DNA of 64,000 nt. Origin: an uncultured beta proteobacterium. Its GTDB lineage: Bacteria > Pseudomonadota > Gammaproteobacteria > Burkholderiales > Burkholderiaceae_F. Below the pieces are notes generated by a model. The model was not told the origin of the DNA and searched no databases. It was given only the letters and a program-made list of their open reading frames with translations. The stretch is taken from positions 12,593 to 76,592 of the forward strand of contig CAVPDC010000024.1 of NCBI GenBank assembly GCA_963702595.1, in the 5' to 3' direction. Both the position numbers and the translations under genes were made by a program. Numbering within the stretch: position 1 is the stretch's first letter; each line of letters begins with the position of its first letter. Of the stretch, positions 1-64,000 are shown in pieces.

Positions 1-453
1 GTTCTTCGACTGCTCGATGTAGTTCGACATCATCGACTGGATCATCGGCGACTGCATATTGACGAACTGTGTCCACATCTCAGGCCCGATCTTGTTCGTC
101 TCGTAGAAGGCCTTGCTTTGTTCCGACAACTTGCCCTGGATGTCGATGAATGCCTGGATGTTCTTTTCCAGGTACGAGCCCATCATCCCCTGCATCGCGT
201 TGCCATAGAAGCGGATGATCTGCGACAGCATCACCGCGCTGAACATCGGCATGCCGCCGGCCTCTTCCTCCAGGATGATTTGCAGCAGGATCGGGCGGGT
301 CAGGTCCTCGGCGCTCTTGGCATCGACGACCTGGAAGTTTTCGTTGTCCAGCACGAGCTGCTTGACGTCGGCCAGCGTGATGTAGGTGCTGGTCTGAGTG
401 TCGTACAAGCGTCGGTTCGGGTACTTCTTGATAAGGCGGACAGCAGTTGCCAT
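1..453 (-). CDS. phaR: Polyhydroxyalkanoate synthesis repressor PhaR (N-terminal about 151 aa; C-terminus runs off the window)
   Basis: My own minus-strand translation from the ATG at 453-451 gives MATAVRLIKKYPNRRLYDTQTSTYITLADVKQLV...LLQIILEEEAGGMPMFSAVMLSQIIRFYGNAMQGMMGSYLEKNIQAFIDIQ. This closely matches the PhaR sequence of Cupriavidus as I recall it. It is not in the ORF track because it is truncated by the window edge. Confidence 0.93.
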   Translation of the reverse strand, partial: MATAVRLIKKYPNRRLYDTQTSTYITLADVKQLVLDNENFQVVDAKSAEDLTRPILLQIILEEEAGGMPMFSAVMLSQIIRFYGNAMQGMMGSYLEKNIQAFIDIQGKLSEQSKAFYETNKIGPEMWTQFVNMQSPMIQSMMSNYIEQSKN

Positions 454-647
454 TCGTGTTCCTCAGTTGTCTTCGCGCGGCGCGCGACGGCCCGTCGTGC
501 GGGCATCTCCCATTTGGTTTTGCGGCATTCTAGCGAAGATGACGCACCGCAGCGGAGACGCGCCCCCAGGGTGCTTCCGATGGTCGGACCCGCGAAGCTC
601 TGCCAGAATGTTCCGTTTAGGTTTTCGACACTTTCGTCCGAGGAGAC

Positions 648-1997
648 ATGATGGTTCGCCGCACCCTGCTTGCAGCTTCAATCGTGGCTGGATTCTCGAT
701 GGCGTTCGCCTCGGGAGCAGCAATCGCCGGCACGGTGACGGTCATCACTTCGTTCCCTAAGGAGCTGACAGCGGCCTACAAGGCGGCGTTCGAAAAGGCC
801 AACCCCGGCGTCACGCTGGAGATCCTGAACAAGAGCACCGTGGCCGGCATCGCGTTCGTGCGGGAAACCGCCTCGGGCCAGCGCCCCGACGTGTTCTGGG
901 CCTCCGCGCCCGATGCCTTCGAAGTGCTCAAGCGCGACAAGCTGCTGGTGGCCGCGGCCGACGTCGACAACACAGCGATCCCGGCCAAGATCGGCAACTA
1001 CCCGATCAACGACCCCCAGGGCTACTACAAGGGCCAGGCGCTGGCCGGTTACGGGATCATGTACAACACACGCTACCTGAAGGCGAACAAGCTCGCCCCG
1101 CCGAAGGAGTGGACCGACCTGCTCGCGCCCGCATGGTTCGGACACGTGGCGATGACGTCGCCCTCGCGCTCGGGGACGATGCACCTGACCGTGGAAACCA
1201 TCCTGCAGGGCGAAGGCTGGGACAAGGGCTGGAGCCAGATCCTGCAGATGGCGGGCAACAGCGCCCAGATCACCGAGCGCAGCTTCGGTGTGCCCGACGG
1301 CATCAATAACGGGCAGTTCGGCGGCGGGCCTGTTATCGACTTCTTCGGCCTGGCCGGTAAGAACTCGGGATTCCCGGTCGAGTTTGTCTATCCGGCGGTG
1401 ACCTCGATCGTTCCTGCCAACATTGCGCTGATCGCCGGCAGCAAGAACACCGCCGAGGCGAAGAAGTTCGTGCAATTCGCACTTAGCCAGCAGGGCCAGG
1501 AGCTGCTGCTGCTGCCGGGGATCTCGCGCCTGCCCGTGCTGCCTTACTCGGCACTCGCGGGCAAGATCCCTGCCGGCTATCCAGACCCGCAGGCCATCGT
1601 CAAGCGTGCCAAGGTCAACTTCAACGCCGACCTTTCCGAGGACCGCTATTCACTCGTGCATTCGCTGTTCGACCAGACGATCACCTTCCGCCTGAAGGAA
1701 CTGCAGGCAGCCACCAAGGCGATCCAGGCGGCCGAAGCGAAACTGGCCGCAAGCGGCAAGCCGAATGCACAAGTCTCCGACCTGATCCGGCAGGCGCGTG
1801 AGCTCGCGTACTCGCCGATCGTCTCGGCGACGCTCGCCTCGCAGCCCGAATTCCTGAAGCTCTTCGCCGCGAACAAGAAGGAGGTTGCGGTCGCCAAGCA
1901 GATCACCGGCCTCGAAGAGAGCTGGAACCGCAAGGCGCGCGAGAACTACGGGAAGGCGGCCGAGTTGGCACAGCAGGCGGCGGCGCTGATCAGGTAA
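648..1997 (+). CDS. ABC transporter periplasmic substrate-binding protein (Fe3+/solute-binding family 1-like) with a C-terminal helical extension
   Basis: 449-aa ORF with an ATG preceded by GAGGAG. Signal peptide MMVRRTLLAASIVAGFSMAFASGAAIAG. It has an SBP-like core and is followed by cognate permease and ATPase genes. Confidence 0.8.
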   Translation: MMVRRTLLAASIVAGFSMAFASGAAIAGTVTVITSFPKELTAAYKAAFEKANPGVTLEILNKSTVAGIAFVRETASGQRPDVFWASAPDAFEVLKRDKLLVAAADVDNTAIPAKIGNYPINDPQGYYKGQALAGYGIMYNTRYLKANKLAPPKEWTDLLAPAWFGHVAMTSPSRSGTMHLTVETILQGEGWDKGWSQILQMAGNSAQITERSFGVPDGINNGQFGGGPVIDFFGLAGKNSGFPVEFVYPAVTSIVPANIALIAGSKNTAEAKKFVQFALSQQGQELLLLPGISRLPVLPYSALAGKIPAGYPDPQAIVKRAKVNFNADLSEDRYSLVHSLFDQTITFRLKELQAATKAIQAAEAKLAASGKPNAQVSDLIRQARELAYSPIVSATLASQPEFLKLFAANKKEVAVAKQITGLEESWNRKARENYGKAAELAQQAAALIR

Positions 1998-2019
1998 CTC
2001 CGACTTTCGGGTTTGTTCC

Positions 2020-3753
2020 GTGAGCGCCGTGCTGGGCGATGGCCGCCGCGCGTCCGCCAGGGCCGCATCGCTGCTGCGTCGCTATGGCACCTCGTGGCGC
2101 GCCCTGCTGGTGCTGGCGGCGATCGCCGCCTTTCTGCTCGTCCTCCTGATCATTCCGGTCGGCACCGTCTTCGTCACTGCGTTCCGCGACGCCGACGGCA
2201 GCTTCACGCTCGGCCACTTTGCGTCGTTCTTCTCCACCGGCCTGATGCGCGAGTCGTTCTTCAACTCGCTCTTTGTCGCCACCACGAGCGTCGTCGTCGC
2301 GTCGCTGATCGCCGTGCCGTTGGCATACCTGACCGCGCGCTTCGAGTTCCGCGGCGCACTGCTGGTCCAGACGCTCGGCGTCCTGCCGCTGATCATGCCG
2401 CCCTTCGTCGGCGCGGTGGCGATGCAGCTGGTGTTCGGCCGTTCCGGTTCGCTCAACCTGCTGCTCACCGAGCACTTCGGCTTCTCCATCCCGATCATGG
2501 AGGGGCTGACCGGCGTGATCTTCGTGGAAAGCCTGCACTATTTCCCGTTCATCCTGATGAACCTGGTCGTGGCTTTGCGTGCGATCGACGGCGCGATGGA
2601 GGAGGCGGCGCTGAACCTCGGCGCGCGCGGCTGGCGCCTGTTCCGCCGCGTTGTATTCCCGCTGGCGATGCCGGGCTACATCGCGGGTGCGGCTCTCGTG
2701 TTCGTCAAGGTGTTCGACGACCTCGGCACGCCGCTGGTGCTCGGTCAGACCAACCTGCTGGCACCGCAGGCCTACCTGCGCATCACCCAGGTCGGACTGG
2801 AAGATCCGCTCGGCTACGTGATCAGCGTCATCATGATCGCGTTCTCGATCGTGGCGCTGTGGCTCTCGGCCCAGGTGATGAAGGGCAAGGACTACTCGAC
2901 GCTGCAGAAAGGTGGCGCCGGCATCGCCAAGCGGCGGCTCCGGCCCTGGGAGGCCGCGCTCGCGTACGTCGGCATCGTGCTCGTACTTCTGGTCGTTCTG
3001 AGCCCGCACCTTGGCCTGCTGGTGCTCTCGTTCGCCAATGTCTGGAGCTACTCGGTGCTGCCCGACGCCTGGACCACCGCGCACTACGCGACCGTCATCG
3101 AGGATTCGAGCGACATGATCCGCAACACGCTGGTCTATTGCGGGCTCGCCGCTCTGATCGATGTCGTCATCGGCACCGCGATCGCCTACCTGATCCTGCG
3201 CACCCGTATCCCGGCCCGCCAGTGGCTGGACTACGCCGCCAGCGCTGCCATCGCGGTGCCGGGCATCGTGCTCGCGATCGGCTACCTGCGCACCTTTCAG
3301 GGCGTGGAGATCTTCGGCTCGCCCGTCACGCAAACGTGGCTCCTGATCATGCTGGCCTACTCGGTGCGGCGGCTCCCCTACGCGCTGCGCTCCTGCATGG
3401 CAGCACTGCAGCAGATCAACATCAGCCTGGAGGAAGCCGCCGAGATGCTCGGGGCCAGCCAGTGGCGCACTGTGCGCCGGATCGTCATTCCGCTGATGGC
3501 GGGCGGCATCCTGGCGGGCTTCGTTTCGAGCTTCATCACTGCCGCGGTGGAACTGTCTGCAACGATCCTGCTGGTGGTGAAGGAGTCGCAGGCGCCGATG
3601 AGCTACGGCATCTACCTATACATGCAGTCGATCGCCGGCCGCGGGCCGGGAGCCGCACTAGGCGTGCTGCTGGTACTGACGGTCGCCATCGGCACCTACC
3701 TGTCGCACCGGTTCGTCGACCGCGCCAACCGAACCCTGGAGACCCAGCGATGA
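2020..3753 (+). CDS. ABC transporter permease, duplicated two-domain FbpB/ThiP type
   Basis: 577-aa hydrophobic ORF with two repeats of the binding-protein-dependent permease fold. GTG start. The stop overlaps the downstream ATPase start (ATGA). Confidence 0.85.
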   Translation: MSAVLGDGRRASARAASLLRRYGTSWRALLVLAAIAAFLLVLLIIPVGTVFVTAFRDADGSFTLGHFASFFSTGLMRESFFNSLFVATTSVVVASLIAVPLAYLTARFEFRGALLVQTLGVLPLIMPPFVGAVAMQLVFGRSGSLNLLLTEHFGFSIPIMEGLTGVIFVESLHYFPFILMNLVVALRAIDGAMEEAALNLGARGWRLFRRVVFPLAMPGYIAGAALVFVKVFDDLGTPLVLGQTNLLAPQAYLRITQVGLEDPLGYVISVIMIAFSIVALWLSAQVMKGKDYSTLQKGGAGIAKRRLRPWEAALAYVGIVLVLLVVLSPHLGLLVLSFANVWSYSVLPDAWTTAHYATVIEDSSDMIRNTLVYCGLAALIDVVIGTAIAYLILRTRIPARQWLDYAASAAIAVPGIVLAIGYLRTFQGVEIFGSPVTQTWLLIMLAYSVRRLPYALRSCMAALQQINISLEEAAEMLGASQWRTVRRIVIPLMAGGILAGFVSSFITAAVELSATILLVVKESQAPMSYGIYLYMQSIAGRGPGAALGVLLVLTVAIGTYLSHRFVDRANRTLETQR

Positions 3754-4799
3754 GAGCGGTGGCTGTCGAGTGCATCGGCATAGGCCTCGCCTATGGCGCC
3801 AACCAGGTGCTGAAGGACATCACGCTCAGCATCGAGCCCGGCGAGTTCTTTGCGCTGCTCGGGCCCTCGGGCTCGGGCAAGTCGACCCTGCTGCGGCTGA
3901 TCGCGGGATTTAACCAGCACAACCGCGGACAGTTGCGGGTCGACGGGCGCGACATCACCGGCGTGCCTCCACACGCACGCAACATCGGGATGGTGTTCCA
4001 AAGTTACGCGCTGTGGCCGCACCTGACCGTTTACGACAACGTCGCCTTCGGCCTCGTCGAGCGGCGCGTTGCGCGCGACGAGATCAAGCGCCGCGTGGCG
4101 GAGGCGCTGGAACTGGTCGGACTGACCGACTACGCACGACGCAGGCCCAACCAGCTCTCCGGTGGCCAGCAGCAGCGCGTTGCACTGGCGCGCACGATCG
4201 TCATCGAGCCGCAGGTGCTGCTGCTCGACGAGCCGCTGTCCAACCTCGACAAGAAGCTGCGCGAGCAGATGCGGCTGGAACTGAAGCGGCTGCAGCGCAA
4301 GCTCGGCATCACGACGATCTTCGTCACGCACGACCAGGAAGAAGCGATGACGACCGCGGACCGCATGGCCGTGCTCGAGGCCGGCGTGCTGCAGCAGGTC
4401 GGTACGCCGCACGAACTGTTCGACACGCCCGCCAACCGCTTCGTCGCCGAGTTCGTCGGCAGCACTAACCTGCTGGCTGGCCGCAGCGACAACGCGCGCC
4501 GCGTCTTCATCGCCGAAGGCTTCGGCGAGATCCCGCTCGCCGGCAGCGCGAGCGGCACGGCGATCTCGGTGCGGCCCCATGCCATCGCCATTGCCGAATC
4601 GCGCGATACGGCACGGGTGTGGTTCGAAGGTGCCATCGAGGAGAGCGAGTTCCTCGGCGAGTTCACTCGCTACGGCATACGCGTCGGGCCGACGCTGCTC
4701 ACGGCCGACGCGCCACACCTATCGGCCACGCCAATTTACACACCTGGCATGCGCGTGCAGATCGGCATCGATCCCGGCGAAGTGCGCGTCCTTGATTGA
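3750..4799 (+). CDS. ABC transporter ATP-binding protein (FbpC/PotA-like with a TOBE-type C-terminus)
   Basis: Walker A GPSGSGKST, signature LSGGQQQRVALAR and Walker B LLLDEP. The ATG at 3750 is in frame with track ORF 2013..4799, whose upstream part is spurious. Confidence 0.9.
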   Translation: MRAVAVECIGIGLAYGANQVLKDITLSIEPGEFFALLGPSGSGKSTLLRLIAGFNQHNRGQLRVDGRDITGVPPHARNIGMVFQSYALWPHLTVYDNVAFGLVERRVARDEIKRRVAEALELVGLTDYARRRPNQLSGGQQQRVALARTIVIEPQVLLLDEPLSNLDKKLREQMRLELKRLQRKLGITTIFVTHDQEEAMTTADRMAVLEAGVLQQVGTPHELFDTPANRFVAEFVGSTNLLAGRSDNARRVFIAEGFGEIPLAGSASGTAISVRPHAIAIAESRDTARVWFEGAIEESEFLGEFTRYGIRVGPTLLTADAPHLSATPIYTPGMRVQIGIDPGEVRVLD

Positions 4800-4871
4800 T
4801 CATCCGGCGTAAAGGGCCGGCATCGAGTCCCGCGATGCACGGCTTCCGGACGGTTCAACAAGTCGAGCCCC

Positions 4872-5741
<870 letters not shown>

Positions 5742-5989
5742 TTCATTCCTTGAGTTGCTGTCGAGTCGACGGAAACCCGCATTGTGGCAGGCCCACGCCT
5801 CCGGGCGGGCTCGTCCGGTCCTGGCCCGGCCGCAGCTGATGGCGTCCTCCTGCGGCGCACGCAGCGGACGCTCCCGGCCGCGCGCGGGCGAATCGTGTTC
5901 CGGCCGACGGGCGGGTGAAGTTGCTCGCTCCTCGTCGCAGGCGTTCGAGCAGCACGTTGCCCGACGGGGACTGCGGGCATCGAGGCGTC

Positions 5990-7606
5990 TCAGGCTTCGC
6001 CGGCGGGCGGCACGTGCGTCATCGCATGTTCCGCCAGCGCCGTGATGGTGAGTGAAGGATTGACGCCGGGATTGGCGGGCATCGCCGCGCCGTCGCAGAC
6101 GATCAGGTTGCGGTAACCGAACACGCGACAGCGTGCATCCACGACGCCGCAGGCGGCATCTTCGCCCACGACGGCTCCTCCGAGGATGTGCGCGGTGGTC
6201 GGGACGTTGGCGATGGCCTCGAGCACTGCGCACTGCGCAACGCCTCCGGTGTGCTCGGCGAGCCATTCGGCCGCCTTGTTGCCGGCGTCGATGTAGGTGG
6301 GATTCGGCTTCTCCGGGTCCTGCTCGGTGGTCAGGCTAACACCGCGCCCAAACCAGCGGCGCCGGGCCCGGAACGAGATCGCGTTGTCGAGGGACTGCAT
6401 CACCAGGAACACGACAGTCCGGCGGCCCCACCCAAACGGCAGCAGCGTGCGGGCGAACTTCAGCGGGTGGCGCAGGATGTTTCCGAGCAGCTTCAGCGGC
6501 CGCGTGATGCGCGTACCGTCACCGACGATCAATGTGAAGATCAGCGACATGAAGTCGCCCTTCGGACCGTAGGTGACGAACTCGATATGAGTGTCCTTAC
6601 TCGTGTGGATGCTCGAACTGATCGCGACATCGCGCGACGGCTCGAAGGTCGTGTCCGCCGGCAAGGTCACCGCCAGGATCGCCTCGCTGTTGGTACGCAC
6701 GAGGCTGCCGAGACGGTCGCTGATGCCCGGCAGTGCGCCGGAGTGCTTGCACTGTGCAAGCAGGTCGTTCGTGCCAAGCGCGCCGGCCGCGAAGACGACG
6801 CCGCGCGCGCGCAAGGTTTGCCGCCCCTTGGCGAACCAGGCACCCGGCCGCTCCGCCGTCACGGCGTAGCCGTCAGTGCCATCGGCGGCACCGATCGGCC
6901 GCACGTCGACGACCTGCCGCTCGGGCAGGACAGTGGCGCCGCGCTGCTCGGCAAACCAGAGGTAGTTCTTTAGCAAGGTGTTCTTCGCGCCAACGCGGCA
7001 GCCGACCATGCAGGCTCCGCAGCGTGTGCACCCGGTGCGCGGCGGGCCGGTGCCGCCGAAGTACGGATCGGGTACTTCGCGACCCGGCTCGCCAAAGAAA
7101 ACTCCGCATGGCGTGCGCGTGAACGTCTCCGCGACTCCGAAAGCCTGGCCGACCTGCTGGAGGAGCCTTTGATTGTCGCTTCCGAACGGCACCGTCTGCA
7201 CGCCCAGCATGCGGGTGGCGGTGTCGTAGTGAGGCTTCAGTACGCTCGACCAGTCCGCGAGCGCCGCCCACTGCGGATTCGCGAAGAATGAAGGGGCCGC
7301 GCAATACAGCGTGTTTGCGTAGACGATGCTGCCGCCGCCGACACCGGAGCCGCTGGCGATCATCACGTCCTTGAACGGCGTGAGGCGGAAGATGCCGCGC
7401 AGGCCCAGCATGGGCACCCACAGGAAGTTGCGCAGATCCCACGTTGACTTCGCGTAGTCCTGGTCGCGGTAGCGCCGGCCGCGCTCCAGCACCACCACCC
7501 GGTAGCCTTTCTCCGACAGGCGCAGCGCAGCAACACTGCCGCCGAAGCCCGAGCCGATGACGATCCAGTCGAAATCGAATTGCCGCTCTTGTGGCTCGTC
7601 TTTCAT
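5990..7606 (-). CDS. GMC-family FAD-dependent oxidoreductase (cholesterol-oxidase / long-chain alcohol oxidoreductase-like)
   Basis: 538 aa. N-terminal Rossmann motif DWIVIGSGFGGSVAALRLSEKGYRVVVLERG and a C-terminal GMC region. Confidence 0.85.
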   Translation of the reverse strand: MKDEPQERQFDFDWIVIGSGFGGSVAALRLSEKGYRVVVLERGRRYRDQDYAKSTWDLRNFLWVPMLGLRGIFRLTPFKDVMIASGSGVGGGSIVYANTLYCAAPSFFANPQWAALADWSSVLKPHYDTATRMLGVQTVPFGSDNQRLLQQVGQAFGVAETFTRTPCGVFFGEPGREVPDPYFGGTGPPRTGCTRCGACMVGCRVGAKNTLLKNYLWFAEQRGATVLPERQVVDVRPIGAADGTDGYAVTAERPGAWFAKGRQTLRARGVVFAAGALGTNDLLAQCKHSGALPGISDRLGSLVRTNSEAILAVTLPADTTFEPSRDVAISSSIHTSKDTHIEFVTYGPKGDFMSLIFTLIVGDGTRITRPLKLLGNILRHPLKFARTLLPFGWGRRTVVFLVMQSLDNAISFRARRRWFGRGVSLTTEQDPEKPNPTYIDAGNKAAEWLAEHTGGVAQCAVLEAIANVPTTAHILGGAVVGEDAACGVVDARCRVFGYRNLIVCDGAAMPANPGVNPSLTITALAEHAMTHVPPAGEA

Positions 7607-7656
7607 CGTGCAGCCGTCGTCCGGCGCTCGCGCAGGCCCCGCGTGTGGCTTGGAGT

Positions 7657-9630
7657 TCAGGGCGTGACGATCCTGAAGGTGGGGTCGAACGCGACCACGT
7701 TAGCAAACACCGCACCGAAGACCTTGGGATCGCCGTCGACCTTCACCATGCCGGCCTGGGTGAGCTCCGCCAGCGTCTTGCCCTGCAGCAGCATCGCCAG
7801 AAATGCCGGTCGCGTCAGCGTCAGCGTCACATCGGGGTTCCGCAGTACGCGGCCCCGGGTGTTGTTCAGCACCGAGTTCGACAGCTCAAGCGCCCAGACT
7901 TCGTTGGTGTCGGTAAAAACCATCGCGATGGCCGCCTTCATGCCATCGGTCTTCTCGTGGTTCAGGCGCAGCGCGATGAAATCGAACAGCAGCTCGTTGG
8001 TCATGCCGCGCACCGTATCCGGCCCGCTGGTGCTCTGGGGGATCTTCTGAGGCCCGCTGCGCAGCTCAAACGCACCCATCAGGTAAGCGTTGCGCCAGGT
8101 GGCCGATTCGGCCTGGTAGCCCAGCTGTTCCAGAGCATCGGCCTGCAGCGCACGCGCCTCGGCGTTGTCCGGGTTGGCGAAAACCACGTGGTTCACCACT
8201 TCGACGACCCAGCGGAAGTCGCCGGCGGCGTACGCCTTGCGGCCGTTGGCGAGGACAGCCGCCTCGCCGCCCATGGCGGCAACATAGCGCTTGGCTGTCT
8301 CGATCCGGGGCAGGCGATGCAGCGTCGCCGGGTTGGCGTCGTAGAAACCGAGGTAGTAGTTGTAGACGGCGCGCAGGTTGTGACTCAGCGTTCCGTAGTA
8401 GCCGCGCGAACTGGCGTCGGAGGCGAGCTCCTTCGGAAAGAACGGTGCATTGCCGAGTTCATCCATCGTCTGGCCCTGATTGGCCAGGTGCAGCGCGCGA
8501 TCGTGCAGGAAGCGGTAGGTGTCGCGCTGGTTGGCCAGGTAGCGCCGGATGTTCGCTTTGCCCCAGGTCGGCCAGTGGTGGCTGGCGAACGCCACCTCGG
8601 CATCGGGAAAGAGGTCGAGTGTTTCGTTGATGTATTTGCTCCAGCCCAGGGCGTCACGAACCTTGGCACCGCGGATCGTGTAGATGTTGTGCATCAGCTT
8701 GACCGCCACTTCCGAGAGACACAGCGCCTTCCTGTCCGGGAAGTAAAACATCATCTCCGACGGCGCCTCGGAGCCCTGTGCCATCTGGAACTGGATGCGC
8801 ACGCCATCGATCACCATCTCCTCGCCGGTCTTTTTGATGAGGTGCGTCGGCGGGATCAGTCCGATCACGCCGTTGCTGAGACCCAGACCGAGCCCGGTGC
8901 CGACCGAACTCCTGTCGTCGGCCGGCAGCGAGACACCGTACATGTAGTTGGCACGGCGCGTCATCGCATTGCCGGCGAGGACGTTTTCGGCGACGGCGTT
9001 GTCCATGAAGCCGTCGGGCGCGATGATCCTGATCTTGCCGGAGCGCACGTCGGCCTCGTCGGCGACGCCCCGCACGCCGCCGTAGTGGTCGGCATGACTG
9101 TGCGTGTAGATCACCGCCACCACCGGCTTGGTACTTCGCAGGCGTTCCATCGCCAGCTTGAGCCCCGCGCGCGCCATTTCCGCGGTCAGCAGCGTGTCGA
9201 TGACGATCCAGCCGTTCGTGCCCTCGACCAGCGTCATGTTGGCGATGTCATAACCGCGGATCTGGTAGATGCCGTCCGTAACCTTGAACAGTCCCTGCGC
9301 CGTGTTCAGAGTCTGCTGCCGCCACAAACTCGGATTGACGGTCGACGGCGCGGCTCCCTTGACGAAGTCAAAGCGCTGCGCGTCCCAGACGATGCGGCCG
9401 TCGGCGGCTTTGACCAGTGGCTCGCTGAGTCCGGCGAGCCGGCCGCGCGTGGCGTCTTCGAAGTCCTGCCGGTCATTCAGCGACATCGATTGCAGGACTG
9501 CGGCGTTCGCGCGTTCGGTCGCCGCGGTGGCCGGACGCGGTGAAGCGCCCGCCGTCGCCTGCGCCAGGGCGCTCTGACCCGTCACCGCCATCAGGCAAGC
9601 CGACGCGACACACAGGAAGCGCTTCTTCAT
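7657..9630 (-). CDS. Alkyl/aryl-sulfatase, metallo-beta-lactamase fold (SdsA1/YjcS/BDS1 type), secreted
   Basis: The ATG at 9630 is preceded by GAGGAG. Signal peptide MKKRFLCVASACLMAVTGQSALA. MBL motif THSHADHYGG. The length (657 aa) and C-terminal SCP2-like part fit type III sulfatases. Confidence 0.85.
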   Translation of the reverse strand: MKKRFLCVASACLMAVTGQSALAQATAGASPRPATAATERANAAVLQSMSLNDRQDFEDATRGRLAGLSEPLVKAADGRIVWDAQRFDFVKGAAPSTVNPSLWRQQTLNTAQGLFKVTDGIYQIRGYDIANMTLVEGTNGWIVIDTLLTAEMARAGLKLAMERLRSTKPVVAVIYTHSHADHYGGVRGVADEADVRSGKIRIIAPDGFMDNAVAENVLAGNAMTRRANYMYGVSLPADDRSSVGTGLGLGLSNGVIGLIPPTHLIKKTGEEMVIDGVRIQFQMAQGSEAPSEMMFYFPDRKALCLSEVAVKLMHNIYTIRGAKVRDALGWSKYINETLDLFPDAEVAFASHHWPTWGKANIRRYLANQRDTYRFLHDRALHLANQGQTMDELGNAPFFPKELASDASSRGYYGTLSHNLRAVYNYYLGFYDANPATLHRLPRIETAKRYVAAMGGEAAVLANGRKAYAAGDFRWVVEVVNHVVFANPDNAEARALQADALEQLGYQAESATWRNAYLMGAFELRSGPQKIPQSTSGPDTVRGMTNELLFDFIALRLNHEKTDGMKAAIAMVFTDTNEVWALELSNSVLNNTRGRVLRNPDVTLTLTRPAFLAMLLQGKTLAELTQAGMVKVDGDPKVFGAVFANVVAFDPTFRIVTP

Positions 9631-9884
9631 ACGAAACTCCTCTTGGCAGGAAAGACGGTGGCGAGTGCGGGCCTGCACCCGCCACCGCTGCACAACTTCG
9701 TCAGGGTCGAAAGTCTGAAGCCACCGGAACTGAGGCCGCCACGAAGTTGCTCGGCGGCGCCTTGGGCAACCCGCCGAGGAACGTGCCCGGTCCGTCGGCT
9801 GCCACCGCCACCGGTCTCGGCCGGATACGGCGGCAGCCGTGCTGCCGAGCTCGTCGAACTGTCCCCGTGCCCGTGCCGGCGCGG

Positions 9885-10619
9885 TCAGCCCATGTGCAGG
9901 CCGCCGTTGCAGGAGAAGTCGGCGCCCGTTGTGAAACCGGAATCCTCGCCCGCTAGCCAGGTCACGATCGAGCCAATCTCATCCGGCGTGCCAAGGCGTT
10001 TCACCGGAATGGTCTCAACGATCTTTTCGAGAATCTGCGGCTTGATGGCCATGACCATTTCGGTGCCGATGTAGCCAGGGCTCACGGTGTTCACTGTGAC
10101 GCCCTTTGCGGCGAGTTCCTGCGCCAGCGCCATCGTGAAGCCGTGCATGCCCGCCTTGGCGGCCGAGTAGTTCGTCTGACCGGCCTGGCCCTTTTCGCCG
10201 TTGACCGAGCTGATCTGGATGATGCGGCCCCAGCCCTTCTCGACCATGCCGGGCACGACCTGCTTGGTGACGTTGAACATGCTGTTGAGGTTGGTGTCGA
10301 TGACCGCATCCCAGTCCTCGCGAGTCATCTTCAGGAACATGCGGTCACGCGTGATGCCGGCGTTGTTCACCAGAACGTCGATCGGGCCATGTTCCGCCAC
10401 GGCCTTCGTAAAGGCGGCCTCGGTGCTGCTCCAGTCGGCCACATTGCCGACCGACGCGTAAAAGTTGTAGCCAAGCGCCTTCTGCTCGCCCAGCCACTTG
10501 TTGAAATCGCGGCTCGGCCCGCAGCCGGCGATGACCGTGAAGCCGCCCTTCGACAGCCGCTGGCAGATCGCCGTGCCTATGCCGCCCATGCCACCCGTTA
10601 CGTACGCCACCTTTGCCAT
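9885..10619 (-). CDS. phaB: Acetoacetyl-CoA reductase (NADPH)
   Basis: 244 aa, SDR family. Starts MAKVAYVTGGMGGIGTAICQRL. Sits next to phaA and phaC. Confidence 0.95.
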   Translation of the reverse strand: MAKVAYVTGGMGGIGTAICQRLSKGGFTVIAGCGPSRDFNKWLGEQKALGYNFYASVGNVADWSSTEAAFTKAVAEHGPIDVLVNNAGITRDRMFLKMTREDWDAVIDTNLNSMFNVTKQVVPGMVEKGWGRIIQISSVNGEKGQAGQTNYSAAKAGMHGFTMALAQELAAKGVTVNTVSPGYIGTEMVMAIKPQILEKIVETIPVKRLGTPDEIGSIVTWLAGEDSGFTTGADFSCNGGLHMG

Positions 10620-10750
10620 TTCTGTCTCCGCATGTTGTTAAGTGCTGTTGTATTCGGGTCGGGCGCCAGGCCGTTCGAGGCCCGACCCGCAAAAATTACT
10701 CGGCCGAGTGCACGTGCGACGCGCAGCGTCGTGTATGCGGGGCCGACCGG

Positions 10751-11941
10751 CTACCGCTCTACAGTCAACGCCACGCCCATGCCACCGCCGATACACAGGG
10801 CCGCGAGTCCTTTCTTCGCGTCGCGCCGATTCATCTCGTGCAGCAGCGTGACCAGGACGCGGCAGCCCGAGGCGCCGATCGGGTGGCCAAGCGCGATGGC
10901 GCCGCCGTTGACGTTGATCTTGTCCTTGTGCGGCGCCTTCTCCCACCCAAGGTCCTTGTTCACCGCACAGGCCTGCGCCGCGAACGCTTCGTTCAGTTCC
11001 ATCAGGTCGAGTTGCTCCGCCTTCCAGCCGGACTTCTCGAGCGCCTTGCGCGACGCCGGTGCCGGGCCCATGCCCATCAACGACGGATCGACGCCGGCAG
11101 AGGCGAAGCTCACGATTCGCGCCAGCGGCTTCAGTCCGAGCGCCTTGGCCTTGTCGGCCGACATCACGAGCACGGCGGCCGCGCCATCGTTGATGCCGGA
11201 AGCGTTGCCGGCCGTCACACTGCCCTGCTTGTCGAACGCGGGCTTCAGTCCGGCGAGCACTTCGGCATTGGACTTGCGATTGATGAATTCATCGGTGTCG
11301 AACACGATCGGGTCGCCCTTGCGCTGCGGGATCGTCACCGGGACGATCTCGTCCTTGAACCGCCCTGCGTCCTGGGCGGCGGCCGCCTTGGTCTGCGATG
11401 CCAATGCCAGTGCATCCTGCGCGGCACGATCGATGCCGTGCGCCTTGGCCACGTTCTCCGCGGTGATTCCCATGTGGTACTGGTTGTAGACGTCCCACAG
11501 GCCGTCGACGATCATGCTGTCGATGATCTTCGCATCGCCCATGCGGAAGCCGTCACGCGAGCCCAGCATCACGTGCGGCGACGCGCTCATGTTCTCCTGC
11601 CCGCCCGCGATGACGATCTGCGCGTCGCCGTTGCGGATTGCCTGCGCTGCCAGCATCACGGCCTTGAGCCCGGAACCGCAGACCTTGTTGATCGTCATCG
11701 CCGGCACTGTCACCGGCAGCCCGGCCTTGATGGCGGCCTGGCGCGCAGGGTTCTGGCCGCTGCCGGCCGTCAGCACCTGCCCCAGAATCACCTCGTCGAC
11801 CTGATCGGCCGCCACGCCGGCACGGCGCAGGACTTCCTTGATGACGATGGCACCGAGCTCGGGCGCGGGGATCTTGGCGAGCGCGCCGCCGAACTTTCCG
11901 ATGGCGGTCCGTGCGGCCGCGACGATGACTGCTTCGGTCAT
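10751..11941 (-). CDS. phaA: Acetyl-CoA acetyltransferase (beta-ketothiolase)
   Basis: 396 aa with thiolase motifs ([19 protein letters not shown]). Lies in a phaCAB arrangement. Confidence 0.95.
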
Positions 11942-12013
11942 GAAATGACTCCGTGGTGAGTGCTGATGCGACGGCAGGCCTGATGCCCGCCGTCGAAGGA
12001 TGCTAGCGCGGTC

Positions 12014-13894
12014 CTATGCCTTTTCCTTGACGTAGATCCCGGGTGCCGGCACGGTCGGCTTGTAATTGACATTGCCATATTGCTTTGGTGCCGGCTTGAG
12101 CGACCCCGAGTAGCGCGCCAGCCACCGGCTCCAGTCCGGCCACCAGCTGCCCGGATGCTCCACCGCACTGTTGAACCAGGCATCGGAGTTGGCTGGCAAC
12201 GTGTCGTCAGCTCCCGCCCAGTAGTTGCGCTTGTTCTTCGTCGGCGGATTGATCGTGCCGGCGATGTGTCCGCTGGCGCCCAGCACGTATCGCACGCCGC
12301 CCGCCTTGCCGCCGCCCGGCAGAGTGCGTGCCGAGGCGTACGCCGCCTTCCACGGCACGATGTGATCTTCCTTCGCGGCAAAAACGTACGTCGGGACCTG
12401 GATCCGGCCGAGGTCGACCGGCTGCCCGCAGGTGTGCAGCTTGCCCGGGACGCGCAGGTTGTTCTCGAGGTACATGTTGCGCAGGTACCAGGAATACATC
12501 GGGCCTGGAAGGCTGGTGCTGTCGCCGTTCCAGTAGAGCAGGTCGAATGCGGGCGGCGACTTGCCCTCAAGGTAGTTGCTGACGACGTAGTTCCAGACCA
12601 GATCGTTAGGACGCAGGCTCGAGAACGTGTTGCCAAGTTCGAGCCCCGGCATGATGCCGCCACGCGCGAACTGCTGCTCGCGCAGGCGCACCTGGGCCTC
12701 GTCGATGAAGACATCGAGCACGCCCGCGTCCTCGAAGTCGAGCAGCGCCGTCATCATCGTGAGGCTCGTGAGCGGCTGTTCGCCGCGCGCGTACATCACA
12801 GCCAGCGCATTAGCGATCAACGTGCCGCCGACACAGAAGCCGAGCGCATTGATCTGCTTGCTGCCCGTGATCTCCTGCACACTGTGGATCGCGGTGATGA
12901 CGCCCTTATCGAGGTAGTCGTCCCAGGTGACATGGGCCTCGGGCTGCTTCGGGTTCTTCCAGGAGACCACGAACACCGTGTGGCCCTGCTCGACCGCGTA
13001 GCGGATGAACGAGTTCTCGGGTTGCAGGTCGAGGATGTAGAACTTGTTGATGCACGGCGGCACCATGAGGAACGGCCGCGAGTAGACCTTCTCGGTCAGG
13101 GGCTTGTACTGGATCAGCTCGAACAGCTGGTTCGTGAAGACGACCCGCCCCTCACTGGTTGCGACGTTGCGCCCGACCTCGAAGGCGCTCTCATCGGTCA
13201 TCGAGATCTTGCCTTTGCCGATGTCATTCAGCAGATTGTCGAGTCCGGCCTTGAGACTTTCACCGCTCGTCTCGAGCAGGGTCTGCTGCGCTTTCGGATT
13301 GAAGGCAAAGAAGTTTGCCGGCGAAACCGCGTCGACCCACTGAGACACTGCGAACTTCACGCGCTTGCGCGTCTTCTTGTCGCCCTGGACGCTGTCGGCC
13401 AGGCGGTTCATGAACTCGGAGTTCAACAGGTACGTGCGCGCGTAGAACGACGCGAGCGAGTTCTTCTGCCAGCTCGGGTCCGAGAAGCGCGGGTCGGATA
13501 TCGGCGCGGTCGTACGCTCCGGATGCGTGAAGAAGTCGTTCCACAGTCCGGTCAGCTGCTGGACGTAGTCCTGCTGCATCTCGAGCAGCCTCTCCGGCCC
13601 GAGCGGCATCGCGTTCACCTGCGGCAATGACGATTGCTGCAGCCACGGCAGCGAAAAGTTAAAGGGCTCCATGCTGCCAAGCGCGTACACGGCGCCGTGC
13701 TTTTCTGCGGACGCACTCTTCGGTGCCGCGGACGTCGACTCGCCCGATACCGCCGGCCCGCCGCGACGGACTGCCGCGGACTTGGCCTTCGCCTTGGAGA
13801 CACGCTTGCGGGCGCGTCGCGGCGTGCTGGCGGATTTGCCACGAGTGCCGCCTGCTGCGGTCCGGGTTGCGCGTCCGACCTTTGAAGTCGCCAT
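12014..13894 (-). CDS. phaC: Class I poly(3-hydroxyalkanoate) synthase with a basic Lys/Arg/Ala-rich N-terminal tail
   Basis: Strong identity with Cupriavidus PhaC as recalled (PPCINKFYILDLQPENS, lipase box GFCVGG, HIAGTINPP). I chose the ATG at 13894 because GGAGGAG precedes it. The track ORF extension to 14161 overlaps pgeF. Confidence 0.9.
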   Translation of the reverse strand: MATSKVGRATRTAAGGTRGKSASTPRRARKRVSKAKAKSAAVRRGGPAVSGESTSAAPKSASAEKHGAVYALGSMEPFNFSLPWLQQSSLPQVNAMPLGPERLLEMQQDYVQQLTGLWNDFFTHPERTTAPISDPRFSDPSWQKNSLASFYARTYLLNSEFMNRLADSVQGDKKTRKRVKFAVSQWVDAVSPANFFAFNPKAQQTLLETSGESLKAGLDNLLNDIGKGKISMTDESAFEVGRNVATSEGRVVFTNQLFELIQYKPLTEKVYSRPFLMVPPCINKFYILDLQPENSFIRYAVEQGHTVFVVSWKNPKQPEAHVTWDDYLDKGVITAIHSVQEITGSKQINALGFCVGGTLIANALAVMYARGEQPLTSLTMMTALLDFEDAGVLDVFIDEAQVRLREQQFARGGIMPGLELGNTFSSLRPNDLVWNYVVSNYLEGKSPPAFDLLYWNGDSTSLPGPMYSWYLRNMYLENNLRVPGKLHTCGQPVDLGRIQVPTYVFAAKEDHIVPWKAAYASARTLPGGGKAGGVRYVLGASGHIAGTINPPTKNKRNYWAGADDTLPANSDAWFNSAVEHPGSWWPDWSRWLARYSGSLKPAPKQYGNVNYKPTVPAPGIYVKEKA

Positions 13895-13957
13895 GTCTCC
13901 TCCGGTGTTGGTGGCCGGTGGACCGAATGATCCCTGCGGCTCTAGCTCAGTCTTGCG

Positions 13958-13986
13958 ATTCTCCACAAGGCGCGGAGCATGGTCAA
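13958..13986 (-). promoter_or_regulatory. Candidate sigma70 promoter for phaC (TTGACC-N17-GAGAAT)
   Basis: The minus strand reads ttgacc atgctccgcgccttgtg gagaat, about 65 nt upstream of the phaC ATG. This is a motif match only. Confidence 0.3.
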
Positions 13987-14048
13987 ACCAGTCATTCCAC
14001 CAGTCCCATCCGTTTGCAGTCGGCTCGTTCGACTCGTGAGACGGTGCA

Positions 14049-14813
14049 CTAGCGATCGATCCAGACCAGGGCTGCATGGCGGCCCGTGACGCGGTCGCGC
14101 CGGTGACTGTAGAAGCGGTCGGGGTCGCAGTATGTGCAGACGCCGCCACCGAACACTGCATCGACCCCTGCTGCGGCCAGCGCCATGCGGCCGAGCGCGA
14201 ACAGGTCAGCGCGATACTTGCCCGTGCCGGCAGGCACGAAAGCCGCTGCCGCGCCCTGCAGGCCCGCCGTCATTGCCTGCAGCACGTCGCCTCCGACCTC
14301 GAAGTGATCCGGCCCGATGGCGGGTCCGAGATAGGCGATGAGCCGCGCGTCCGGCTCGCCCAGCCGACCCCGCATCGCCCGGACCGTGGCCTGCAGGATG
14401 CCCGCCGCGAGGCCGCGCCAACCGGCGTGTGCCACGCCCACACAACGACCGCGTTCGTCAGCGAGCAGCACCGGCATGCAGTCGGCCACCATGACCACCG
14501 CCACCGTTCCGGGTTGGTCGGTCACCGCTGCGTCCGCTTCCACGATCCCGTCCACTGTGGCGGCGTCGACCACCTGCGGACCGTGCACCTGCCTGAGCCA
14601 GCGCGGCTCGCCGGGCAGCGATTCGCGCAGGCATGCGCGGTTGGCAGCGACGACGGAGACGTCATCACCGGATCCGAGGCCGAGGTTCATGCCGCCGCCA
14701 CCGCCTGGTGCACCGTAGGCGCCGGTCGAAGCGCCACCCACGCGCGTCGTGATGATTGCCCTCACGCGGGGCGGCATGGGCCAGTCAGGGCGGATCCATT
14801 CGGCTGACGTCAT
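14049..14813 (-). CDS. pgeF: Peptidoglycan editing factor PgeF (YfiH/laccase-domain, DUF152)
   Basis: 254 aa with RQVHG...HAGWRG motifs. ATGA overlap with the upstream rluD, as in the E. coli rluD-yfiH pair. Confidence 0.9.
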   Translation of the reverse strand: MTSAEWIRPDWPMPPRVRAIITTRVGGASTGAYGAPGGGGGMNLGLGSGDDVSVVAANRACLRESLPGEPRWLRQVHGPQVVDAATVDGIVEADAAVTDQPGTVAVVMVADCMPVLLADERGRCVGVAHAGWRGLAAGILQATVRAMRGRLGEPDARLIAYLGPAIGPDHFEVGGDVLQAMTAGLQGAAAAFVPAGTGKYRADLFALGRMALAAAGVDAVFGGGVCTYCDPDRFYSHRRDRVTGRHAALVWIDR

Positions 14814-15883
14814 GCTTCGCCTGGCAGGGTGGCGGGCCGGTCCGTCGGCCCGAACCCCAGCGACAGCATCAGCTCGGCCAGGTCAGCCGGCGGCGCACGA
14901 AACCACTGCATCGGCTTCCGCGTACGCGGGTGCTCGAGCCCGAGGCGGCACGCGTGCAGCGCCTGTCGGCCGAAGGCACGCCATGCAACCGCCGAGTCCG
15001 GCGACGGCAGCCTGCGCCTGTAGACCGGATCGCCAAGCAGCGGGTGGCCGAGATGCTCCAGATGCACGCGTATCTGGTGCGTGCGGCCCGTATCGAGGCG
15101 GCACGTGAGCCAGGACAGTGTCGCATTGCCTTGGCGAACCGTCGCCAGGTTCCAGTACTGCGTACGCGCCGAACGCGCATTGGACGCGTGGCTGACCTTG
15201 AAGCGCAGCGGGTTGCGCGGATCACGTCCAATAGGCGCATCGACGGTGCCGTGGCGCCGCGGCTCCCCAATGACGATGGCCCAGTATTCGCGTCGCACGG
15301 TGCGCGCCTGCAACTGGCGCACGAGATCGGCCTGCGCCGCCAATGTGCGCGCGACGACCATCAGGCCCGAGGTCCCGGCGTCGAGTCTATGCACGATGCC
15401 AGCGCGCGGCACGTCAGCAAGTTCCGGGGCATAGGCAAGAAGCCCGTTGAGCAGCGTGCCGGACCAGTGTCCCGCCGCGGGGTGGACCACCAGGCCGGGC
15501 GGCTTGTCGATGACGAGCATGTCCGCGTCCTCAAACAGCACGGCGAGCGGCATCGGCTCCGGCCGGTATGCCTTGGCGTCGGGCGCAGGCTGCGGTTCGA
15601 GCTCGACGAGATCGCCGGTCGCCAGTTCGTGCCGCGGACGGACGACGGCGCCGTTGACGCGCACCGCGCCGTCTTCCACCCACTGCTTGAGGCGGGTGCG
15701 CGAAATGTCAGGCATCCAACGCGCGAGCGCCTTGTCGAGCCGTTCCCCAGCCAGCGCGGGATCTACGCTGAAGCGACGCCGCGAATCGACTTCGCTATCG
15801 TCGATCAGCAGGTCCGCTTCGTCTTCCGCGACCGGGTCAACCGAGAGCGAACCGTATACTTCAGCGCTGGACAACAGGAGCAC
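14810..15883 (-). CDS. rluD: 23S rRNA pseudouridine(1911/1915/1917) synthase RluD
   Basis: S4 domain plus the RluA-family catalytic motif HRLDAGTSGLMVVA. GTG start at 15883, because no in-frame ATG lies between the track ORF's own start (upstream, inside the bamD coding region) and the S4 domain. Divergent from bamD as in enterics. Confidence 0.88.
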   Translation of the reverse strand: MLLLSSAEVYGSLSVDPVAEDEADLLIDDSEVDSRRRFSVDPALAGERLDKALARWMPDISRTRLKQWVEDGAVRVNGAVVRPRHELATGDLVELEPQPAPDAKAYRPEPMPLAVLFEDADMLVIDKPPGLVVHPAAGHWSGTLLNGLLAYAPELADVPRAGIVHRLDAGTSGLMVVARTLAAQADLVRQLQARTVRREYWAIVIGEPRRHGTVDAPIGRDPRNPLRFKVSHASNARSARTQYWNLATVRQGNATLSWLTCRLDTGRTHQIRVHLEHLGHPLLGDPVYRRRLPSPDSAVAWRAFGRQALHACRLGLEHPRTRKPMQWFRAPPADLAELMLSLGFGPTDRPATLPGEA

Positions 15884-15891
15884 CCTGAGAG

Positions 15892-16692
15892 ATGGTTGGT
15901 TTCGATTCCTGGACGGCGCCGCTGCTGCGGCGCATCGCGATCGTGCTCGCGGCGCTCGCCCTCGGAGGGTGCAGCTGGCTCGGGATGGACGAGCTATTCC
16001 AGAAGGACAACACGGCCAAGTGGGACGCGGATCGATTGTACTCGGAGGCACGCGCCGAACTGTCAGCCGGCAACTGGGTCAAGGCGCGCGAGTACTACCA
16101 GAAGCTGGAAGCGCGTTATCCCTTCGGTCGGCATGCGCAACAGGCGCTGATGGAGATCGCCTACACCTACTACAAGGAGGGCGAGACCGCGCAGGCCGTC
16201 CAGACGGCGGACCGCTTCATCCGCCAGTATCCAAACAATCCCAACGTCGACTACATGTATTACCTGAAGGGACTGGCCGGATTCGGCGAGGAAGCGGGCC
16301 TGCTCGGGCGTTTGATCTCGCAGGACATCTCGCAGCGTGACGCGAAAGGTGCACGGGAGTCGTACGACGCCTTCCGCGAACTGGTCACGCGCTACCCGGA
16401 CAGCAAGTACGCCGATGACGCGCGCGCCCGCATGCGCTACCTGATCAACTCGCTTGCCAAGGCAGAACTGAGCGCCGCCAATTTCTACTATGTGCGCAAG
16501 GCTTATATCGCCGCCATCCAGCGGGCGCAGATCGTCGTTCGGGACTTCCAGACATCGCCGGCGGCGGAGGACGCGCTGATCCTGATGGCGAAGTCCTACC
16601 AGGCGCTGGAGATGCCCGATCTGCAGGCCGACGTCGAACGCGTTCTCGCGCTCAACTTTCCGGAAAGCCAGTACCTGCGCGCCCGTCGCTGA
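15892..16692 (+). CDS. bamD: Outer membrane protein assembly factor BamD (YfiO/ComL) lipoprotein
   Basis: 266 aa. Lipobox LALGGCS. TPR-like repeats. Conserved divergent synteny with rluD. Confidence 0.9.
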   Translation: MVGFDSWTAPLLRRIAIVLAALALGGCSWLGMDELFQKDNTAKWDADRLYSEARAELSAGNWVKAREYYQKLEARYPFGRHAQQALMEIAYTYYKEGETAQAVQTADRFIRQYPNNPNVDYMYYLKGLAGFGEEAGLLGRLISQDISQRDAKGARESYDAFRELVTRYPDSKYADDARARMRYLINSLAKAELSAANFYYVRKAYIAAIQRAQIVVRDFQTSPAAEDALILMAKSYQALEMPDLQADVERVLALNFPESQYLRARR

Positions 16693-18726
16693 TCACTCTG
16701 CCGGTGCGCGGCGCCGTGTCAGGAAATCGATCGCCTCGTGCTCGCTACGCGTTCGCGTGAAGGGCGGCAGGCTTGACAGCACGGTACGGCCGTAGGATTT
16801 CGTCAGCACGCGCTCGTCAAGAATCATCAGTACGCCGCGATCATGTTCGTCGCGGATCAGGCGACCGGCGCCCTGCTTCAGCAGCATCACCGCCTCGGGC
16901 AACTGGTACTCGTTGAAGGGATTGCGTCCGGCGCGCCGCAAAAGGCGGATCTTGGCGTCGACAACGGGATCGTCGGGTGGGGCGAATGGCAGCTTGTCGA
17001 TGACGACCAGCGACAGCGCATCACCACGGATGTCGATGCCTTCCCAGAAGGTGACGCTGCCAACCAGCACGGCATTGCCGGCGCCCCGGAATCCGTCCAG
17101 CAAGGCACGCCGGCTGCCGGTGCCCTGCACGAACAGCGGCAACGGCAGCGCATCTTGGTCCATCAGCTGCTGCAGGCGCGCAGAGACGCGATCGACGGCC
17201 CGCAGGGTCGTGCAGAGCAGAAACGCTCGCCCACCGTTGGCCTTGACGAGCGGCCACGCCGCCTCCGCGACCCGTTCCGGGAAGCGGGTGTCATAGGGCG
17301 ACGGCATCGACGGCGGAAGATAGAGAAGTGCCTGCCGGGCAAAATCGAATGGACTCTCCCAGCGCGCCGTCTGCACGTCGTCGATGCCGAGTTCGGAGAG
17401 ATAGTGGTCGAAGCGGCCGCCAGTGGTCAGCGTCGCCGAGGTCAGGATCCATGCCTGCGACTGCGCCGCGCGCGCGCGCGCCAGGGCATGGCCGGCGGCA
17501 AGCGGTGTCTTGTGGAACTGCGCTCCGTGCGCCGTGACCGAGATCCAGCGCACGGTCGGCTCCGCGGCCGGGTCTGGCGGAACACCGTCATCGTCGGCGC
17601 CGGTGCGCAACGCGTCCTGCCAGTCACTCAGGGCGCGCCTGAGCTCCGCCACGCGCGGTCCGATCAGGTCGAGCTCGGGATCACGGCCACGATTGATTTC
17701 CACCGCGCGCGCGAGTTCGGCCACCTCCCGGTCCACTTCTGCTAGCGATTCCAGCAAACGGCCGGCGTGCGGCAGGCGCGCCAGCGGCACGCGCGCTCCG
17801 GCTGCGAGGCCCAGATCAGCGAGGGCAAGCCGGACGTCCCGCACGGCGCGCTCGAGGCGGGATGTCAGCGTCGTCCACGAAGCGCCGTCGGAGGCACGTG
17901 CGAGGCCGAGTGCGCGGCAGTCGCGCGCCAGCTCGAGCCACTGCGCGAGTGACAGCGAGCTGCCGAAGAAGTCAGCCGCGATATCCGGTAACTGATGCGC
18001 CTCGTCCAGCACAACCGTGTCGACCGTCGGCAGGAAATCCCGGATGGCGTCGTCACGCAGCGCGAGATCGGCCAGGAACAGATGATGGTTGACGACGACA
18101 ATGTCGGCGGCCTGTGCCTCGCGCCGCGCCTTGAAGACAAAGCACTCCGTCAGGCGCGGGCACTCGGCGCCGAGGCAGTTGTCGCGCGTCGACGTGGCCA
18201 GCGGCCAGATGGCTGCGCTCTCGGGGACTTCGGCGAGTTCCGCGCGATCGCCGCTCGTCGTCGTGCCGGCGAAGCGCAGGACCGCGCGGAGCTGCCGGGC
18301 ATCTTCGCGCGTCGCGACCAGGGCATCCGCTTCCGCCCGCGCCAGGCGATACAGGCAAAGATAGTTGGCGCGCCCCTTGAGCAGCGCCGTAGCCGCGTTC
18401 AGTTTCAATGCCTTGAGCACTGCCGGCAGGTCCTTGCGATAGAGCTGGTCCTGCAGCGGCTTGGTGCCGGTCGAAATGAGCAGCTTGCCGCCGGCGAGCA
18501 GCGCCGGGACGAGATAGGCAAAGGTCTTGCCGGTGCCAGTGCCCGCCTCGGCCACGAGCGTTCCACCGTGTTCTATGACCCGGTGCACGGCGGCTGCCAT
18601 CTCGGCCTGGGAGCCACGCGGCACGAAACCCGGCACCGCAGACGCGAGCGCGCCGTCGGCTGCGAAGGCCTGCGTGACTTGAATGTTTGTGGAAGGAGCG
18701 GCCGCCCCCGTGGCGGGCCGACTCAC
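16693..18726 (-). CDS. ATP-dependent DNA helicase, DinG/YoaA (XPD-like Fe-S) family
   Basis: 677 aa. Walker A AGTGTGKTFAYL, DEAH box VLDEAHQL and a Cys cluster CLGAECPRLTECF. The GTG start overlaps the stop of the upstream DUF465 gene. Confidence 0.85.
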   Translation of the reverse strand: MSRPATGAAAPSTNIQVTQAFAADGALASAVPGFVPRGSQAEMAAAVHRVIEHGGTLVAEAGTGTGKTFAYLVPALLAGGKLLISTGTKPLQDQLYRKDLPAVLKALKLNAATALLKGRANYLCLYRLARAEADALVATREDARQLRAVLRFAGTTTSGDRAELAEVPESAAIWPLATSTRDNCLGAECPRLTECFVFKARREAQAADIVVVNHHLFLADLALRDDAIRDFLPTVDTVVLDEAHQLPDIAADFFGSSLSLAQWLELARDCRALGLARASDGASWTTLTSRLERAVRDVRLALADLGLAAGARVPLARLPHAGRLLESLAEVDREVAELARAVEINRGRDPELDLIGPRVAELRRALSDWQDALRTGADDDGVPPDPAAEPTVRWISVTAHGAQFHKTPLAAGHALARARAAQSQAWILTSATLTTGGRFDHYLSELGIDDVQTARWESPFDFARQALLYLPPSMPSPYDTRFPERVAEAAWPLVKANGGRAFLLCTTLRAVDRVSARLQQLMDQDALPLPLFVQGTGSRRALLDGFRGAGNAVLVGSVTFWEGIDIRGDALSLVVIDKLPFAPPDDPVVDAKIRLLRRAGRNPFNEYQLPEAVMLLKQGAGRLIRDEHDRGVLMILDERVLTKSYGRTVLSSLPPFTRTRSEHEAIDFLTRRRAPAE

Positions 18727-18920
18727 GCCGGAATGTCGGGGACCAGGTGCATTTCGAGCAAACGCACCGAGTCCTTGATCTGCAGCTTGCGCTTCTTCAT
18801 CCGTCGCAACGCCAGTTCATCAACGCCAGGCTGCAACGCGAGCCGCTCGATCGCCTCGTCGAGATCGCGGTGCTCGATCTGCAGCTCGATGATGCGCCGC
18901 TTGATGTCGTCCTGGTCCAT
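18723..18920 (-). CDS. YdcH/DUF465 family small coiled-coil protein
   Basis: 65 aa: MDQDDIKRRIIELQIEHRDLDEAIERL...LRRMKKRKLQIKD, which is the typical DUF465 pattern. Confidence 0.75.
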   Translation of the reverse strand: MDQDDIKRRIIELQIEHRDLDEAIERLALQPGVDELALRRMKKRKLQIKDSVRLLEMHLVPDIPA

Positions 18921-19027
18921 TCTCAGTGCGAATCGTCAAAGTGGGCCTGAAAAGGGCACGGTACCCGGCGCTCGGCAGTGCACGAGAGCGCCGATGATAG
19001 ACTTCCTTTAAAGACCAATCGACCCGC

Positions 19028-19804
19028 GTGTCCAGCTTCAAAGTCAACGTCTGCGTCGCCCAGCACATCGGGGACAGGCAGGAACAACAAGACCGCGCAG
19101 CCATCATCACGAGCCCGCGTAATCCGGGCGCCATGCTCGCGATCGTCGCAGACGGCATGGGAGGGCGGACCGGCGGTAGGTTGGCCTCTGACCAGGTCGT
19201 CAGCACGGCCGAAAACCTCTTCAAGGATATGACGGACCGGGACTCGACGTACCGGGACATGCTGCTGCACCTTGCGGCCGAAGCGCACACCGTCATCCGC
19301 CTGACTGCGATCGCCGCCGAAAAGGAGCCGCACAGCACGCTGTGCGCCCTCATCATCAAAAAGAATTACGCGATCTGGGCGAACGCCGGTGACAGCCGTC
19401 TGTACTTCTTCCGCAGCGGACGACTGGTCCATCGCACCGAGGACCACACCTACGCTGAACAGCTTCGGCTGGAAGGCCGTCACGAAGACGCGGAACTCGC
19501 TGCCGTCCGCTACAAGAACATCCTGGTGAGCGCCCTGGGGATCAACAAGAAGCCCAAGGTCGCCATCGGCGAGGAAAACGCCCTGCGCGAGGGCGACATG
19601 TTCCTGCTGGCGAGCGATGGGCTTTGGGCGTACTTCGAGGACAACGAACTCTGCGAGATTCTCTACAGCCAGCCACCGCGCGAGGCCTCGGAGCGCCTCG
19701 TTTCGCTGGCCCGGGAGCGCGCCGAGGGGCGCGGCGACAACTTGTCTATCGTGATCATCCGCCTGGATCCGCAGCCCAAGCAGGCGCTGCGCGGCCAGTC
19801 CTAG
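19028..19804 (+). CDS. PP2C-family Ser/Thr protein phosphatase
   Basis: 258 aa. PP2C motifs RQEQQD, VADGMGG, GDSRLY, LLASDGLW. GTG start. No kinase gene nearby. Confidence 0.8.
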   Translation: MSSFKVNVCVAQHIGDRQEQQDRAAIITSPRNPGAMLAIVADGMGGRTGGRLASDQVVSTAENLFKDMTDRDSTYRDMLLHLAAEAHTVIRLTAIAAEKEPHSTLCALIIKKNYAIWANAGDSRLYFFRSGRLVHRTEDHTYAEQLRLEGRHEDAELAAVRYKNILVSALGINKKPKVAIGEENALREGDMFLLASDGLWAYFEDNELCEILYSQPPREASERLVSLARERAEGRGDNLSIVIIRLDPQPKQALRGQS

Positions 19805-20529
19805 CGCGTCGCCGAGGCAGCGGCCTCTTCAGCGCGCTTGCGCAGCGCTTCGCGCTCGGCCTCTTTCTTTTCCAGGGTCTGCTTGCGCTCAAGTCGCCGG
19901 GCTTCACGCTTCTTGCGCTCCGCCTCGGCATCCACCGCCCGCTTGGCGGCGTCAGCCTGCTTCTGCTGATACTCGGCCGCGTTCTGCGCGCGGGTGGCCG
20001 CATCCTGCCGTTCCTTCGCGATCCGGGCGGCATGCTCCTGCTGCTTGCGTTCGTATTCCGCCCGGCTCTGTGCGGCTTCCTCGGGAGACTTGCCCGAACT
20101 CCTAGTCGACGCTTCCGCTCCGCGTTGCTCCGCCTGCTTGCGCGCGGCCGCCTCCTTCTCGGCTCGCCCGGCTTCCTGCGCCGCCCGCCGCTTGTCCTCC
20201 TCCGCGCGGCGCCTGGCCAGCTCCTCCTGATCGAGGCGGCGCTTCGTGTCCTTGGCTTCCAGCTCGATGCGCTGCACATCGCGTCGCGCGAGTTCGCGCT
20301 CGCGCCTCACCTTCTCGCGACAATCGTTGACAAGGACCGTGCGGTAGCACTCGGTATCGCGCGCATCAAAGAGCTTCGTCTGCCGCTCCTCCTCCTGCCG
20401 AGCCGCCTTGATGACAGCGTCGGCTTGCTCGCGCGTCGTGATGCTGCCCGCCGGGAAGCGCGTGGCGAAATCCTCACCGCGGGCGTAGCCCGTCAGCAGG
20501 AGGAGAATGACAAGGATCAGCAGGCGCAT
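19801..20529 (-). CDS. Secreted hypothetical protein with a long charged E/R/A/K coiled-coil
   Basis: The ATG at 20529 gives the signal peptide MRLLILVILLLLTGYARG. A Cys pair (ECYRTVLVNDC) is followed by about 170 aa of ERKA-rich helix. GC3 supports this strand over the antisense ORF 19624..20538. Confidence 0.55.
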   Translation of the reverse strand: MRLLILVILLLLTGYARGEDFATRFPAGSITTREQADAVIKAARQEEERQTKLFDARDTECYRTVLVNDCREKVRRERELARRDVQRIELEAKDTKRRLDQEELARRRAEEDKRRAAQEAGRAEKEAAARKQAEQRGAEASTRSSGKSPEEAAQSRAEYERKQQEHAARIAKERQDAATRAQNAAEYQQKQADAAKRAVDAEAERKKREARRLERKQTLEKKEAEREALRKRAEEAAASATR

Positions 20530-20560
20530 GTGCAATGAACGTCCGAGGCGTCGATTCCGT

Positions 20561-21652
20561 CTACAGGCGGGCGATATTCCTGCGCGCAGACTCGAGATAC
20601 TCGCGCGACTGCATCTCCTCGAGCCGCGACACCGTCCGAGAAAACTCGTTGGCCAGTGCGCCTGATCGGTAAAGCTCGCCTGCCGGTACCTCGGCCGACA
20701 GAAGCAGCTTCACGCGGTGATCGTAGAGCACGTCGACCAGCCAGGTGAAACGCCGCGCTTCGGACGCCTGACCGGCTGACATGCGCGGCACGTTCGACAG
20801 CAGCACCGTATGGAAGCGGGCGGCAATCTCCAGATAGTCGTTCTGCGAGCGCGGCCCACCGCACAGTACCGCGAAGTCGAACCAGACCACACCACCGGCA
20901 CGGCGCCGCGCGCGGATCTGGCGCGCCTCGATCGTGAGCACGGGGTCGTCGTCATCGGTTTCGGCCACGCGCTCGAATGCCGCCGTCAGCGCCGCCTCGG
21001 CCGCCACGCCCCACGGCGTCAGGTAAGCCTCGATGCGCTCCATCGCACGCTTGCGATAGTCGATGTCGCCGTCAACGTGCACGACGTCGAGCCGCTCCTT
21101 CAGCAAAGCGATCGCCGGCAGCATGCGGTCGCGGTGCAGGCCGTCGGGGTAAAGGGCGTCCGGCGCGTAGTTAGAAGTAATGACCAGTCCGACGTTGAGC
21201 GCAAACAGCCGCTCGAGCAGGCGATACAGGATCATCGCGTCGGCGATGTCGGAGACATGAAACTCGTCGAAGCAGATCAGGCGATGGCGCCGTGCGATCC
21301 TCCGCGCGACCTCGTCGAGCGGATCGGCGGTTCCCCTCAGCTCGTGCAGTTCCGCATGGACACTGCGCATGAATTCGTGGAAATGCACGCGCGTCTTGCG
21401 TATCAACGGAACCGCGGCGAAGAGCGCATCCATAAGGAAGCTCTTGCCGCGGCCAACGTCGCCCCACAGGTAGACACCGCGGGGCACCGGCGGGCGCACC
21501 AGCAGTTTCTTCAGCGCGCTGGAGCGATGCGCCTTGTAGCTGGCCCACTCGTCCTGCAGTTGCTGCAGCCGGATCGCGGCCCGCTCCTGGGCCGCATCGA
21601 GCGAGTAGCCACGCTGGGCCAGCAAAGCGTCAAGCTGGGAGCGGAACGGCAC
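20561..21652 (-). CDS. zapE: Cell division protein ZapE (AFG1-like ATPase)
   Basis: Walker A GDVGRGKSFLMD and Walker B ICFDEFHVSD. I chose the GTG at 21652 (363 aa) because the track's upstream starts (21781, 21829) would overlap lpdA by 70-120 nt. The start is uncertain. Confidence 0.85.
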   Translation of the reverse strand: MPFRSQLDALLAQRGYSLDAAQERAAIRLQQLQDEWASYKAHRSSALKKLLVRPPVPRGVYLWGDVGRGKSFLMDALFAAVPLIRKTRVHFHEFMRSVHAELHELRGTADPLDEVARRIARRHRLICFDEFHVSDIADAMILYRLLERLFALNVGLVITSNYAPDALYPDGLHRDRMLPAIALLKERLDVVHVDGDIDYRKRAMERIEAYLTPWGVAAEAALTAAFERVAETDDDDPVLTIEARQIRARRRAGGVVWFDFAVLCGGPRSQNDYLEIAARFHTVLLSNVPRMSAGQASEARRFTWLVDVLYDHRVKLLLSAEVPAGELYRSGALANEFSRTVSRLEEMQSREYLESARRNIARL

Positions 21653-21707
21653 GCGGTGGGGCGAGTGTGACGTTGACTGACGACGGTCCGGTGCTCGAAG
21701 CCGGCAC

Positions 21708-23147
21708 TCAGAAGTTGAGCGTGCGCTTGTCCACTGCCAACGCCGCCTCCTTGGTGGCTTCCGACAGTGACGGGTGCGCATGGCAAATGCGCGCGATGTC
21801 CTCGGAGGAGGCGCGGAACTCCATCGCAACCACCGCCTCGGCGATCAACTCGGAAGCCAGCGGGCCGATGATGTGCACGCCGAGGATCTCGTCCGTCGCG
21901 GCGTCGGCGAGAAACTTGACCATGCCGTTCGTATCGCCCAGCGCACGCGCCCGGCCGTTGGCAGCGAAAGGAAAGGTTCCGGCGCGGTAGGCCCGGCCGG
22001 CCGCCTTCAGTTGCTGCTCGGTCTGGCCGACCCAGGCGATCTCAGGCGAGGTGTAGATGACCCACGGGATAGTGTTGAAGTTGACGTGGCCGTGCTGGCC
22101 GGCGATGCGCTCCGCGACGGCCACGCCTTCTTCTTCCGCCTTGTGCGCGAGCATCGGTCCGCGCACGCAATCGCCAACAGCCCAGACGTTAGGCACATGG
22201 CTGCGGCAATCGTCGTCGACCGCGACAAAGCCACGCTCGTCGAGCGCGAGTCCGATCGCCTCCGGAGCGAGTCCGATCGTGTTGGGTACGCGACCGATCG
22301 AAACGATGAGGCGATCCACCGCAAGTGTCTGGGCCGCACCGGCGGAGTCGGTGTACTCGACTCGGACTTCCTCGGCCTTGCCCTTCTTCTCGACGGTGAC
22401 CTTCTCGATCTTCACTCCGAGAGAGATCTTCAGCCCCTGGCGCCCGAAGAGCTTCGCCGCTTCCCGGGCAATCTGCTCATCAACAGCGCCGAGGAACGCC
22501 GGCAGCGCTTCGAGGACCGTCACCTCGGCGCCGAGGCGACGCCAGACCGAGCCCATCTCGAGGCCGATAACGCCCGCGCCGATGACACCGAGGCGCTTCG
22601 GCACCTCCGCGATCGACAGTGCACCGTCGTTCGAAAGGATGCGCTTCTCGTCGAACGCAGCGCCGGGCAAGGCGCGCGCGCTCGACCCGGTGGCGACAAT
22701 GACATGGCGGGCGATGAGCGTTTCCTCCGCCGAACCGCTGACCTTGATCTCGATTCCGGCGTCGTTGCGGCCGACGAACGAACCACGGCCGTGGAAGAAC
22801 GCGACCTTATTCTTCTTGAAGAGGTACAGGATTCCATCGTTGTTCTGCTTGACTACGCCGTCCTTGCGGCCAAGCATCTTGGCCAGGTCGAGTCCCAGGC
22901 CCTTGACTTCGATTCCGTGCGCGGCGAAGTGGTGGCCCGCCTGCTCGTAGTGCTCCGACGATTGCAGAAGCGCCTTGGAGGGGATGCAGCCGACGTTCGT
23001 ACAGGTTCCGCCCGGCGCCGGCCCACCGTCCTTGTTCTTCCATTCGTCAACGCAGGCGGCCGCGAGCCCGAGCTGGGCCGCGCGGATTGCCGCAATGTAG
23101 CCGCCGGGACCGCCCCCGATCACGACGACGTCGAAATTCTTGGCCAT
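21708..23147 (-). CDS. lpdA: Dihydrolipoyl dehydrogenase (E3)
   Basis: 479 aa. GGGPGGY FAD motif and redox disulfide GGTCTNVGCIPSK. Confidence 0.95.
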   Translation of the reverse strand: MAKNFDVVVIGGGPGGYIAAIRAAQLGLAAACVDEWKNKDGGPAPGGTCTNVGCIPSKALLQSSEHYEQAGHHFAAHGIEVKGLGLDLAKMLGRKDGVVKQNNDGILYLFKKNKVAFFHGRGSFVGRNDAGIEIKVSGSAEETLIARHVIVATGSSARALPGAAFDEKRILSNDGALSIAEVPKRLGVIGAGVIGLEMGSVWRRLGAEVTVLEALPAFLGAVDEQIAREAAKLFGRQGLKISLGVKIEKVTVEKKGKAEEVRVEYTDSAGAAQTLAVDRLIVSIGRVPNTIGLAPEAIGLALDERGFVAVDDDCRSHVPNVWAVGDCVRGPMLAHKAEEEGVAVAERIAGQHGHVNFNTIPWVIYTSPEIAWVGQTEQQLKAAGRAYRAGTFPFAANGRARALGDTNGMVKFLADAATDEILGVHIIGPLASELIAEAVVAMEFRASSEDIARICHAHPSLSEATKEAALAVDKRTLNF

Positions 23148-23168
23148 GCTTGCCTTTCGCCGTGCGCG

Positions 23169-23480
23169 CTACATCGCGTCGCGTGGCACGAAGATCCAGA
23201 AGATGATGTACAGGACGACGGTGAATCCTCCGACCATCAGTCCGAGTACGAAGATGAGGCGCCAGATCCAGGATTCGACTCCGGTGATCGCCGCGATCCC
23301 GCCGCACACGCCGGCGATCCACTTGTCGTCATTCGACAGGCGCAGGCGGTTGACCGCGAGCGTGCCGCTAGCGGGTGCGCCGGCCAGCAACCGCGCCTTG
23401 GCGGATTCGTACTCGGCCTGAGTCAGCGCGCCAGAAAGCAGCAGGCGGTGCAGCTTTTCGAGTTCGTCGGCCACGGTCAT
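23169..23480 (-). CDS. SHOCT-domain / PspC-domain small membrane protein
   Basis: 103 aa. The N-terminus ELEKLHRLLLSGALTQAEYESAKARLL is SHOCT-like. The C-terminus has the PspC motif KWIAGVCGGIA followed by a TM helix. Gaps of 17 and 21 nt separate it from sucB and lpdA. Confidence 0.7.
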   Translation of the reverse strand: MTVADELEKLHRLLLSGALTQAEYESAKARLLAGAPASGTLAVNRLRLSNDDKWIAGVCGGIAAITGVESWIWRLIFVLGLMVGGFTVVLYIIFWIFVPRDAM

Positions 23481-23497
23481 TGCATTCCTTCCGTTCG

Positions 23498-24757
23498 TCA
23501 GACTTCGAGCAGCAGGCGCGCCGGGTCTTCGAGCGCCTCCTTCATCGTCACCAGCGCCAGAACCGCCTCGCGGCCATCGATGATGCGGTGGTCGTACGAC
23601 ATCGCGAGGTAATTCATCGGCCGCACCACGACCTGTCCGTTCTCGACGACCGCGCGCTCCTTGGTCGCGTGCACGCCGAGGATCGCGGACTGCGGCGGGT
23701 TGATGATCGGCGTCGACAGCATCGAGCCGAACACACCGCCATTGGAGATCGAGAACGTGCCGCCGGTGAGTTCCTCGAGCGCCAGCTTGCCTTCGCCCGC
23801 CCGCTTGCCGTAGTCGGCGATCTTCTTCTCGATGTCGGCGAACGTCATCTGGTCGGCGTCGCGCAGGATCGGCACCACGAGGCCGCGCGGCGATCCGACC
23901 GCGATGCCGATGTCAAAGAAGCCGTGGTAGACGATGTCGTTGCCGTCGACCGACGCATTGACGACCGGGTACTTCTTCAGCGCCGCCACCGCCGCCTTGA
24001 CGAAGAACGACATGAAGCCGAGCTTCACACCGTGCTCCTTTTCGAAACGGTCCTTGTAGCGGTTGCGCAGGTCCATCAGCGGCTGCATGTTGACTTCGTT
24101 GAACGTGGTCAGAATTGCCGCCGTGGACTGCGACTGCACCAGCCGCTCGGCCACTCGCTGCCGCAGGCGCGACATCGGCACGCGCTGCTCGGGCCGATTG
24201 GCCAGGCCCGAGAGGTCGAGCGGCGCTCTTACTTCCGGAAGCGCCGGCTTCGCGGCCGCTGCGACTGGCACCGGGGTCGGTGCCGGTGCCGTCGCGCCGG
24301 CGGCGAGCGCGCCCAGCACATCACCCTTGGTCACGCGACCATCCTTCCCGGTGCCCGCCACCGATCCCGGCGGCAGCCCGGCATCGGCCATCCGCTTGGC
24401 CGCAGAGGGCATCGCAACACCGGCAGCGGGCGCTGGAGTCGGGACAGCGGACTGCTTCGGCGCTGCCGCAGTCGCGGGTGCGGCAGCCGGCGCGGGTGCT
24501 GCGGCCATTGCCTTGCCTTCCGTGTCGACCGTCGCGATGACCTCACCTGCGACAACCGTCGCGCCGTCGACCTTGATGATCTCTCCGAGCACGCCGGCGG
24601 CGGGCGCAGGGACTTCCAGCACCACCTTGTCGGTCTCGATCTCGATCAGGATCTCGTCCATCGCGACGGCGTCGCCGGGCTTCTTCTTCCACTGCAGCAG
24701 CGTGGCTTCCGCCACCGACTCGGACAGCTGTGGAACCTTGACCTCTACGAGTGCCAT
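23498..24757 (-). CDS. sucB: Dihydrolipoyllysine-residue succinyltransferase (E2o)
   Basis: 419 aa. Lipoyl domain ([11 protein letters not shown]), Ala/Pro linker and catalytic DHRIIDG. Confidence 0.95.
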
Positions 24758-24889
24758 CTTCTTCTTTCCGGAATGTGCGTTGATCGCGCGCTGCCTGCGT
24801 GGCGCCGATCGGCCTGCGGAAGCGTGGGATCGGGGCGTTGCCGCCCCGAGGGCACACGCGACCGGCGCCGACCGCGACCGGTGCGCGCG

Positions 24890-27748
24890 TTATTTGTTCA
24901 GTACCAGTCCCTTGAGCTTTCCGAACGCCGTATCGAGCAGCGCCTTCTGCTGCTCGACGTGCTTCGCGTAGTAGCCGGCCGCCGGCGAAGCGGAAGGCGC
25001 GCGCCCCGCGTAGCCGAGCTTCTGGCCCTCGACCATGTTCTCGAGCAGGTGATGCTGCGTGTAGAACCACGAACCCTGGTTGGCGGGTTCGTCCTGGCAC
25101 CACACGACCTCGGTCGCGTTCGGATACTTGCGGAACTCCGTCGCCAGTGCCTTGTGCGGGAACGGGTAAAGCTGCTCGATGCGCAGCAGCACCACGTCGT
25201 CTTCCTTGCGCTCGCGTCGCGTGTGCAGGAGGTCGTAGTAGACCTTGCCCGAGCACAGGACGATGCGCTTGACCTTCTTGGCTTCGATCGACGCGTCGCG
25301 CTCGCCGATGACGGTCAGGAACTCACCCCGGGAGAGTTCGGTGAGCTCGGAGGCCGCGTCCTTGTTACGCAACAGTGACTTCGGCGTCATGATGACCAGC
25401 GGCTTGCGGAACAGCCGGATCATCTGCCGCCGCAGCAGGTGGAAGATCTGCGCCGCCGTCGTTGGCTGCGCGATCTGCATGTTGTTGTCCGCTGCCAGCT
25501 GCAGGAAACGCTCCAGCCGCGCCGAGGAGTGCTCCGGGCCCTGCCCTTCATAGCCATGCGGCAGCATCAGCGTCAGGCCGGATTGACGTCCCCACTTGAC
25601 CTCGCCCGATGACAGGAACTGGTCGATGACCACCTGTGCGCCGTTGACGAAGTCGCCGAACTGCGCTTCCCAGATAACCAGCGCGTTGGGCTCGGCGCTG
25701 GCATAGCCGTACTCGAAGGCCAGAACGGCTTCTTCGGACAGCACTGAATCGATGACCGTGAACGGTGCCTGGGTCTCGGAGACGTGCTGCAGCGGGATGA
25801 AAGTGCCCTCGTCCCATTTCTCGCGATTCTGGTCATGCAGTACCGCGTGGCGGTGCGTAAAGGTCCCGCGCCCGGAGTCCTGGCCGGTGATGCGCACCGC
25901 ATAGCCGCTCGCCACCAGTGAGGCGAACGCGAGGTGTTCGCCCATGCCCCAGTCGAGCGGCTGCTTGCCCTCGGCCATCGCGCGGCGGTCCGCGATCACC
26001 TTTTCGACCAGCGAATGAGCCTTGAACTGGGGCGGGATCGTCGTGATGCGCTCGCCCAGGCGCTTCAGTTCTGCCAGTGGCACCGCAGTGTCGGCGTGGT
26101 CAGTCCACTTGCGGTTGAGGAAGGCCGACCAGTCGACCGCAAACTTGCTCTTGTAATTGGTGAGCACCGGGTCCGACGTCGTGCGGCCCTCTTCCATGGC
26201 GGCGCGATAGGCCTTGATCATTTGCTCCGGCACATCGGCCGCGATCGTGCCCTGGGTCACCAGCTTCTCCGCGTAGACCTTGCGGGTGCCGGGATGGCCG
26301 CCGATCTTCTTGTACATCAGCGGCTGCGTCACGGCCGGGGTGTCCTGCTCGTTGTGGCCAAGGCGACGGAAACAGACGATGTCGACGACCACGTCCAGGT
26401 TGAATTGCTGCCGGTAGTCCATCGCCAGTTGCGTCACGAAGACCACCGCCTCCGGATCGTCGCCGTTCACATGGAAAACCGGCGCCTCGATCATCTTGAC
26501 GACATCCGAGCAGTAGATCGTCGACCGCGTGTCGCGCGGGTCCGACGTCGTAAAGCCGATCTGGTTGTTGATGACGATATGCACCGTGCCGCCGGTGCCA
26601 TAGCCGCGGGTCTGTGCGAGGTTGAGCGTTTCCATGACCACGCCCTGCCCGGCGAAGGCCGCATCGCCGTGCACCAGCACGGGCAGCACCTTGTCGCCCT
26701 CCTCGTCGCCGCGCCGTTCCTGGCGCGCGCGCACCGAGCCCTCGACCACCGGGTTGACGATCTCGAGGTGCGAGGGGTTGAACGCCAGCGAAAGATGCAC
26801 CGGACCGCCCGGCGTCGAGATGTCGCTCGAAAATCCCATGTGGTACTTCACGTCGCCCGCCGGCAGGTCGGAGCCCGACTTGCCCTCGAACTCGGCGAAC
26901 AGTTCCTTCGGCATCTTGCCGAGAGTGTTCACGAGTACGTTGAGCCGGCCACGGTGCGCCATGCCGATGACGATCTCTTCCACGCCGGTGGCGCCGGCGC
27001 GCTGGATCAGTTCATCCATCGACGCGATGAAGGTCTCGCCGCCCTCGAGCGAGAAGCGCTTCTGGCCGACATACTTGGTGTGCAGGTAGCGCTCGAGCCC
27101 TTCGGCGGCGGTCACGCGCTCGAGGATGTGGACCTTCTGCTCGGCGGTGAAGCTCGGCGTCGAGCGTGTCGACTCCAGCCGCTGCTGGATCCAGCGCTTC
27201 TGCGCCGGGTCGGAGATGTACATGTACTCGGCGCCGACGTTGCCGCAGTAGGTCTGGCGCAGCGCGGTGACGATCTCGCGCAGCGTCATCTGCTCCTGGC
27301 CGAAGTACGTATTGGACGCCGAGAAGACGGTGTCCATGTCGGCTTCGGTCAGGTCATAGAACCCCGGCTCGAGTTCGGGAATCGCCGGCCGCTCCTGACG
27401 TTGCAGCGGATCGAGGTTGGCCCAGCGATTGCCGAGGAAGCGGTAGGCCGCAATGATCGACTGGACATGGACCTGCTTGCGCGCCACCGACAGATCGGTC
27501 GGCGCCACCTTGGGCTGGAACGCTCCGGCCTTGGCCCGCTGCGCAAAGGACTCAACGATCGGCGCATGCGCGACGTCGCGCGAACTGGCCGAGCCATCGG
27601 CGGCCGGCACCAGCTGCATCTGGTCGAAGTAGGCGCGCCACTTGTCGGGCACGGAGCCCGGGTTGTCGAGGTAGCGCTCGTAGAGCTCCTCGACGTAAGG
27701 CGCATTGCCGCCAAACAGGTACGAATTGACCTGGAACTGTCGCATCAT
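24890..27748 (-). CDS. sucA: 2-oxoglutarate dehydrogenase E1 component
   Basis: About 952 aa. I prefer the ATG at 27748 (MMRQFQVNSYLFGGNAPYVEELYE) with GGTGAAGG upstream. The track starts 9 nt earlier at a GTG. Confidence 0.95.
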   Translation of the reverse strand: MMRQFQVNSYLFGGNAPYVEELYERYLDNPGSVPDKWRAYFDQMQLVPAADGSASSRDVAHAPIVESFAQRAKAGAFQPKVAPTDLSVARKQVHVQSIIAAYRFLGNRWANLDPLQRQERPAIPELEPGFYDLTEADMDTVFSASNTYFGQEQMTLREIVTALRQTYCGNVGAEYMYISDPAQKRWIQQRLESTRSTPSFTAEQKVHILERVTAAEGLERYLHTKYVGQKRFSLEGGETFIASMDELIQRAGATGVEEIVIGMAHRGRLNVLVNTLGKMPKELFAEFEGKSGSDLPAGDVKYHMGFSSDISTPGGPVHLSLAFNPSHLEIVNPVVEGSVRARQERRGDEEGDKVLPVLVHGDAAFAGQGVVMETLNLAQTRGYGTGGTVHIVINNQIGFTTSDPRDTRSTIYCSDVVKMIEAPVFHVNGDDPEAVVFVTQLAMDYRQQFNLDVVVDIVCFRRLGHNEQDTPAVTQPLMYKKIGGHPGTRKVYAEKLVTQGTIAADVPEQMIKAYRAAMEEGRTTSDPVLTNYKSKFAVDWSAFLNRKWTDHADTAVPLAELKRLGERITTIPPQFKAHSLVEKVIADRRAMAEGKQPLDWGMGEHLAFASLVASGYAVRITGQDSGRGTFTHRHAVLHDQNREKWDEGTFIPLQHVSETQAPFTVIDSVLSEEAVLAFEYGYASAEPNALVIWEAQFGDFVNGAQVVIDQFLSSGEVKWGRQSGLTLMLPHGYEGQGPEHSSARLERFLQLAADNNMQIAQPTTAAQIFHLLRRQMIRLFRKPLVIMTPKSLLRNKDAASELTELSRGEFLTVIGERDASIEAKKVKRIVLCSGKVYYDLLHTRRERKEDDVVLLRIEQLYPFPHKALATEFRKYPNATEVVWCQDEPANQGSWFYTQHHLLENMVEGQKLGYAGRAPSASPAAGYYAKHVEQQKALLDTAFGKLKGLVLNK

Positions 27749-28038
27749 CGCCTTCACCTTTCAGAACGAGTTTCTCGTTGAAGATGCCCGGCGTGGCGGT
27801 CGCGAAGCCTCCTGCGCCGGCGACAACGCGCTCCGGATTCCGGTGCCGTTGCCGAGAGCACCGGCAGCAATCGAGGGCCGCCGGCGGCAAGCGCGGGATG
27901 CTACCACTGCACGGGCGGATTTCATCCTGGTGTGGCGCGGATGCCGCGTCGACTCGGGCGGCGAGCGAACGACGCCGCCCGGGAATACACTCCCGCGCAC
28001 CACAAAACTCGCCGCCAAGACGGACGAGGAGGAGACAC

Positions 28039-29859
28039 GTGCAAGCGACGGACATCCGTCGTCCCGACTACTTTCATCGAGTCGTGGACTGCCAGTGGGC
28101 GTGCCCGGCGCACACCCCCGTTCCCGAGTACATCCGACTGATCGCGAGCGGGCGTTACACCGATGCCTACATGGTCAATTGGCAGTCGAATGTCTTTCCC
28201 GGCATCCTCGGACGGACCTGTGATCGACCCTGCGAGCCGGCCTGCCGCCGCGGACGCGTCGAGGAAAACCAGGTCACGCGACCCGAACCGGTGGCGATCT
28301 GCCGGCTGAAGCGCGTTGCGGCGGACCTCAAGGGTGATATTCAGCGCAGGTTGCCGAAGCGGGCCGCACGGCGGAACGGCAAACGAATCGCCTGCGTCGG
28401 CGCCGGACCGGCCTCGCTGACTGTTGCCCGCGACCTTGCCCCTCTTGGTTATGAGGTCATTGTCTTTGACCAGGACCCGAAGGCTGGCGGCATGGTCCGC
28501 ACGCAGATTCCCCGCTTCCGGCTGCCGGAAGAAGTCATCGACGAAGAAACCGGCTACGTGCTCGCGCTCGGCGTCGAATTCCGCGGCGGCGTGCGCATCG
28601 ATTCGATGAAGGCGATACTCGCCGAAGGCTATGACGCGGTCTTCGTCGGCTCCGGCGCGCCGCGCGGGCGCGATCTCGACATGCCGGGCCGCCGCGAAGC
28701 CGCCGCGCATATCCATATTGGCATCGACTGGCTCTCGTCCGTCTCCTTCGGGCACGTCACGAAAGCAGGCAAACGCGTCATCGTGCTTGGCGGCGGCAAC
28801 ACGGCGATGGATTGCTGCCGGACCGCGCGCCGGCTGGGCGGCGAGGACGTAAAGGTCATCGTGCGTTCCGGTTTTGAGGAAATGAAGGCCTCGCCATGGG
28901 AGAAGGAGGACGCGCAGCACGAAGGCATTCCGATCCTCAACTTCCTAGTGCCCAAGGCGTTCCTGCACGTCAGCGGCCGCCTGACCGGCATGACCTTCGG
29001 CAAGGTGAAGGCCGTCTACGACGAGCGCGGCCGGCGCTCGCTGGTGCCAACTGGGGAGCCGGACCAGACCTTCGCGTGCGACGAAGTCCTGGTCGCCGTC
29101 GGACAGGAAAACGCCTTCCCATGGATCGAGCGCGACGCGGGGATCAGGTTCGACGACAGCGGCATGCCGGTGCTCGATACCACCACTCTGCAGTCGTCGC
29201 TGCCTAACGTATTCTTTGGCGGCGACGCGGCGCTCGGACCCAAGAACATCATCTGGGCCGTCGCGCAGGGCCATGATGCGGCCGTGTCGATCGACAAGTT
29301 CCTGCACGGCGAGGACGTGCACGAGCGCCCTGCCCCGGGTGTGACACTCGTGTCGCAGAAGATGGGCATCCACGAGTGGAGCTATGACAACGAGGTCGCG
29401 CCCGATACGCGCTTCAAGGTGCCCTGGCGCGATGTCAATCAGGCGTTGCGGAGCATCAAGATCGAAGTCGAACTCGGATTCGACGCCGCCACGGCGTGGA
29501 AGGAGGCCCAGCGCTGCCTCAACTGCGACGTGCAGACGGTTTTCAGCGCGGCGCAGTGCATCGAGTGCGATGCCTGCGTGGACGTCTGCCCGACCGACTG
29601 CATCAACTTCATCACGAACGGCGAGGAGTCGGAACTCCGACGGCGGCTGCGCGCGCCCGCGCAGAACCCGGAACAGGCGCTGTATGTCTCGAGCGAACTG
29701 AAAACCGGCCGCGTCATGGTCAAGGACGAGGATGTCTGCCTGCATTGCGGCCTGTGCGCCGAGCGATGCCCCACCGGCGCGTGGGACATGCAGCGCTTCC
29801 GGCTCGACGTGACGCATGCCGGACGCGGTTGCCGCGTGAAGCACAAGGAGGCCGCCTGA
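28039..29859 (+). CDS. NADPH-dependent GltD-like flavoprotein fused to a 2x[4Fe-4S] ferredoxin domain (KorC/BzdV-like OFOR partner)
   Basis: GTG at 28039 follows GGAGGAG. GltD-type N-terminal Cys-rich domain. Two Rossmann motifs (ACVGAGPASL, VLGGGNTAMD). C-terminal CIECDACVDVCP and CLHCGLCAERCP. The stop overlaps the korA ATG. Confidence 0.8.
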   Translation: MQATDIRRPDYFHRVVDCQWACPAHTPVPEYIRLIASGRYTDAYMVNWQSNVFPGILGRTCDRPCEPACRRGRVEENQVTRPEPVAICRLKRVAADLKGDIQRRLPKRAARRNGKRIACVGAGPASLTVARDLAPLGYEVIVFDQDPKAGGMVRTQIPRFRLPEEVIDEETGYVLALGVEFRGGVRIDSMKAILAEGYDAVFVGSGAPRGRDLDMPGRREAAAHIHIGIDWLSSVSFGHVTKAGKRVIVLGGGNTAMDCCRTARRLGGEDVKVIVRSGFEEMKASPWEKEDAQHEGIPILNFLVPKAFLHVSGRLTGMTFGKVKAVYDERGRRSLVPTGEPDQTFACDEVLVAVGQENAFPWIERDAGIRFDDSGMPVLDTTTLQSSLPNVFFGGDAALGPKNIIWAVAQGHDAAVSIDKFLHGEDVHERPAPGVTLVSQKMGIHEWSYDNEVAPDTRFKVPWRDVNQALRSIKIEVELGFDAATAWKEAQRCLNCDVQTVFSAAQCIECDACVDVCPTDCINFITNGEESELRRRLRAPAQNPEQALYVSSELKTGRVMVKDEDVCLHCGLCAERCPTGAWDMQRFRLDVTHAGRGCRVKHKEAA

Positions 29860-31757
29860 TGAACGTTCCGAAGGACGGCCGAACCCGGACCGAGGGCGCG
29901 GCACGCGCCGCTCGCCCTGTGCGGATCTCTGCCGTCAACGACTTCGTCGTCAAGTTTGCCAACGTCAATGGCTCCGGATCGGCCTCGGCCAACGAGCTGT
30001 TCGCCCGGAGCATCCTGCGCATGGGTGTTCCGGTGTCGCCGCGCAACATCTTTCCCTCGAATATCCAGGGCTTGCCGACCTGGTACGAAGTTCGAGTCAC
30101 CGAACAGGGGCATCTCGGGCGGCGCGGTGGGGTCGACCTGATGGTGGCGATGAACCCGCAGACCTGGGACCGCGACCTCAAGGAAATCGAACCCGGCGGC
30201 TACCTGCTGTACGACTCGACCCGCCCGACGCCGCCGAGCCGCCTGAGGGACGACATCTACATACTGCCGGTGCCGCTCACCGAGATCGCCGCAGCGAAGT
30301 TCGCCGATCCCAAGGAACGCCAGCTGCTGAAGAACATCATGTACGTTGGCGTGCTGGCGGCCACACTCGGCATCGAGCCTGAGGTCATCGCCCAACTGCT
30401 CGGCGAGCAGTACAAGGGCAAGGACCGGCTGGTCAAGCCCAACCTCGAAGCGTTCATGACGGGCCTGCACTACGGCCGCGAGCACCTCGAAGACGCGACT
30501 CAACTGCGGATTGTGCGCAGCGACAAGGTCGGCGACCGGATCTTCGTCGAAGGCAATGCGGCGACTGCGCTTGGCTGCGTCTACGGGGGCGCCACCGTCT
30601 GCGCCTGGTATCCGATCACGCCATCGACCTCGGTGGCCGAGGCGTTCCAGAAGTACTGCGCCAAGTTTCGCGTCGACGCTGCCACCGGACGCAACAAGTA
30701 CGCGGTGGTGCAGGCCGAGGACGAGCTGGCGTCCATCGGCATGGTGATCGGCGCCGGCTGGAACGGCGCGCGGGCGTTCACGGCCACCTCGGGCCCCGGC
30801 GTGTCTCTGATGACCGAGTTCATCGGCCTCGCGTACTTCGCCGAAGTGCCGGCGGTGATCATCAACGTGCAGCGCGGCGGACCGTCGACCGGAATGCCGA
30901 CGCGCACGCAGCAGTCGGACCTGCTCGCCTGTGCCTACGCCTCGCATGGCGATACCAAGCATGTACTGCTCTTTCCCGAGGACCCGCACGAGTGCTTCGA
31001 GTTCTCCGCCGCCGCTCTCGACCTGGCCGAGCGCCTGCAGACGCCGGTGTTCCTGATGACGGACCTCGACATCGGCATGAACCATCGGCTGTGCCGGCCG
31101 TTCAAGTGGGACGACACCCGGCGCTACGACCGCGGCAAGGTGATGGACACCGCCACGCTCGAATCCGGTGCCGACTTCGGCCGCTACCTCGACGTCGACG
31201 GTGACGGCATTCCCTACCGGACACTGCCGGGCTCGCATGCGACACGCGGCGCGTACTTCACGCGCGGCTCGACCAAGGACGCTTACGCGCGCTATTCCGA
31301 GGTCGGCTCCGACTACATCTACAACATGGAGCGGCTGCTGCGGAAGTTCGACACCGCCAGAGCACTGGTGCCGCAGCCGATCATCGGGCGCGCGCAAGGC
31401 AAGGCCGCCGCCGGCGTCATCTACTACGGCTCCACCAGCCCGGCGATGGCCGAAGCGCTCGCCCTGCTGCGCGCACAGGACGTCCAACTGGACCACCTGC
31501 GCGTGCGCGCCTTTCCGTTTCCGGACTCCGTCCAGGACTTCATCGCCCGCCACGAGACCGTGTTCGTCGTCGAGCAGAACCGCGATGCACAGTTGCGCAC
31601 GCTGCTGGTCAACGAACTCGGGATCGACCCCGCCCGGCTCGTGCCCGTCCTGCACTACGACGGCACGCCGATCACCGCGCGCTTCATCGTCAACGCTGTC
31701 GCGGAACGCGTGCAGGCGCGCAACGTGCGTGCACTCAAGCCCGGCAAGGCGGCCTGA
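29859..31757 (+). CDS. korA: 2-oxoacid:ferredoxin oxidoreductase alpha subunit (fused gamma+alpha domains)
   Basis: 632 aa. VNGSGSASAN gamma-domain motif. YPITPST and GPSTGMPT motifs. TGATG overlap with the upstream gene. Confidence 0.9.
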   Translation: MNVPKDGRTRTEGAARAARPVRISAVNDFVVKFANVNGSGSASANELFARSILRMGVPVSPRNIFPSNIQGLPTWYEVRVTEQGHLGRRGGVDLMVAMNPQTWDRDLKEIEPGGYLLYDSTRPTPPSRLRDDIYILPVPLTEIAAAKFADPKERQLLKNIMYVGVLAATLGIEPEVIAQLLGEQYKGKDRLVKPNLEAFMTGLHYGREHLEDATQLRIVRSDKVGDRIFVEGNAATALGCVYGGATVCAWYPITPSTSVAEAFQKYCAKFRVDAATGRNKYAVVQAEDELASIGMVIGAGWNGARAFTATSGPGVSLMTEFIGLAYFAEVPAVIINVQRGGPSTGMPTRTQQSDLLACAYASHGDTKHVLLFPEDPHECFEFSAAALDLAERLQTPVFLMTDLDIGMNHRLCRPFKWDDTRRYDRGKVMDTATLESGADFGRYLDVDGDGIPYRTLPGSHATRGAYFTRGSTKDAYARYSEVGSDYIYNMERLLRKFDTARALVPQPIIGRAQGKAAAGVIYYGSTSPAMAEALALLRAQDVQLDHLRVRAFPFPDSVQDFIARHETVFVVEQNRDAQLRTLLVNELGIDPARLVPVLHYDGTPITARFIVNAVAERVQARNVRALKPGKAA

Positions 31758-31767
31758 GGGGACCAAA

Positions 31768-32823
31768 ATGACGTATCTCGCCAAGCCGCGCTTGCACCAC
31801 CCCGCATTGCCGACCAATGCGCTCGGTCACACACGGCGCGACTACGAAGGCAAGATCTCTACGCTGTGTGCCGGGTGCGGCCACGACTCGATCTCGGCGG
31901 CGATCATCCAGGCGTGCTGGGAACTGTCGATCGAACCGCACCGCGTGGCCAAGCTGTCGGGCATCGGCTGTTCCTCGAAGACGCCGGACTACTTCCTGGG
32001 CATCTCGCATGGCTTCAACTCGGTCCACGGCCGCATGCCCTCGGTCATGACCGGTGCGAATCTTGCCAACCGGGACCTCATCTACCTGGGCGTATCGGGC
32101 GATGGTGATTCGGCGTCGATCGGCCTCGGCCAGTTTGCGCACCTGATCCGGCGCGGCGTCAACATGACCTATATCTGCGAGAACAACGGGGTCTACGGGC
32201 TGACCAAGGGCCAGTTCTCGGCCACCGCCGACCGTGGCTCCAAATCCAAGCGCGGGGCGGTCAACCGTGACGCTGCGATCGACATGGTGTCGCTGGCGCT
32301 GCAACTCGGCATCACCTATGTCGCGCGCAGCTTCTCAGGCGACAAGGACCAGCTCGTGCCGCTGATCAAGGGCGCGCTCAGCCACCGCGGTGCCGCGCTG
32401 CTCGACGTCATCAGCCCATGCGTGGCATTCAACAACCACGCCGGCAGCACCAAGAGCTACGACTACGTGCGCGAGCACAACGACGCCGTCAACCGTCTCG
32501 ACTTCATGCCGCGGCGCGAAGGCATCGTGGCCTCGTACGAGCCGGGCGAGGTCATCGAGATCACGCAGCACGACGGCAGCCGGTTGCGGCTGCGCAAGCT
32601 CACGGACGGCTTCGATCCGGGTGACGCGCTGGCGGCGATCAGCCACATCCACCAGCACCACGCGCGCGGCGAGATCGTCACGGGCCTGCTGTACGTCGAT
32701 CCGTCGGCCGACGACCTGCACGAGCACCTGAACACGGTGCCCACCCCATTGAACCGGCTGACGGAGACCGACCTCTGTCCGGGGTCTGCCGCGCTTCAAC
32801 GGCTGAACGCCGATCTCGCCTGA
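31768..32823 (+). CDS. korB: 2-oxoacid:ferredoxin oxidoreductase beta subunit (TPP-binding)
   Basis: 351 aa. CAGCGHDS cluster motif and TPP motif GDGDSASIG...ENNGVYGLTKGQ. Confidence 0.9.
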   Translation: MTYLAKPRLHHPALPTNALGHTRRDYEGKISTLCAGCGHDSISAAIIQACWELSIEPHRVAKLSGIGCSSKTPDYFLGISHGFNSVHGRMPSVMTGANLANRDLIYLGVSGDGDSASIGLGQFAHLIRRGVNMTYICENNGVYGLTKGQFSATADRGSKSKRGAVNRDAAIDMVSLALQLGITYVARSFSGDKDQLVPLIKGALSHRGAALLDVISPCVAFNNHAGSTKSYDYVREHNDAVNRLDFMPRREGIVASYEPGEVIEITQHDGSRLRLRKLTDGFDPGDALAAISHIHQHHARGEIVTGLLYVDPSADDLHEHLNTVPTPLNRLTETDLCPGSAALQRLNADLA

Positions 32824-33027
32824 GCGCAGTCCACTTCGCACAATGACGGGCCTGAGGCCCGGCTATCGGTCGCCGGCCGGCAACGGCGCGCGTGCCGTTG
32901 CCCCAGATCAATGCCTCTGTCGCATTCAGGGCCGATGCTCTTGCCTACGTGAGGCTTTCCGCCTCATCGCCCGCGGCAACCTCGCGCAGACGAGGGCGCG
33001 GGATCACGCAGCGCACGGGAGAGCACC

Positions 33028-33975
33028 ATGGCGCAGGCGAATGGCGCACAGGGATTCGAGATACTTGCGCGTGAGGACTACTCGGACGTCACCTACATGC
33101 TGGAGGTGGCCCACCCGATGATGGCGAAGGCCGCCAAGCCCGGCCAGTTTGTCATCGTCATGGAGCATGAGCACGGCGAGCGCATCCCGCTCACCATCGC
33201 CGACTTCGACCGCGAGCGCGGCACGATCACGCTGGTTATCCAGGCCGTCGGCAAGACCACCAAGGAGATGCAGGCCAGCTGCAAGGTCGGCACGCGGCTC
33301 TTCGCGATGGTCGGTCCGATGGGCATTCCGAGCCACATCGGTACCGCCAAGAAAGTGATCTGTGTCGGTGGTGGTCTCGGCGTCGCACCGGTTTACCCGC
33401 AGGCGCGCGCCTACAAGGAAAGTGGCGCCTACGTCATCGGCGTGGTCGGCTTCCGCAACAAGGACCTGATGTTCTGGCAGGACAAGTTCGCAGCGGTCTG
33501 CGACGAACTGATCGTCTGCACCGACGACGGTTCCGCCGGCATCAAGGGCCTCGTCACCGAAGGGATCAAGCAGGCCGTCGCCAGGCACTCTGATATCGAC
33601 GAAGTCGTGGCGATCGGACCGCCGATCATGATGAAGGGCTGCTCAGAGGCCACACGGGTGCACGGTATCAAGACGATGGTGAGCCTGAACCCCGTGATGG
33701 TCGACGGTACTGGCATGTGCGGCGGCTGCCGAGTCAAGGTTGGCGATCAGGTCAAGTTCGCGTGCGTCGACGGTCCCGACTTCGATGGCCACCAGGTCGA
33801 CTTCGACGACCTGATGTCGCGGCTGGTGCGCTACAAGCGCGCGGAGCACGACGCCATGGATCGCTGGCAGGAGTCGTGCAGGATCCGCGCCGACAAGGTG
33901 GTAGACCTCAAAACTGCGGTTCTCGGCGCCGACGCGGAAGTGCCGATCGACGTCCAGCCCAGCACCGACGGCTGA
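33028..33975 (+). CDS. nfnA: NfnA-like FAD/[2Fe-2S] subunit (sulfide dehydrogenase / PyrK-like, ferredoxin:NADP oxidoreductase small partner)
   Basis: 315 aa. PyrK-type fold (RIPLTIADFD, VGGGLGVAP) and a C-terminal CGGCRV...FACVDGPDF cluster motif. Confidence 0.8.
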   Translation: MAQANGAQGFEILAREDYSDVTYMLEVAHPMMAKAAKPGQFVIVMEHEHGERIPLTIADFDRERGTITLVIQAVGKTTKEMQASCKVGTRLFAMVGPMGIPSHIGTAKKVICVGGGLGVAPVYPQARAYKESGAYVIGVVGFRNKDLMFWQDKFAAVCDELIVCTDDGSAGIKGLVTEGIKQAVARHSDIDEVVAIGPPIMMKGCSEATRVHGIKTMVSLNPVMVDGTGMCGGCRVKVGDQVKFACVDGPDFDGHQVDFDDLMSRLVRYKRAEHDAMDRWQESCRIRADKVVDLKTAVLGADAEVPIDVQPSTDG

Positions 33976-33991
33976 CCGAGGAGCCGAACCT

Positions 33992-35496
33992 ATGGCGACC
34001 GCCAAGAAGAAAACGATCCGCACGATTCCGCAGGAGCGGACACCGATGCCGGAGCAGGACCCGCAGGTGCGGGCCCGCAACTTCGAGGAGGTGGCCTGCG
34101 GCTACCGGCTCGAGGACGCGCTGCGTGAGGCCGAGCGCTGCCTGCACTGCCCCGATGAGCCGTGCGTTCGCGGCTGCCCGGTCAGCATCGACATTCCGGC
34201 GTTCATCAAGAAGATCAGCGAGAAGCACTATCACGGCGCCTACGAGATCATCACCGACACTAACCTGCTGCCTTCCGTCTGCGGCCGCGTCTGCCCGCAG
34301 GAAAACCAGTGCGAAGGCGTGTGCACGGTCGGCGAGACACTCGAACCCGTGGCCATTGGCCGGCTCGAACGCTTCGTCGGCGACATGGCCATCGCAGAAG
34401 GATGGGAGAACGTTCCCTACATCGAGCCTTCAGGGTACAGGGTGGGCATCGTCGGCGCCGGGCCGGCCGGAATGGCGTGCGCCGCTGACATGGCCAAGGC
34501 CGGCTGCGAGGTCATCGTCTACGAAGCGTTCCACACACCGGGTGGCGTGCTGAAGTACGGCATCCCGGACTTCCGCCTTCCCAACGACGTCATCGATGCC
34601 GAGATCCAGAAGCTGCGCAACCTCGGCGTGCGTTTCGAGTGCAACACGCTGGTCGGCCGGCTCTTCACGATCGAGCAGATGGTGACCGAGATGGGCTTCC
34701 ATGCCGTGTTCATTGGTACGGGGGCGGGTTATCCGAGTTTCATGGGCATACCCGGCGAGTCGCTCAATGGCGTGCTGTCCGCCAATGAATTGCTCACACG
34801 CTGCAATCTGATGCGTGCGCGAGACTTCCCCAACTTCGATACGCCGCTGCAGCCGGGCAAGCACGTCGCCGTCATCGGTGCGGGCAACACGGCGATGGAC
34901 GCGCTGCGCGTGTCGCTGCGCCTGGGCGCCGAGTCGGTCCACTGCATCTACCGCCGCTCGAAGAAGGAAGCACCGGCACGCGTCGAGGAGATCCACCACG
35001 CGGAGCAGGAGGGAGTCGACTTCAACTGGCTGACCGCCCGGTCGAGATCCTGGGCGACAAGAGCAACAACGTGCGAGCGCTGCGCTGCGTGAAAATGGAA
35101 CTCGGCGAACCCGACGACTCGGGGCGACGTCGGCCGGTCGTCGTCCCCGGCAGCGAGTTCGAGTTCGAGGCCGACATGGTCGTGTTCGCCATCGGCACGA
35201 ATGCCAATCCCATCCTCGGCCAGACCTCAAAACTCAAGCTCAACAAGTGGGGCTACATCGCCACCGACGACAGCCTCGCCACGTCGATGTCCGGCGTCTG
35301 GGCCGGCGGCGACATCGTCACGGGCGCGGCCACGGTCATCCAGGCGATGGGCGCGGGCCGCAGGGCTGCTCGCGCGATGAAGGCCTACCTCGGCCTGCGC
35401 GACAGCGATGCCGTCTACGACACCGGGGCCGGCGGATCGCTCTTCGGCATTCCGCGCGAAGAGCACGGCTTTGCGCAGATCCGCGTCGCCCGCTAG
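33992..35496 (+). pseudogene. nfnB: NfnB-like GltD-family NADPH flavoprotein, interrupted by a 1-nt frameshift near 35036-35040 as sequenced
   Basis: Track ORFs 33992..35092 and 35071..35496 are two halves of one GltD/NfnB homologue. Restoring one C in gcccg gives ...DFNWLTAPVEILGDKSNNVRALRCVKMELGEPDDSGRRRP..., and 1505+1 nt makes 502 codons. Confidence 0.8.
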
Positions 35497-35535
35497 CCGC
35501 CGCACGCCACCGGAATTCGAAAGCAAGGAAGAAGC

Positions 35536-37428
35536 ATGAGCGCAGTCCTCGAACGCCCGTCGGCCACGGGCAAGGCCGGCACCAAGCCGGCGGTGAAGTT
35601 GCCCGAGCACATCGTTGAGGTTATCAGCGACTCGGGCGAAGGCGCCCAGCGCTGTGGCCAGGCATTCGCCTCGATTGCCGCTCGCAGCGGCAACGGCATC
35701 TGGACCGTGGAGATCATTCCCGCCGAGATCCAGCCGCCGGCGCGCAGCGTGGCCGGTGCCAGCGGCATCCGCATCCGCGTGGGCTCCAAGCATGTCAACA
35801 ACGGCGGCGACGAGACCGACCTCGTCGTTGCTTTCAACGAGCAGGTGTTGCTGGGACGGGTGCGCGCCGGCGAGCTCAAGCAGGGCGCGACGATCCTGCT
35901 GGAGAACATCTGGGCCGAACACCGTGACCCGGCCGTCGTGAAGTCCTACACCGACGCGGTGAAGGCACTGAAGGAGTCCGGGTTCCGCGTCATTGACCTG
36001 CCGCTCGAGAAGGAGTGCCGCTCCCTGATGAGCGACCCGCGCCGCGGCAAAAACATGTTCGTGCTCGGAGTGCTGGCGAGCATCTACAGCCTCGACCTGC
36101 AGCTGGCGCGCGACCAGATTGCGCTGACCTTCGGCAAGAAGGACCAGAAGGTCATCGACTCCAATGTCAAGCTGATGGAAGCCGGCTTCGCCTGGGGCGA
36201 AGCCAACCTCGACTTCAAGTACGAAATACCGGCCGAGAAGTCCAACGTGCCGCAGATCGTTGTCAACGGCAACACGGCGATCGCGCTCGGTGTCATCGCC
36301 TCGGGAATGGACATCTGTGCGATGTATCCGATCACGCCAGCCACGTCGGCCTCGCATTACCTGTCGGAGTGCTTCGAGAAGGTGGGCGGCATCGTGCACC
36401 AGGCCGAGGACGAAATTGCCGCCTGCGCCTTCGCGATCGGCGCCTCCTACGCTGGCCGCTGCGCGGTGACCATCACGTCCGGGCCGGGCTACTCACTGAA
36501 GCAGGAAGGCATCGGGCTGGCGGTGATGGCGGAGATCCCGCTGGTCGTTGTCAACGTGCAGCGCGGCGGGCCCAGCACCGGGCAGCCGACGAAGGTCGAA
36601 CAAGCTGATCTGCTGACCTCGATCTACGGCAGCCACGGCGACGCACCCAAGGTGGTGCTCGCAACGACCAGTATCGAGGACTGCTTCTATTCGATGATCA
36701 CGGCGCGCAAGATCGCCGAGACGTTCGGCATGGTGGTCGTGGTCCTGACCGACGCCAGCCTTGCGACCGCCCAGCAACCGTTTCCCCGCCCGATGTTCAG
36801 CGAGGAGTGGCTGGCACCGCCGATCGACCAGTCGCCTTTGCCCGAGGGCGCGAAGCCCTATGACTGGGACAAGATCACGGGCATCGCACGGCGGTTCTCG
36901 CCTGGGCAGCCGAACGGCATGCATACCGTGACCGGCCTTGCGCACGACCGTGCGAGCAAGGTGGCATACGACCCGATCATCAACGAGGAAGGTCTGCGCA
37001 TGCGCAGCCTGAAGCTGGCGACGCTGCAGAAGACGCTGAAGACGCCGCCGGTGTTCGGCGACCCGGAAGGCGACCTGCTGGTGGTCGGCTGGGGCAGCAC
37101 GCAGGGCGTCATCGAGGAGGCGGTGCAGCGACTGCGCGACGAAGGGCTCAAGGTTTCCGCGCTGCAGATGCGCTTCATCCAGCCAATGCCGTCGGGCATC
37201 AAGGACATCCTCAAGCGTTTCAGGAAAGTGATGACGGTCGAAGGGACGTGGGCCGATCGACCGCACGAAGACGAGATGATCGACGAAGAAAACCGCCGCT
37301 ACGCGCCGCTGGCGATGATGCTGCGCGCGCGCACTCTCGTCGACGTCGACTGCTGGACCGAGGCCAAGGGCCAGCCGATCAAGCCGGGACAGGTGGTCCA
37401 GGCTCTCCGCGCCAAGCTGGCCGAATAA
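35536..37428 (+). CDS. Second 2-oxoacid:acceptor oxidoreductase alpha subunit (mycobacterial KorA / Hydrogenobacter ForA-like)
   Basis: 630 aa. MYPITPATSAS and RGGPSTGQPTK motifs. RBS AAGGAAGAAG. Confidence 0.9.
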   Translation: MSAVLERPSATGKAGTKPAVKLPEHIVEVISDSGEGAQRCGQAFASIAARSGNGIWTVEIIPAEIQPPARSVAGASGIRIRVGSKHVNNGGDETDLVVAFNEQVLLGRVRAGELKQGATILLENIWAEHRDPAVVKSYTDAVKALKESGFRVIDLPLEKECRSLMSDPRRGKNMFVLGVLASIYSLDLQLARDQIALTFGKKDQKVIDSNVKLMEAGFAWGEANLDFKYEIPAEKSNVPQIVVNGNTAIALGVIASGMDICAMYPITPATSASHYLSECFEKVGGIVHQAEDEIAACAFAIGASYAGRCAVTITSGPGYSLKQEGIGLAVMAEIPLVVVNVQRGGPSTGQPTKVEQADLLTSIYGSHGDAPKVVLATTSIEDCFYSMITARKIAETFGMVVVVLTDASLATAQQPFPRPMFSEEWLAPPIDQSPLPEGAKPYDWDKITGIARRFSPGQPNGMHTVTGLAHDRASKVAYDPIINEEGLRMRSLKLATLQKTLKTPPVFGDPEGDLLVVGWGSTQGVIEEAVQRLRDEGLKVSALQMRFIQPMPSGIKDILKRFRKVMTVEGTWADRPHEDEMIDEENRRYAPLAMMLRARTLVDVDCWTEAKGQPIKPGQVVQALRAKLAE

Positions 37429-37451
37429 CTCGCAGCCAAGGAAACCAGCCG

Positions 37452-38438
37452 ATGGGCTCCGCACTCAGCCAATTCATCATCAAGCTGCACGAAGAACATC
37501 GCAGCCTCGAGGACTACCAGGGCGGCATACCGCGGTGGTGCAGCGGCTGCGGCGACAACGCCATCCTCACCGCGGTCCAGCGCCTGTGCCGCGACGAGAA
37601 CCTCGCTCCCGAGCGCACGGTGTTCGTGTCCGGGATCGGCTGCTCGAGCCGCTTCCCGCACTACATGAAGACCTACGGCTTCCACGGCATCCACGGCCGC
37701 GCGTTCCCGATCGCCGAGGGCGTGAAGATGGCGCGCCCGGACCTCGCCGTTTTCGTCAACACGGGCGACGGCGACTGCTGCTCGATCGGAGCCGCGCACT
37801 GGATCCACGCGATCCGGTACAACATGAACCTGACCGTGATCCTGCACGACAACCAGATCTATGGCCTGACGAAGAAGCAGGCGTCGCCCACCTCGCAGAT
37901 CGGCACGAAGAGCAACACGACGCCGCGCGGCAGCGTGCTCGAAGCGATGAACCCGCTGACGGTTACCCTCGGCGTGCAGAACGCCTCGTTCGTCGCACAG
38001 GGTGTCGACTGGATGCCCGAGGTGCTGTACGACATCATCGCCCGGGCCTACAGGCACCGTGGCTTCTCGTTCGTGCGCATCATCCAGCGCTGCCCTGAGT
38101 GGCTGCCTAAGACTTTCGAGGCGTGGGTGCACGACCCGGGCAAGACGCTGCTGCTCACGCACGCTAACGGCCTCACGCCGAGCGCCGAGACGAGCCGCAT
38201 TTACAAGAACCAGCGCGAGCACGATCCGCTGGACATCCACCGGGCGCGCGAGATCGCGTCGTCCGTGGACCCGATTCCTGTCGGCATTCTTTACCACGAC
38301 CCCAGCGTTCCTTGCTACGAGGACCTCCGCGGCGCCGGCGCGCCTCGCACCGCGGAAACGATCCGCGCCGGGCTCGACAGGGAATTCGACAAATTCACGA
38401 TCTGGCCGGACGAGGCACGCGAACCGCGCGCCGCCTGA
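37452..38438 (+). CDS. Second 2-oxoacid:acceptor oxidoreductase beta subunit (TPP-binding)
   Basis: 328 aa from the ATG at 37452. CSGCGDNA motif. TPP motif GDGDCCSIG...HDNQIYGLTKKQ. Confidence 0.9.
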   Translation: MGSALSQFIIKLHEEHRSLEDYQGGIPRWCSGCGDNAILTAVQRLCRDENLAPERTVFVSGIGCSSRFPHYMKTYGFHGIHGRAFPIAEGVKMARPDLAVFVNTGDGDCCSIGAAHWIHAIRYNMNLTVILHDNQIYGLTKKQASPTSQIGTKSNTTPRGSVLEAMNPLTVTLGVQNASFVAQGVDWMPEVLYDIIARAYRHRGFSFVRIIQRCPEWLPKTFEAWVHDPGKTLLLTHANGLTPSAETSRIYKNQREHDPLDIHRAREIASSVDPIPVGILYHDPSVPCYEDLRGAGAPRTAETIRAGLDREFDKFTIWPDEAREPRAA

Positions 38439-38466
38439 GCTGCCCCACTCATCGAGGTTCGCCGCC

Positions 38467-40699
38467 ATGGACATGGCCGCCAAGTTTCAGGACCAGACGG
38501 TCTTTCACATGACCGGCAAGCGCGCGGGCGAAGGGCTCGCGGAGCTGGCGCCCGGTCTTCGCCCTGCCCTCCTCGCGGCCTACCGGGACCTGGGCCGGCT
38601 GCGCTACGACTATCCGGTCGTACTGCTGGAGCGCGACGCAGGCAGCCAGTATGTCAAGTCGCTATCGACCCTAATGGGCGAGCTCATCGCCGGCATCGCA
38701 CCGCGAGGCATCGAGGGCGAGCGCGTGCGCAAGCAACTGCTACGACTCGAGCACGAGATCCGCATCCTGTCCGCCAGCGGCGCACGGGGCTCGCTCAAGG
38801 ACCTGTGGCTGCGGGCCGTGGACAAGGCCGCGGGCCGCGACGACGACATGCGGATCGCTTTGCGTGACGCCGTCGCGTCGCTCGAGGACGATGGCGAGGT
38901 CATCGACTGCGACCGGACGCTTGCCTCGCGCTTCCTGTCGCGCGCCTGGCACAACGTCCACGCCGAGAAGGCGACCGAGTTTCGCAGCCAGGTCGATCAC
39001 CTGGTGCGCAAACTGTCGGACATCCTGCGCGCCGCCTTCGCGCATTCACAGGCCGGCCAGCAGCCTGAGGCGCTGAAGTCGGGGTTCGGCTCGCTGCACG
39101 ACTCGGTCTTCGACTTCTCCGCGATGTCGCGCCTAGTGGCGCGCAATGTGCCCCAGGACGAGCTGCCGCCGCAACGGAGGCAACGAATCGAGTGGGCGCT
39201 CGGGGTCCTTCGCAGCCAGCCGTTTTATCCCGATCCGACCCGAACTGGTGCCGAGGCAACCTACGGGTTCGTCTTTAGCGACTGCGCGACGGCGATCGAG
39301 GCGCACCGCACGCGCCTGCCGAAGCTGGTCGAGGTGGTAAAGGCGGTGGCCATCGCCGACCTTGAGGCTCGCGGCGGCTATGTCGAGGCCGATCACGACG
39401 CGTTCTTCGAACGCTTCGACGAGCATGCGCTGACGGCGGACGACCTCGCGCAGTTCCCCGACTATCTCGTCTGCATTCCCCCGGAGCGCAACGATGCGCC
39501 GGAAAATGCAATGCTGATGGAAATGCTGTCGGCCGGCATGCCTGTGAAGGTCCTGGTGCAGCACACCGACCTGCTGGAAGAAGCCGCGATTGGCCAGGGC
39601 CACTTTGCGTTCGGCATCCGCAGCGCGCGGCTGGCGACAACGGCCATGGGGCTGGGCGGCATGTTCGTCATTCAGTCCACGGTCTCGAACCTCTACGCCT
39701 TGCGCGACCGCGTGCGCCGTGGCATGAGCTGCCGCGGCCCAGCGCTGTTCAGCCTTTTTACCGGATCGCCGGCCGAAGCAAGCGACCTGGCGCCTTACCT
39801 GACCGCAGCGGCAGCGATGAAGTCGCGTGCGTTCCCGGCGTTTACCTACGACGCCGACGCCGGCACCAACTGGGCCACGCGCTTCTCATTCGAGAACAAC
39901 CGCAATCCGGAGGAGGACTGGCCCGGTGAGGAGTTCGCATACGCCGACGACGACCTGCAACGTGTGCAGGAACGGGTCCGCTTCACCTACGCCGACTTCG
40001 TGCTGTGCGACCGACGCCATGCGCATCACTTCGCCGTGGTGCCGCGCGACCGCTGGACCACCGCGATGGTGCCGGTCGCGGACTGGCTGGCGCTGTCGGA
40101 GAAGGACGCCGCCGAGCGCATCCCATTCGCGCTAGCCGTTGACGATGCGAACCGGCTGCACCGCGTCATCGTCGACTCGCGCCTGATGCAGGCGACGCGG
40201 CGCTGCGTGCTGCTCTGGCACCGGCTGCAGGAGCACGGCGGCATCCACAACTCGCACGCCGAGCAGGCGCTGGCGCGGGAGAAGGCGGCGTGGGAAGAAC
40301 AGAAGCGGCAGGAGATTGAAGCACTGAAGCAGGCCGCGCCTGCAGGAGGCCCAGGCACCGCCCCGGCCGAGGTTGCCGCCGCGCCCGCCACCGCCTCGGC
40401 CGTGCCCGCGGCACCGACAGAGGCGGCCGCCGAGGCGACGCGGCCGCCGTCGGACGAGCCCTGGATCGAAACGATCCGCTGCTCGAGCTGCAACGAGTGC
40501 CAGAACATCAACGACCGGCTCTTCGCGTACAACGACAACAAGCAGGCCTACTTCAAGGACCTCGGCGCCGGGACCTACCGGCAGATCGTCGAGGCGGCCG
40601 AGGCCTGCCAGGTAGCGATCATCCACCCGGGCAAGCCGAAGAATCCTGAACGAACCCGGGCTCGAGGAATTGCTGGAGCGCGCGAAGCCGTTCCTGTAG
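38467..40699 (+). pseudogene. 743-aa uncharacterised protein X: large novel N-terminal region, Ala/Pro linker and a C-terminal single-cluster ferredoxin domain. A 1-nt frameshift lies 50-80 nt before its stop as sequenced
   Basis: ATG at 38467, 28 nt after korB2. CSSCNECQ...EACQVAIIHPG matches the CxxCxxC...C ferredoxin pattern. After about 40645 the GC3-rich frame switches (+1) to LNEPGLEELLERAKPFL* with TAG at 40697-40699. 2233-1 nt makes 744 codons. Confidence 0.7.
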
Positions 40700-40722
40700 A
40701 GATACGTGGCACCGGGCCGGCG

Positions 40723-41430
40723 ATGAAGATCCTGCGCTCGGACCTCGCGCACGGTCATGAACTTGAAGGCGCGGTCGTTGTCATCGACGTGCTGCGGGCC
40801 TTCACGACCGCGGCCTATGCATTTGCCGCCGGCGCCCGATCGATGATCGCGGCCGACTCGCTCGACAGTGTCGCGCGGCTGCGCAGCCGCTACCCGGCGT
40901 CGATGACGATGGGGGCCCTGCCCGGCGGTCGGCCCGTTCCCGGAATGGACTTCGGCAACTCGCCTGCCGAAATCATCGGTCGCGACTTGTCGGGCATCAC
41001 GCTCATCCAGTTCACCGCTGGCGGAGTCAAGGGGCTGGTGGATTGTGACCACGCCACCGAGGTGCTCGCGGGCAGCCTGGTCTGTGCCCGCTCGACGGCG
41101 CGCTATATCCGCACGCTGGCGCCGTCCACCGTCACGCTCGTCATCACCGGACTGTGGACCGACCGCGACGGCGACGAGGACCACGCCTGTGCTGACCTGA
41201 TCGAGGCCTACCTGCGCGGGGAATGTCCGGAAGTCACCGCGTACGAAGAACGCGTGCGCCAGTCGGACTTCGGCCGCCGGTTCGGCGACAGCACCCACCC
41301 GCACCTGCCGGCCGCCGATCTCAACCTGTGCGCCGCCGCCGACCGTTTCGGATTCGCGATGCCAATGCGTCGGACCGGTCACGGACTGGTCATCGAACCG
41401 GTGGCGCTGGCGTTTCTGCCGTCCGCCTGA
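40723..41430 (+). CDS. 2-phosphosulfolactate phosphatase (ComB) family protein
   Basis: 235 aa from the ATG at 40723. The VVVIDVLRAFTTAAYA motif is typical of the ComB family (PF04029-like, as recalled). Confidence 0.72.
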   Translation: MKILRSDLAHGHELEGAVVVIDVLRAFTTAAYAFAAGARSMIAADSLDSVARLRSRYPASMTMGALPGGRPVPGMDFGNSPAEIIGRDLSGITLIQFTAGGVKGLVDCDHATEVLAGSLVCARSTARYIRTLAPSTVTLVITGLWTDRDGDEDHACADLIEAYLRGECPEVTAYEERVRQSDFGRRFGDSTHPHLPAADLNLCAAADRFGFAMPMRRTGHGLVIEPVALAFLPSA

Positions 41431-41486
41431 CGAACGGTCGAATTGACAGCGCGATTGCGGCGCGGCATCGTGAACGCACAACGCCA

Positions 41487-41972
41487 ATGCTCAAACTGCT
41501 TTCCGTCCTGATGGCCTTGCTGCTGGCAGCACCGCTGCCGGTCTTGGCGCAGCTGTACAAGTGGCTCGATGCGGATGGCGTCGTCAACTACGGCGACCTT
41601 CCGCCGCCGAATGCATCGAATGTGCAGGCCGTGGGCCCGACCTCGCTGAGCGTCGTTCCGGGCGTGCCGAAGGAGCAGATGGAAGCCATGCGCGAGCGAG
41701 ACGAGCAGCGCCGCCAGGAGGCGCTGCAGCGCGAGGCCGACGAGGCACGCGCCCGCGCCAGCGTGCGGGCGGCAAGCGGGGTGCCGTCCGAGCTCCAGTC
41801 TTACGAAGAATATGCCTACGACTATGACTACGGTCCGGTCTTCGGCTACGGACCACCCCGCGTCCGGCGGCCCGGCGCAAACCGATCACGGCCGCATCCC
41901 CCGATCGCTAAGCCGACGCCCCCGGCCCAGCCAATGCCGCTCGGGGAGCCGTCGATTCTTCTGGGGCGCTAG
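41487..41972 (+). CDS. DUF4124 domain-containing secreted protein
   Basis: 161 aa from the ATG at 41487. Signal peptide MLKLLSVLMALLLAAPLPVLA, followed by YKWLDADGVVNYGDLPP (the DUF4124 signature) and then a charged/Pro-rich tail. Confidence 0.7.
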   Translation: MLKLLSVLMALLLAAPLPVLAQLYKWLDADGVVNYGDLPPPNASNVQAVGPTSLSVVPGVPKEQMEAMRERDEQRRQEALQREADEARARASVRAASGVPSELQSYEEYAYDYDYGPVFGYGPPRVRRPGANRSRPHPPIAKPTPPAQPMPLGEPSILLGR

Positions 41973-42007
41973 CAGCCGGCCGAGCCTCGCCGATCCCGCG
42001 AACGAAA

Positions 42008-42027
42008 GCGGCGCCCGCAGGCGCCGC
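42008..42027 (-). terminator. Probable intrinsic terminator of gltA (8-bp GC stem, 4-nt loop, then TTTCGTT on the minus strand)
   Basis: gcggcgcc-cgca-ggcgccgc is a perfect inverted repeat, 22 nt downstream of the gltA stop, between convergent genes. Confidence 0.45.
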
Positions 42028-42049
42028 CATCATCGACAACGGATTGGCC

Positions 42050-43366
<1,317 letters not shown>

Positions 43367-43393
43367 GGTCTTTTTCCCGGGTTCGAGGTGAGA

Positions 43394-43660
43394 TCAGACG
43401 GACCGGAGTCCGTCCAGGACAGTGCGAACGGCATTGTGATCGAGAGTGCCGGCCGGCTCTTTGCGCGCCAGCAAAAGGTCGAGAAGTTCGTTGTCCGGGA
43501 GGTCCAGGAGCGCCTCCAGTGCCAGGACGTCGTCGACCGTGAGGCTCGCCTCATGCCGGTCCAGGTAACGGGTGACGATGATGTCGTTTTCCAGCAACCC
43601 CCGCCTTGCGCGCCAGCGCAGCCTGCGCCTTTCGAGATCGCCGAGCACGACGGCGCTCAC
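43394..43660 (-). CDS. sdhE: Succinate dehydrogenase FAD assembly factor SdhE (DUF339)
   Basis: The GTG at 43660 lies 2 nt after the sdhB stop. 88 aa with RLRWRARRGLLENDII...LLDLPDNELLDLLL, typical of SdhE. Confidence 0.8.
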   Translation of the reverse strand: MSAVVLGDLERRRLRWRARRGLLENDIIVTRYLDRHEASLTVDDVLALEALLDLPDNELLDLLLARKEPAGTLDHNAVRTVLDGLRSV

Positions 43661-43662
43661 GG

Positions 43663-44424
43663 TCAGACTTCGCGGCGAACCAGCATGTCGCGGATCTTGC
43701 CGATCGCCCGGGTCGGATTCAGCTCTTTGGGGCAGACGTCCACGCAATTCATGATCGTGTGGCAGCGGAACAGCCGGTAGGGGTCGTTCAGGTTGTCGAG
43801 CCGCTCGTTGGTAGCCTGGTCACGGCTGTCGGCGATGAAGCGGTACGCCTGCAGCAGTCCGGCGGGGCCGACGAACTTGTCCGGGTTCCACCAGAAACTC
43901 GGGCAGCTGGTCGAGCAGCAGGCACACAGGATGCACTCGTAGAGGCCGTTCAGTTCCTCGCGCTCCTCGGGCGACTGCAGCCGCTCCTTCTCCGGCGGCG
44001 GCGTGTCGTTGATGAGGAACGGCTTGATCGAGTTGTACTGCTTGAAGAACTGCGACATGTCGACGATCAGGTCGCGGATCACCGGCAGGCCCGGGAGCGG
44101 CCGCAAGACGATCGGCTCCTTCAGATCACGCAGGTTGGTAATGCACGCCAGGCCGTTCCTGCCGTTGATGTTCATCGCGTCCGAACCGCACACGCCCTCG
44201 CGGCAGGACCGGCGGAAGGCGACGCTGTCGTCGAAGTCCGCCTTGATGCGCATCAGCGCATCCAGCAGCATCTTGTCGGTGGGCTGCAGCTGGACCTCAA
44301 GCTTCTGCATGTACGGCTTTGGGTCCTTGTCCGGGTCGTAGCGGTAGATCTCGAATCGAACCGTCCGCACCCCCGTCGCGGCTCCTGCCACCGCATTGCT
44401 CTCAACGTTGCTGTTCGCCGTCAT
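43663..44424 (-). CDS. sdhB: Succinate dehydrogenase iron-sulfur subunit
   Basis: 253 aa with three Cys clusters (CREGVCGSDAMNING, CILCACCSTSCP, CHTIMNCVDVCP). Confidence 0.95.
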   Translation of the reverse strand: MTANSNVESNAVAGAATGVRTVRFEIYRYDPDKDPKPYMQKLEVQLQPTDKMLLDALMRIKADFDDSVAFRRSCREGVCGSDAMNINGRNGLACITNLRDLKEPIVLRPLPGLPVIRDLIVDMSQFFKQYNSIKPFLINDTPPPEKERLQSPEEREELNGLYECILCACCSTSCPSFWWNPDKFVGPAGLLQAYRFIADSRDQATNERLDNLNDPYRLFRCHTIMNCVDVCPKELNPTRAIGKIRDMLVRREV

Positions 44425-44489
44425 GCTTCGACCTCAGTAAGAACCAGTCGCGCCACCATCGACCGGCCACGCGCCCTGCCGTTGTGATG

Positions 44490-44522
44490 AAAAAAATCGT
44501 CTGGCTCCGCCAGCGAATTTTT
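44490..44522. terminator. Bidirectional intrinsic-terminator-like element inside the sdhA-sdhB spacer (A7 - 8-bp bulged hairpin - T5)
   Basis: aaaaaaa tcgtctggc tcc gccagcga attttt. On the minus (sdh) strand the hairpin is followed by seven T. Confidence 0.4.
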
Positions 44523-44532
44523 CTAACCCTAG

Positions 44533-44562
44533 CGCGCAAAAGTAGGGGTGCACTTTTGCGCG
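44533..44562. repeat. Perfect 11-bp inverted repeat (hairpin, 8-nt loop) just downstream of the sdhA stop
   Basis: cgcgcaaaagt-aggggtgc-acttttgcgcg, read directly from the sequence. Confidence 0.6.
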
Positions 44563-44566
44563 GCTC

Positions 44567-46342
44567 CTAGAACGTTCGCTTCTTCGGTTCGAAGGTCGGG
44601 ACCGTGAGCGGCTTCATGTTCACCGGCTTGTAGTCGAGCCGGTTGCCATCCGAAAAAAACAGCGTGTGCTTGATCCAGTGCGTGTCGTCGCGCTCCGGGA
44701 AGTCGTCGCGCGCGTGCGCGCCGCGGCTCTCGGTGCGGGCCGCCGCGGATACGATCGTCGCCTTGGCGGTCTCCACCAGGTTGTCGAGTTCCAGCGCCTC
44801 GATGCGCGCCGTATTAAAAACCTTGGACTTGTCGCCGATCGCCACATTTTTGGCGCGCTCGGCCAGTTCCATGATCTTGGCTACGCCCTCGTCGAGCAGC
44901 TTGCCGGTGCGGAATACACCGCAGTGGGTCTGCATCGCCTTGCGGATGGCATTGGCGACGTCCTGCACACGTTCGCCCTTGTCGCGCGCGTCGAGTGCCG
45001 CCAAGCGCGCCGCCGTCGCATCGCCGGCGTCCCCTGGCAGGGGACGATGCTCCTGCGCCTTGAAGTTCTGACCGACGATGTGATTGCCGGCCGCGCGGCC
45101 GAACACCACGAGGTCGAGCAGCGAGTTCGTGCCGAGGCGGTTCGCACCATGCACCGAAACGCACGCGCATTCACCGATGGCGTACAGGCCCTCGATAACC
45201 GTGTTCGGGTTGCCGGCTTTCGGGGCGACGACCTGGCCGTGGTAATTGGTTGGTATGCCGCCCATCTGATAGTGAATCGTCGGAACGACCGGGATCGGCT
45301 CCTTGATCGGATCGACGTTGGCGAACTTGATCGCGATCTCGCGGATCGATGGCAGCCGCTTCATGATCGTATCGGCGCCGAGATGGTCGAGCTTCAGCAG
45401 AACGTGGTCCTTGTGCGGGCCACAGCCGCGCCCTTCCTTGATCTCCTGGTCCATGCTGCGCGAGACAAAGTCGCGCGGCGCGAGGTCCTTCAGCGTCGGC
45501 GCATAGCGCTCCATGAAGCGTTCGCCATTGCAGTTGAGCAGGATTCCGCCTTCGCCACGCACGCCTTCGGTGATCAGCACGCCCGCGCCGGCCACGCCGG
45601 TCGGGTGGAACTGCCAGAACTCCATGTCCTCGAGCGGCAGCCCCGCGCGCGCCACCATGCCCATGCCGTCGCCGGTATTGATGTAGGCGTTGGTCGAGGC
45701 GTCCCAGATGCGCCCGGCGCCACCGGTCGCCAGCACCGTGACCTTCGATTCGAAGATCATCACGTCGCCGGTTTCCATCTCGAGCGCGACGACGCCGACC
45801 ACGGCGCCTTCCGCGTCGCGTATCAGGTCGAGCGCCATCCATTCGACGAAGAACTGTGTGCGCTCACGCACGTTGCGCTGGTACAGCGTGTGCAGCAGTG
45901 CGTGTCCGGTGCGGTCCGCGGCCGCGCAGGCGCGCGGCACCGGCTTTTCACCAAAATTCGCGGAGTGCCCGCCAAACGGCCGTTGGTAGATCGTGCCGTC
46001 CGGGTTACGGTCAAACGGCATGCCGAAGTGCTCGAGTTCGTACACGACCTTCGGGGCCTCGCGGCACATGAACTCGATCGCGTCCTGGTCGCCCAGGTAG
46101 TCCGAGCCCTTGACCGTGTCGAACATGTGCCAGAGCCACGTGTCCTCGGTCATGTTGCCGAGCGACGCGCCAATGCCTCCCTGCGCGGCCACCGTGTGCG
46201 AGCGGGTCGGGAAGACTTTCGACAGCACCGCGACGTTCAGGCCAGCCTGCGCCAGCTGCAGGGAGCACCGCATGCCCGAGCCACCCGCGCCGACGATCAC
46301 CGCGTCAAAGCGACGACGGGCCACTTTCGATGCAACCGCCAT
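44567..46342 (-). CDS. sdhA: Succinate dehydrogenase flavoprotein subunit
   Basis: 591 aa. VIVGAGGSGMR FAD motif, the histidine-flavinylation region RSHTVAAQGG, and the conserved C-terminus. Confidence 0.95.
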   Translation of the reverse strand: MAVASKVARRRFDAVIVGAGGSGMRCSLQLAQAGLNVAVLSKVFPTRSHTVAAQGGIGASLGNMTEDTWLWHMFDTVKGSDYLGDQDAIEFMCREAPKVVYELEHFGMPFDRNPDGTIYQRPFGGHSANFGEKPVPRACAAADRTGHALLHTLYQRNVRERTQFFVEWMALDLIRDAEGAVVGVVALEMETGDVMIFESKVTVLATGGAGRIWDASTNAYINTGDGMGMVARAGLPLEDMEFWQFHPTGVAGAGVLITEGVRGEGGILLNCNGERFMERYAPTLKDLAPRDFVSRSMDQEIKEGRGCGPHKDHVLLKLDHLGADTIMKRLPSIREIAIKFANVDPIKEPIPVVPTIHYQMGGIPTNYHGQVVAPKAGNPNTVIEGLYAIGECACVSVHGANRLGTNSLLDLVVFGRAAGNHIVGQNFKAQEHRPLPGDAGDATAARLAALDARDKGERVQDVANAIRKAMQTHCGVFRTGKLLDEGVAKIMELAERAKNVAIGDKSKVFNTARIEALELDNLVETAKATIVSAAARTESRGAHARDDFPERDDTHWIKHTLFFSDGNRLDYKPVNMKPLTVPTFEPKKRTF

Positions 46343-46345
46343 GAA

Positions 46346-46723
46346 TCAGACTCTCCAGAGAATCTGCACGGACCATACCGCGCAGAACACCAGCCAGAGC
46401 ACCGTCAGCGTCTGCAGAGCCACCCGGATCCCTGTGGGCTTGACATAGTCCATCCAGATATCACGCACGCCGATCCACGCGTGATAAAAAAGCGCGAACA
46501 GCGCGACCAGCGTCACGATCTTCATCCAGACCGGCACGAACACTCCTGCCCACGCGTCGTAGCCGCCGGCGGCACCGAGCAGCAGGCGCAGAACGACGAG
46601 CAGCGAGAACGCGGACAGGATGATCGCCGTCAGTCGCTGCAGCAGGAATGCGCCGACGCCCTTGTGCGCGCCAACGACGATGCGTTTGGAACCGATGCCC
46701 TCGGGCGACGCGGTCGTATTCAT
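46346..46723 (-). CDS. sdhD: Succinate dehydrogenase hydrophobic membrane anchor subunit
   Basis: 125 aa from the ATG at 46723 (MNTTASPEGIGSKRIVVGAHKG...). Three TM helices. 1-nt overlap (TGATG) with sdhC. The track ORF's upstream extension is spurious. Confidence 0.85.
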   Translation of the reverse strand: MNTTASPEGIGSKRIVVGAHKGVGAFLLQRLTAIILSAFSLLVVLRLLLGAAGGYDAWAGVFVPVWMKIVTLVALFALFYHAWIGVRDIWMDYVKPTGIRVALQTLTVLWLVFCAVWSVQILWRV

Positions 46724-47139
46724 CAAAACACTCCAAACAGCTTGAGCGCAACCAGCACCGTCAGCGGTAGGCTGATCCAGAACACGGCCAGCGCACTGGT
46801 GCGTGCGGCCGACTTTTCCACTCCAACGTGCAGGTCGAGCAGCAGGTAGCGGATGCCCGCGATGAGATGGTGGAGAAAGGCCCAGATCAGCACTAGCAGC
46901 ACCAGCTTGCCGAACCAATGCGACGCGACTTCGACCAGACGCGCAAAGCTGAGTTCGGACATCAGGCTCAGATCGAACAACCACAGAAGCAGGGGCAACG
47001 CGAGAAACAGCAGCGCTCCGCTTACGCGGTGCAGGATCGACACCATGCCAGGCGGCGGCAGCTTGTACTGCAGGATCTGCGTGACGTGGATGTTGCGGAT
47101 CTGCGGACGGGCTTTGCCGGCGACTGGAGTGGAGCTCAT
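46723..47139 (-). CDS. sdhC: Succinate dehydrogenase cytochrome b556 subunit
   Basis: 138 aa. SILHRVSG heme-ligand region. Three TM helices. Confidence 0.9.
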   Translation of the reverse strand: MSSTPVAGKARPQIRNIHVTQILQYKLPPPGMVSILHRVSGALLFLALPLLLWLFDLSLMSELSFARLVEVASHWFGKLVLLVLIWAFLHHLIAGIRYLLLDLHVGVEKSAARTSALAVFWISLPLTVLVALKLFGVF

Positions 47140-47205
47140 TGTTATTGCGATCTTGGCGCCCTGGAGAGACGCAGTATTCTGAACGAATTGATGCGACGGA
47201 CCAAA

Positions 47206-47970
47206 TCAGGTAAGCGTGTTGCGATAGTGGTAATGCGTCGTCTCGTACAGGCCGCGGCGTACTTCGACAGGCCGATCTCCGTATGAATACGACACGCGTT
47301 CAACCATCAGCAACGGAGAGCGTTCGTCCACGCCGAGCAGTTCTGCCGCGCCGCGCTCGGCGCTGACCGCCCTTAGGTTTTCTTCCGCGCGAATCATCCG
47401 CGTACCGAACTCGGTCTCGAAAAGACCATAAAGTGGACCCTTGTATTCGGCGAGCCGCTCTGCGGTAAGTCCCTTGAACTGCGCACCCGGCAGCCAGATT
47501 TCCTCTACCACGATCGGATCGGCACCGAAGCTCAGTAACCGGCGCAGGTAAACAACCGCATCGCCGGTTCGCAGTTCGAGCAGGCGCGCGATATCGGCCG
47601 ACGCGCGGGCGCGCCGGCACTCGAGGAAGCGGCTCTGCGGCGCAGCGGGCTCGCCTTCGTCCGGAATGACACGCAGGAAACGAAACTGCGCGCGCGGCTC
47701 ATGATGGGTGGCAACGAAAGTGCCCTTCCCCTGCCGGCGCACGAGCAGGTTCTCCGCCGCCAGTTCGTCGACCGCCTTGCGTACGGTCCCCTGGCTGACC
47801 TGGAAACGCGCGGCAAGCTCGATCTCGCTCGGAATGAGTTCACCCGGCTTCCATTCGCCCTGATCCAGGCTCTTCAGCACCAGATCCTTGATCTGGCGAT
47901 ACAGCGGCGAGAACACCGGCGGCCGCGCAGGCCTAGCCGGGACCTCAGTCGAGTCGTCGTTCGTGACCAC
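47206..47970 (-). CDS. GntR-family transcriptional regulator, HutC subfamily (wHTH + UTRA domain)
   Basis: 254 aa. LPSEIELAARFQVSQGTVRKAVDEL HTH. UTRA-like C-terminus. Sits in the conserved position between mdh and sdhC known from beta-proteobacteria. Confidence 0.85.
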   Translation of the reverse strand: MVTNDDSTEVPARPARPPVFSPLYRQIKDLVLKSLDQGEWKPGELIPSEIELAARFQVSQGTVRKAVDELAAENLLVRRQGKGTFVATHHEPRAQFRFLRVIPDEGEPAAPQSRFLECRRARASADIARLLELRTGDAVVYLRRLLSFGADPIVVEEIWLPGAQFKGLTAERLAEYKGPLYGLFETEFGTRMIRAEENLRAVSAERGAAELLGVDERSPLLMVERVSYSYGDRPVEVRRGLYETTHYHYRNTLT

Positions 47971-48025
47971 GGGGTGATTTCAGCACAGGGAAAGCATTGT
48001 TGTGTGATCTGCATTAAATCATATG

Positions 48026-48037
48026 TCTTATATAAGA
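48026..48037. promoter_or_regulatory. Candidate GntR/HutC operator: the perfect palindrome TCTTATATAAGA inside an AT-rich island
   Basis: tcttat|ataaga is self-complementary and extends to 16/18 over 48023-48040. It lies 56 nt upstream of the gntR GTG and 310 nt upstream of mdh. It is the only strongly AT-rich stretch (48011-48050) that I noticed in the window. Confidence 0.4.
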
Positions 48038-48347
48038 TATAATTATTTCTCCCGATCAGCCAGTTGACTCCAGTCTGCGCGGCTTGCCCGATGCCACTTG
48101 CCCAACTTCCCTCGCCGACCCGGTCGCACCGTCCCTGCCGGCACCGAGGCACGACGTCCTGCAGACACGGGACTGCTCGCGGCACTGAGCAGGATCACTG
48201 CGCACGCCGACTCGCAGCAGTACACTCGACCGGCTTTCCCGCCCGCTTTTGCGCGCGGGTCCGCCATTCCGATTTCACGGTTGTCGTTCTGCGTCCGCCC
48301 GTGTCCGAATTCATCATCACCACTCGCACTCCCAGGAGAACATTGCC

Positions 48348-49334
48348 ATGAGCAAAGCCCCCGTACGCGTTGCCGTCACCGGCGCTGCCGGACAAATCGG
48401 CTACTCGCTGCTGTTCCGCATCGCCTCCGGCGAGATGCTGGGCAAGGACCAGCCAGTGTTCCTGCAACTGCTCGAGATCCCGGATGAGAAGGCGCAGAAG
48501 GCGCTCAAGGGCGTGATGATGGAACTCGACGACTGCGCGTTCCCGCTGCTCGCAGGGATGGAGTCGCACAGCGACCCGGCCTCAGCCTTCAAGGACACCG
48601 AAATCGCCCTACTTGTTGGCGCGCGCCCGCGCGGACCGGGCATGGAACGCAAGGACCTGCTGACAGCCAATGCGCAGATCTTCACGGCGCAGGGCAAGGC
48701 GCTCGACAAGGCCGCCAGCCGCAACGTCAAGGTACTGGTCGTCGGCAATCCGGCCAATACCAACTCCTACATCGCGATGAAGTCCGCGCCGTCGCTGCCC
48801 CACGGCAACTTCACGGCAATGATGCGGCTCGACCACAACCGCGCTCTGTCGCAGCTCGCCGCCAAGACCGGCAAGCCGGTCGCCTCGATCGAGAAGATGG
48901 TCGTGTGGGGCAACCACTCCCCGACGATGTACCCGGACATTCGTTTCGCGACGATCGGCGGGCAACCAGCCGCACCGATGGTCGACCAGGCCTGGTACCG
49001 CGACACCTACATGCCAACGGTCGGCAAGCGCGGCGCGGCGATCATCGAAGCGCGCGGACTGTCGTCGGCCGCATCGGCCGCCAATGCCGCGATCGACCAC
49101 ATCCGTGACTGGGTGCTCGGTACCAACGGTCGCTGGGTGACGATGGGGGTTCCGTCGGATGGAAGCTATGGCGTGCCGGAGGAAATCATCTATGGCGTGC
49201 CCTGCACCTGCGCCGGCGGCAAGTACGAAGTCGTCAAGGGACTGGCGATCGACGAGTTCTCGCGCGGCAAGATGGACAACACGCTGAAGGAACTGCTCGA
49301 AGAGCGCGACGGCGTCAAGCATCTGCTGGGTTGA
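48348..49334 (+). CDS. mdh: Malate dehydrogenase (NAD)
   Basis: 328 aa from the ATG at 48348. [25 protein letters not shown]. Confidence 0.95.
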
Positions 49335-49369
49335 GCGCGACCCAACGCCGCACACGAGGAGACACGCGC

Positions 49370-50251
49370 ATGAGCCGATCCGCCGGAGCCCGCTTCCGCC
49401 GGGCACTGAAGGACGAACAGCCGCTTCAGATTGTCGGCACCATCATCGCCAACCATGCGTTGATGGCCCGGCACACGGGGTTCCGCGCCATCTACCTCTC
49501 AGGCGGTGGCGTGGCGGCCGGGTCGCTCGGCATGCCGGACCTCGGCATCAACACGCTCGACGACGTCCTGACCGACACGCGCCGTATCACTGACGTGTGC
49601 GACCTGCCGCTGCTGGTGGACATCGATACTGGCTTCGGGCCAAGCGCGTTCAACATCGCACGCACGGTCAAGTCGCTGATCAAGGCCGGCGCTGCTGCCT
49701 GCCACATCGAGGATCAGGTCGGTGCCAAGCGCTGCGGCCATCGCCCTGGCAAGGAAATCGTCACCTCTGAGGAAATGGCTGACCGCGTCAAGGCGGCGGC
49801 AGACGCGAAGACCGACACCGACTTCTTCGTCATCGCCCGCACGGATGCGATTGCCGTCGAAGGCGTGGACCGCGCGATCGAACGCGCGATCGCATGCGTC
49901 GAGGCCGGCGCGGACGGCATCTTCGCGGAGGCGGCGAAGGACCTGCCGACTTACCGCAAGTTCGTCGATGCGGTGAAGGTGCCGGTGCTGGCAAACATCA
50001 CCGAATTCGGTTCGACGCCGCTCTTCACCGTCGAGGAGCTGAAGAGCGCGGGCGCGGCGATGGTCCTGTATCCGTTGTCGGCCTTCCGCGCGATGAACAA
50101 GGCCGCGCTGAACGTCTACACATCGCTGCGTCGTGACGGAACGCAGAAGGCGGTCGTCGACACGATGCAGACGCGGACGGAACTGTACGAAGTGATCGGT
50201 TATCACCGGTACGAACAGAGCCTCGACGCATTGTTCGCCAAGAAGAGATAG
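49370..50251 (+). CDS. prpB: 2-methylisocitrate lyase
   Basis: 293 aa from the ATG at 49370 (RBS GAGGAG). PEP mutase/ICL family motifs YLSGG and KRCGH. Confidence 0.9.
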
Positions 50252-50270
50252 CGTAACGAGGGATAAGACG

Positions 50271-51436
50271 ATGAGCGAAGTGCAAGTCGCGCCGGGCAAC
50301 GGCGCCCAAGGTCAAGAAGTCCGTCGCCTTGTCCGGCGTGGTCGCCGGCAACACCGCACTGTGCACGGTCGGCCGCACCGGGAACGACCTGCACTACCGC
50401 GGCTACGACATCCTCGACATCGCGGAAGCGTGCGAGTTCGAGGAAGTTGCGCACCTGCTGGTCCACGGCACGCTGCCCAACAAGAGTGAACTGGCGGCGT
50501 ACAAGGCCAAGCTGAAATCAATGCGTGGACTGCCCGCGAACGTAAAGGCCGCGCTCGAGTGGCTGCCGGCTTCGAGTCACCCGATGGACGTGATGCGCAG
50601 CGGTGTCTCGGTGCTCGGCTGCGTGGTCCCCGAGAAGGACGACCACAACACCCCAGGCTGCGAAGGACATCGCCGACCGGCTGATGGCCTCGCTCGGTTC
50701 GATGCTGCTCTACTGGTACCACTACAGCACGAACGGACGTCGCATCGAGGTCGAGACCGATGACGACTCGATCGGCGGGCATTTCCTGCACCTGCTGCAC
50801 GGCAAGGAGCCCAGCGACCTGTGGGTGCGCGCGATGCATACGTCGCTGATCCTGTACGCCGAGCACGAGTTCAATGCATCGACTTTCACGGGGCGCGTCA
50901 TCGCAGGCACTGGCTCGGACTTTTATTCGGCCATCACCGGCGCGATCGGCGCGTTGCGCGGGCCGAAGCACGGCGGTGCCAACGAGGTCGCGTTCGAGAT
51001 CCAGAAGCGCTACGAGACACCCGACGAGGCCGAGGCCGATATCCGCCGTCGTGTCGAAGCCAAGGAAGTCGTCATTGGGTTCGGACATCCGGTCTATACG
51101 GTTTCCGACCCGCGCAACAAGGTGATCAAGGATGTGGCGCGGCGGCTGGCCAAGGACGCCGGCAACATGAAGATGTTCTCGATCGCCGAGCGGCTCGAGT
51201 CGGTGATGTGGGGCGCAAAGAAGATGTTCCCGAACCTCGACTGGTTCAGCGCGGTCAGTTATCACATGATGGGCGTTCCGACCTCGATGTTCACGCCGTT
51301 GTTCGTCATCTCGCGCACCAGTGGCTGGAGCGCGCACATCATCGAGCAGCGCCTCGACAACAAGATCATCCGGCCGAGCGCCAACTACATCGGTCCCGAC
51401 GACCTCAAGTTCGTTCCGCTGGCGAAGCGGGGCTGA
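50271..51436 (+). pseudogene. prpC: 2-methylcitrate synthase, split into three frames by two 1-nt insertions (about 50305-50307 and 50651-50654) as sequenced
   Basis: Pieces: MSEVQVAPGNGA (frame 1), KVKKSVALSGVVAGNTALCTVGRTGNDLHYRGYDI...PEKDDHNT (frame 2), [23 protein letters not shown]...GPKHGGANE...GFGHPVYT (frame 3). 1166-2 nt makes 388 codons, the expected PrpC length. Confidence 0.85.
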
Positions 51437-51918
51437 TGGTTGAGGCAACGCTTAACGGCCTGACGGTACGCCGAGCTCAGCGCGGCGACCTGCCGCGCCT
51501 GCTCGAACTGCTGGCCGACGACGTACTCGGCAAGAACCGCGACGGCATGGGCAGCGATGATCCTGCGTACATCCGCGCCTTCGACGCGATCGACCGCGAC
51601 CCCAATCAGACGCTGCTGGTTGCCGAACTCGAGAGTCGCGTGGTCGGCATGCTGCAGATCACATTCATACCGGGCCTAAGCCGCCGCGGTGCCTGGCGCG
51701 CCAACATCGAGGCGGTGCGAGTCGACAGCAGCGTGCGCGGCCGCGGCATCGGCGGCTGGCTGATGTCGCGCGCACTTGACCAGGCGCGCAAGCGCGGTTG
51801 CCGGCTGGCGCAGCTCACCAGCGACAAGCGCCGCGCGGAGGCTCACCGATTCTATGAACGACTCGGGTTCACCGAATCGCACATCGGCTACAAGTTGCTG
51901 CTGGAAAACGCCGAATGA
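51436..51918 (+). CDS. GNAT-family N-acetyltransferase
   Basis: 160 aa. Acetyl-CoA motif VRGRGIGGWLMSRALDQARKRG. ATGA-type overlap with the prpC stop. Confidence 0.8.
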   Translation: MVEATLNGLTVRRAQRGDLPRLLELLADDVLGKNRDGMGSDDPAYIRAFDAIDRDPNQTLLVAELESRVVGMLQITFIPGLSRRGAWRANIEAVRVDSSVRGRGIGGWLMSRALDQARKRGCRLAQLTSDKRRAEAHRFYERLGFTESHIGYKLLLENAE

Positions 51919-51986
51919 GCCCGCACAACTTCCCGCCACCCGATTTCAATACCTGATCCACCAAGACTAGAAAGGAACGACCCGAC

Positions 51987-53438
51987 ATGGGCAGCCACAT
52001 CAGCAACGTCCGACCAAAGCCCGACAAGGTGCTGGTAGATATCGCCGACTACGTCATCAAATACAAGATCAAGAGCAAGGAAGCGATCGACACCGCGCGT
52101 TACTGCCTGATGGACACGCTGGGTTGCGGCTTCGAGGCGCTCGAGTATCCGGCCTGTACCAAGATGCTGGGCCCAGTCGTTCAGGGCACCGTGGTTCCGA
52201 ACGGCGCGAAGGTGCCGGGCACGCAGTTCCAGATGGATCCGGTGAAATCGGCGTTCGACATCGGCGCGATGATCCGCTGGCTCGACTTCAATGACACGTG
52301 GCTCGCGGCCGAATGGGGCCACCCGTCAGACAACCTCGGCGGCATCCTCGCTACCGCCGACTGGCTGAGCCGCAACGCAGTTGCCACGGGCAGGAAGCCG
52401 TTGACGGTGGCCGACGTACTGGTCGCGATGGTCAAGGCCCACGAGATCCAGGGCTGCATCGCGCTGGAGAACTCCTTCAACAAGGTCGGCCTCGACCACG
52501 TCGTGCTGGTCAAGGTGGCTTCGACCGCCGTCGTCGCGCAAATGCTGGGTCTCACGCGCGACGAGATCATCAACGCGGTGTCACTTGCCTGGGTCGACGG
52601 CCAGTCGCTGCGCACCTACCGCCACGCACCCAACACCGGTTCGCGCAAGAGCTGGGCCGCGGGCGATGCGACCAGCCGCGCGGTGCGGCTCGCGCTGATC
52701 GCCAGGACCGGGGAGATGGGTTACCCCTCGGTGCTCTCTGCCAAGGGCTGGGGTTTCTACGACGTGCTGTTCAAGGGCAACGAGTTCAAATTCCAGCGGA
52801 CCTATGGCAGCTACGTGATGGAAAACGTTCTTTTCAAGATCAGCTTCCCGGCCGAGTTCCATTCGCAGACCGCCGTTGAAGCCGCGATGACGATTAATGC
52901 GGAGCTGAAGAAGCTCGGCAAGTCCGAAAAGGACATTAGGAAGATCACTATCCGCACGCACGAGGCGTGCATCCGCATCATCGACAAGAAGGGGCCGCTG
53001 AACAACCCGGCCGATCGCGACCACTGCATCCAGTACATGGTGGCGGTACCGATCATCTTCGGCCGGCTCACCGCCAGCGACTACGAGGACGCGATCGCCG
53101 TCGATCCACGCATCGACGTGCTGCGCGACAAGATAGAGTGTGTCGAGGACAAGTCCTTCACCAAGGACTACCACGATCCGGCCAAGCGATCGATCGCCAA
53201 CGCGCTGACGGTCGAATTCACCGACGGCAAGAAGCTGAAGGAGGTCGTTGTCGAGTATCCGATCGGGCACAAGCGCCGCCGCAAGGAAGGCATGCCAGTG
53301 CTGGTCGAGAAGTTCAAGACCAACCTGGCGCGCGTCTTCCCGGCCAAGCAGGCCGCTGCGATCCTGGACCTGTGCCTCGATGCCAAGCGGCTCGACGCCA
53401 CTCCCGTCAACGAATTCGTCGACCTCATGGTCATCTAG
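51987..53438 (+). CDS. prpD: 2-methylcitrate dehydratase
   Basis: 483-aa MmgE/PrpD family protein in a prp operon context. Confidence 0.9.
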
Positions 53439-53465
53439 CAGCCCAACCGCATACGAGGCTCTCCC

Positions 53466-56282
<2,817 letters not shown>

Positions 56283-56369
56283 CGACGGGCAATGCATACG
56301 GTGCGCGCCGCGCGGACTGCACGGTGCGCACCGATGACACCAAACCCAATCACTTCAGACCCGCCAACG

Positions 56370-56510
56370 ATGCGCCACGACGAGCACCCCAGGGAGTACC
56401 CGCCAATCGAAACGCGTCATGACGGCGAGTCCCGCTGGTCGGCAGTACTGCCGCTGCTGCTGCTCGGACTGCTTTCCCTGATGCTCCTGCAGACCTGCCT
56501 CGGCCACTAG
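56370..56510 (+). CDS. Possible 46-aa tail-anchored membrane peptide (hypothetical)
   Basis: MRHDEHPREYPPIETRHDGESRWSAVLPLLLLGLLSLMLLQTCLGH. High GC3 and one clear TM helix. No recognisable family and no obvious RBS. Confidence 0.25.
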   Translation: MRHDEHPREYPPIETRHDGESRWSAVLPLLLLGLLSLMLLQTCLGH

Positions 56511-56601
56511 GCGGCTCGCGCATCGGCCGCGTAAGGGTGCGCGCGCCGATCCCGCGCCCAACCGTGTGCTAGCCTCATCAGGCCTTCCCGGTCACTCGAG
56601 C

Positions 56602-57741
56602 ATGCCCGCCGATTCCGCGCAGACCGTCATACCTCCTGCGGCTAGCCTCGACCGGGAACCGACCGGCGCGGTGCTGCGGCTGAGCGGCGCGTGGCGACTC
56701 GCCGGACTCACGGTCATTGAGCGCGAGCTGACCGCCCTGAAACTTCCCGCCGAGCTGGCGATCGACGGTGCGGCCGTGACGGACATCGATACCGCGTCCG
56801 CGCTGCTGCTGCTCAACCACCTAAAAAACGCCGGCGTCGACGTGGAGCGACTGGCGCTCGCAGGCTTCGCAGCAAACGAGGCACGCATCGTGGACCAGGT
56901 GCGCAAGCGGCTCGACGAGGTCAACACTCCCTGGCCTCACCGTCAGGAGGGCCTGGTCGCCCGAATTGGCCGGGAGACTATTGCAATCATCCGGCTGCTC
57001 ACGGGTCACCTGAACTTCCTCGGTGAAACGCTGGCCCAGATGTTCCGGTCACTGGTCGCGCCGACGACGATCCGCGGCCGCGAATTGACGGCGCAGTTCG
57101 AACAGGTCTGTCTCAATGCGATCCCTGTCGTGGCACTGGTGACGCTGCTGATCGGGGTGGTCGTGGCCTATCTGCTGGGGCTCCAGGCGGAAAAGTACGG
57201 CGCGAACATCTTCGTCGTCGACGGCGTAGGCATCGGTGCAACACGGGAGTTCGCACCGATCATCGTCGCCGTCATCGTTGCCGGCCGCTCCGGTGCCGCG
57301 TTCACCGCCCAGCTCGGCTCCATGCGGCTGAACGAGGAAACCGATGCCATCCGCACGTTGGGACTTTCAACCATGGACGTGCTCGTTCTGCCCCGCGTGT
57401 TTGCGCTGATGGCGGCGATGCCGCTGCTGGTCTTCGTCGGCGACGTCATGAGCCTGCTCGGCGCGCTGTTGATCGCCGACCCGATGCTCGACATCACTCC
57501 GACGACGTTCCTCGGACGCCTGCAGGAGAACCTTGCGCTCAAACACGTGTACGTCGGGCTCCTGAAGGCCCCGGTCTTCGCTCTCTTCATCGCGGTGATC
57601 GGCTGCCGCATGGGAATGACCGTGCAGCGTGACACGCGCGCCCTCGGCGAAGCGACCACGTCCACCGTGGTCCAGAGCATCGTCGCAGTCATCCTGCTCG
57701 ATGCAGGTTTTGCAATCCTGTTCCAGGAACTGGACATCTGA
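56602..57741 (+). CDS. MlaE-family ABC permease with an N-terminal STAS-like domain
   Basis: 379 aa from the ATG at 56602. The C-terminal MlaE/YrbE permease fold is followed by ATPase, MCE and lipoprotein genes. Confidence 0.85.
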   Translation: MPADSAQTVIPPAASLDREPTGAVLRLSGAWRLAGLTVIERELTALKLPAELAIDGAAVTDIDTASALLLLNHLKNAGVDVERLALAGFAANEARIVDQVRKRLDEVNTPWPHRQEGLVARIGRETIAIIRLLTGHLNFLGETLAQMFRSLVAPTTIRGRELTAQFEQVCLNAIPVVALVTLLIGVVVAYLLGLQAEKYGANIFVVDGVGIGATREFAPIIVAVIVAGRSGAAFTAQLGSMRLNEETDAIRTLGLSTMDVLVLPRVFALMAAMPLLVFVGDVMSLLGALLIADPMLDITPTTFLGRLQENLALKHVYVGLLKAPVFALFIAVIGCRMGMTVQRDTRALGEATTSTVVQSIVAVILLDAGFAILFQELDI

Positions 57742-58514
57742 TGCCGGCGCCCGCAGCTGTCATCGAGATCGACTCGATCGTTACCCGATTCGGCGAGCAG
57801 GTGGTACACGATGGCGTCAGCTTTGATGTCGAGCGCGGCACGCTTGTGGCGCTGATCGGCGGCAGCGGCAGCGGCAAGTCGGTACTGCTGCGCGAAATCA
57901 TCGGCCTGCAGCGGCCGACTTCCGGCCACATACGCCTGCTTGGCACGGACGTCTGGCAAGCCAGCGCCGACGAGATGAACGCGACCCGCCGTCGCTTCGG
58001 AATGATGTTCCAGGACGGGGCCCTGTTCTCCTCGCTGACGGTCGCGGAAAACATCGCGGTCCCGCTGACCGAGCACGCACAGGTTCCGGAAGACATCCTC
58101 GACGCACTGGTCAGCCTGCGCCTTTCGCAGGCCGGGCTCGGCCCTGATGCCGCGCCCAAGATGCCGAGCGAACTCTCGGGCGGCATGCGCAAGCGCGCAG
58201 CCATCGCCCGCGCCCTCGCTCTCGAGCCCGAAGTCCTGTTCCTCGACGAGCCGACCTCGGGGCTCGATCCGACGACCGCGCGCGGCTTCGACGCGATGGT
58301 GCGGTCGCTGGTGGACGACCTTGGCATCACCGTGTTCCTGGTCACGCACGACCTCGACACTCTGCTCACGGTTGTCGACCGCATCGTGGTTCTGGCGAGC
58401 GGCAAAGTGCTGGCCGACGGCAAGGCGCGCGACGTGATCCAGGTCGACGACCCGTGGGTCCGGAGCTACTTCTCGGTGCGGACGATGGTGTCCGGCTCGC
58501 CGCGGCCCACTTAG
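57741..58514 (+). CDS. ABC transporter ATP-binding protein (MlaF-like)
   Basis: 257 aa. GGSGSGKS, LSGGMRKRAAIARAL, LFLDEP. Confidence 0.9.
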   Translation: MPAPAAVIEIDSIVTRFGEQVVHDGVSFDVERGTLVALIGGSGSGKSVLLREIIGLQRPTSGHIRLLGTDVWQASADEMNATRRRFGMMFQDGALFSSLTVAENIAVPLTEHAQVPEDILDALVSLRLSQAGLGPDAAPKMPSELSGGMRKRAAIARALALEPEVLFLDEPTSGLDPTTARGFDAMVRSLVDDLGITVFLVTHDLDTLLTVVDRIVVLASGKVLADGKARDVIQVDDPWVRSYFSVRTMVSGSPRPT

Positions 58515-58526
58515 AATCCTGAAATC

Positions 58527-59462
58527 ATGGAAGCGGAAGCCAAGTACACCTACGTCGGAATCGCGGTCATTGCACTGCTCGCGGCGCTCGTCTCGGGGAT
58601 CGTATGGCTGAAGCACAGCGGCAGCCGCAGCGACTACAACTACTACACGATCTACTTCGAGCGCCAGCCGCTGGACGGACTGCAGATCGGCGCCGATGTG
58701 TCGATGCGCGGTATCAAGGTCGGGCGCGTCGAGGACTACGCGCTAACCAAGAACATCAATCGCGTTCGAGTGCTGATACGTACCGATCGGCGCACGCCGG
58801 TCAGCACCAACACCGTCGCCGTCGTCAATCGCAGGTTCGTCACCGGTATCGCGAAAATCGACCTGGAGACCCCGGAACCCCCGGGCCCGCCGCTGCTCGA
58901 CGTTACCGGCGACGAGTCATACCCCATCATTGCGGAGGGCACGTCGAATCTCGACGAGATCGCCAGCCGACTGAACCGGATTGGGGAGACCGCGGCCGAG
59001 ACCCTCGAACGCCTTAACGACGTGCTGAAACCGGAGAACCGCGCCGCCCTCGAAAAGACACTCGCGAACCTGAATGACCTGACCGGCAGCCTGAACCAGC
59101 GCATGGCGGAACTCGACCGGACGCTGAAATCCATCCAAGGTGCGGCAGCGGGCCTGGATCGGGCCGGCAACAGCGTGGCCAACTTTGCCGATGGCACCCG
59201 CCAGGACCTGCGGCCGGCGCTACAGCAGGCAGATCGCACGATGAGGGACCTCTCCGCCGTTGCCGTCGCACTGGAAAAGCAGGCCACGCAGCTTTCGCAG
59301 TCGATCGGCTCGACGGTGACCTCGAGCGGTGATCAGGTGTCGGCCGCTGCCGCCGAACTGAGATCGACGGGGGCAGCCTTGAACCGGCTGATCGATCGCC
59401 TGCAGGATCCGCGGGCGGCGCTGCTGGGTCCGTCGCCCGCACAGCGCGGTCCGGGAGAATGA
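58527..59462 (+). CDS. MlaD/MCE-domain protein
   Basis: 311 aa. N-terminal TM helix, an MCE domain (GLQIGADVSMRGIKVGRV) and a helical C-terminus. Confidence 0.85.
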   Translation: MEAEAKYTYVGIAVIALLAALVSGIVWLKHSGSRSDYNYYTIYFERQPLDGLQIGADVSMRGIKVGRVEDYALTKNINRVRVLIRTDRRTPVSTNTVAVVNRRFVTGIAKIDLETPEPPGPPLLDVTGDESYPIIAEGTSNLDEIASRLNRIGETAAETLERLNDVLKPENRAALEKTLANLNDLTGSLNQRMAELDRTLKSIQGAAAGLDRAGNSVANFADGTRQDLRPALQQADRTMRDLSAVAVALEKQATQLSQSIGSTVTSSGDQVSAAAAELRSTGAALNRLIDRLQDPRAALLGPSPAQRGPGE

Positions 59463-60109
59463 GGATGAATTCGATGCTCCAGCGGATCGGACTACCGGCC
59501 CTGGTCGCGCTGCTCGCTGCCGGCTGCGTCTCGGTGGACATCGGCAAGGACACGGCGACAGAGCTGGCGCAGTTCCGCATCCTCGACGCCGCTGTGGCGA
59601 CGCCGCCTGCCGGGCCGCCCACCGGCCGGCAGCTCGTTATCGCGCCCCAGGCGTCCCCGTCCATCGACGACTCGTTCGCACTCGCCTACTCGCGCGTGCC
59701 CAACCAGCGTGCCGCTTACCAATTTGCGACCTGGAGCGACCGGCCTTCGAATCGCCTGGGCCAACTGCTGGTCGACCGACTCTCAGCGCGGCGCGCTTTC
59801 ACGTCGGTGACGCTTGCTGGACGCGGCGTGGCGGGCGACCTGCAGCTCAACCTGAGTGTCGACGACTTTCTGCACGACGCCACGACGAGTCCCGGGACGG
59901 CGCGCGTCGCAATCACCGCCGAGATGATCGACCGTGGTACGCGCAGGCTGATCGCGCGCCAGAGCTTCAGCGCCACGGCGCCGGTCGCGGAGGCCAACTC
60001 GGCGGGCGCGGCAGCCGCACTCAGCGCCGCCAGCAGCCGCGTTCTCGGCGAGCTCGCCGCCTGGGCCGAGGCAAACGCCGTTTCGGCGGCGCCCTCGCCC
60101 GTTCGCTGA
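59459..60109 (+). CDS. ABC-type transport auxiliary lipoprotein (DUF330/PqiC-like)
   Basis: 216 aa. Lipobox LLAAGCV. ATGA overlap with the MCE gene. This is the usual fourth gene of such clusters. Confidence 0.7.
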   Translation: MRMNSMLQRIGLPALVALLAAGCVSVDIGKDTATELAQFRILDAAVATPPAGPPTGRQLVIAPQASPSIDDSFALAYSRVPNQRAAYQFATWSDRPSNRLGQLLVDRLSARRAFTSVTLAGRGVAGDLQLNLSVDDFLHDATTSPGTARVAITAEMIDRGTRRLIARQSFSATAPVAEANSAGAAAALSAASSRVLGELAAWAEANAVSAAPSPVR

Positions 60110-60117
60110 GACCCCCG

Positions 60118-60507
60118 GTGCGCGACGCCGATCGCCCGTCGTCCGCGCGCAACGTCCTCGGCGGGCCGCTGGCTGCGTGCTGCGAGGACCCGGCGACCGG
60201 CTACTTTCGCGACGGCTATTGCCACACCGGGCCGCAGGACGTGGGTTCGCACACGGTGTGCGCGCGCATGAGCGCGGAGTTCCTGGATTTTTCACTTCGA
60301 CGAGGCAACGACCTCACGACGCCGCACCCCGAGTACGCGTTTCCCGGCCTGCAACCGGGCGACCGCTGGTGCCTGTGCGCGGCACGCTGGCGCGAGGCGC
60401 TCGAGGCAGGCGTTGCGCCGCCGGTGTACCTCGCCGCCACGCACGAGAAAGCGCTGCAGTTCGTCACGCTCGAGCAGCTCGCACGACACGCGCTCGACGC
60501 GAAATGA
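60118..60507 (+). CDS. DUF2237 family protein
   Basis: 129 aa. NVLGGPLAACC...GYFRDGYCHTG...HTVCA...GDRWCLCAARW is the conserved DUF2237 pattern as recalled. GTG start. Confidence 0.8.
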   Translation: MRDADRPSSARNVLGGPLAACCEDPATGYFRDGYCHTGPQDVGSHTVCARMSAEFLDFSLRRGNDLTTPHPEYAFPGLQPGDRWCLCAARWREALEAGVAPPVYLAATHEKALQFVTLEQLARHALDAK

Positions 60508-60944
60508 ACCCGCCCGCCCCACCGCGCGCGGTGATCGACACCAATGTCCTGCTCGACTTCTGGGTGTTCGAGGAGGCGACCGCGGCGCCGCTGCGCGCCG
60601 CCGTGGAAGCTCGCCGCGTGCATGTGCTGCGCAGCGACTCCTGTGTCGACGAGTTCTCGGATGTGCTCGATCGTCCGGCGCTAAGGGTTGCCGCGGCCGA
60701 GCGCTGCGAAATCCTGCGTCACTGGCATGCGCTCGCCGCACCGATCGACCGCGTCTTCGCGGCGCCCTTCGCCTGCTCCGACACGCACGACCAGAAGTTT
60801 CTCGATCTTGCACACACGGCGCGCGCCGACTGGCTCGTGACCAAGGACAAGGCGCTGCTCCGACTGGCACGGCGCGTGCGGCACACAGGCCTGCGGATCG
60901 TGCAGCCGACCGCCACGAACCCGCTGCTTGCCGCCTTGCCATGA
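60504..60944 (+). CDS. PIN-domain protein (putative toxin-type nuclease, TIGR00305-like), no adjacent antitoxin
   Basis: 146 aa. Has AVIDTNVLLDF (first acidic residue), SD...DEF and D.KFLDLA...DWLVTKDK motifs. 4-nt overlaps with both neighbours. Confidence 0.7.
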   Translation: MNPPAPPRAVIDTNVLLDFWVFEEATAAPLRAAVEARRVHVLRSDSCVDEFSDVLDRPALRVAAAERCEILRHWHALAAPIDRVFAAPFACSDTHDQKFLDLAHTARADWLVTKDKALLRLARRVRHTGLRIVQPTATNPLLAALP

Positions 60945-61951
60945 CAGCGCGCAGTCCGGGCCGCATGCGCGCGATGGTGCTGACCGCGCCCGGACAGCCG
61001 CTGCTCCTCGAAGAGCGTCCCGTACCACGTCCACGGCCCGGCGAGATTCTGCTGCGCGTGCATGCCTGCGGCGTTTGCCGCACGGACCTGCACATCGTCG
61101 ACGGTGAACTCAGTGAACCCGCGCTGCCGCTGGTGCCTGGCCACGAGATCGTGGGTGTCGTCGTCGAGTGCGGAGCCGGCGTGTCGAAGTTCGAGACGGG
61201 CGATCGCGTCGGCGTGCCCTGGCTAGGGTCGACTTGCGGTGCATGCCCCTACTGTAGCGGCGGTCGTGAGAACCTGTGCGACGCTCCGATTTTCACGGGC
61301 TACACGCGTGACGGCGGCTATGCCGAGCATGTGGTGGCCGATGCCCGCTACTGCTTTGCCTTGCCGGCCGCACTCGATGACTTTCACGCGGCACCGTTGC
61401 TCTGCGCGGGCCTGATCGGCTATCGCGCGCTTCGCTTGGCGGGCGACGCCCGCCGGCTGGGCATCTACGGCTTCGGCGCGGCAGCGCATGTCATTGCACA
61501 GGTGGCGTTATGGCAGGGACGCGCCGTGTACGCCTACACCCGGCCCGGCGATCTTGCCGGCCAGGTCTTCGCCCGCTCCCTGGGTTGCGGCTGGGCCGGC
61601 GACTCGACGCAGCCGCCACCCGAACCGCTCGATGCGGCGTTGATCTTCGCCCCCGATGGCGCGCTGGTGCCCGCCGCGCTGCAGGCAACGCGCAAGGGCG
61701 GCACCGTCATCTGTGCCGGCATCCACATGAGCGACATTCCCGCGTTCCCGTATCGCTGGCTGTGGGGTGAGCGCAGCATCTGTTCGGTGGCCAACCTGAC
61801 GCGTGCCGACGGTGAGGAGTTCCTGGCGCTCGTTGCCCAGGTGCCGGTGCACACGACGGTCGAGGTGTATCCGCTGGGTGAGGCCAATGCAGCACTGGAC
61901 GCGCTCCGGGCCGGGCGCGTAAATGGTGCCGCCGTGCTCGACTGCCGCTGA
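60941..61951 (+). CDS. Zinc-dependent alcohol dehydrogenase (MDR family)
   Basis: 336 aa. CGVCRTDLH, GHEIVG, structural Zn site CGACPYCSGGRENLC. Confidence 0.9.
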   Translation: MTARSPGRMRAMVLTAPGQPLLLEERPVPRPRPGEILLRVHACGVCRTDLHIVDGELSEPALPLVPGHEIVGVVVECGAGVSKFETGDRVGVPWLGSTCGACPYCSGGRENLCDAPIFTGYTRDGGYAEHVVADARYCFALPAALDDFHAAPLLCAGLIGYRALRLAGDARRLGIYGFGAAAHVIAQVALWQGRAVYAYTRPGDLAGQVFARSLGCGWAGDSTQPPPEPLDAALIFAPDGALVPAALQATRKGGTVICAGIHMSDIPAFPYRWLWGERSICSVANLTRADGEEFLALVAQVPVHTTVEVYPLGEANAALDALRAGRVNGAAVLDCR

Positions 61952-62995
61952 TCAGCCCGACTGGGTTTCCAGGACTAGGTGCCGCAGTGCGCGTGCATCG
62001 TCGAGCGCATGATGACGCCGCAGCTTGAGCTGCTGTGCCGCCTCGTCGAGCGCTTCATACGCGATCGGCACCCGCTGCCAGCGCACGTTGGGCGGGAGAT
62101 CCTCGCGTCCGAACAACTCGGCAAGTGCCCAGCGGTCGAAGCCGGAGTCGCTGATGATTGTCGTGGGCGTGCGCCGCGACCGTTCCTCGAGCCACTCGGT
62201 CAGGGCCTGGGCGCCGAGTTCGACCGGCACTGCGTCGCCATCGAGCAGCGGCATCACCGTCGACTGCACGAATGGACTGGCGCGCTCTACGTTCCAGCCC
62301 TGCAGCTCTGCATAGAACGCCGTCGAATCGGTGGCGACCGCACCAATGCTGATCAGCTGCGGCGCAGTCAGGTCAGTGAACTCGCTGTCGATGAAGACGT
62401 AGGTCTGGGCCGGATCGGGGCGCAGGACCGGCGACGGGACGTTGAGGATGCGGAACAGCAGCACTTCGTCGGCGTAGTCGCCGACCGGGAGCTGAAGCTT
62501 GGAGACAACCTCCTGGGCCGGCAGGTCGGTCTCGCGGAAGCCCGCGCGCCGCATCGCGCGCAGTGCCTTGACGTTGCGGCGTGACGGGCGCACCAGAAAC
62601 CGGTTCACTCCGTAGTTCGCCTGCAACCAGTCACACAGCACCACCAGCGCTTCGGAACCAAACCCGTGGCCGGCCACGCGCCGCTCGGCCAGCCAGATGT
62701 CGAGTTCCACGACATCGTTCCTGAGGTCGATCGCGCCGTGCGAGATACAGCCAATGTCCTCGCCATTGACGCTGACGATCAGCATGCGGCCGGCATACGG
62801 CTGGCTCCCGTCGTAGAACAGGTCGGGGTAGCCGACGCTAAACGCCTCGAGCGACGGAATCGGATGGTCCGGAAACATCGCCCCGCCCATCAGGTTGGCC
62901 GTCAGGTCGGATCCGATGAGCCACTCGTAGACACGCGCCCGGTCAGTGTCGCGCGCGCGCTTCAGCGTGACCTTCGGGCCGGCGATCGTCGTCAT
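61952..62995 (-). CDS. Fusion protein: AAC(6')-Ib-like GNAT acyltransferase domain plus a C-terminal DEDDh 3'-5' exonuclease domain (Rv2179c-like)
   Basis: 347 aa from the ATG at 62995 (ATGA overlap with the upstream M14 gene). The GNAT part has LKRARDTDRARVYEWL...RRNVKALRAMRRAGF. The exonuclease part has FIDSEFTD, ISDSGFDRWAL and HHALDDARAL (ExoI/II/III). Confidence 0.7.
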   Translation of the reverse strand: MTTIAGPKVTLKRARDTDRARVYEWLIGSDLTANLMGGAMFPDHPIPSLEAFSVGYPDLFYDGSQPYAGRMLIVSVNGEDIGCISHGAIDLRNDVVELDIWLAERRVAGHGFGSEALVVLCDWLQANYGVNRFLVRPSRRNVKALRAMRRAGFRETDLPAQEVVSKLQLPVGDYADEVLLFRILNVPSPVLRPDPAQTYVFIDSEFTDLTAPQLISIGAVATDSTAFYAELQGWNVERASPFVQSTVMPLLDGDAVPVELGAQALTEWLEERSRRTPTTIISDSGFDRWALAELFGREDLPPNVRWQRVPIAYEALDEAAQQLKLRRHHALDDARALRHLVLETQSG

Positions 62996-64000
62996 GTCGT
63001 ACTGCGCTGCAGGTGTTGCAGCAACGGGCCGAGCAGGTCGCCGCCAAGACGCGCGCTGCGGGCTCCGTTCCATCCGGTGCGCGGGTCGGGGGCGTTCGCG
63101 TTGTCCTTGAACGGCATCTCGAGCGTCAACGAAAGACAGCCGAAACTGTGGCCGACATACTTCGATGCGAGTTTCAGCACATCGTCCTTGTACTTGCTTG
63201 CCGCGTAGCCATGCTCGCTCTGGAAGTCCGGACTGGCCAGGCGGAGTGCTGCACTGAATGAATCCTGCTCAGCCGCCTGGCGCAGTGTGAAGTCCGGCAG
63301 CATCTCGCAGCCGGCCACGAATACATACGGCAGGTTCTCGTCACCGTGGATGTCGAAGAACGCGGCGCAGCCGGTCGCATGAAGGGCGCTCTTCACGGCC
63401 AGCACTTCGGGACTGCGTTCGACGCTCGGCGCCAGCCACTCGCGATTGAGGTTCGCACCCGCCGCGTTGGTGCGCAGGTTGCCCATGACCGAGCCGTCAG
63501 GATTCATGTTCGGAACAATGTAAAGCGTCGCACTGTCTCGCAGGGCGCGCGCCACCGGATCGGCCGGATCCAGCAACCGCTGCAGCAGTCCCTCGATAAA
63601 CCATTCGGCCATCGTTTCGCCCGGATGCTGGCGGGCGATGATCCACACTGGCCGGCCTCCTGTGCCGACGACCAGCGCATCGAGGTCGCGCCCAAGCAGG
63701 CTGGCACCCAACCGTTGCTGCCGCGCTCCGCGTGCCACGGAGTCTGCCAGCAGCGACAGGTGCCGTTCCCACGAATACGGCTCGAAGTACGCGACATACG
63801 TCGGCCCCGGCGCTGGCGGAACGTTGATCGTCATCGTTGCGCCATCGAAGCGCGTCGGAAGGCGCACCCAGTGCGCACGATCGGTGCTGGCGACTGCCCG
63901 ATACTCCCGCCACCCACCCGGGTAGGTGGTCGCACCGGCGTTCGTGACGCGCAGCGTCGCACCGGACTGCTCAGCCCCGCTGATCCGGAAGTGAAACCAC
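62992..64000 (-). CDS. M14-family zinc carboxypeptidase (cytosolic carboxypeptidase-like; N-terminus beyond the window)
   Basis: Zn ligands in HPGET and FFDIHGDE. PNMNPDG motif. The frame stays open to nt 64000 (WFHFRISGAEQSGATLRVTNAG..., N-terminal beta-sandwich domain). Confidence 0.8.
   Translation of the reverse strand, partial: WFHFRISGAEQSGATLRVTNAGATTYPGGWREYRAVASTDRAHWVRLPTRFDGATMTINVPPAPGPTYVAYFEPYSWERHLSLLADSVARGARQQRLGASLLGRDLDALVVGTGGRPVWIIARQHPGETMAEWFIEGLLQRLLDPADPVARALRDSATLYIVPNMNPDGSVMGNLRTNAAGANLNREWLAPSVERSPEVLAVKSALHATGCAAFFDIHGDENLPYVFVAGCEMLPDFTLRQAAEQDSFSAALRLASPDFQSEHGYAASKYKDDVLKLASKYVGHSFGCLSLTLEMPFKDNANAPDPRTGWNGARSARLGGDLLGPLLQHLQRSTT

Follow-up and report, generated by a model that had tools for sequence, protein, structure and literature searches.

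The oxidation of a 2-oxoacid can reduce a pyridine nucleotide without free ferredoxin. In Azoarcus evansii this is reportedly done by KorABC, a 2-oxoglutarate:NADP+ oxidoreductase in which a delta-less, two-subunit KorAB is genetically coupled to KorC, a single GltD-type NADPH flavoprotein with the Fe-S conduit built in. The canonical reaction of the Nfn enzymes is 2 Fd(red) + NADH + 2 NADP+ <-> 2 Fd(ox) + NAD+ + 2 NADPH, with free ferredoxin as the partner. This reaction is reversible, not all Nfn homologues are bifurcating, and their function cannot be read from sequence (PMC6405883). According to the 2019 review of these enzymes, the characterised nfn genes are found in varied clusters; the review nowhere uses the word oxoglutarate (PMC6405883).

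The window, which is the whole 64,000-nucleotide stretch of DNA analysed here, contains a cluster of the KorABC type and a run of six co-oriented genes in which delta-less korAB genes are joined to an nfn pair. The coordinates and intergenic gaps of the first-pass annotation were reproduced exactly. It had also placed a KorC-like/KorAB cluster upstream, which is recovered by Pfam at 27778-32823. The features are:

27778-29859, + strand: KorC-like NADPH flavoprotein that ends in a dicluster ferredoxin domain (Fer4_20, Pyr_redox_2 and Fer4_7)
29865-31757, + strand: KorA1 (POR and POR_N)
31768-32823, + strand: KorB1 (TPP_enzyme_C)
33028-41430, + strand: six-gene run nfnA-nfnB-korA2-korB2-X-ComB-like, with gaps of 16, 39, 23, 28 and 23 nt
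33028-33975, + strand: nfnA, predicted small Nfn subunit, PyrK-like, FAD/NAD(H) domain and [2Fe-2S] site, 315 aa (PRK06222, DHODB_Fe-S_bind and PDB matches)
33992-35496, + strand: nfnB, predicted large Nfn subunit, GltD-like, two [4Fe-4S], FAD and NADPH site (Fer4_20, Pyr_redox_2 and PDB); frame broken near 35036
35536-37428, + strand: korA2, predicted OFOR alpha subunit carrying a fused gamma domain at its N-terminus, 630 aa (TIGR03710, Pfam and PDB)
37452-38438, + strand: korB2, predicted OFOR beta subunit, TPP-binding, one [4Fe-4S], 328 aa (Pfam, TIGR02177 and PDB)
38467-40332, + strand: body of protein X, residues 1-622 (BLASTP to long PFOR, AF2 and Foldseek)
40333-40452, + strand: linker of X, approximately residues 623-662, Ala/Pro/Glu-rich, variable, predicted to be disordered (pLDDT and composition)
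40453-40699, + strand: ferredoxin domain and C-terminal tail of X (Fer4_13 and PDB profile match), stop TAG at 40697-40699
40723-41430, + strand: ComB-like gene, 2-phosphosulfolactate phosphatase family, 235 aa (PF04029, E=3e-32)

The first-pass annotation knew of no characterised system with this composition, and no paper describing the module was found in the literature.

The Nfn and OFOR subunits

The identification of nfnA and nfnB holds. NfnA scores 381 bits against NCBIfam PRK06222 (cut-off 220), matches Pfam DHODB_Fe-S_bind, and is similar to the NfnI small subunit of Pyrococcus furiosus (5jca_S, E=5e-95) and to 4ylf_A (E=2e-75). Its translation carries the motif VDGTGMCGGCR...ACVDGP, and it has the FAD/NAD domain and the [2Fe-2S] site ligated by Asp and three Cys that are expected of a small subunit. 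NfnB matches Fer4_20 (E=2e-42), Pyr_redox_2, 4ylf_B (E=3e-129) and 5jca_L (E=1e-113). The large-subunit domains and the cysteine motifs CLHCPDEPCVRGCP and CGRVCPQENQCEGVC are present in its translation, in an ORF that is split by a 1-nt deletion; nfnB is intact in the relatives. Judged by these matches, both subunits appear close to the structurally characterised bifurcating enzymes of Thermotoga maritima (4YLF) and P. furiosus (5JCA), with the expected cofactor motifs common to both.

KorA2 exceeds the cut-off of TIGR03710 OAFO_sf (511 bits against 483) and has the Pfam domains POR, POR_N and PFOR_II in the order expected of a fused gamma and alpha subunit. Its top PDB match is the 2-oxoglutarate:ferredoxin oxidoreductase (OGOR) of Magnetococcus (6n2n_A, E=9e-83). 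KorB2 carries Pfam TPP_enzyme_C and PFO_beta_C, scores slightly below the cut-off of NCBIfam TIGR02177 (248 bits against 262), and matches 5b46_B (E=1e-52) and 6n2n_B (E=3e-48). Residues C30, C33, C64, C214, G105-D106-G107-D108 and N134 are invariant in the KorB alignment, in which KorB2 retains the TPP/Mg motif GDG...N and the four cysteines for a single [4Fe-4S] cluster. There is no dicluster ferredoxin (delta) gene within 33028-41430. These results agree with the earlier description of a two-subunit OFOR lacking delta.

The substrate of KorA2B2 is probably 2-oxoglutarate. The hints at this are that, among solved structures, KorA2 is matched best by an OGOR and that, in the clade of the window, the module lies between sucAB-lpd and gltA-sdh. 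The assignment is soft, since this TCA-cycle neighbourhood is kept in only 22 of 57 large loci and is not conserved in other lineages.

The neighbouring KorC-KorA1-KorB1 cluster, which many related loci also have beside the module, on one side or the other, has the same three-subunit composition as KorABC of A. evansii. The module differs from this, with NfnA, NfnB and X standing where KorC does. NfnAB has two subunits, an added NADH site and the potential for bifurcation, in place of a single KorC, and the Fe-S conduit would be a separate protein rather than a part of the flavoprotein.

Conservation of the gene order

In related loci whose sequence reaches 5.7 kb or more upstream of X, the genes NfnA, NfnB, KorA, KorB and X are colinear in that order in 81 of 81 cases, and KorB is directly upstream of X in 109 of 111 loci. 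The hosts are many uncultured soil and sediment bacteria. The order is kept down to 44% identity of X, across MAGs of beta-, alpha- and gammaproteobacteria. The recurrence of this order in each related locus examined means that it is beyond chance, and the proposal that homologues of X would be syntenic with OFOR and Nfn genes elsewhere is thereby upheld. Window-type nfnAB is invariably in one putative operon with korAB and X, unlike the characterised nfn genes. The unit had been annotated as six genes, but the conserved core is five, as the ComB-like gene follows X in just 25 of 120 loci.

In other phyla, KorA (56-65% identity) and KorB (53-64%) are followed by an X-like gene and then by RnfB-like, long PFOR and RnfC/D genes, such that rnf genes, not nfnAB, adjoin korA-korB-X-like. 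The partner module beside korAB-X is always a ferredoxin:NAD(P)+ oxidoreductase, either Nfn or Rnf. Because rnf replaces nfnAB in these phyla, X may be a dedicated link between the OFOR and such an oxidoreductase. This arrangement independently supports the earlier suggestion that X serves as an outsourced electron conduit, in what is a proposed electron path.

Protein X

Pfam recognises only the ferredoxin domain of X, the one part that the first-pass annotation had recognised, and neither Pfam nor NCBIfam has a model that matches the body; X homologues are named only 'ferredoxin' or 'hypothetical' in the databases. The body is nevertheless recognisable as a relative of PFOR domain VI. Residues 269-726 of X align with residues 1175-1635 of the long PFOR P0273 with 31% identity (BLASTP, E=3e-61), spanning the TPP_enzyme_C region and the C-terminal Fer4_13 domain of P0273. 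From the N-terminus onwards, the AF2 model of the body (pLDDT 89, pTM 0.86) has a helical region, a PFOR domain-VI/PP-like fold (approximately residues 325-470), a region rich in beta structure and, last, a long helix. PFOR/OFOR chains account for 24 of the top 25 Foldseek matches in the PDB (probability 0.97-1.00), the best being 6ciq_B (E=1.8e-3, probability 1.00). Direct comparison of X with KorB alone by hhalign gives the same register with a probability of just 3%; the homology of X to the OFOR beta subunit is traced through long-PFOR intermediates and the predicted structure.

The catalytic residues have been replaced. In the alignment with P0273, GGDG becomes PPERND, YSNTGGQ becomes LLEEAA..IGQ, and the cluster cysteines become Gly or Ser, with 'AVCPP' of P0273 corresponding to 'TGSP' in X. 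The TPP/Mg2+ motif (GDG...N, YSNTGGQ) is absent from X and these columns are unconserved across the X family. A diverse alignment of 57 sequences has no conserved cysteines in the body, the only invariant or nearly invariant cysteines being the four of the C-terminal ferredoxin domain. The body is thus predicted to be a degenerate, catalytically dead relative of the C-terminal half (domain VI) of long PFORs. It shares its fold with domains VI-VII of the homodimeric PFORs (Desulfovibrio africanus 1B0P, Moorella 6CIN/6CIQ), and its sequence homology to them runs by way of the long PFORs. Unlike them it is without domains I-V, and both the GDG...N TPP/Mg motif and the cluster cysteines are gone; with these losses X cannot act as a catalytic OFOR. 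Compared with the window, X homologues have a median identity of 63% and homologues of the other four genes 77-88%; this faster evolution of X than of its partners fits a non-catalytic scaffold.

The long PFOR-like proteins of the rnf operons (1500-1720 aa, e.g. P0273 and P0275), for which no description was found in the literature, share with X the post-domain-V region, the C-terminal extension, the tethered Fer4_13 domain and the tail. Unlike X, they have retained the signatures of POR_N, PFOR_II, POR, Fer4 and TPP_enzyme_C and are for this reason probably active enzymes. A dead PFOR of 1460 aa that is complete, with domains I-II-III as well as X, adjoins korAB in Calditrichota.

The Ala/Pro-rich linker that had been noted in X is a real, family-wide feature. 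Its composition across the family is 33% A, 16% P and 12.5% E, and its pLDDT is 31-46 in the full-length model. The terminal helix and the linker together, counted from a conserved GGIxNSH motif up to the ferredoxin domain, vary from 46 to more than 100 aa across the family. The ferredoxin domain (residues 669-720, Fer4_13, E=2e-5) is the sole Pfam domain of X, and in a PDB profile search it matches D. africanus ferredoxin I (1dax_A, E=4e-4). It has the CxxCxxC...C(P) motif within a small ferredoxin fold. The putative ligands of its predicted single [4Fe-4S] cluster are C672, C678 and C714, which are invariant in the family alignments, and C675, which is nearly so; 224 of 239 X homologues have exactly four cysteines in this domain. 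The tail, HPGKPxNPxEPGLEELLxRAxPF, is conserved across the family and is frameshifted in the window.

Like the delta subunit of four-subunit OFORs and domain V of PFOR, the ferredoxin domain of X would be a ferredoxin-like Fe-S relay leading outward from the beta cluster. The delta subunit and domain V have two [4Fe-4S] clusters and are rigidly docked, whereas X has one predicted cluster, a disordered Ala/Pro/Glu tether and the conserved end tail. The E2 lipoyl-domain swinging arms of the 2-oxoacid dehydrogenase complexes, in which an Ala/Pro-rich flexible linker carries a small cofactor domain between active sites, offer an analogy only; X has a [4Fe-4S] ferredoxin in place of lipoyl-lysine, with another fold and no homology.

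A proposed 2-oxoacid:NAD(P)+ oxidoreductase system

With somewhat better than even confidence, nfnA-nfnB-korA2-korB2-X is read as a five-gene 2-oxoacid (probably 2-oxoglutarate):NAD(P)+ oxidoreductase system that would not depend on free ferredoxin. KorA2B2 would be the catalytic TPP/[4Fe-4S] OFOR, and X a non-catalytic scaffold that descends from domain VI of PFOR but no longer has its TPP and proximal-cluster sites. The ferredoxin domain of X, on its tether of 35-40 Ala/Pro/Glu-rich residues, would pass electrons one at a time between the cluster of KorB2 and the [4Fe-4S] clusters in NfnB within the putative complex, and NfnAB would couple these low-potential electrons to the pyridine nucleotide pools, possibly by bifurcation. 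If the system is oxidative, one 2-oxoglutarate and one NADH would yield succinyl-CoA, CO2 and two NADPH.

The same parts may instead work in reverse, with NfnAB bifurcating NADPH electrons to NAD+ and to the ferredoxin domain of X, and the low-potential electrons driving KorA2B2 as a 2-oxoglutarate (or pyruvate) synthase. This would amount to ferredoxin-pool-independent reductive carboxylation in facultative or microaerobic bacteria. It is unlikely, although several observations speak for it. Among solved structures, KorA2 is most closely related to the OGOR of Magnetococcus, 6n2n, which was reportedly published as a reverse-TCA, CO2-fixing enzyme. The reversible Nfn reaction would permit this direction, and the Rnf-linked variant fits reverse electron transport that makes reduced ferredoxin. 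In addition, a conventional 2-oxoglutarate dehydrogenase (sucA-sucB-lpd) adjoins the module, which would make a second, oxidative-only enzyme partly redundant. Two-subunit korAB beside gltA has been discussed in tubeworm symbionts in terms of a possibly reversed oxidative TCA cycle (PMC6315080). On the other side, ATP-citrate lyase or another marker of the reductive TCA cycle was not found in the window, and direction is not readable from sequence. The neighbouring KorC-KorA1B1 also resembles KorABC of A. evansii, which is said to be an NADP+-reducing, oxidative enzyme.

X could also be a pseudoenzyme that regulates, protects or assembles KorA2B2 and is not an electron shuttle. Its [4Fe-4S] domain might then serve in oxygen protection or redox sensing, while NfnAB recycles free cellular ferredoxin. 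OFORs are generally oxygen-sensitive, and many of the hosts look like soil or sediment aerobes or denitrifiers (nirS is a neighbour in 12 loci). A dead-enzyme body of 620 residues exceeds the needs of a carrier domain, and the 1460-aa dead PFOR beside korAB in Calditrichota resembles a decoy or partner paralogue. Such a role is nevertheless improbable. Across the whole family, the presumably active long PFORs included, conservation is highest in the Ala/Pro tether, the four-cysteine ferredoxin domain and the tail; in every case the module next door is a ferredoxin:NAD(P)+ oxidoreductase; and the body has no conserved cysteines for a disulfide switch.

Frameshifts in nfnB and X

All six annotated genes are present in the window, but nfnB is not one open frame and X is not closed by an in-frame stop. 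Comparison with the related locus L001, to which the window is collinear over 8.47 kb with 93.7% DNA identity apart from two indels, locates a 1-nt deletion near 35036 that splits nfnB into 33992-35092 and 35071-35496. An extra T at 40647, seen against both L001 and L002, lies 17 codons ahead of the true TAG of X. Because this T shifts the frame past the TAG, X and ComB are merged in the ORF list as a single 1142-aa ORF (38002-41430). The first-pass annotation had passed over both frameshifts without remark, and the 743 aa originally assigned to X is the length of the intact homologues rather than of the frameshifted X in the window. Close relatives have nfnB and X without these frameshifts.

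If the frameshifts are real, the operon would be a decaying pseudogene cluster in this genome, with the module functional in relatives, and the module might be inactive in the organism of the window. In favour of this, the two indels are the only uncompensated single-base indels relative to L001, and both are coding and frame-shifting. It is quite improbable, however, in view of the collinearity with L001 and the strong family or structure matches still obtained from all six proteins. The prpC gene elsewhere in the window is also broken, being split across three frames, and many related loci from long-read soil MAGs have similar split matches in differing genes, a pattern typical of indels introduced during assembly. 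It is therefore probable that assembly errors account for the frameshifts in nfnB and X.

The ComB-like gene

The assignment of the last gene to the ComB family holds at the level of PF04029, where it scores above the cut-off. Coenzyme M biosynthesis leads from the ComB product to the 2-oxoacid sulfopyruvate. It is hardly credible, however, that the six genes together form a pathway for a 2-hydroxy/2-oxo acid that is phosphorylated or sulfonated (such as one from phosphosulfolactate to sulfolactate to sulfopyruvate, with the OFOR oxidising this 2-oxoacid), in spite of the position of the gene 23 nt past X on the same strand, as genes for ComA, ComC and sulfolactate dehydrogenase were not found nearby, scores against the NCBIfam ComB equivalogs are only 28-75 bits, far below the cut-offs of 175-440, and the ComB-like gene is missing from 95 of the 120 loci that have at least 1 kb downstream of X. 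The protein is better described as a PF04029 family member and putative phosphatase. Since it is present within 400 nt downstream of X in only the remaining 25 loci, the gene is a lineage-specific accessory outside the conserved core.

Gene organisation and reading frames

The six co-oriented genes of the module lie on the plus strand at 33028-41430, with gaps of 16, 39, 23, 28 and 23 nt, exactly as described in the first-pass annotation.

Genes of the module in the window
33028-33975, plus strand, nfnA
33992-35496, plus strand, nfnB, split between 33992-35092 in one frame and 35071-35496 in another
35536-37428, plus strand, korA2
37452-38438, plus strand, korB2
38467-40699, plus strand, X, with no in-frame stop as sequenced
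40723-41430, plus strand, ComB-like gene

Two details were missed in that annotation. The nfnB gene is divided between two frames and the X frame from 38467 continues into the ComB-like gene, the two being listed as a single 1142-aa ORF at 38002-41430. The closest relative of this region, locus L001 from a soil betaproteobacterial MAG, aligns with it over 8.47 kb at a DNA identity of 93.7%. They differ by exactly two uncompensated indels: the window lacks 1 nt near 35036 and has one T too many at 40647. Removal of this T gives X a C-terminus of ...HPGKPKNPNEPGLEELLERAKPFL-TAG (40697-40699), which is the consensus end of the family. Both indel sites are intact in close relatives. The prpC-like (2-methyl)citrate synthase gene of the window (50271-51436, plus strand) is also broken, into three frames (50271-50489, 50329-50763 and 50603-51436), with one uncompensated indel relative to L001 at 50296. 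Split matches of a similar kind occur in many of the related loci from long-read soil MAGs. These observations together point to assembly indel errors in nfnB and X, rather than to decay of the operon. Taken at face value the broken frames would mean pseudogenisation of the operon in this strain, which is improbable. A programmed frameshift is rejected, since the frames of close relatives are uninterrupted at both sites. This also argues against a genuine X-ComB fusion, as does the conserved tail, followed by a stop, in which X homologues end. Predicted promoters and terminators did not exceed shuffle expectation, and an Rfam scan of the window at 27-43 kb gave no match.

Conservation of the module

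Among GTDB species, each represented by one genome, 60 loci were identified, all of them in MAGs, and a metagenome scan added 80 further loci with X identities of 44-76%. Gene-neighbourhood co-occurrence across these loci bears out the association of X homologues with OFOR and Nfn genes. The order NfnA, NfnB, KorA, KorB, X is colinear and on one strand in all 81 loci that have at least 5.7 kb of sequence upstream of X, and KorB is directly upstream of X in 109 out of 111. Loci were found in MAGs labelled as Alphaproteobacteria/Xanthobacteraceae and as Gammaproteobacteria, among others. The strict conservation of this operon suggests a hard-wired link from OFOR to Nfn through a dedicated, tethered Fe-S carrier. 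Median identities to the window are 88% for NfnB, 84% for KorB, 81% for KorA, 77% for NfnA and 63% for X, the lower value for X fitting a non-catalytic partner.

The six-gene unit originally proposed holds for the five genes nfnA-nfnB-korA-korB-X, but not for the sixth. A ComB-like gene is present within 400 nt downstream of X in only 25 of 120 loci and is therefore accessory. It belongs to the ComB family (PF04029), scoring far under every NCBIfam ComB equivalog cut-off. Outside the module no general conserved neighbours were found, only lineage-specific ones (TCA genes, DUF4124, nirS, a SoxB-like gene and purM). The nirS gene for cytochrome cd1 nitrite reductase is near the module at L025 (15046-16881) and at 11 other related loci, and a gene with a 5'-nucleotidase C-terminal domain (SoxB-like) is near it at L026 (1154-2878) and 10 others. 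These neighbours suggest that the hosts are denitrifying or sulfur-oxidising in some lineages.

Nfn and Kor subunits

By sequence, both Nfn subunits are closely related to Nfn enzymes of known structure, NfnA to P. furiosus NfnI 5jca_S (E=5e-95) and NfnB to T. maritima 4ylf_B (E=3e-129). Each also carries the Pfam and NCBIfam signatures and the Fe-S motifs expected of it. NfnA has approximately 30 extra C-terminal residues compared to solved Nfn small subunits, its best match ending at residue 285 of 315. NfnB has approximately 14 extra N-terminal residues, the structure match beginning at residue 15, and approximately 30 at the C-terminus, where NCBIfam matches to the 35071-35496 ORF end near residue 110 of 141. 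The extra termini may serve to dock X or KorAB.

KorA2 scores above the TIGR03710 cut-off and is an OFOR alpha subunit to which a gamma domain is fused. Among solved structures it matches best the Magnetococcus 2-oxoglutarate:ferredoxin oxidoreductase 6n2n_A (E=9e-83). KorB2 retains the GDGD...N TPP motif and the four invariant cysteines of a single [4Fe-4S] site. The six-gene stretch has no gene for a delta subunit.

Protein X as a PFOR derivative

X was originally described as a protein in which the ferredoxin domain alone was recognisable. In Pfam this domain, Fer4_13 at residues 669-720, is the sole match, and NCBIfam has none. Clustered at 50% identity, the X family comprises 2,054 representatives with E<=1e-3, and 858 with the stricter E<=1e-30, almost all of approximately 730-760 aa. 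They come overwhelmingly from MAGs and metagenomes, mostly of Betaproteobacteria from soil, sediment and wetland, and where named are called 'ferredoxin' or 'hypothetical protein'. Cluster members looked up included no cultured organism by name, the named matches all being MAGs.

The origin of the family is seen in its longer members. Long PFORs of 1500-1720 aa keep the POR_N, PFOR_II, POR, Fer4 and TPP_enzyme_C domains and have the same Fer4_13 domain at their end. Residues 269-726 of X align with residues 1175-1635 of one of these, the uncharacterised P0273, at 31% identity (E=3e-61), and the alignment runs through the TPP-binding region of P0273. At the catalytic positions, GGDG...DTQVYSNTGGQ of P0273 is aligned with PPERND...HTDLLEEAA..IGQ of X, and the cluster-ligand motif AVCPP with TGSP. 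Conserved cysteines in 57 diverse family members are confined to the C-terminal ferredoxin domain, where there are four. In Calditrichota there are relatives of 1460 aa with degenerate OFOR alpha/gamma-like domains followed by the full X region. These have weak POR and PFOR_II matches and no detected TPP motif. They look like a complete but degenerate PFOR joined to a full X region. In evolutionary terms they seem intermediate between the long PFORs and X of 740 aa. Proteins of this type are encoded directly after korA-korB at the related loci L141 (3742-8124) and L144 (9001-13380).

A first AF2 model of X, made from 28 sequences, had a pLDDT of 71 and only weak Foldseek matches. The AlphaFold model of residues 1-625 from a 94-sequence alignment has a pLDDT of 89.3 and a pTM of 0.86, and PFOR or OFOR beta chains account for 24 of its 25 top Foldseek matches in the PDB, led by Moorella PFOR 6ciq_B (E=1.8e-3, probability 1.00, 300-390 aligned columns). 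A profile search of the family against PDB sequences recovered the ferredoxin domain only, and hhalign against a KorB alignment gave the expected register with a probability of only 3%. The homology of X to PFOR is accordingly based on the predicted fold and on the long PFORs as intermediates.

The linker is 33% Ala, 16% Pro and 12.5% Glu, is variable in sequence and is predicted to be disordered. It lies in a segment, delimited by the conserved GGIxNSH motif and the ferredoxin domain, whose length varies in the family between 46 and more than 100 residues. The ferredoxin ligands are C672, C675, C678 and C714, with all four cysteines present in 224 of 239 homologues. The terminal tail, HPGKPxNPxEPGLEELLxRAxPF, is conserved. 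The lost catalytic motifs, the predicted fold and these linker and ferredoxin elements argue that X descends from the C-terminal half of a PFOR, is catalytically dead and bears a single-cluster ferredoxin on a tether.

An Rnf-linked sister architecture

A second gene order is found in Calditrichota and on metagenome contigs, where KorA, KorB and an X-like protein are followed by an RnfB-like protein, a long PFOR, RnfC, RnfD and others. The KorA and KorB in these are 53-65% identical to KorA2 and KorB2. The unit that stays constant is thus KorAB with X. Its partner varies between soluble Nfn in the module loci and membrane Rnf in distant lineages, in each case a predicted ferredoxin:NAD(P)+ oxidoreductase. 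The Rnf-linked order suggests that the same adaptor logic ties OFORs to membrane energetics. The PFOR-like proteins inside these rnf operons (RnfB-like, long PFOR, RnfC, RnfD, RnfG and others) are of 1577-1719 aa, and two of them, P0273 and P0275, have the X-like extension with a tethered Fer4_13 at the end. A description of the PFOR-Rnf arrangement was not found in a literature search.

Stretches with a long PFOR in an rnf operon (also present on the P0273 contig)
L141, 8137-16124
L144, 13394-22380
L145, 8001-21160

Proposed electron transfer and relation to known systems

OFORs and Nfn hold a central place in low-potential electron metabolism and are usually seen as linked by a diffusible ferredoxin pool, in anaerobes. 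In the module, KorA2B2 would use TPP and CoA to decarboxylate a 2-oxoacid oxidatively, 2-oxoglutarate being the probable substrate. The ferredoxin domain of X would take single electrons from the KorB2 cluster and swing on its tether to pass them to the [4Fe-4S] clusters of NfnB, with NfnAB exchanging electrons with NADP(H) and NAD(H). The oxidative reaction, at the stoichiometry canonical for Nfn, would be 2-oxoglutarate + NADH -> succinyl-CoA + CO2 + 2 NADPH. X is probably held on one partner by its dead PFOR body, and its invariant C-terminal tail may be a docking peptide.

The main alternative is the reverse direction, in which the module would be an NADPH-driven bifurcating 2-oxoacid synthase. 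This is thermodynamically conceivable. A stronger form, rather doubtful at present, has a stable KorA2B2-X-NfnAB supercomplex in which flavin-based bifurcation from NADPH feeds the OFOR directly through the swinging X ferredoxin, so that succinyl-CoA (or acetyl-CoA) is carboxylated without a free low-potential ferredoxin pool. If true, it would place reductive carboxylation in widespread, largely uncultured and non-strictly-anaerobic soil Burkholderiales, provide a new, insulated route for a CO2-fixing step, and make the X family a general adaptor plugging OFORs into Nfn or Rnf.

In either direction the module is predicted to be an OFOR coupled to a pyridine-nucleotide flavoprotein, built on the uncharacterised but widespread X family. 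Its logic resembles that of Azoarcus evansii KorABC, which is reportedly a 2-oxoglutarate:NADP+ oxidoreductase. It may also be likened to the delta subunit and domain V relays of other OFORs, and the Ala/Pro arm of X has an analogue in the E2 lipoyl arms. The module is set apart by its use of a two-subunit Nfn and of a single-cluster ferredoxin on the flexible tether of a pseudoenzyme scaffold. A description of it was not found in a full-text literature search, although absence there is not proof for all literature. A 2019 review of Nfn mentions neither oxoglutarate nor such a cluster (PMC6405883). Papers on tubeworm symbionts report a dimeric korAB adjoining gltA (PMC6315080) and a co-regulated 'PFOR-like' gene, neither of which is characterised there.

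The initial proposal of an undescribed redox system is largely borne out by synteny, but with a core of five genes, with X as a dead PFOR derivative rather than an orphan, and with nfnB and X frameshifted in the window. If confirmed, the module would be a new coupling of 2-oxoacid oxidation or synthesis to NADH/NADPH balance and a natural case of a pseudoenzyme reused as an electron-transfer scaffold, and would explain a large family that now goes under uninformative names. As it is compact, it may be of engineering interest for ferredoxin-independent 2-oxoacid synthases and NADPH-generating TCA variants.

Genomic surroundings in the window

Both OFOR clusters of the window are held within a TCA supercluster, in the order lpd<-sucB<-sucA, KorC cluster, module, DUF4124 gene, gltA<-sdhB<-sdhA, and then mdh, prpB, prpC, prpD and acnA.

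Features flanking the module in the window
21708-27757, minus strand, lpd<-sucB<-sucA
27778-32823, KorC-like flavoprotein, KorA1 and KorB1
27778-29859, plus strand, KorC-like flavoprotein with a C-terminal 2x[4Fe-4S] domain (Fer4_7, residues 593-668)
41487-41972, plus strand, DUF4124 gene
42050-56282, TCA genes after the module: gltA<-sdhB<-sdhA (minus strand), a GntR-type regulator, mdh, prpB, prpC, prpD and acnA

As lpd-sucB-sucA adjoins the Kor and Nfn genes, the organism encodes a classical 2-oxoglutarate dehydrogenase beside two OFOR systems. The TCA surroundings hint that 2-oxoglutarate is the substrate of the module. This arrangement is present in the close clade, in 22 of 57 large loci, and is not found in other lineages.

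The parallel drawn earlier between the module and the upstream KorC-like/KorAB cluster holds, with the Fe-S relay on the flavoprotein upstream and on X in the module. The C-terminal Fer4_7 domain of the KorC-like protein indicates that a delta-like relay has been fused to the putative NADPH flavoprotein. In related loci the KorC-KorA1-KorB1 cluster often adjoins the module, on either side. The DUF4124 gene, directly after the ComB-like gene, encodes a signal-peptide-like N-terminus. Homologues of it occupy this position in several close relatives, in some cases on the other strand.

Follow-up and report, generated by a model that had tools for sequence, protein, structure and literature searches.

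Two-subunit OFORs require an external low-potential electron carrier, and the supply and protection of this carrier in aerobes are poorly understood. In four-subunit enzymes with a delta (ferredoxin) subunit, or with the equivalent domain V of single-chain PFORs, a rigidly bound module with two [4Fe-4S] clusters takes electrons from the ThDP-side cluster. The three-subunit 2-oxoglutarate:NADP+ oxidoreductase KorABC of Azoarcus evansii, reportedly described by Ebenau-Jehle, Boll and Fuchs in 2003, ties a two-subunit OFOR to pyridine nucleotide by a GltD-like flavoprotein with a built-in, fused Fer4_7 ferredoxin module. NfnAB (NfnSL) is a NADH-dependent ferredoxin:NADP+ oxidoreductase with ferredoxin as its third substrate (PMC8097209; PMC12318220). 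Relatives of the NfnII type share its domains but lack bifurcation activity (PMC8097209). The canonical enzyme works with ferredoxin in its free form, and its genes do not lie with those of an OFOR. WorABCSL is a catalytic oxidoreductase that is hard-wired to a pyridine-nucleotide module via BfuABC and polyferredoxin wires (PMC12318220). We found no account in the literature of the protein family treated here (X) or of the nfnAB-korAB-X operon, and a complex containing X is undescribed in the literature found.

The window, the whole 64,000-nucleotide stretch of DNA that was analyzed, comes from an uncultured beta proteobacterium. It contains a KorC-KorA1-KorB1 set (28039-32823) and, paralogous to it, the operon that ends in X. 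The KorC-like protein is a dicluster ferredoxin domain fused to an NADPH flavoprotein (Fer4_20, Pyr_redox_2 and Fer4_7); such OFORs are thus wired to pyridine nucleotides via a built-in ferredoxin module, as in Azoarcus KorABC. In the X operon, by contrast, the flavoprotein is a two-subunit NfnAB-type pair, encoded with the OFOR, and the ferredoxin is carried on a separate, PFOR-derived protein.

All genes of the X operon lie on the forward strand. The nfnA-like gene (33028-33975) encodes a small FAD/[2Fe-2S] subunit of the sulfide/dihydroorotate-dehydrogenase-like type (Pfam DHODB_Fe-S_bind; NCBIfam NF004862, 381 bits against a cut-off of 220). The nfnB-like gene (33992-35496) specifies a GltD-like protein with two [4Fe-4S] clusters, FAD and an NADPH site (Pfam Fer4_20 and Pyr_redox_2). 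Indel mapping showed that it is split in the window by a 1-nt deletion near 35036; the intact homologue at L001, a 90%-identical relative, scored 596 bits with TIGR01316 (cut-off 472). Both scores exceed the NCBIfam thresholds for NfnA/SudB and NfnB/SudA, and the pair may be either a bifurcating enzyme (NfnI type) or a plain NADPH:ferredoxin reductase (NfnII type). The preliminary description of this DNA had missed the pair, which is the likely second redox partner.

The korA2 gene (35536-37428) encodes an OFOR alpha subunit with gamma, PYR and domain II regions (Pfam POR, POR_N and PFOR_II; TIGR03710, 511 bits against a cut-off of 483). The korB2 gene (37452-38438), whose stop lies 28 nt before the start of X, encodes the beta subunit (Pfam TPP_enzyme_C and PFO_beta_C). 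KorB2 has an intact GDGD (G105-D108) and four invariant cluster cysteines (C30, C33, C64 and C214), and its best PDB matches were StOFOR beta and the M. marinus OGOR beta. Judged by its sequence, KorA2B2 is a complete, intact OFOR, and the Pfam domains of the neighbors agreed with the earlier observation that it adjoins X and has no ferredoxin subunit. X is the sole ferredoxin module of the operon, whose other genes encode an enzyme that reduces ferredoxin and a flavoprotein that uses it, the properties of NfnAB being those given in PMC8097209.

The gene order was strictly retained among related loci. The succession nfnA-nfnB-korA-korB-X was found on one strand in all 61 species-level loci with enough upstream DNA, and KorA2-KorB2-X in 66 of 66 loci. 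One divergent locus (L089), only 36% identical, had the same order, and there the start and stop codons overlap. KorB was directly upstream of the medium and long forms of X too, with KorA before KorB wherever the contig reaches that far. Operons of a second type have an RnfB-like protein and a giant PFOR-like protein as neighbors instead of NfnAB, so the link to NfnAB is not universal to the X family. Scans with Rfam and for promoters and terminators gave nothing above background. We favor, with moderate confidence, the interpretation that X descends from the ThDP-binding half (domain VI) of a single-chain PFOR, has no catalytic role, and bears a [4Fe-4S] cluster on a swinging arm by which KorAB is connected to an NfnAB-type NAD(P)H flavoprotein. 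X is probably the built-in electron shuttle of a 2-oxoacid oxidoreductase complex.

Gene X (38467-40699) encodes about 743 amino acids once an extra T at 40647 is removed, as established by translation, by the length and ends of homologues and by frameshift mapping against L001. Its product consists of a PFOR domain VI-derived body, a flexible linker, a [4Fe-4S] ferredoxin domain and a conserved C-terminal tail. The start at ATG 38467 is supported because homologues likewise open with MDMAAKF and a GAGG lies 9 nt upstream. The peptides quoted in the preliminary description (FPDYLVCIPPERND, GPALFSLFTGSP, SRAFPAFTYDADAGTNWATRFSFENNRNPEEDWP, the Ala/Pro linker, EPWIETIRCSSCNECQNIND and EACQVAIIHPG) are all in the frame of this ATG. 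The reading frame it had given does not close without correction: the interval is 2233 nt, which is no multiple of three, the TAG at 40697-40699 is in the +1 frame relative to the ATG, and one base near 40647 must be skipped, a change of frame that had passed unremarked. Relative to L001, a single T is inserted at 40647 of the window (CCTG in place of CCG). Deleting it brings the tail NEPGLEELLERAKPFL and its stop codon back in frame; the conserved tail (KPKNP-NEPGLEELLERAKPFL, 40633-40699) is otherwise out of frame with the rest of X.

Read as it stands in the window, the frame that opens at 38467 meets no stop before 41430 and enters a gene of the ComB-like 2-phosphosulfolactate phosphatase family (40723-41430, forward strand, ATG 40723; Pfam PF04029, E=5e-31). 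This gene was downstream of X in only 11 of 80 loci. It is a neighbor and no core part of the operon, and its in-frame fusion to X is a frameshift artefact. A true X-ComB fusion protein was ruled out, since none of the other loci with the IIHPGKP motif is fused.

The frameshifts in X and in the nfnB-like gene are either assembly errors or signs of recent inactivation. If they are real, the locus in the source genome would be a decaying pseudo-operon in which functional X is not made, an explanation that we regard as unlikely though far from negligible. Both are uncompensated single-base indels inside the five-gene operon, neither lies in a homopolymer, and none were seen in the approximately 14 kb of flanking genes aligned to L001. 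Among the IIHPGKP-motif loci, the frameshifted tail occurred in the window only; it was in frame in the remaining ones except L035, where the stop codon is lost. The contrast between two indels in about 7.7 kb and none in about 14 kb is nevertheless not significant (roughly p=0.13, an estimate), outside the indels both genes are fully open and share 91-99% identity with relatives, and many of the close relatives are contigs of metagenome assemblies, where indel errors occur. For the shuttle interpretation, the frameshift in X counts as a point against.

The body of X belongs with PFOR domain VI, a placement supported by four independent results from profile searches, structure prediction, the long forms of the family and a giant paralogue. 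Single-sequence methods were largely silent. A Pfam scan with X alone detected Fer4_13 and nothing in the first 640 residues, an NCBIfam scan gave no significant match, and phmmer against PDB sequences returned only D. africanus ferredoxin I (E=0.014). The related loci were gathered with a 25-sequence alignment, and the profile, the column conservation and the deep structural model were derived from 108 diverse sequences. A profile of 30 close homologues missed PFOR, which was reached only with the diverse profile: the Moorella thermoacetica enzyme (6cin_A) was detected at E=1.5e-4, with profile positions 360-486 aligned to 6cin_A 978-1118. This region holds the VLDTEVYSNTGGQ, GPSL..AY and GYWPLYRYNP stretches, to which the preliminary description had pointed. 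The D. africanus enzyme (1b0p_A) followed at E=0.093, and both matches fell over PFOR residues of about 975-1118.

Structure prediction gave the same assignment. An AlphaFold2 model from the 108-sequence alignment had a pLDDT of 92.6 and a pTM of 0.84. In a Foldseek comparison with the PDB, a search that had been proposed earlier, Moorella PFOR chains took ranks 1-7 with a probability of 1.00 over about 384 aligned columns. They were followed, also at a probability of 1.00, by D. africanus PFOR and by OFOR beta subunits (oxalate oxidoreductase beta and M. acetivorans PFOR beta). E-values were modest (2e-3) and global TM-scores were low (0.2), since the superposition covers only part of the chain. 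An earlier model from a shallow alignment (pLDDT 68.9) gave marginal PFOR matches to the same families.

The long members of the family keep PFOR domains I-III in colinear order. One of them, P0212, has a PFOR_II match in Pfam and is colinear with D. africanus PFOR (residues 138-350 with 137-347 and 509-566 with 499-556; E=3.4e-5); a homologue search with its N-terminal 657 residues found none. The giant paralogue encoded at L085 has a full PFOR architecture (Pfam POR_N, PFOR_II and Fer4) with an X-type domain at the domain VI position. It matched the X family in hhalign at a probability of 99.94 (E=7.6e-37) and 6cin_A in four colinear pieces, which include 1239-1344 with 1022-1129. The faint resemblance to PFOR that the preliminary description had remarked upon is therefore genuine homology, and the roughly 640 residues it had called unassignable now have an assignment.

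Three parts of the body were delimited. The N-terminal region (residues 1-325; 38467-39441) is mostly helical in the model, with a pLDDT above 90, and has no universally conserved cysteine and no Pfam match. Its residues 154-325 align just after ferredoxin domain V of the L085 paralogue (hhalign probability 99.9). An hhalign comparison of the X family with residues 700-1000 of that paralogue did not place residues 1-153, which the colinearity of the long forms alone assigns provisionally to the position of PFOR domains IV-V. The alpha/beta core (residues 326-590; 39442-40236) is homologous to the ThDP-binding PP domain, that is, PFOR domain VI and the OFOR beta subunit, and corresponds to the C-terminal half of domain VI in both sequence and fold. 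A long exposed helix (residues 596-623; 40252-40335) leads out of the body in the model.

The core has lost the GDG motif and the cluster cysteine. A comparison of the X family with a six-sequence alignment of KorB alone was weak (hhalign probabilities of 4.8% and 8.8%), and its register was used for motif correspondence alone. In this register, YLVCIPPER of X is paired with VFVNTGDGD of KorB. The X columns opposite GDG (338-340, PPE in the window) are variable across the 108 sequences, consistent with the earlier remark that the TPP motif is missing. The GDG-X(24-30)-N(N) ThDP/Mg2+ motif is thus absent from X, where a partial acidic pair is left: D367/D368 occurs in 63-75% of members at the place where the second half of the motif would lie. 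Cys214 of KorB corresponds to Ser434 of X, and no universally conserved cysteine that could represent the proximal [4Fe-4S] cluster was found in the body across the 108 sequences. The earlier statement that the first 640 residues hold no cofactor motif also stands, with no significant Pfam or NCBIfam match there and no universal cysteine outside the ferredoxin domain. The PYR domain (domain I or alpha), which would complete a ThDP site and which KorA2 supplies to KorB2, is absent from the 743-residue short form by Pfam and by the model; in the long forms it is present below the level of Pfam detection, only PFOR_II being detected. From the motif loss, X is not expected to be catalytic and is predicted to have neither 2-oxoacid oxidation nor acyl-CoA carboxylation activity.

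The body has many invariant or near-invariant residues, among them R46, D48, D216, R237, R240, H310, Q403, R454, W584 and an ESRAFPAF motif. Such conserved charged residues exceed what a passive scaffold strictly needs and might mark a ligand site. X could be an active enzyme or ligand binder, whose remodelled PP pocket binds a nucleotide-type ligand (CoA, succinyl-CoA, NAD(P)H or a ThDP variant) with the ferredoxin serving that chemistry. The invariant polar and charged residues and the motifs GPALFSV, ESRAFPAF.YDP, FVLQ and LP.KVLV, found in members 33-76% identical to X, speak for this idea, as do the acidic pair and the X-type domain of the giant paralogue, which keeps a recognizable PYR domain and the domain V clusters. 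It is improbable, however, given that the columns opposite GDG vary, a PYR domain is missing from the short form, no cluster cysteines remain in the body, the neighboring KorA2B2 is complete and intact, and X evolves markedly faster than its four operon partners (median identity of 56% against 77-82%).

The body is joined to its ferredoxin by a flexible Ala/Pro-rich linker (residues 624-663; 40336-40455), where pLDDT falls below 50 for residues 634-655 in a model otherwise above 90. The segment W609-D663, which holds the linker, varies from 28 to 94 residues across the family (median 48), is rich in Ala (26%), Glu (15%) and Pro (12.5%), and has no conserved columns in the family alignment. The preliminary description had likened the linker to the arms of E2 proteins. 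Its flexibility and composition bear this out, and the kinship does not, the likeness being a compositional analogy only. Membership among E2 or lipoyl proteins was ruled out, as X has no lipoyl or acyltransferase Pfam match; what X and the E2 arms share conceptually is a mobile carrier domain on an Ala/Pro-rich tether.

The C-terminal domain (residues 664-722; 40456-40632) is a single-cluster ferredoxin, as its CxxCxxC...C pattern had indicated. The Pfam match to Fer4_13 (PF13370) is marginal (25.1 bits against a cut-off of 24.5), and the type was also recognized by the family profile, which matched D. africanus ferredoxin I (1dax_A) at E=2.8e-5, and by Foldseek, which superposed the domain on 1fxr_A with a TM-score of 0.84 and an rmsd of 0.9 A over 58 residues. 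The cluster cysteines Cys672 (40480-40482), Cys675 (40489-40491), Cys678 (40498-40500) and Cys714 (40606-40608) were conserved in 107-108 of 108 sequences and are the only universally conserved cysteines of X. The domain is therefore predicted to bind a [4Fe-4S] cluster. It shares ligands and fold with D. africanus ferredoxin I, and differs in having Gln rather than Pro after the fourth Cys and in being the C-terminal domain of a 743-residue protein, whereas ferredoxins of that type are free proteins of about 60 residues.

The tether and the ferredoxin also bear on a protective role. Domain VII of D. africanus PFOR shields a cluster from oxygen, and X might similarly protect KorAB in aerobes, help to assemble it or regulate it, as an oxygen shield or as a redox sensor whose ferredoxin senses rather than shuttles. 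The family indeed centers on Burkholderiales of soil and freshwater and on other lineages that are largely aerobic, and the region of PFOR to which the body is homologous lies packed on the catalytic core. Against this, the long, variable, low-complexity tether and the canonical four-Cys low-potential ferredoxin fold have the look of a mobile carrier, and the inheritance of X alongside NfnAB-like, RnfB-like and further Fe-S electron-transfer proteins speaks for a part in electron transfer. We consider a protective role very improbable and retain that of a shuttle.

The X family is large. Database searches gave 1582 matches to X, and among the 120 matches listed most were about 730-750 residues long; at E<=1e-3 the family comprised 2058 clusters at 50% identity. 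A chance open reading frame was ruled out by these numbers, gene X being real far beyond chance. The survey of phyletic distribution that had been recommended placed the family in at least 466 species-level genomes, mostly Burkholderiales MAGs. What had been called a novel-looking architecture is hence not confined to the source genome and belongs to a widespread, merely unannotated family, whose clusters currently carry the uninformative names 'ferredoxin' or 'hypothetical protein'.

Compared with the systems outlined at the outset, X resembles single-chain PFORs (D. africanus 1B0P and M. thermoacetica 6CIN) in its core and, in the long members, in domain order. Unlike them, X lacks the dicluster domain V, its short form is without a gamma domain as well, and X adds a tethered single-cluster ferredoxin and a conserved tail at its C terminus. 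It is encoded with the OFOR genes and likely plays the same role of a dedicated Fe-S module as the OFOR delta subunit or domain V; one Fer4_13-type cluster, a linker segment of variable length and a PFOR-derived body of 620 residues take the place of the two rigidly held clusters. The likeness to WorABCSL is conceptual, without homology, the tethered single ferredoxin standing instead of the BfuABC and polyferredoxin wires.

In the mechanism that we propose, the PFOR-like body of X would dock on KorA2B2, which has one [4Fe-4S] cluster and no ferredoxin subunit. The ferredoxin, on its disordered Ala/Glu/Pro tether of about 40 residues, would swing back and forth from the cluster of KorB to the [4Fe-4S] clusters of the NfnB-like protein. 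Oxidation of a 2-oxoacid, probably 2-oxoglutarate, would thereby be wired to NADP(H) without free ferredoxin, and NAD(H) might be joined in through Nfn-type bifurcation or confurcation. In the reverse direction, NADPH could drive reductive carboxylation. The homology, the motif loss, the disordered linker, the ferredoxin fold with its cysteines and the strict synteny are observed; cluster binding, a physical complex, the substrate and the direction are inferred from them. A counterpoint to docking is that short-form X has no PYR-domain partner of its own.

More broadly, and only tentatively, the X family may be an unrecognized class of PFOR-derived pseudo-subunits that weld two-subunit OFORs, by way of a swinging [4Fe-4S] arm, to NfnAB-type flavin modules or, in other lineages, to Fe-S proteins of the RnfB-like and giant PFOR-like kinds. 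The assembly would then be a self-contained, ferredoxin-independent 2-oxoglutarate:NAD(P)+ oxidoreductase of aerobic soil Betaproteobacteria, possibly bifurcating or confurcating, and in reverse NADPH bifurcation could drive CO2-fixing 2-oxoglutarate synthesis. If this is true, 2-oxoacid chemistry would be wired straight to NAD(P)H in a new way, by a dedicated carrier that hundreds of soil and freshwater species have inherited along with an Nfn-type flavoprotein, and X would be a clear bacterial case of an enzyme domain turned docking scaffold. The complex would be a candidate OFOR-linked bifurcating system that bears on reverse-TCA-type CO2 fixation and NADPH supply, and a family of more than 2000 sequence clusters would gain an annotation.

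Protein X is encoded at the end of a same-strand gene set. This set comprises an nfnA-like gene (33028-33975; NF004862, 381 bits against a cut-off of 220), an nfnB-like gene (33992-35496; TIGR01316 score of the intact homologue 596 against a cut-off of 472), korA2 (35536-37428; TIGR03710, above cut-off) and korB2 (37452-38438), whose product has an intact GDGD motif and four cysteines and whose stop codon lies 28 nt before the X start. KorA2 and KorB2 are the subunits of a 2-oxoacid:ferredoxin oxidoreductase (OFOR). Among 80 species-level loci, the complete order was found in all 61 with more than 5.6 kb of upstream sequence, and KorA2-KorB2-X in every one of the 66 whose upstream sequence exceeds 3.1 kb. 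A member 36% identical to X (locus L089) has the same order, and there the stop and start codons overlap. X is the fastest-diverging protein of the set: its median identity to the proteins of L001, a contig of a Burkholderiaceae MAG, is 56%, that of its partners 77-82%. Medium (about 850 aa) and long forms of X also lie directly behind KorB, with KorA preceding wherever the contig extends that far; behind them come an RnfB-like Fe-S protein and a giant PFOR-like protein, and no NfnAB precedes. Because all forms lie behind KorB while the other neighbours change, the constant partner of X is a two-subunit OFOR; the partners that vary are, without exception, Fe-S or flavin electron-transfer proteins. 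Inheritance of X is strictly tied to KorAB and, among Proteobacteria, to an NfnAB-type pair as well. The ComB-like 2-phosphosulfolactate phosphatase family gene behind X (40723-41430; PF04029, E=5e-31; NCBIfam matches all far below cut-offs) occupied this position in 11 of the 80 loci, all closest relatives, and is not part of the unit.

The preliminary description had noted a faint resemblance of part of the 620-residue X body to the tail of the ThDP-binding domain (domain VI) of pyruvate:ferredoxin oxidoreductase (PFOR), and profile and structure searches upheld it along four independent lines. A profile built from 108 diverse family members, whose identity to X ranges from 33 to 76%, matched the Moorella thermoacetica PFOR (6cin_A) at E=1.5e-4 and that of Desulfovibrio africanus at E=0.093, with profile positions 360-486 pairing with PFOR residues ~975-1118, the C-terminal half of domain VI. 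In a Foldseek search with a deep-alignment AlphaFold2 model of X (pLDDT 92.6, pTM 0.84), Moorella PFOR chains ranked 1-7 (probability 1.00, E ~2e-3, ~384 columns), followed by the D. africanus PFOR, oxalate oxidoreductase beta, Methanosarcina acetivorans PFOR beta and Sulfolobus OFOR beta; no unrelated fold ranked above the PFOR/OFOR matches, and a shallower first model recovered the same families. Rare long members (P0212, 1460 aa; P0253, 1415 aa; P0220, 1236 aa) carry an N-terminal extension that matches Pfam PFOR_II and is colinear with domains I-III of the D. africanus PFOR (138-350/137-347 and 509-566/499-556; E=3.4e-5). By colinearity with these forms, residues 1-153 of X would lie where PFOR has domains IV-V.

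The giant PFOR-like protein (at least 1527 aa; L085 11708-16288, also L083 14701-15537 and L088 5344-8733) is encoded by the second gene after long X, behind the RnfB-like gene, in korA-korB-(long X) operons. It combines POR_N, PFOR_II and two Fer4 motifs with a domain VI of the X type that lacks GDG. Its residues 994-1460 aligned with X 154-601 (hhalign probability 99.94, E=7.6e-37), and the protein aligned with 6cin_A in four colinear pieces (E=9e-29) that correspond to domains I-II, the two halves of domain V and part of domain VI (1239-1344/1022-1129). Since the same protein aligns with both, the X-type domain sits at the domain VI position of the PFOR architecture. The giant protein is an uncharacterised PFOR-like family of its own and an evolutionary bridge between PFOR and X. 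We are highly confident of the structural and evolutionary identity of X.

The body of X is thus a domain VI derivative, and it lacks the ThDP motif. The absence of GDG, noted previously, was borne out: X residues 333-341 (YLVCIPPER) fall over KorB VFVNTGDGD in the hhalign register, and the three GDG-equivalent columns are variable across the family. The fourth KorB cluster cysteine, C214 (QRCP), is replaced by Ser434 (GSP), no cysteine of the body is universally conserved among the 108 sequences, and the short form has no PYR domain. On these sequence features, ThDP catalysis by the body is very unlikely. By descent X belongs to the OFOR superfamily but, failing in GDG motif, cluster cysteines and PYR partner, should not be filed among OFOR subunits in the catalytic sense. 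A rival explanation is that the remodelled pocket has a genuine new ligand-binding activity. Where the second half of the ThDP motif would lie, an acidic pair is still present (D367/D368 across the family, T367-D368 in the window), and many polar residues of the body are invariant, so a residual ligand site is possible.

The C-terminal CxxCxxC...C ferredoxin domain proposed earlier was confirmed. Residues 664-722 matched Pfam Fer4_13 barely above the cut-off (25.1 vs. 24.5 bits) and, with the family profile, D. africanus ferredoxin I at E=2.8e-5; the modelled domain superimposed on 1fxr with a TM-score of 0.84 and an rmsd of 0.9 Å over 58 residues. Within the family, universal conservation of cysteine is confined to C672, C675, C678 and C714 (107-108 of 108). 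As all CxxCxxC positions are cysteines, a [4Fe-4S] rather than a [3Fe-4S] cluster is predicted. The domain is an ordinary Fer4_13 member. It follows the sole stretch of the model with pLDDT below 50 (634-655). The linker-bearing segment varies from 28 to 94 residues (median 48) and consists of 26% Ala, 15% Glu and 12.5% Pro without conserved columns. With its low pLDDT, variable length and composition, the linker looks like a flexible tether; the earlier comparison with E2 arms held for composition and went no further. Behind the ferredoxin domain lies a strongly conserved tail (P.EPGL.EL..RA.PF), which a frameshift removes in the window.

The start of X at ATG 38467 is credible because homologues share the MDMAAKF opening and GAGG lies 9 nt upstream, and all peptides quoted in the preliminary description were found in this frame. 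The end proposed with it, 40699, is out of frame with this start: 38467-40699 spans 2233 nt and 40699 belongs to a TAG in the +1 frame. As given, the frame of X is open over 38002-41430 and enters the ComB-like gene (ATG 40723). Compared with the colinear, 90%-identical L001, which served as reference for indel mapping, the window has an extra T at 40647 (CCG to CCTG); without it, X terminates ...IIHPGKPKNPNEPGLEELLERAKPFL*, matching homologues. X was therefore treated as a 743-aa protein carrying a 1-nt insertion in the window copy. Among loci with the IIHPGKP motif, the window alone has this frameshift; the sole other tail anomaly is in L035 (~12155-12290), where no stop codon follows the conserved ...RAKPFL tail and the ORF is extended. 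The nfnB-like gene has a second indel, also uncompensated: a 1-nt deletion close to 35036 (35030-35040) breaks it into two ORFs, 33992-35092 and 35071-35496. In L001 the homologue is intact (501 aa). No comparable indels were seen in the remaining genes aligned to L001, flanks included. The two frameshifts in one operon reflect either assembly error or recent inactivation; pseudogenisation, the rival that they raise, would apply to the window copy only.

The architecture had been called novel-looking. X is no orphan, as a phyletic survey revealed a wide family, and a full-text literature search found no description of the family or its operon, an absence that is no proof of novelty. A word-indexed search gave 1582 matches; the 120 listed were mostly ~730-750 aa and were named 'ferredoxin' or 'hypothetical protein'. 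Exhaustive HMMER searching gave 2058 clusters (50% identity, E<=1e-3), and for 859 the E-value was below 1e-30. At least 466 species have a confirmed relative (466 of the 600 pattern matches listed, one genome per species). Carriers were mostly MAGs of Burkholderiales or other Betaproteobacteria, with further MAGs of Gammaproteobacteria, Xanthobacteraceae, Gemmatimonadota and Actinomycetota, and one isolate among those listed, Ideonella sp. A 288. The first ~660 residues of X had no significant Pfam or NCBIfam match.

A second, paralogous OFOR set (28039-32823) adjoins the X operon in about 24 of the 80 loci. It encodes a KorC-like NADPH flavoprotein fused to a dicluster ferredoxin domain (28039-29859), KorA1 (29859-31757; TGATG stop/start overlap with the KorC-like gene) and KorB1 (31768-32823; 32% identical to KorB2), and is similar to the Azoarcus evansii 2-oxoglutarate:NADP+ oxidoreductase, which has three subunits. 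Between KorA1 and KorB1 the window (31632-31768) has ~155 nt less than L001 (3066-3303), with a gap of 11 rather than 237 nt. Directly downstream of X and the ComB-like gene is a TCA-cycle block (42050-50251), whose genes were named from colinear annotated genes of L001: citrate synthase (42050-43366, minus strand), sdhA (44567-46342, minus strand), and genes for an SdhE-like protein, sdhB, sdhD, sdhC, a GntR regulator, malate dehydrogenase and a PEP-mutase/isocitrate-lyase-like protein. This block fits a 2-oxoglutarate-related role of the Kor operons.

Two-subunit OFORs, such as the Magnetococcus marinus OGOR and the Sulfolobus OFOR, contain one [4Fe-4S] cluster and need an external ferredoxin; these two were the best PDB matches of KorB2. 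In NfnAB, the GltD-like subunit has the [4Fe-4S] clusters at which ferredoxin serves as low-potential partner, and bifurcation may or may not occur (PMC8097209; PMC12318220). The PFOR-like body of X may dock onto KorA2B2, and its tethered ferredoxin may carry electrons back and forth between the clusters of KorB and NfnB. The outcome would be a ferredoxin-independent 2-oxoacid:NADP+ oxidoreductase, possibly NAD(H)-coupled and possibly reversible. We lean modestly towards this mechanism; a protective or regulatory role of X is a further rival. Functionally, X is probably nearest to the OFOR delta subunit or domain V and to KorC's ferredoxin domain, from which it differs in its single cluster, long tether and attached recycled enzyme domain. 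The system would be an OFOR that a dedicated ferredoxin module connects to NAD(P)H.
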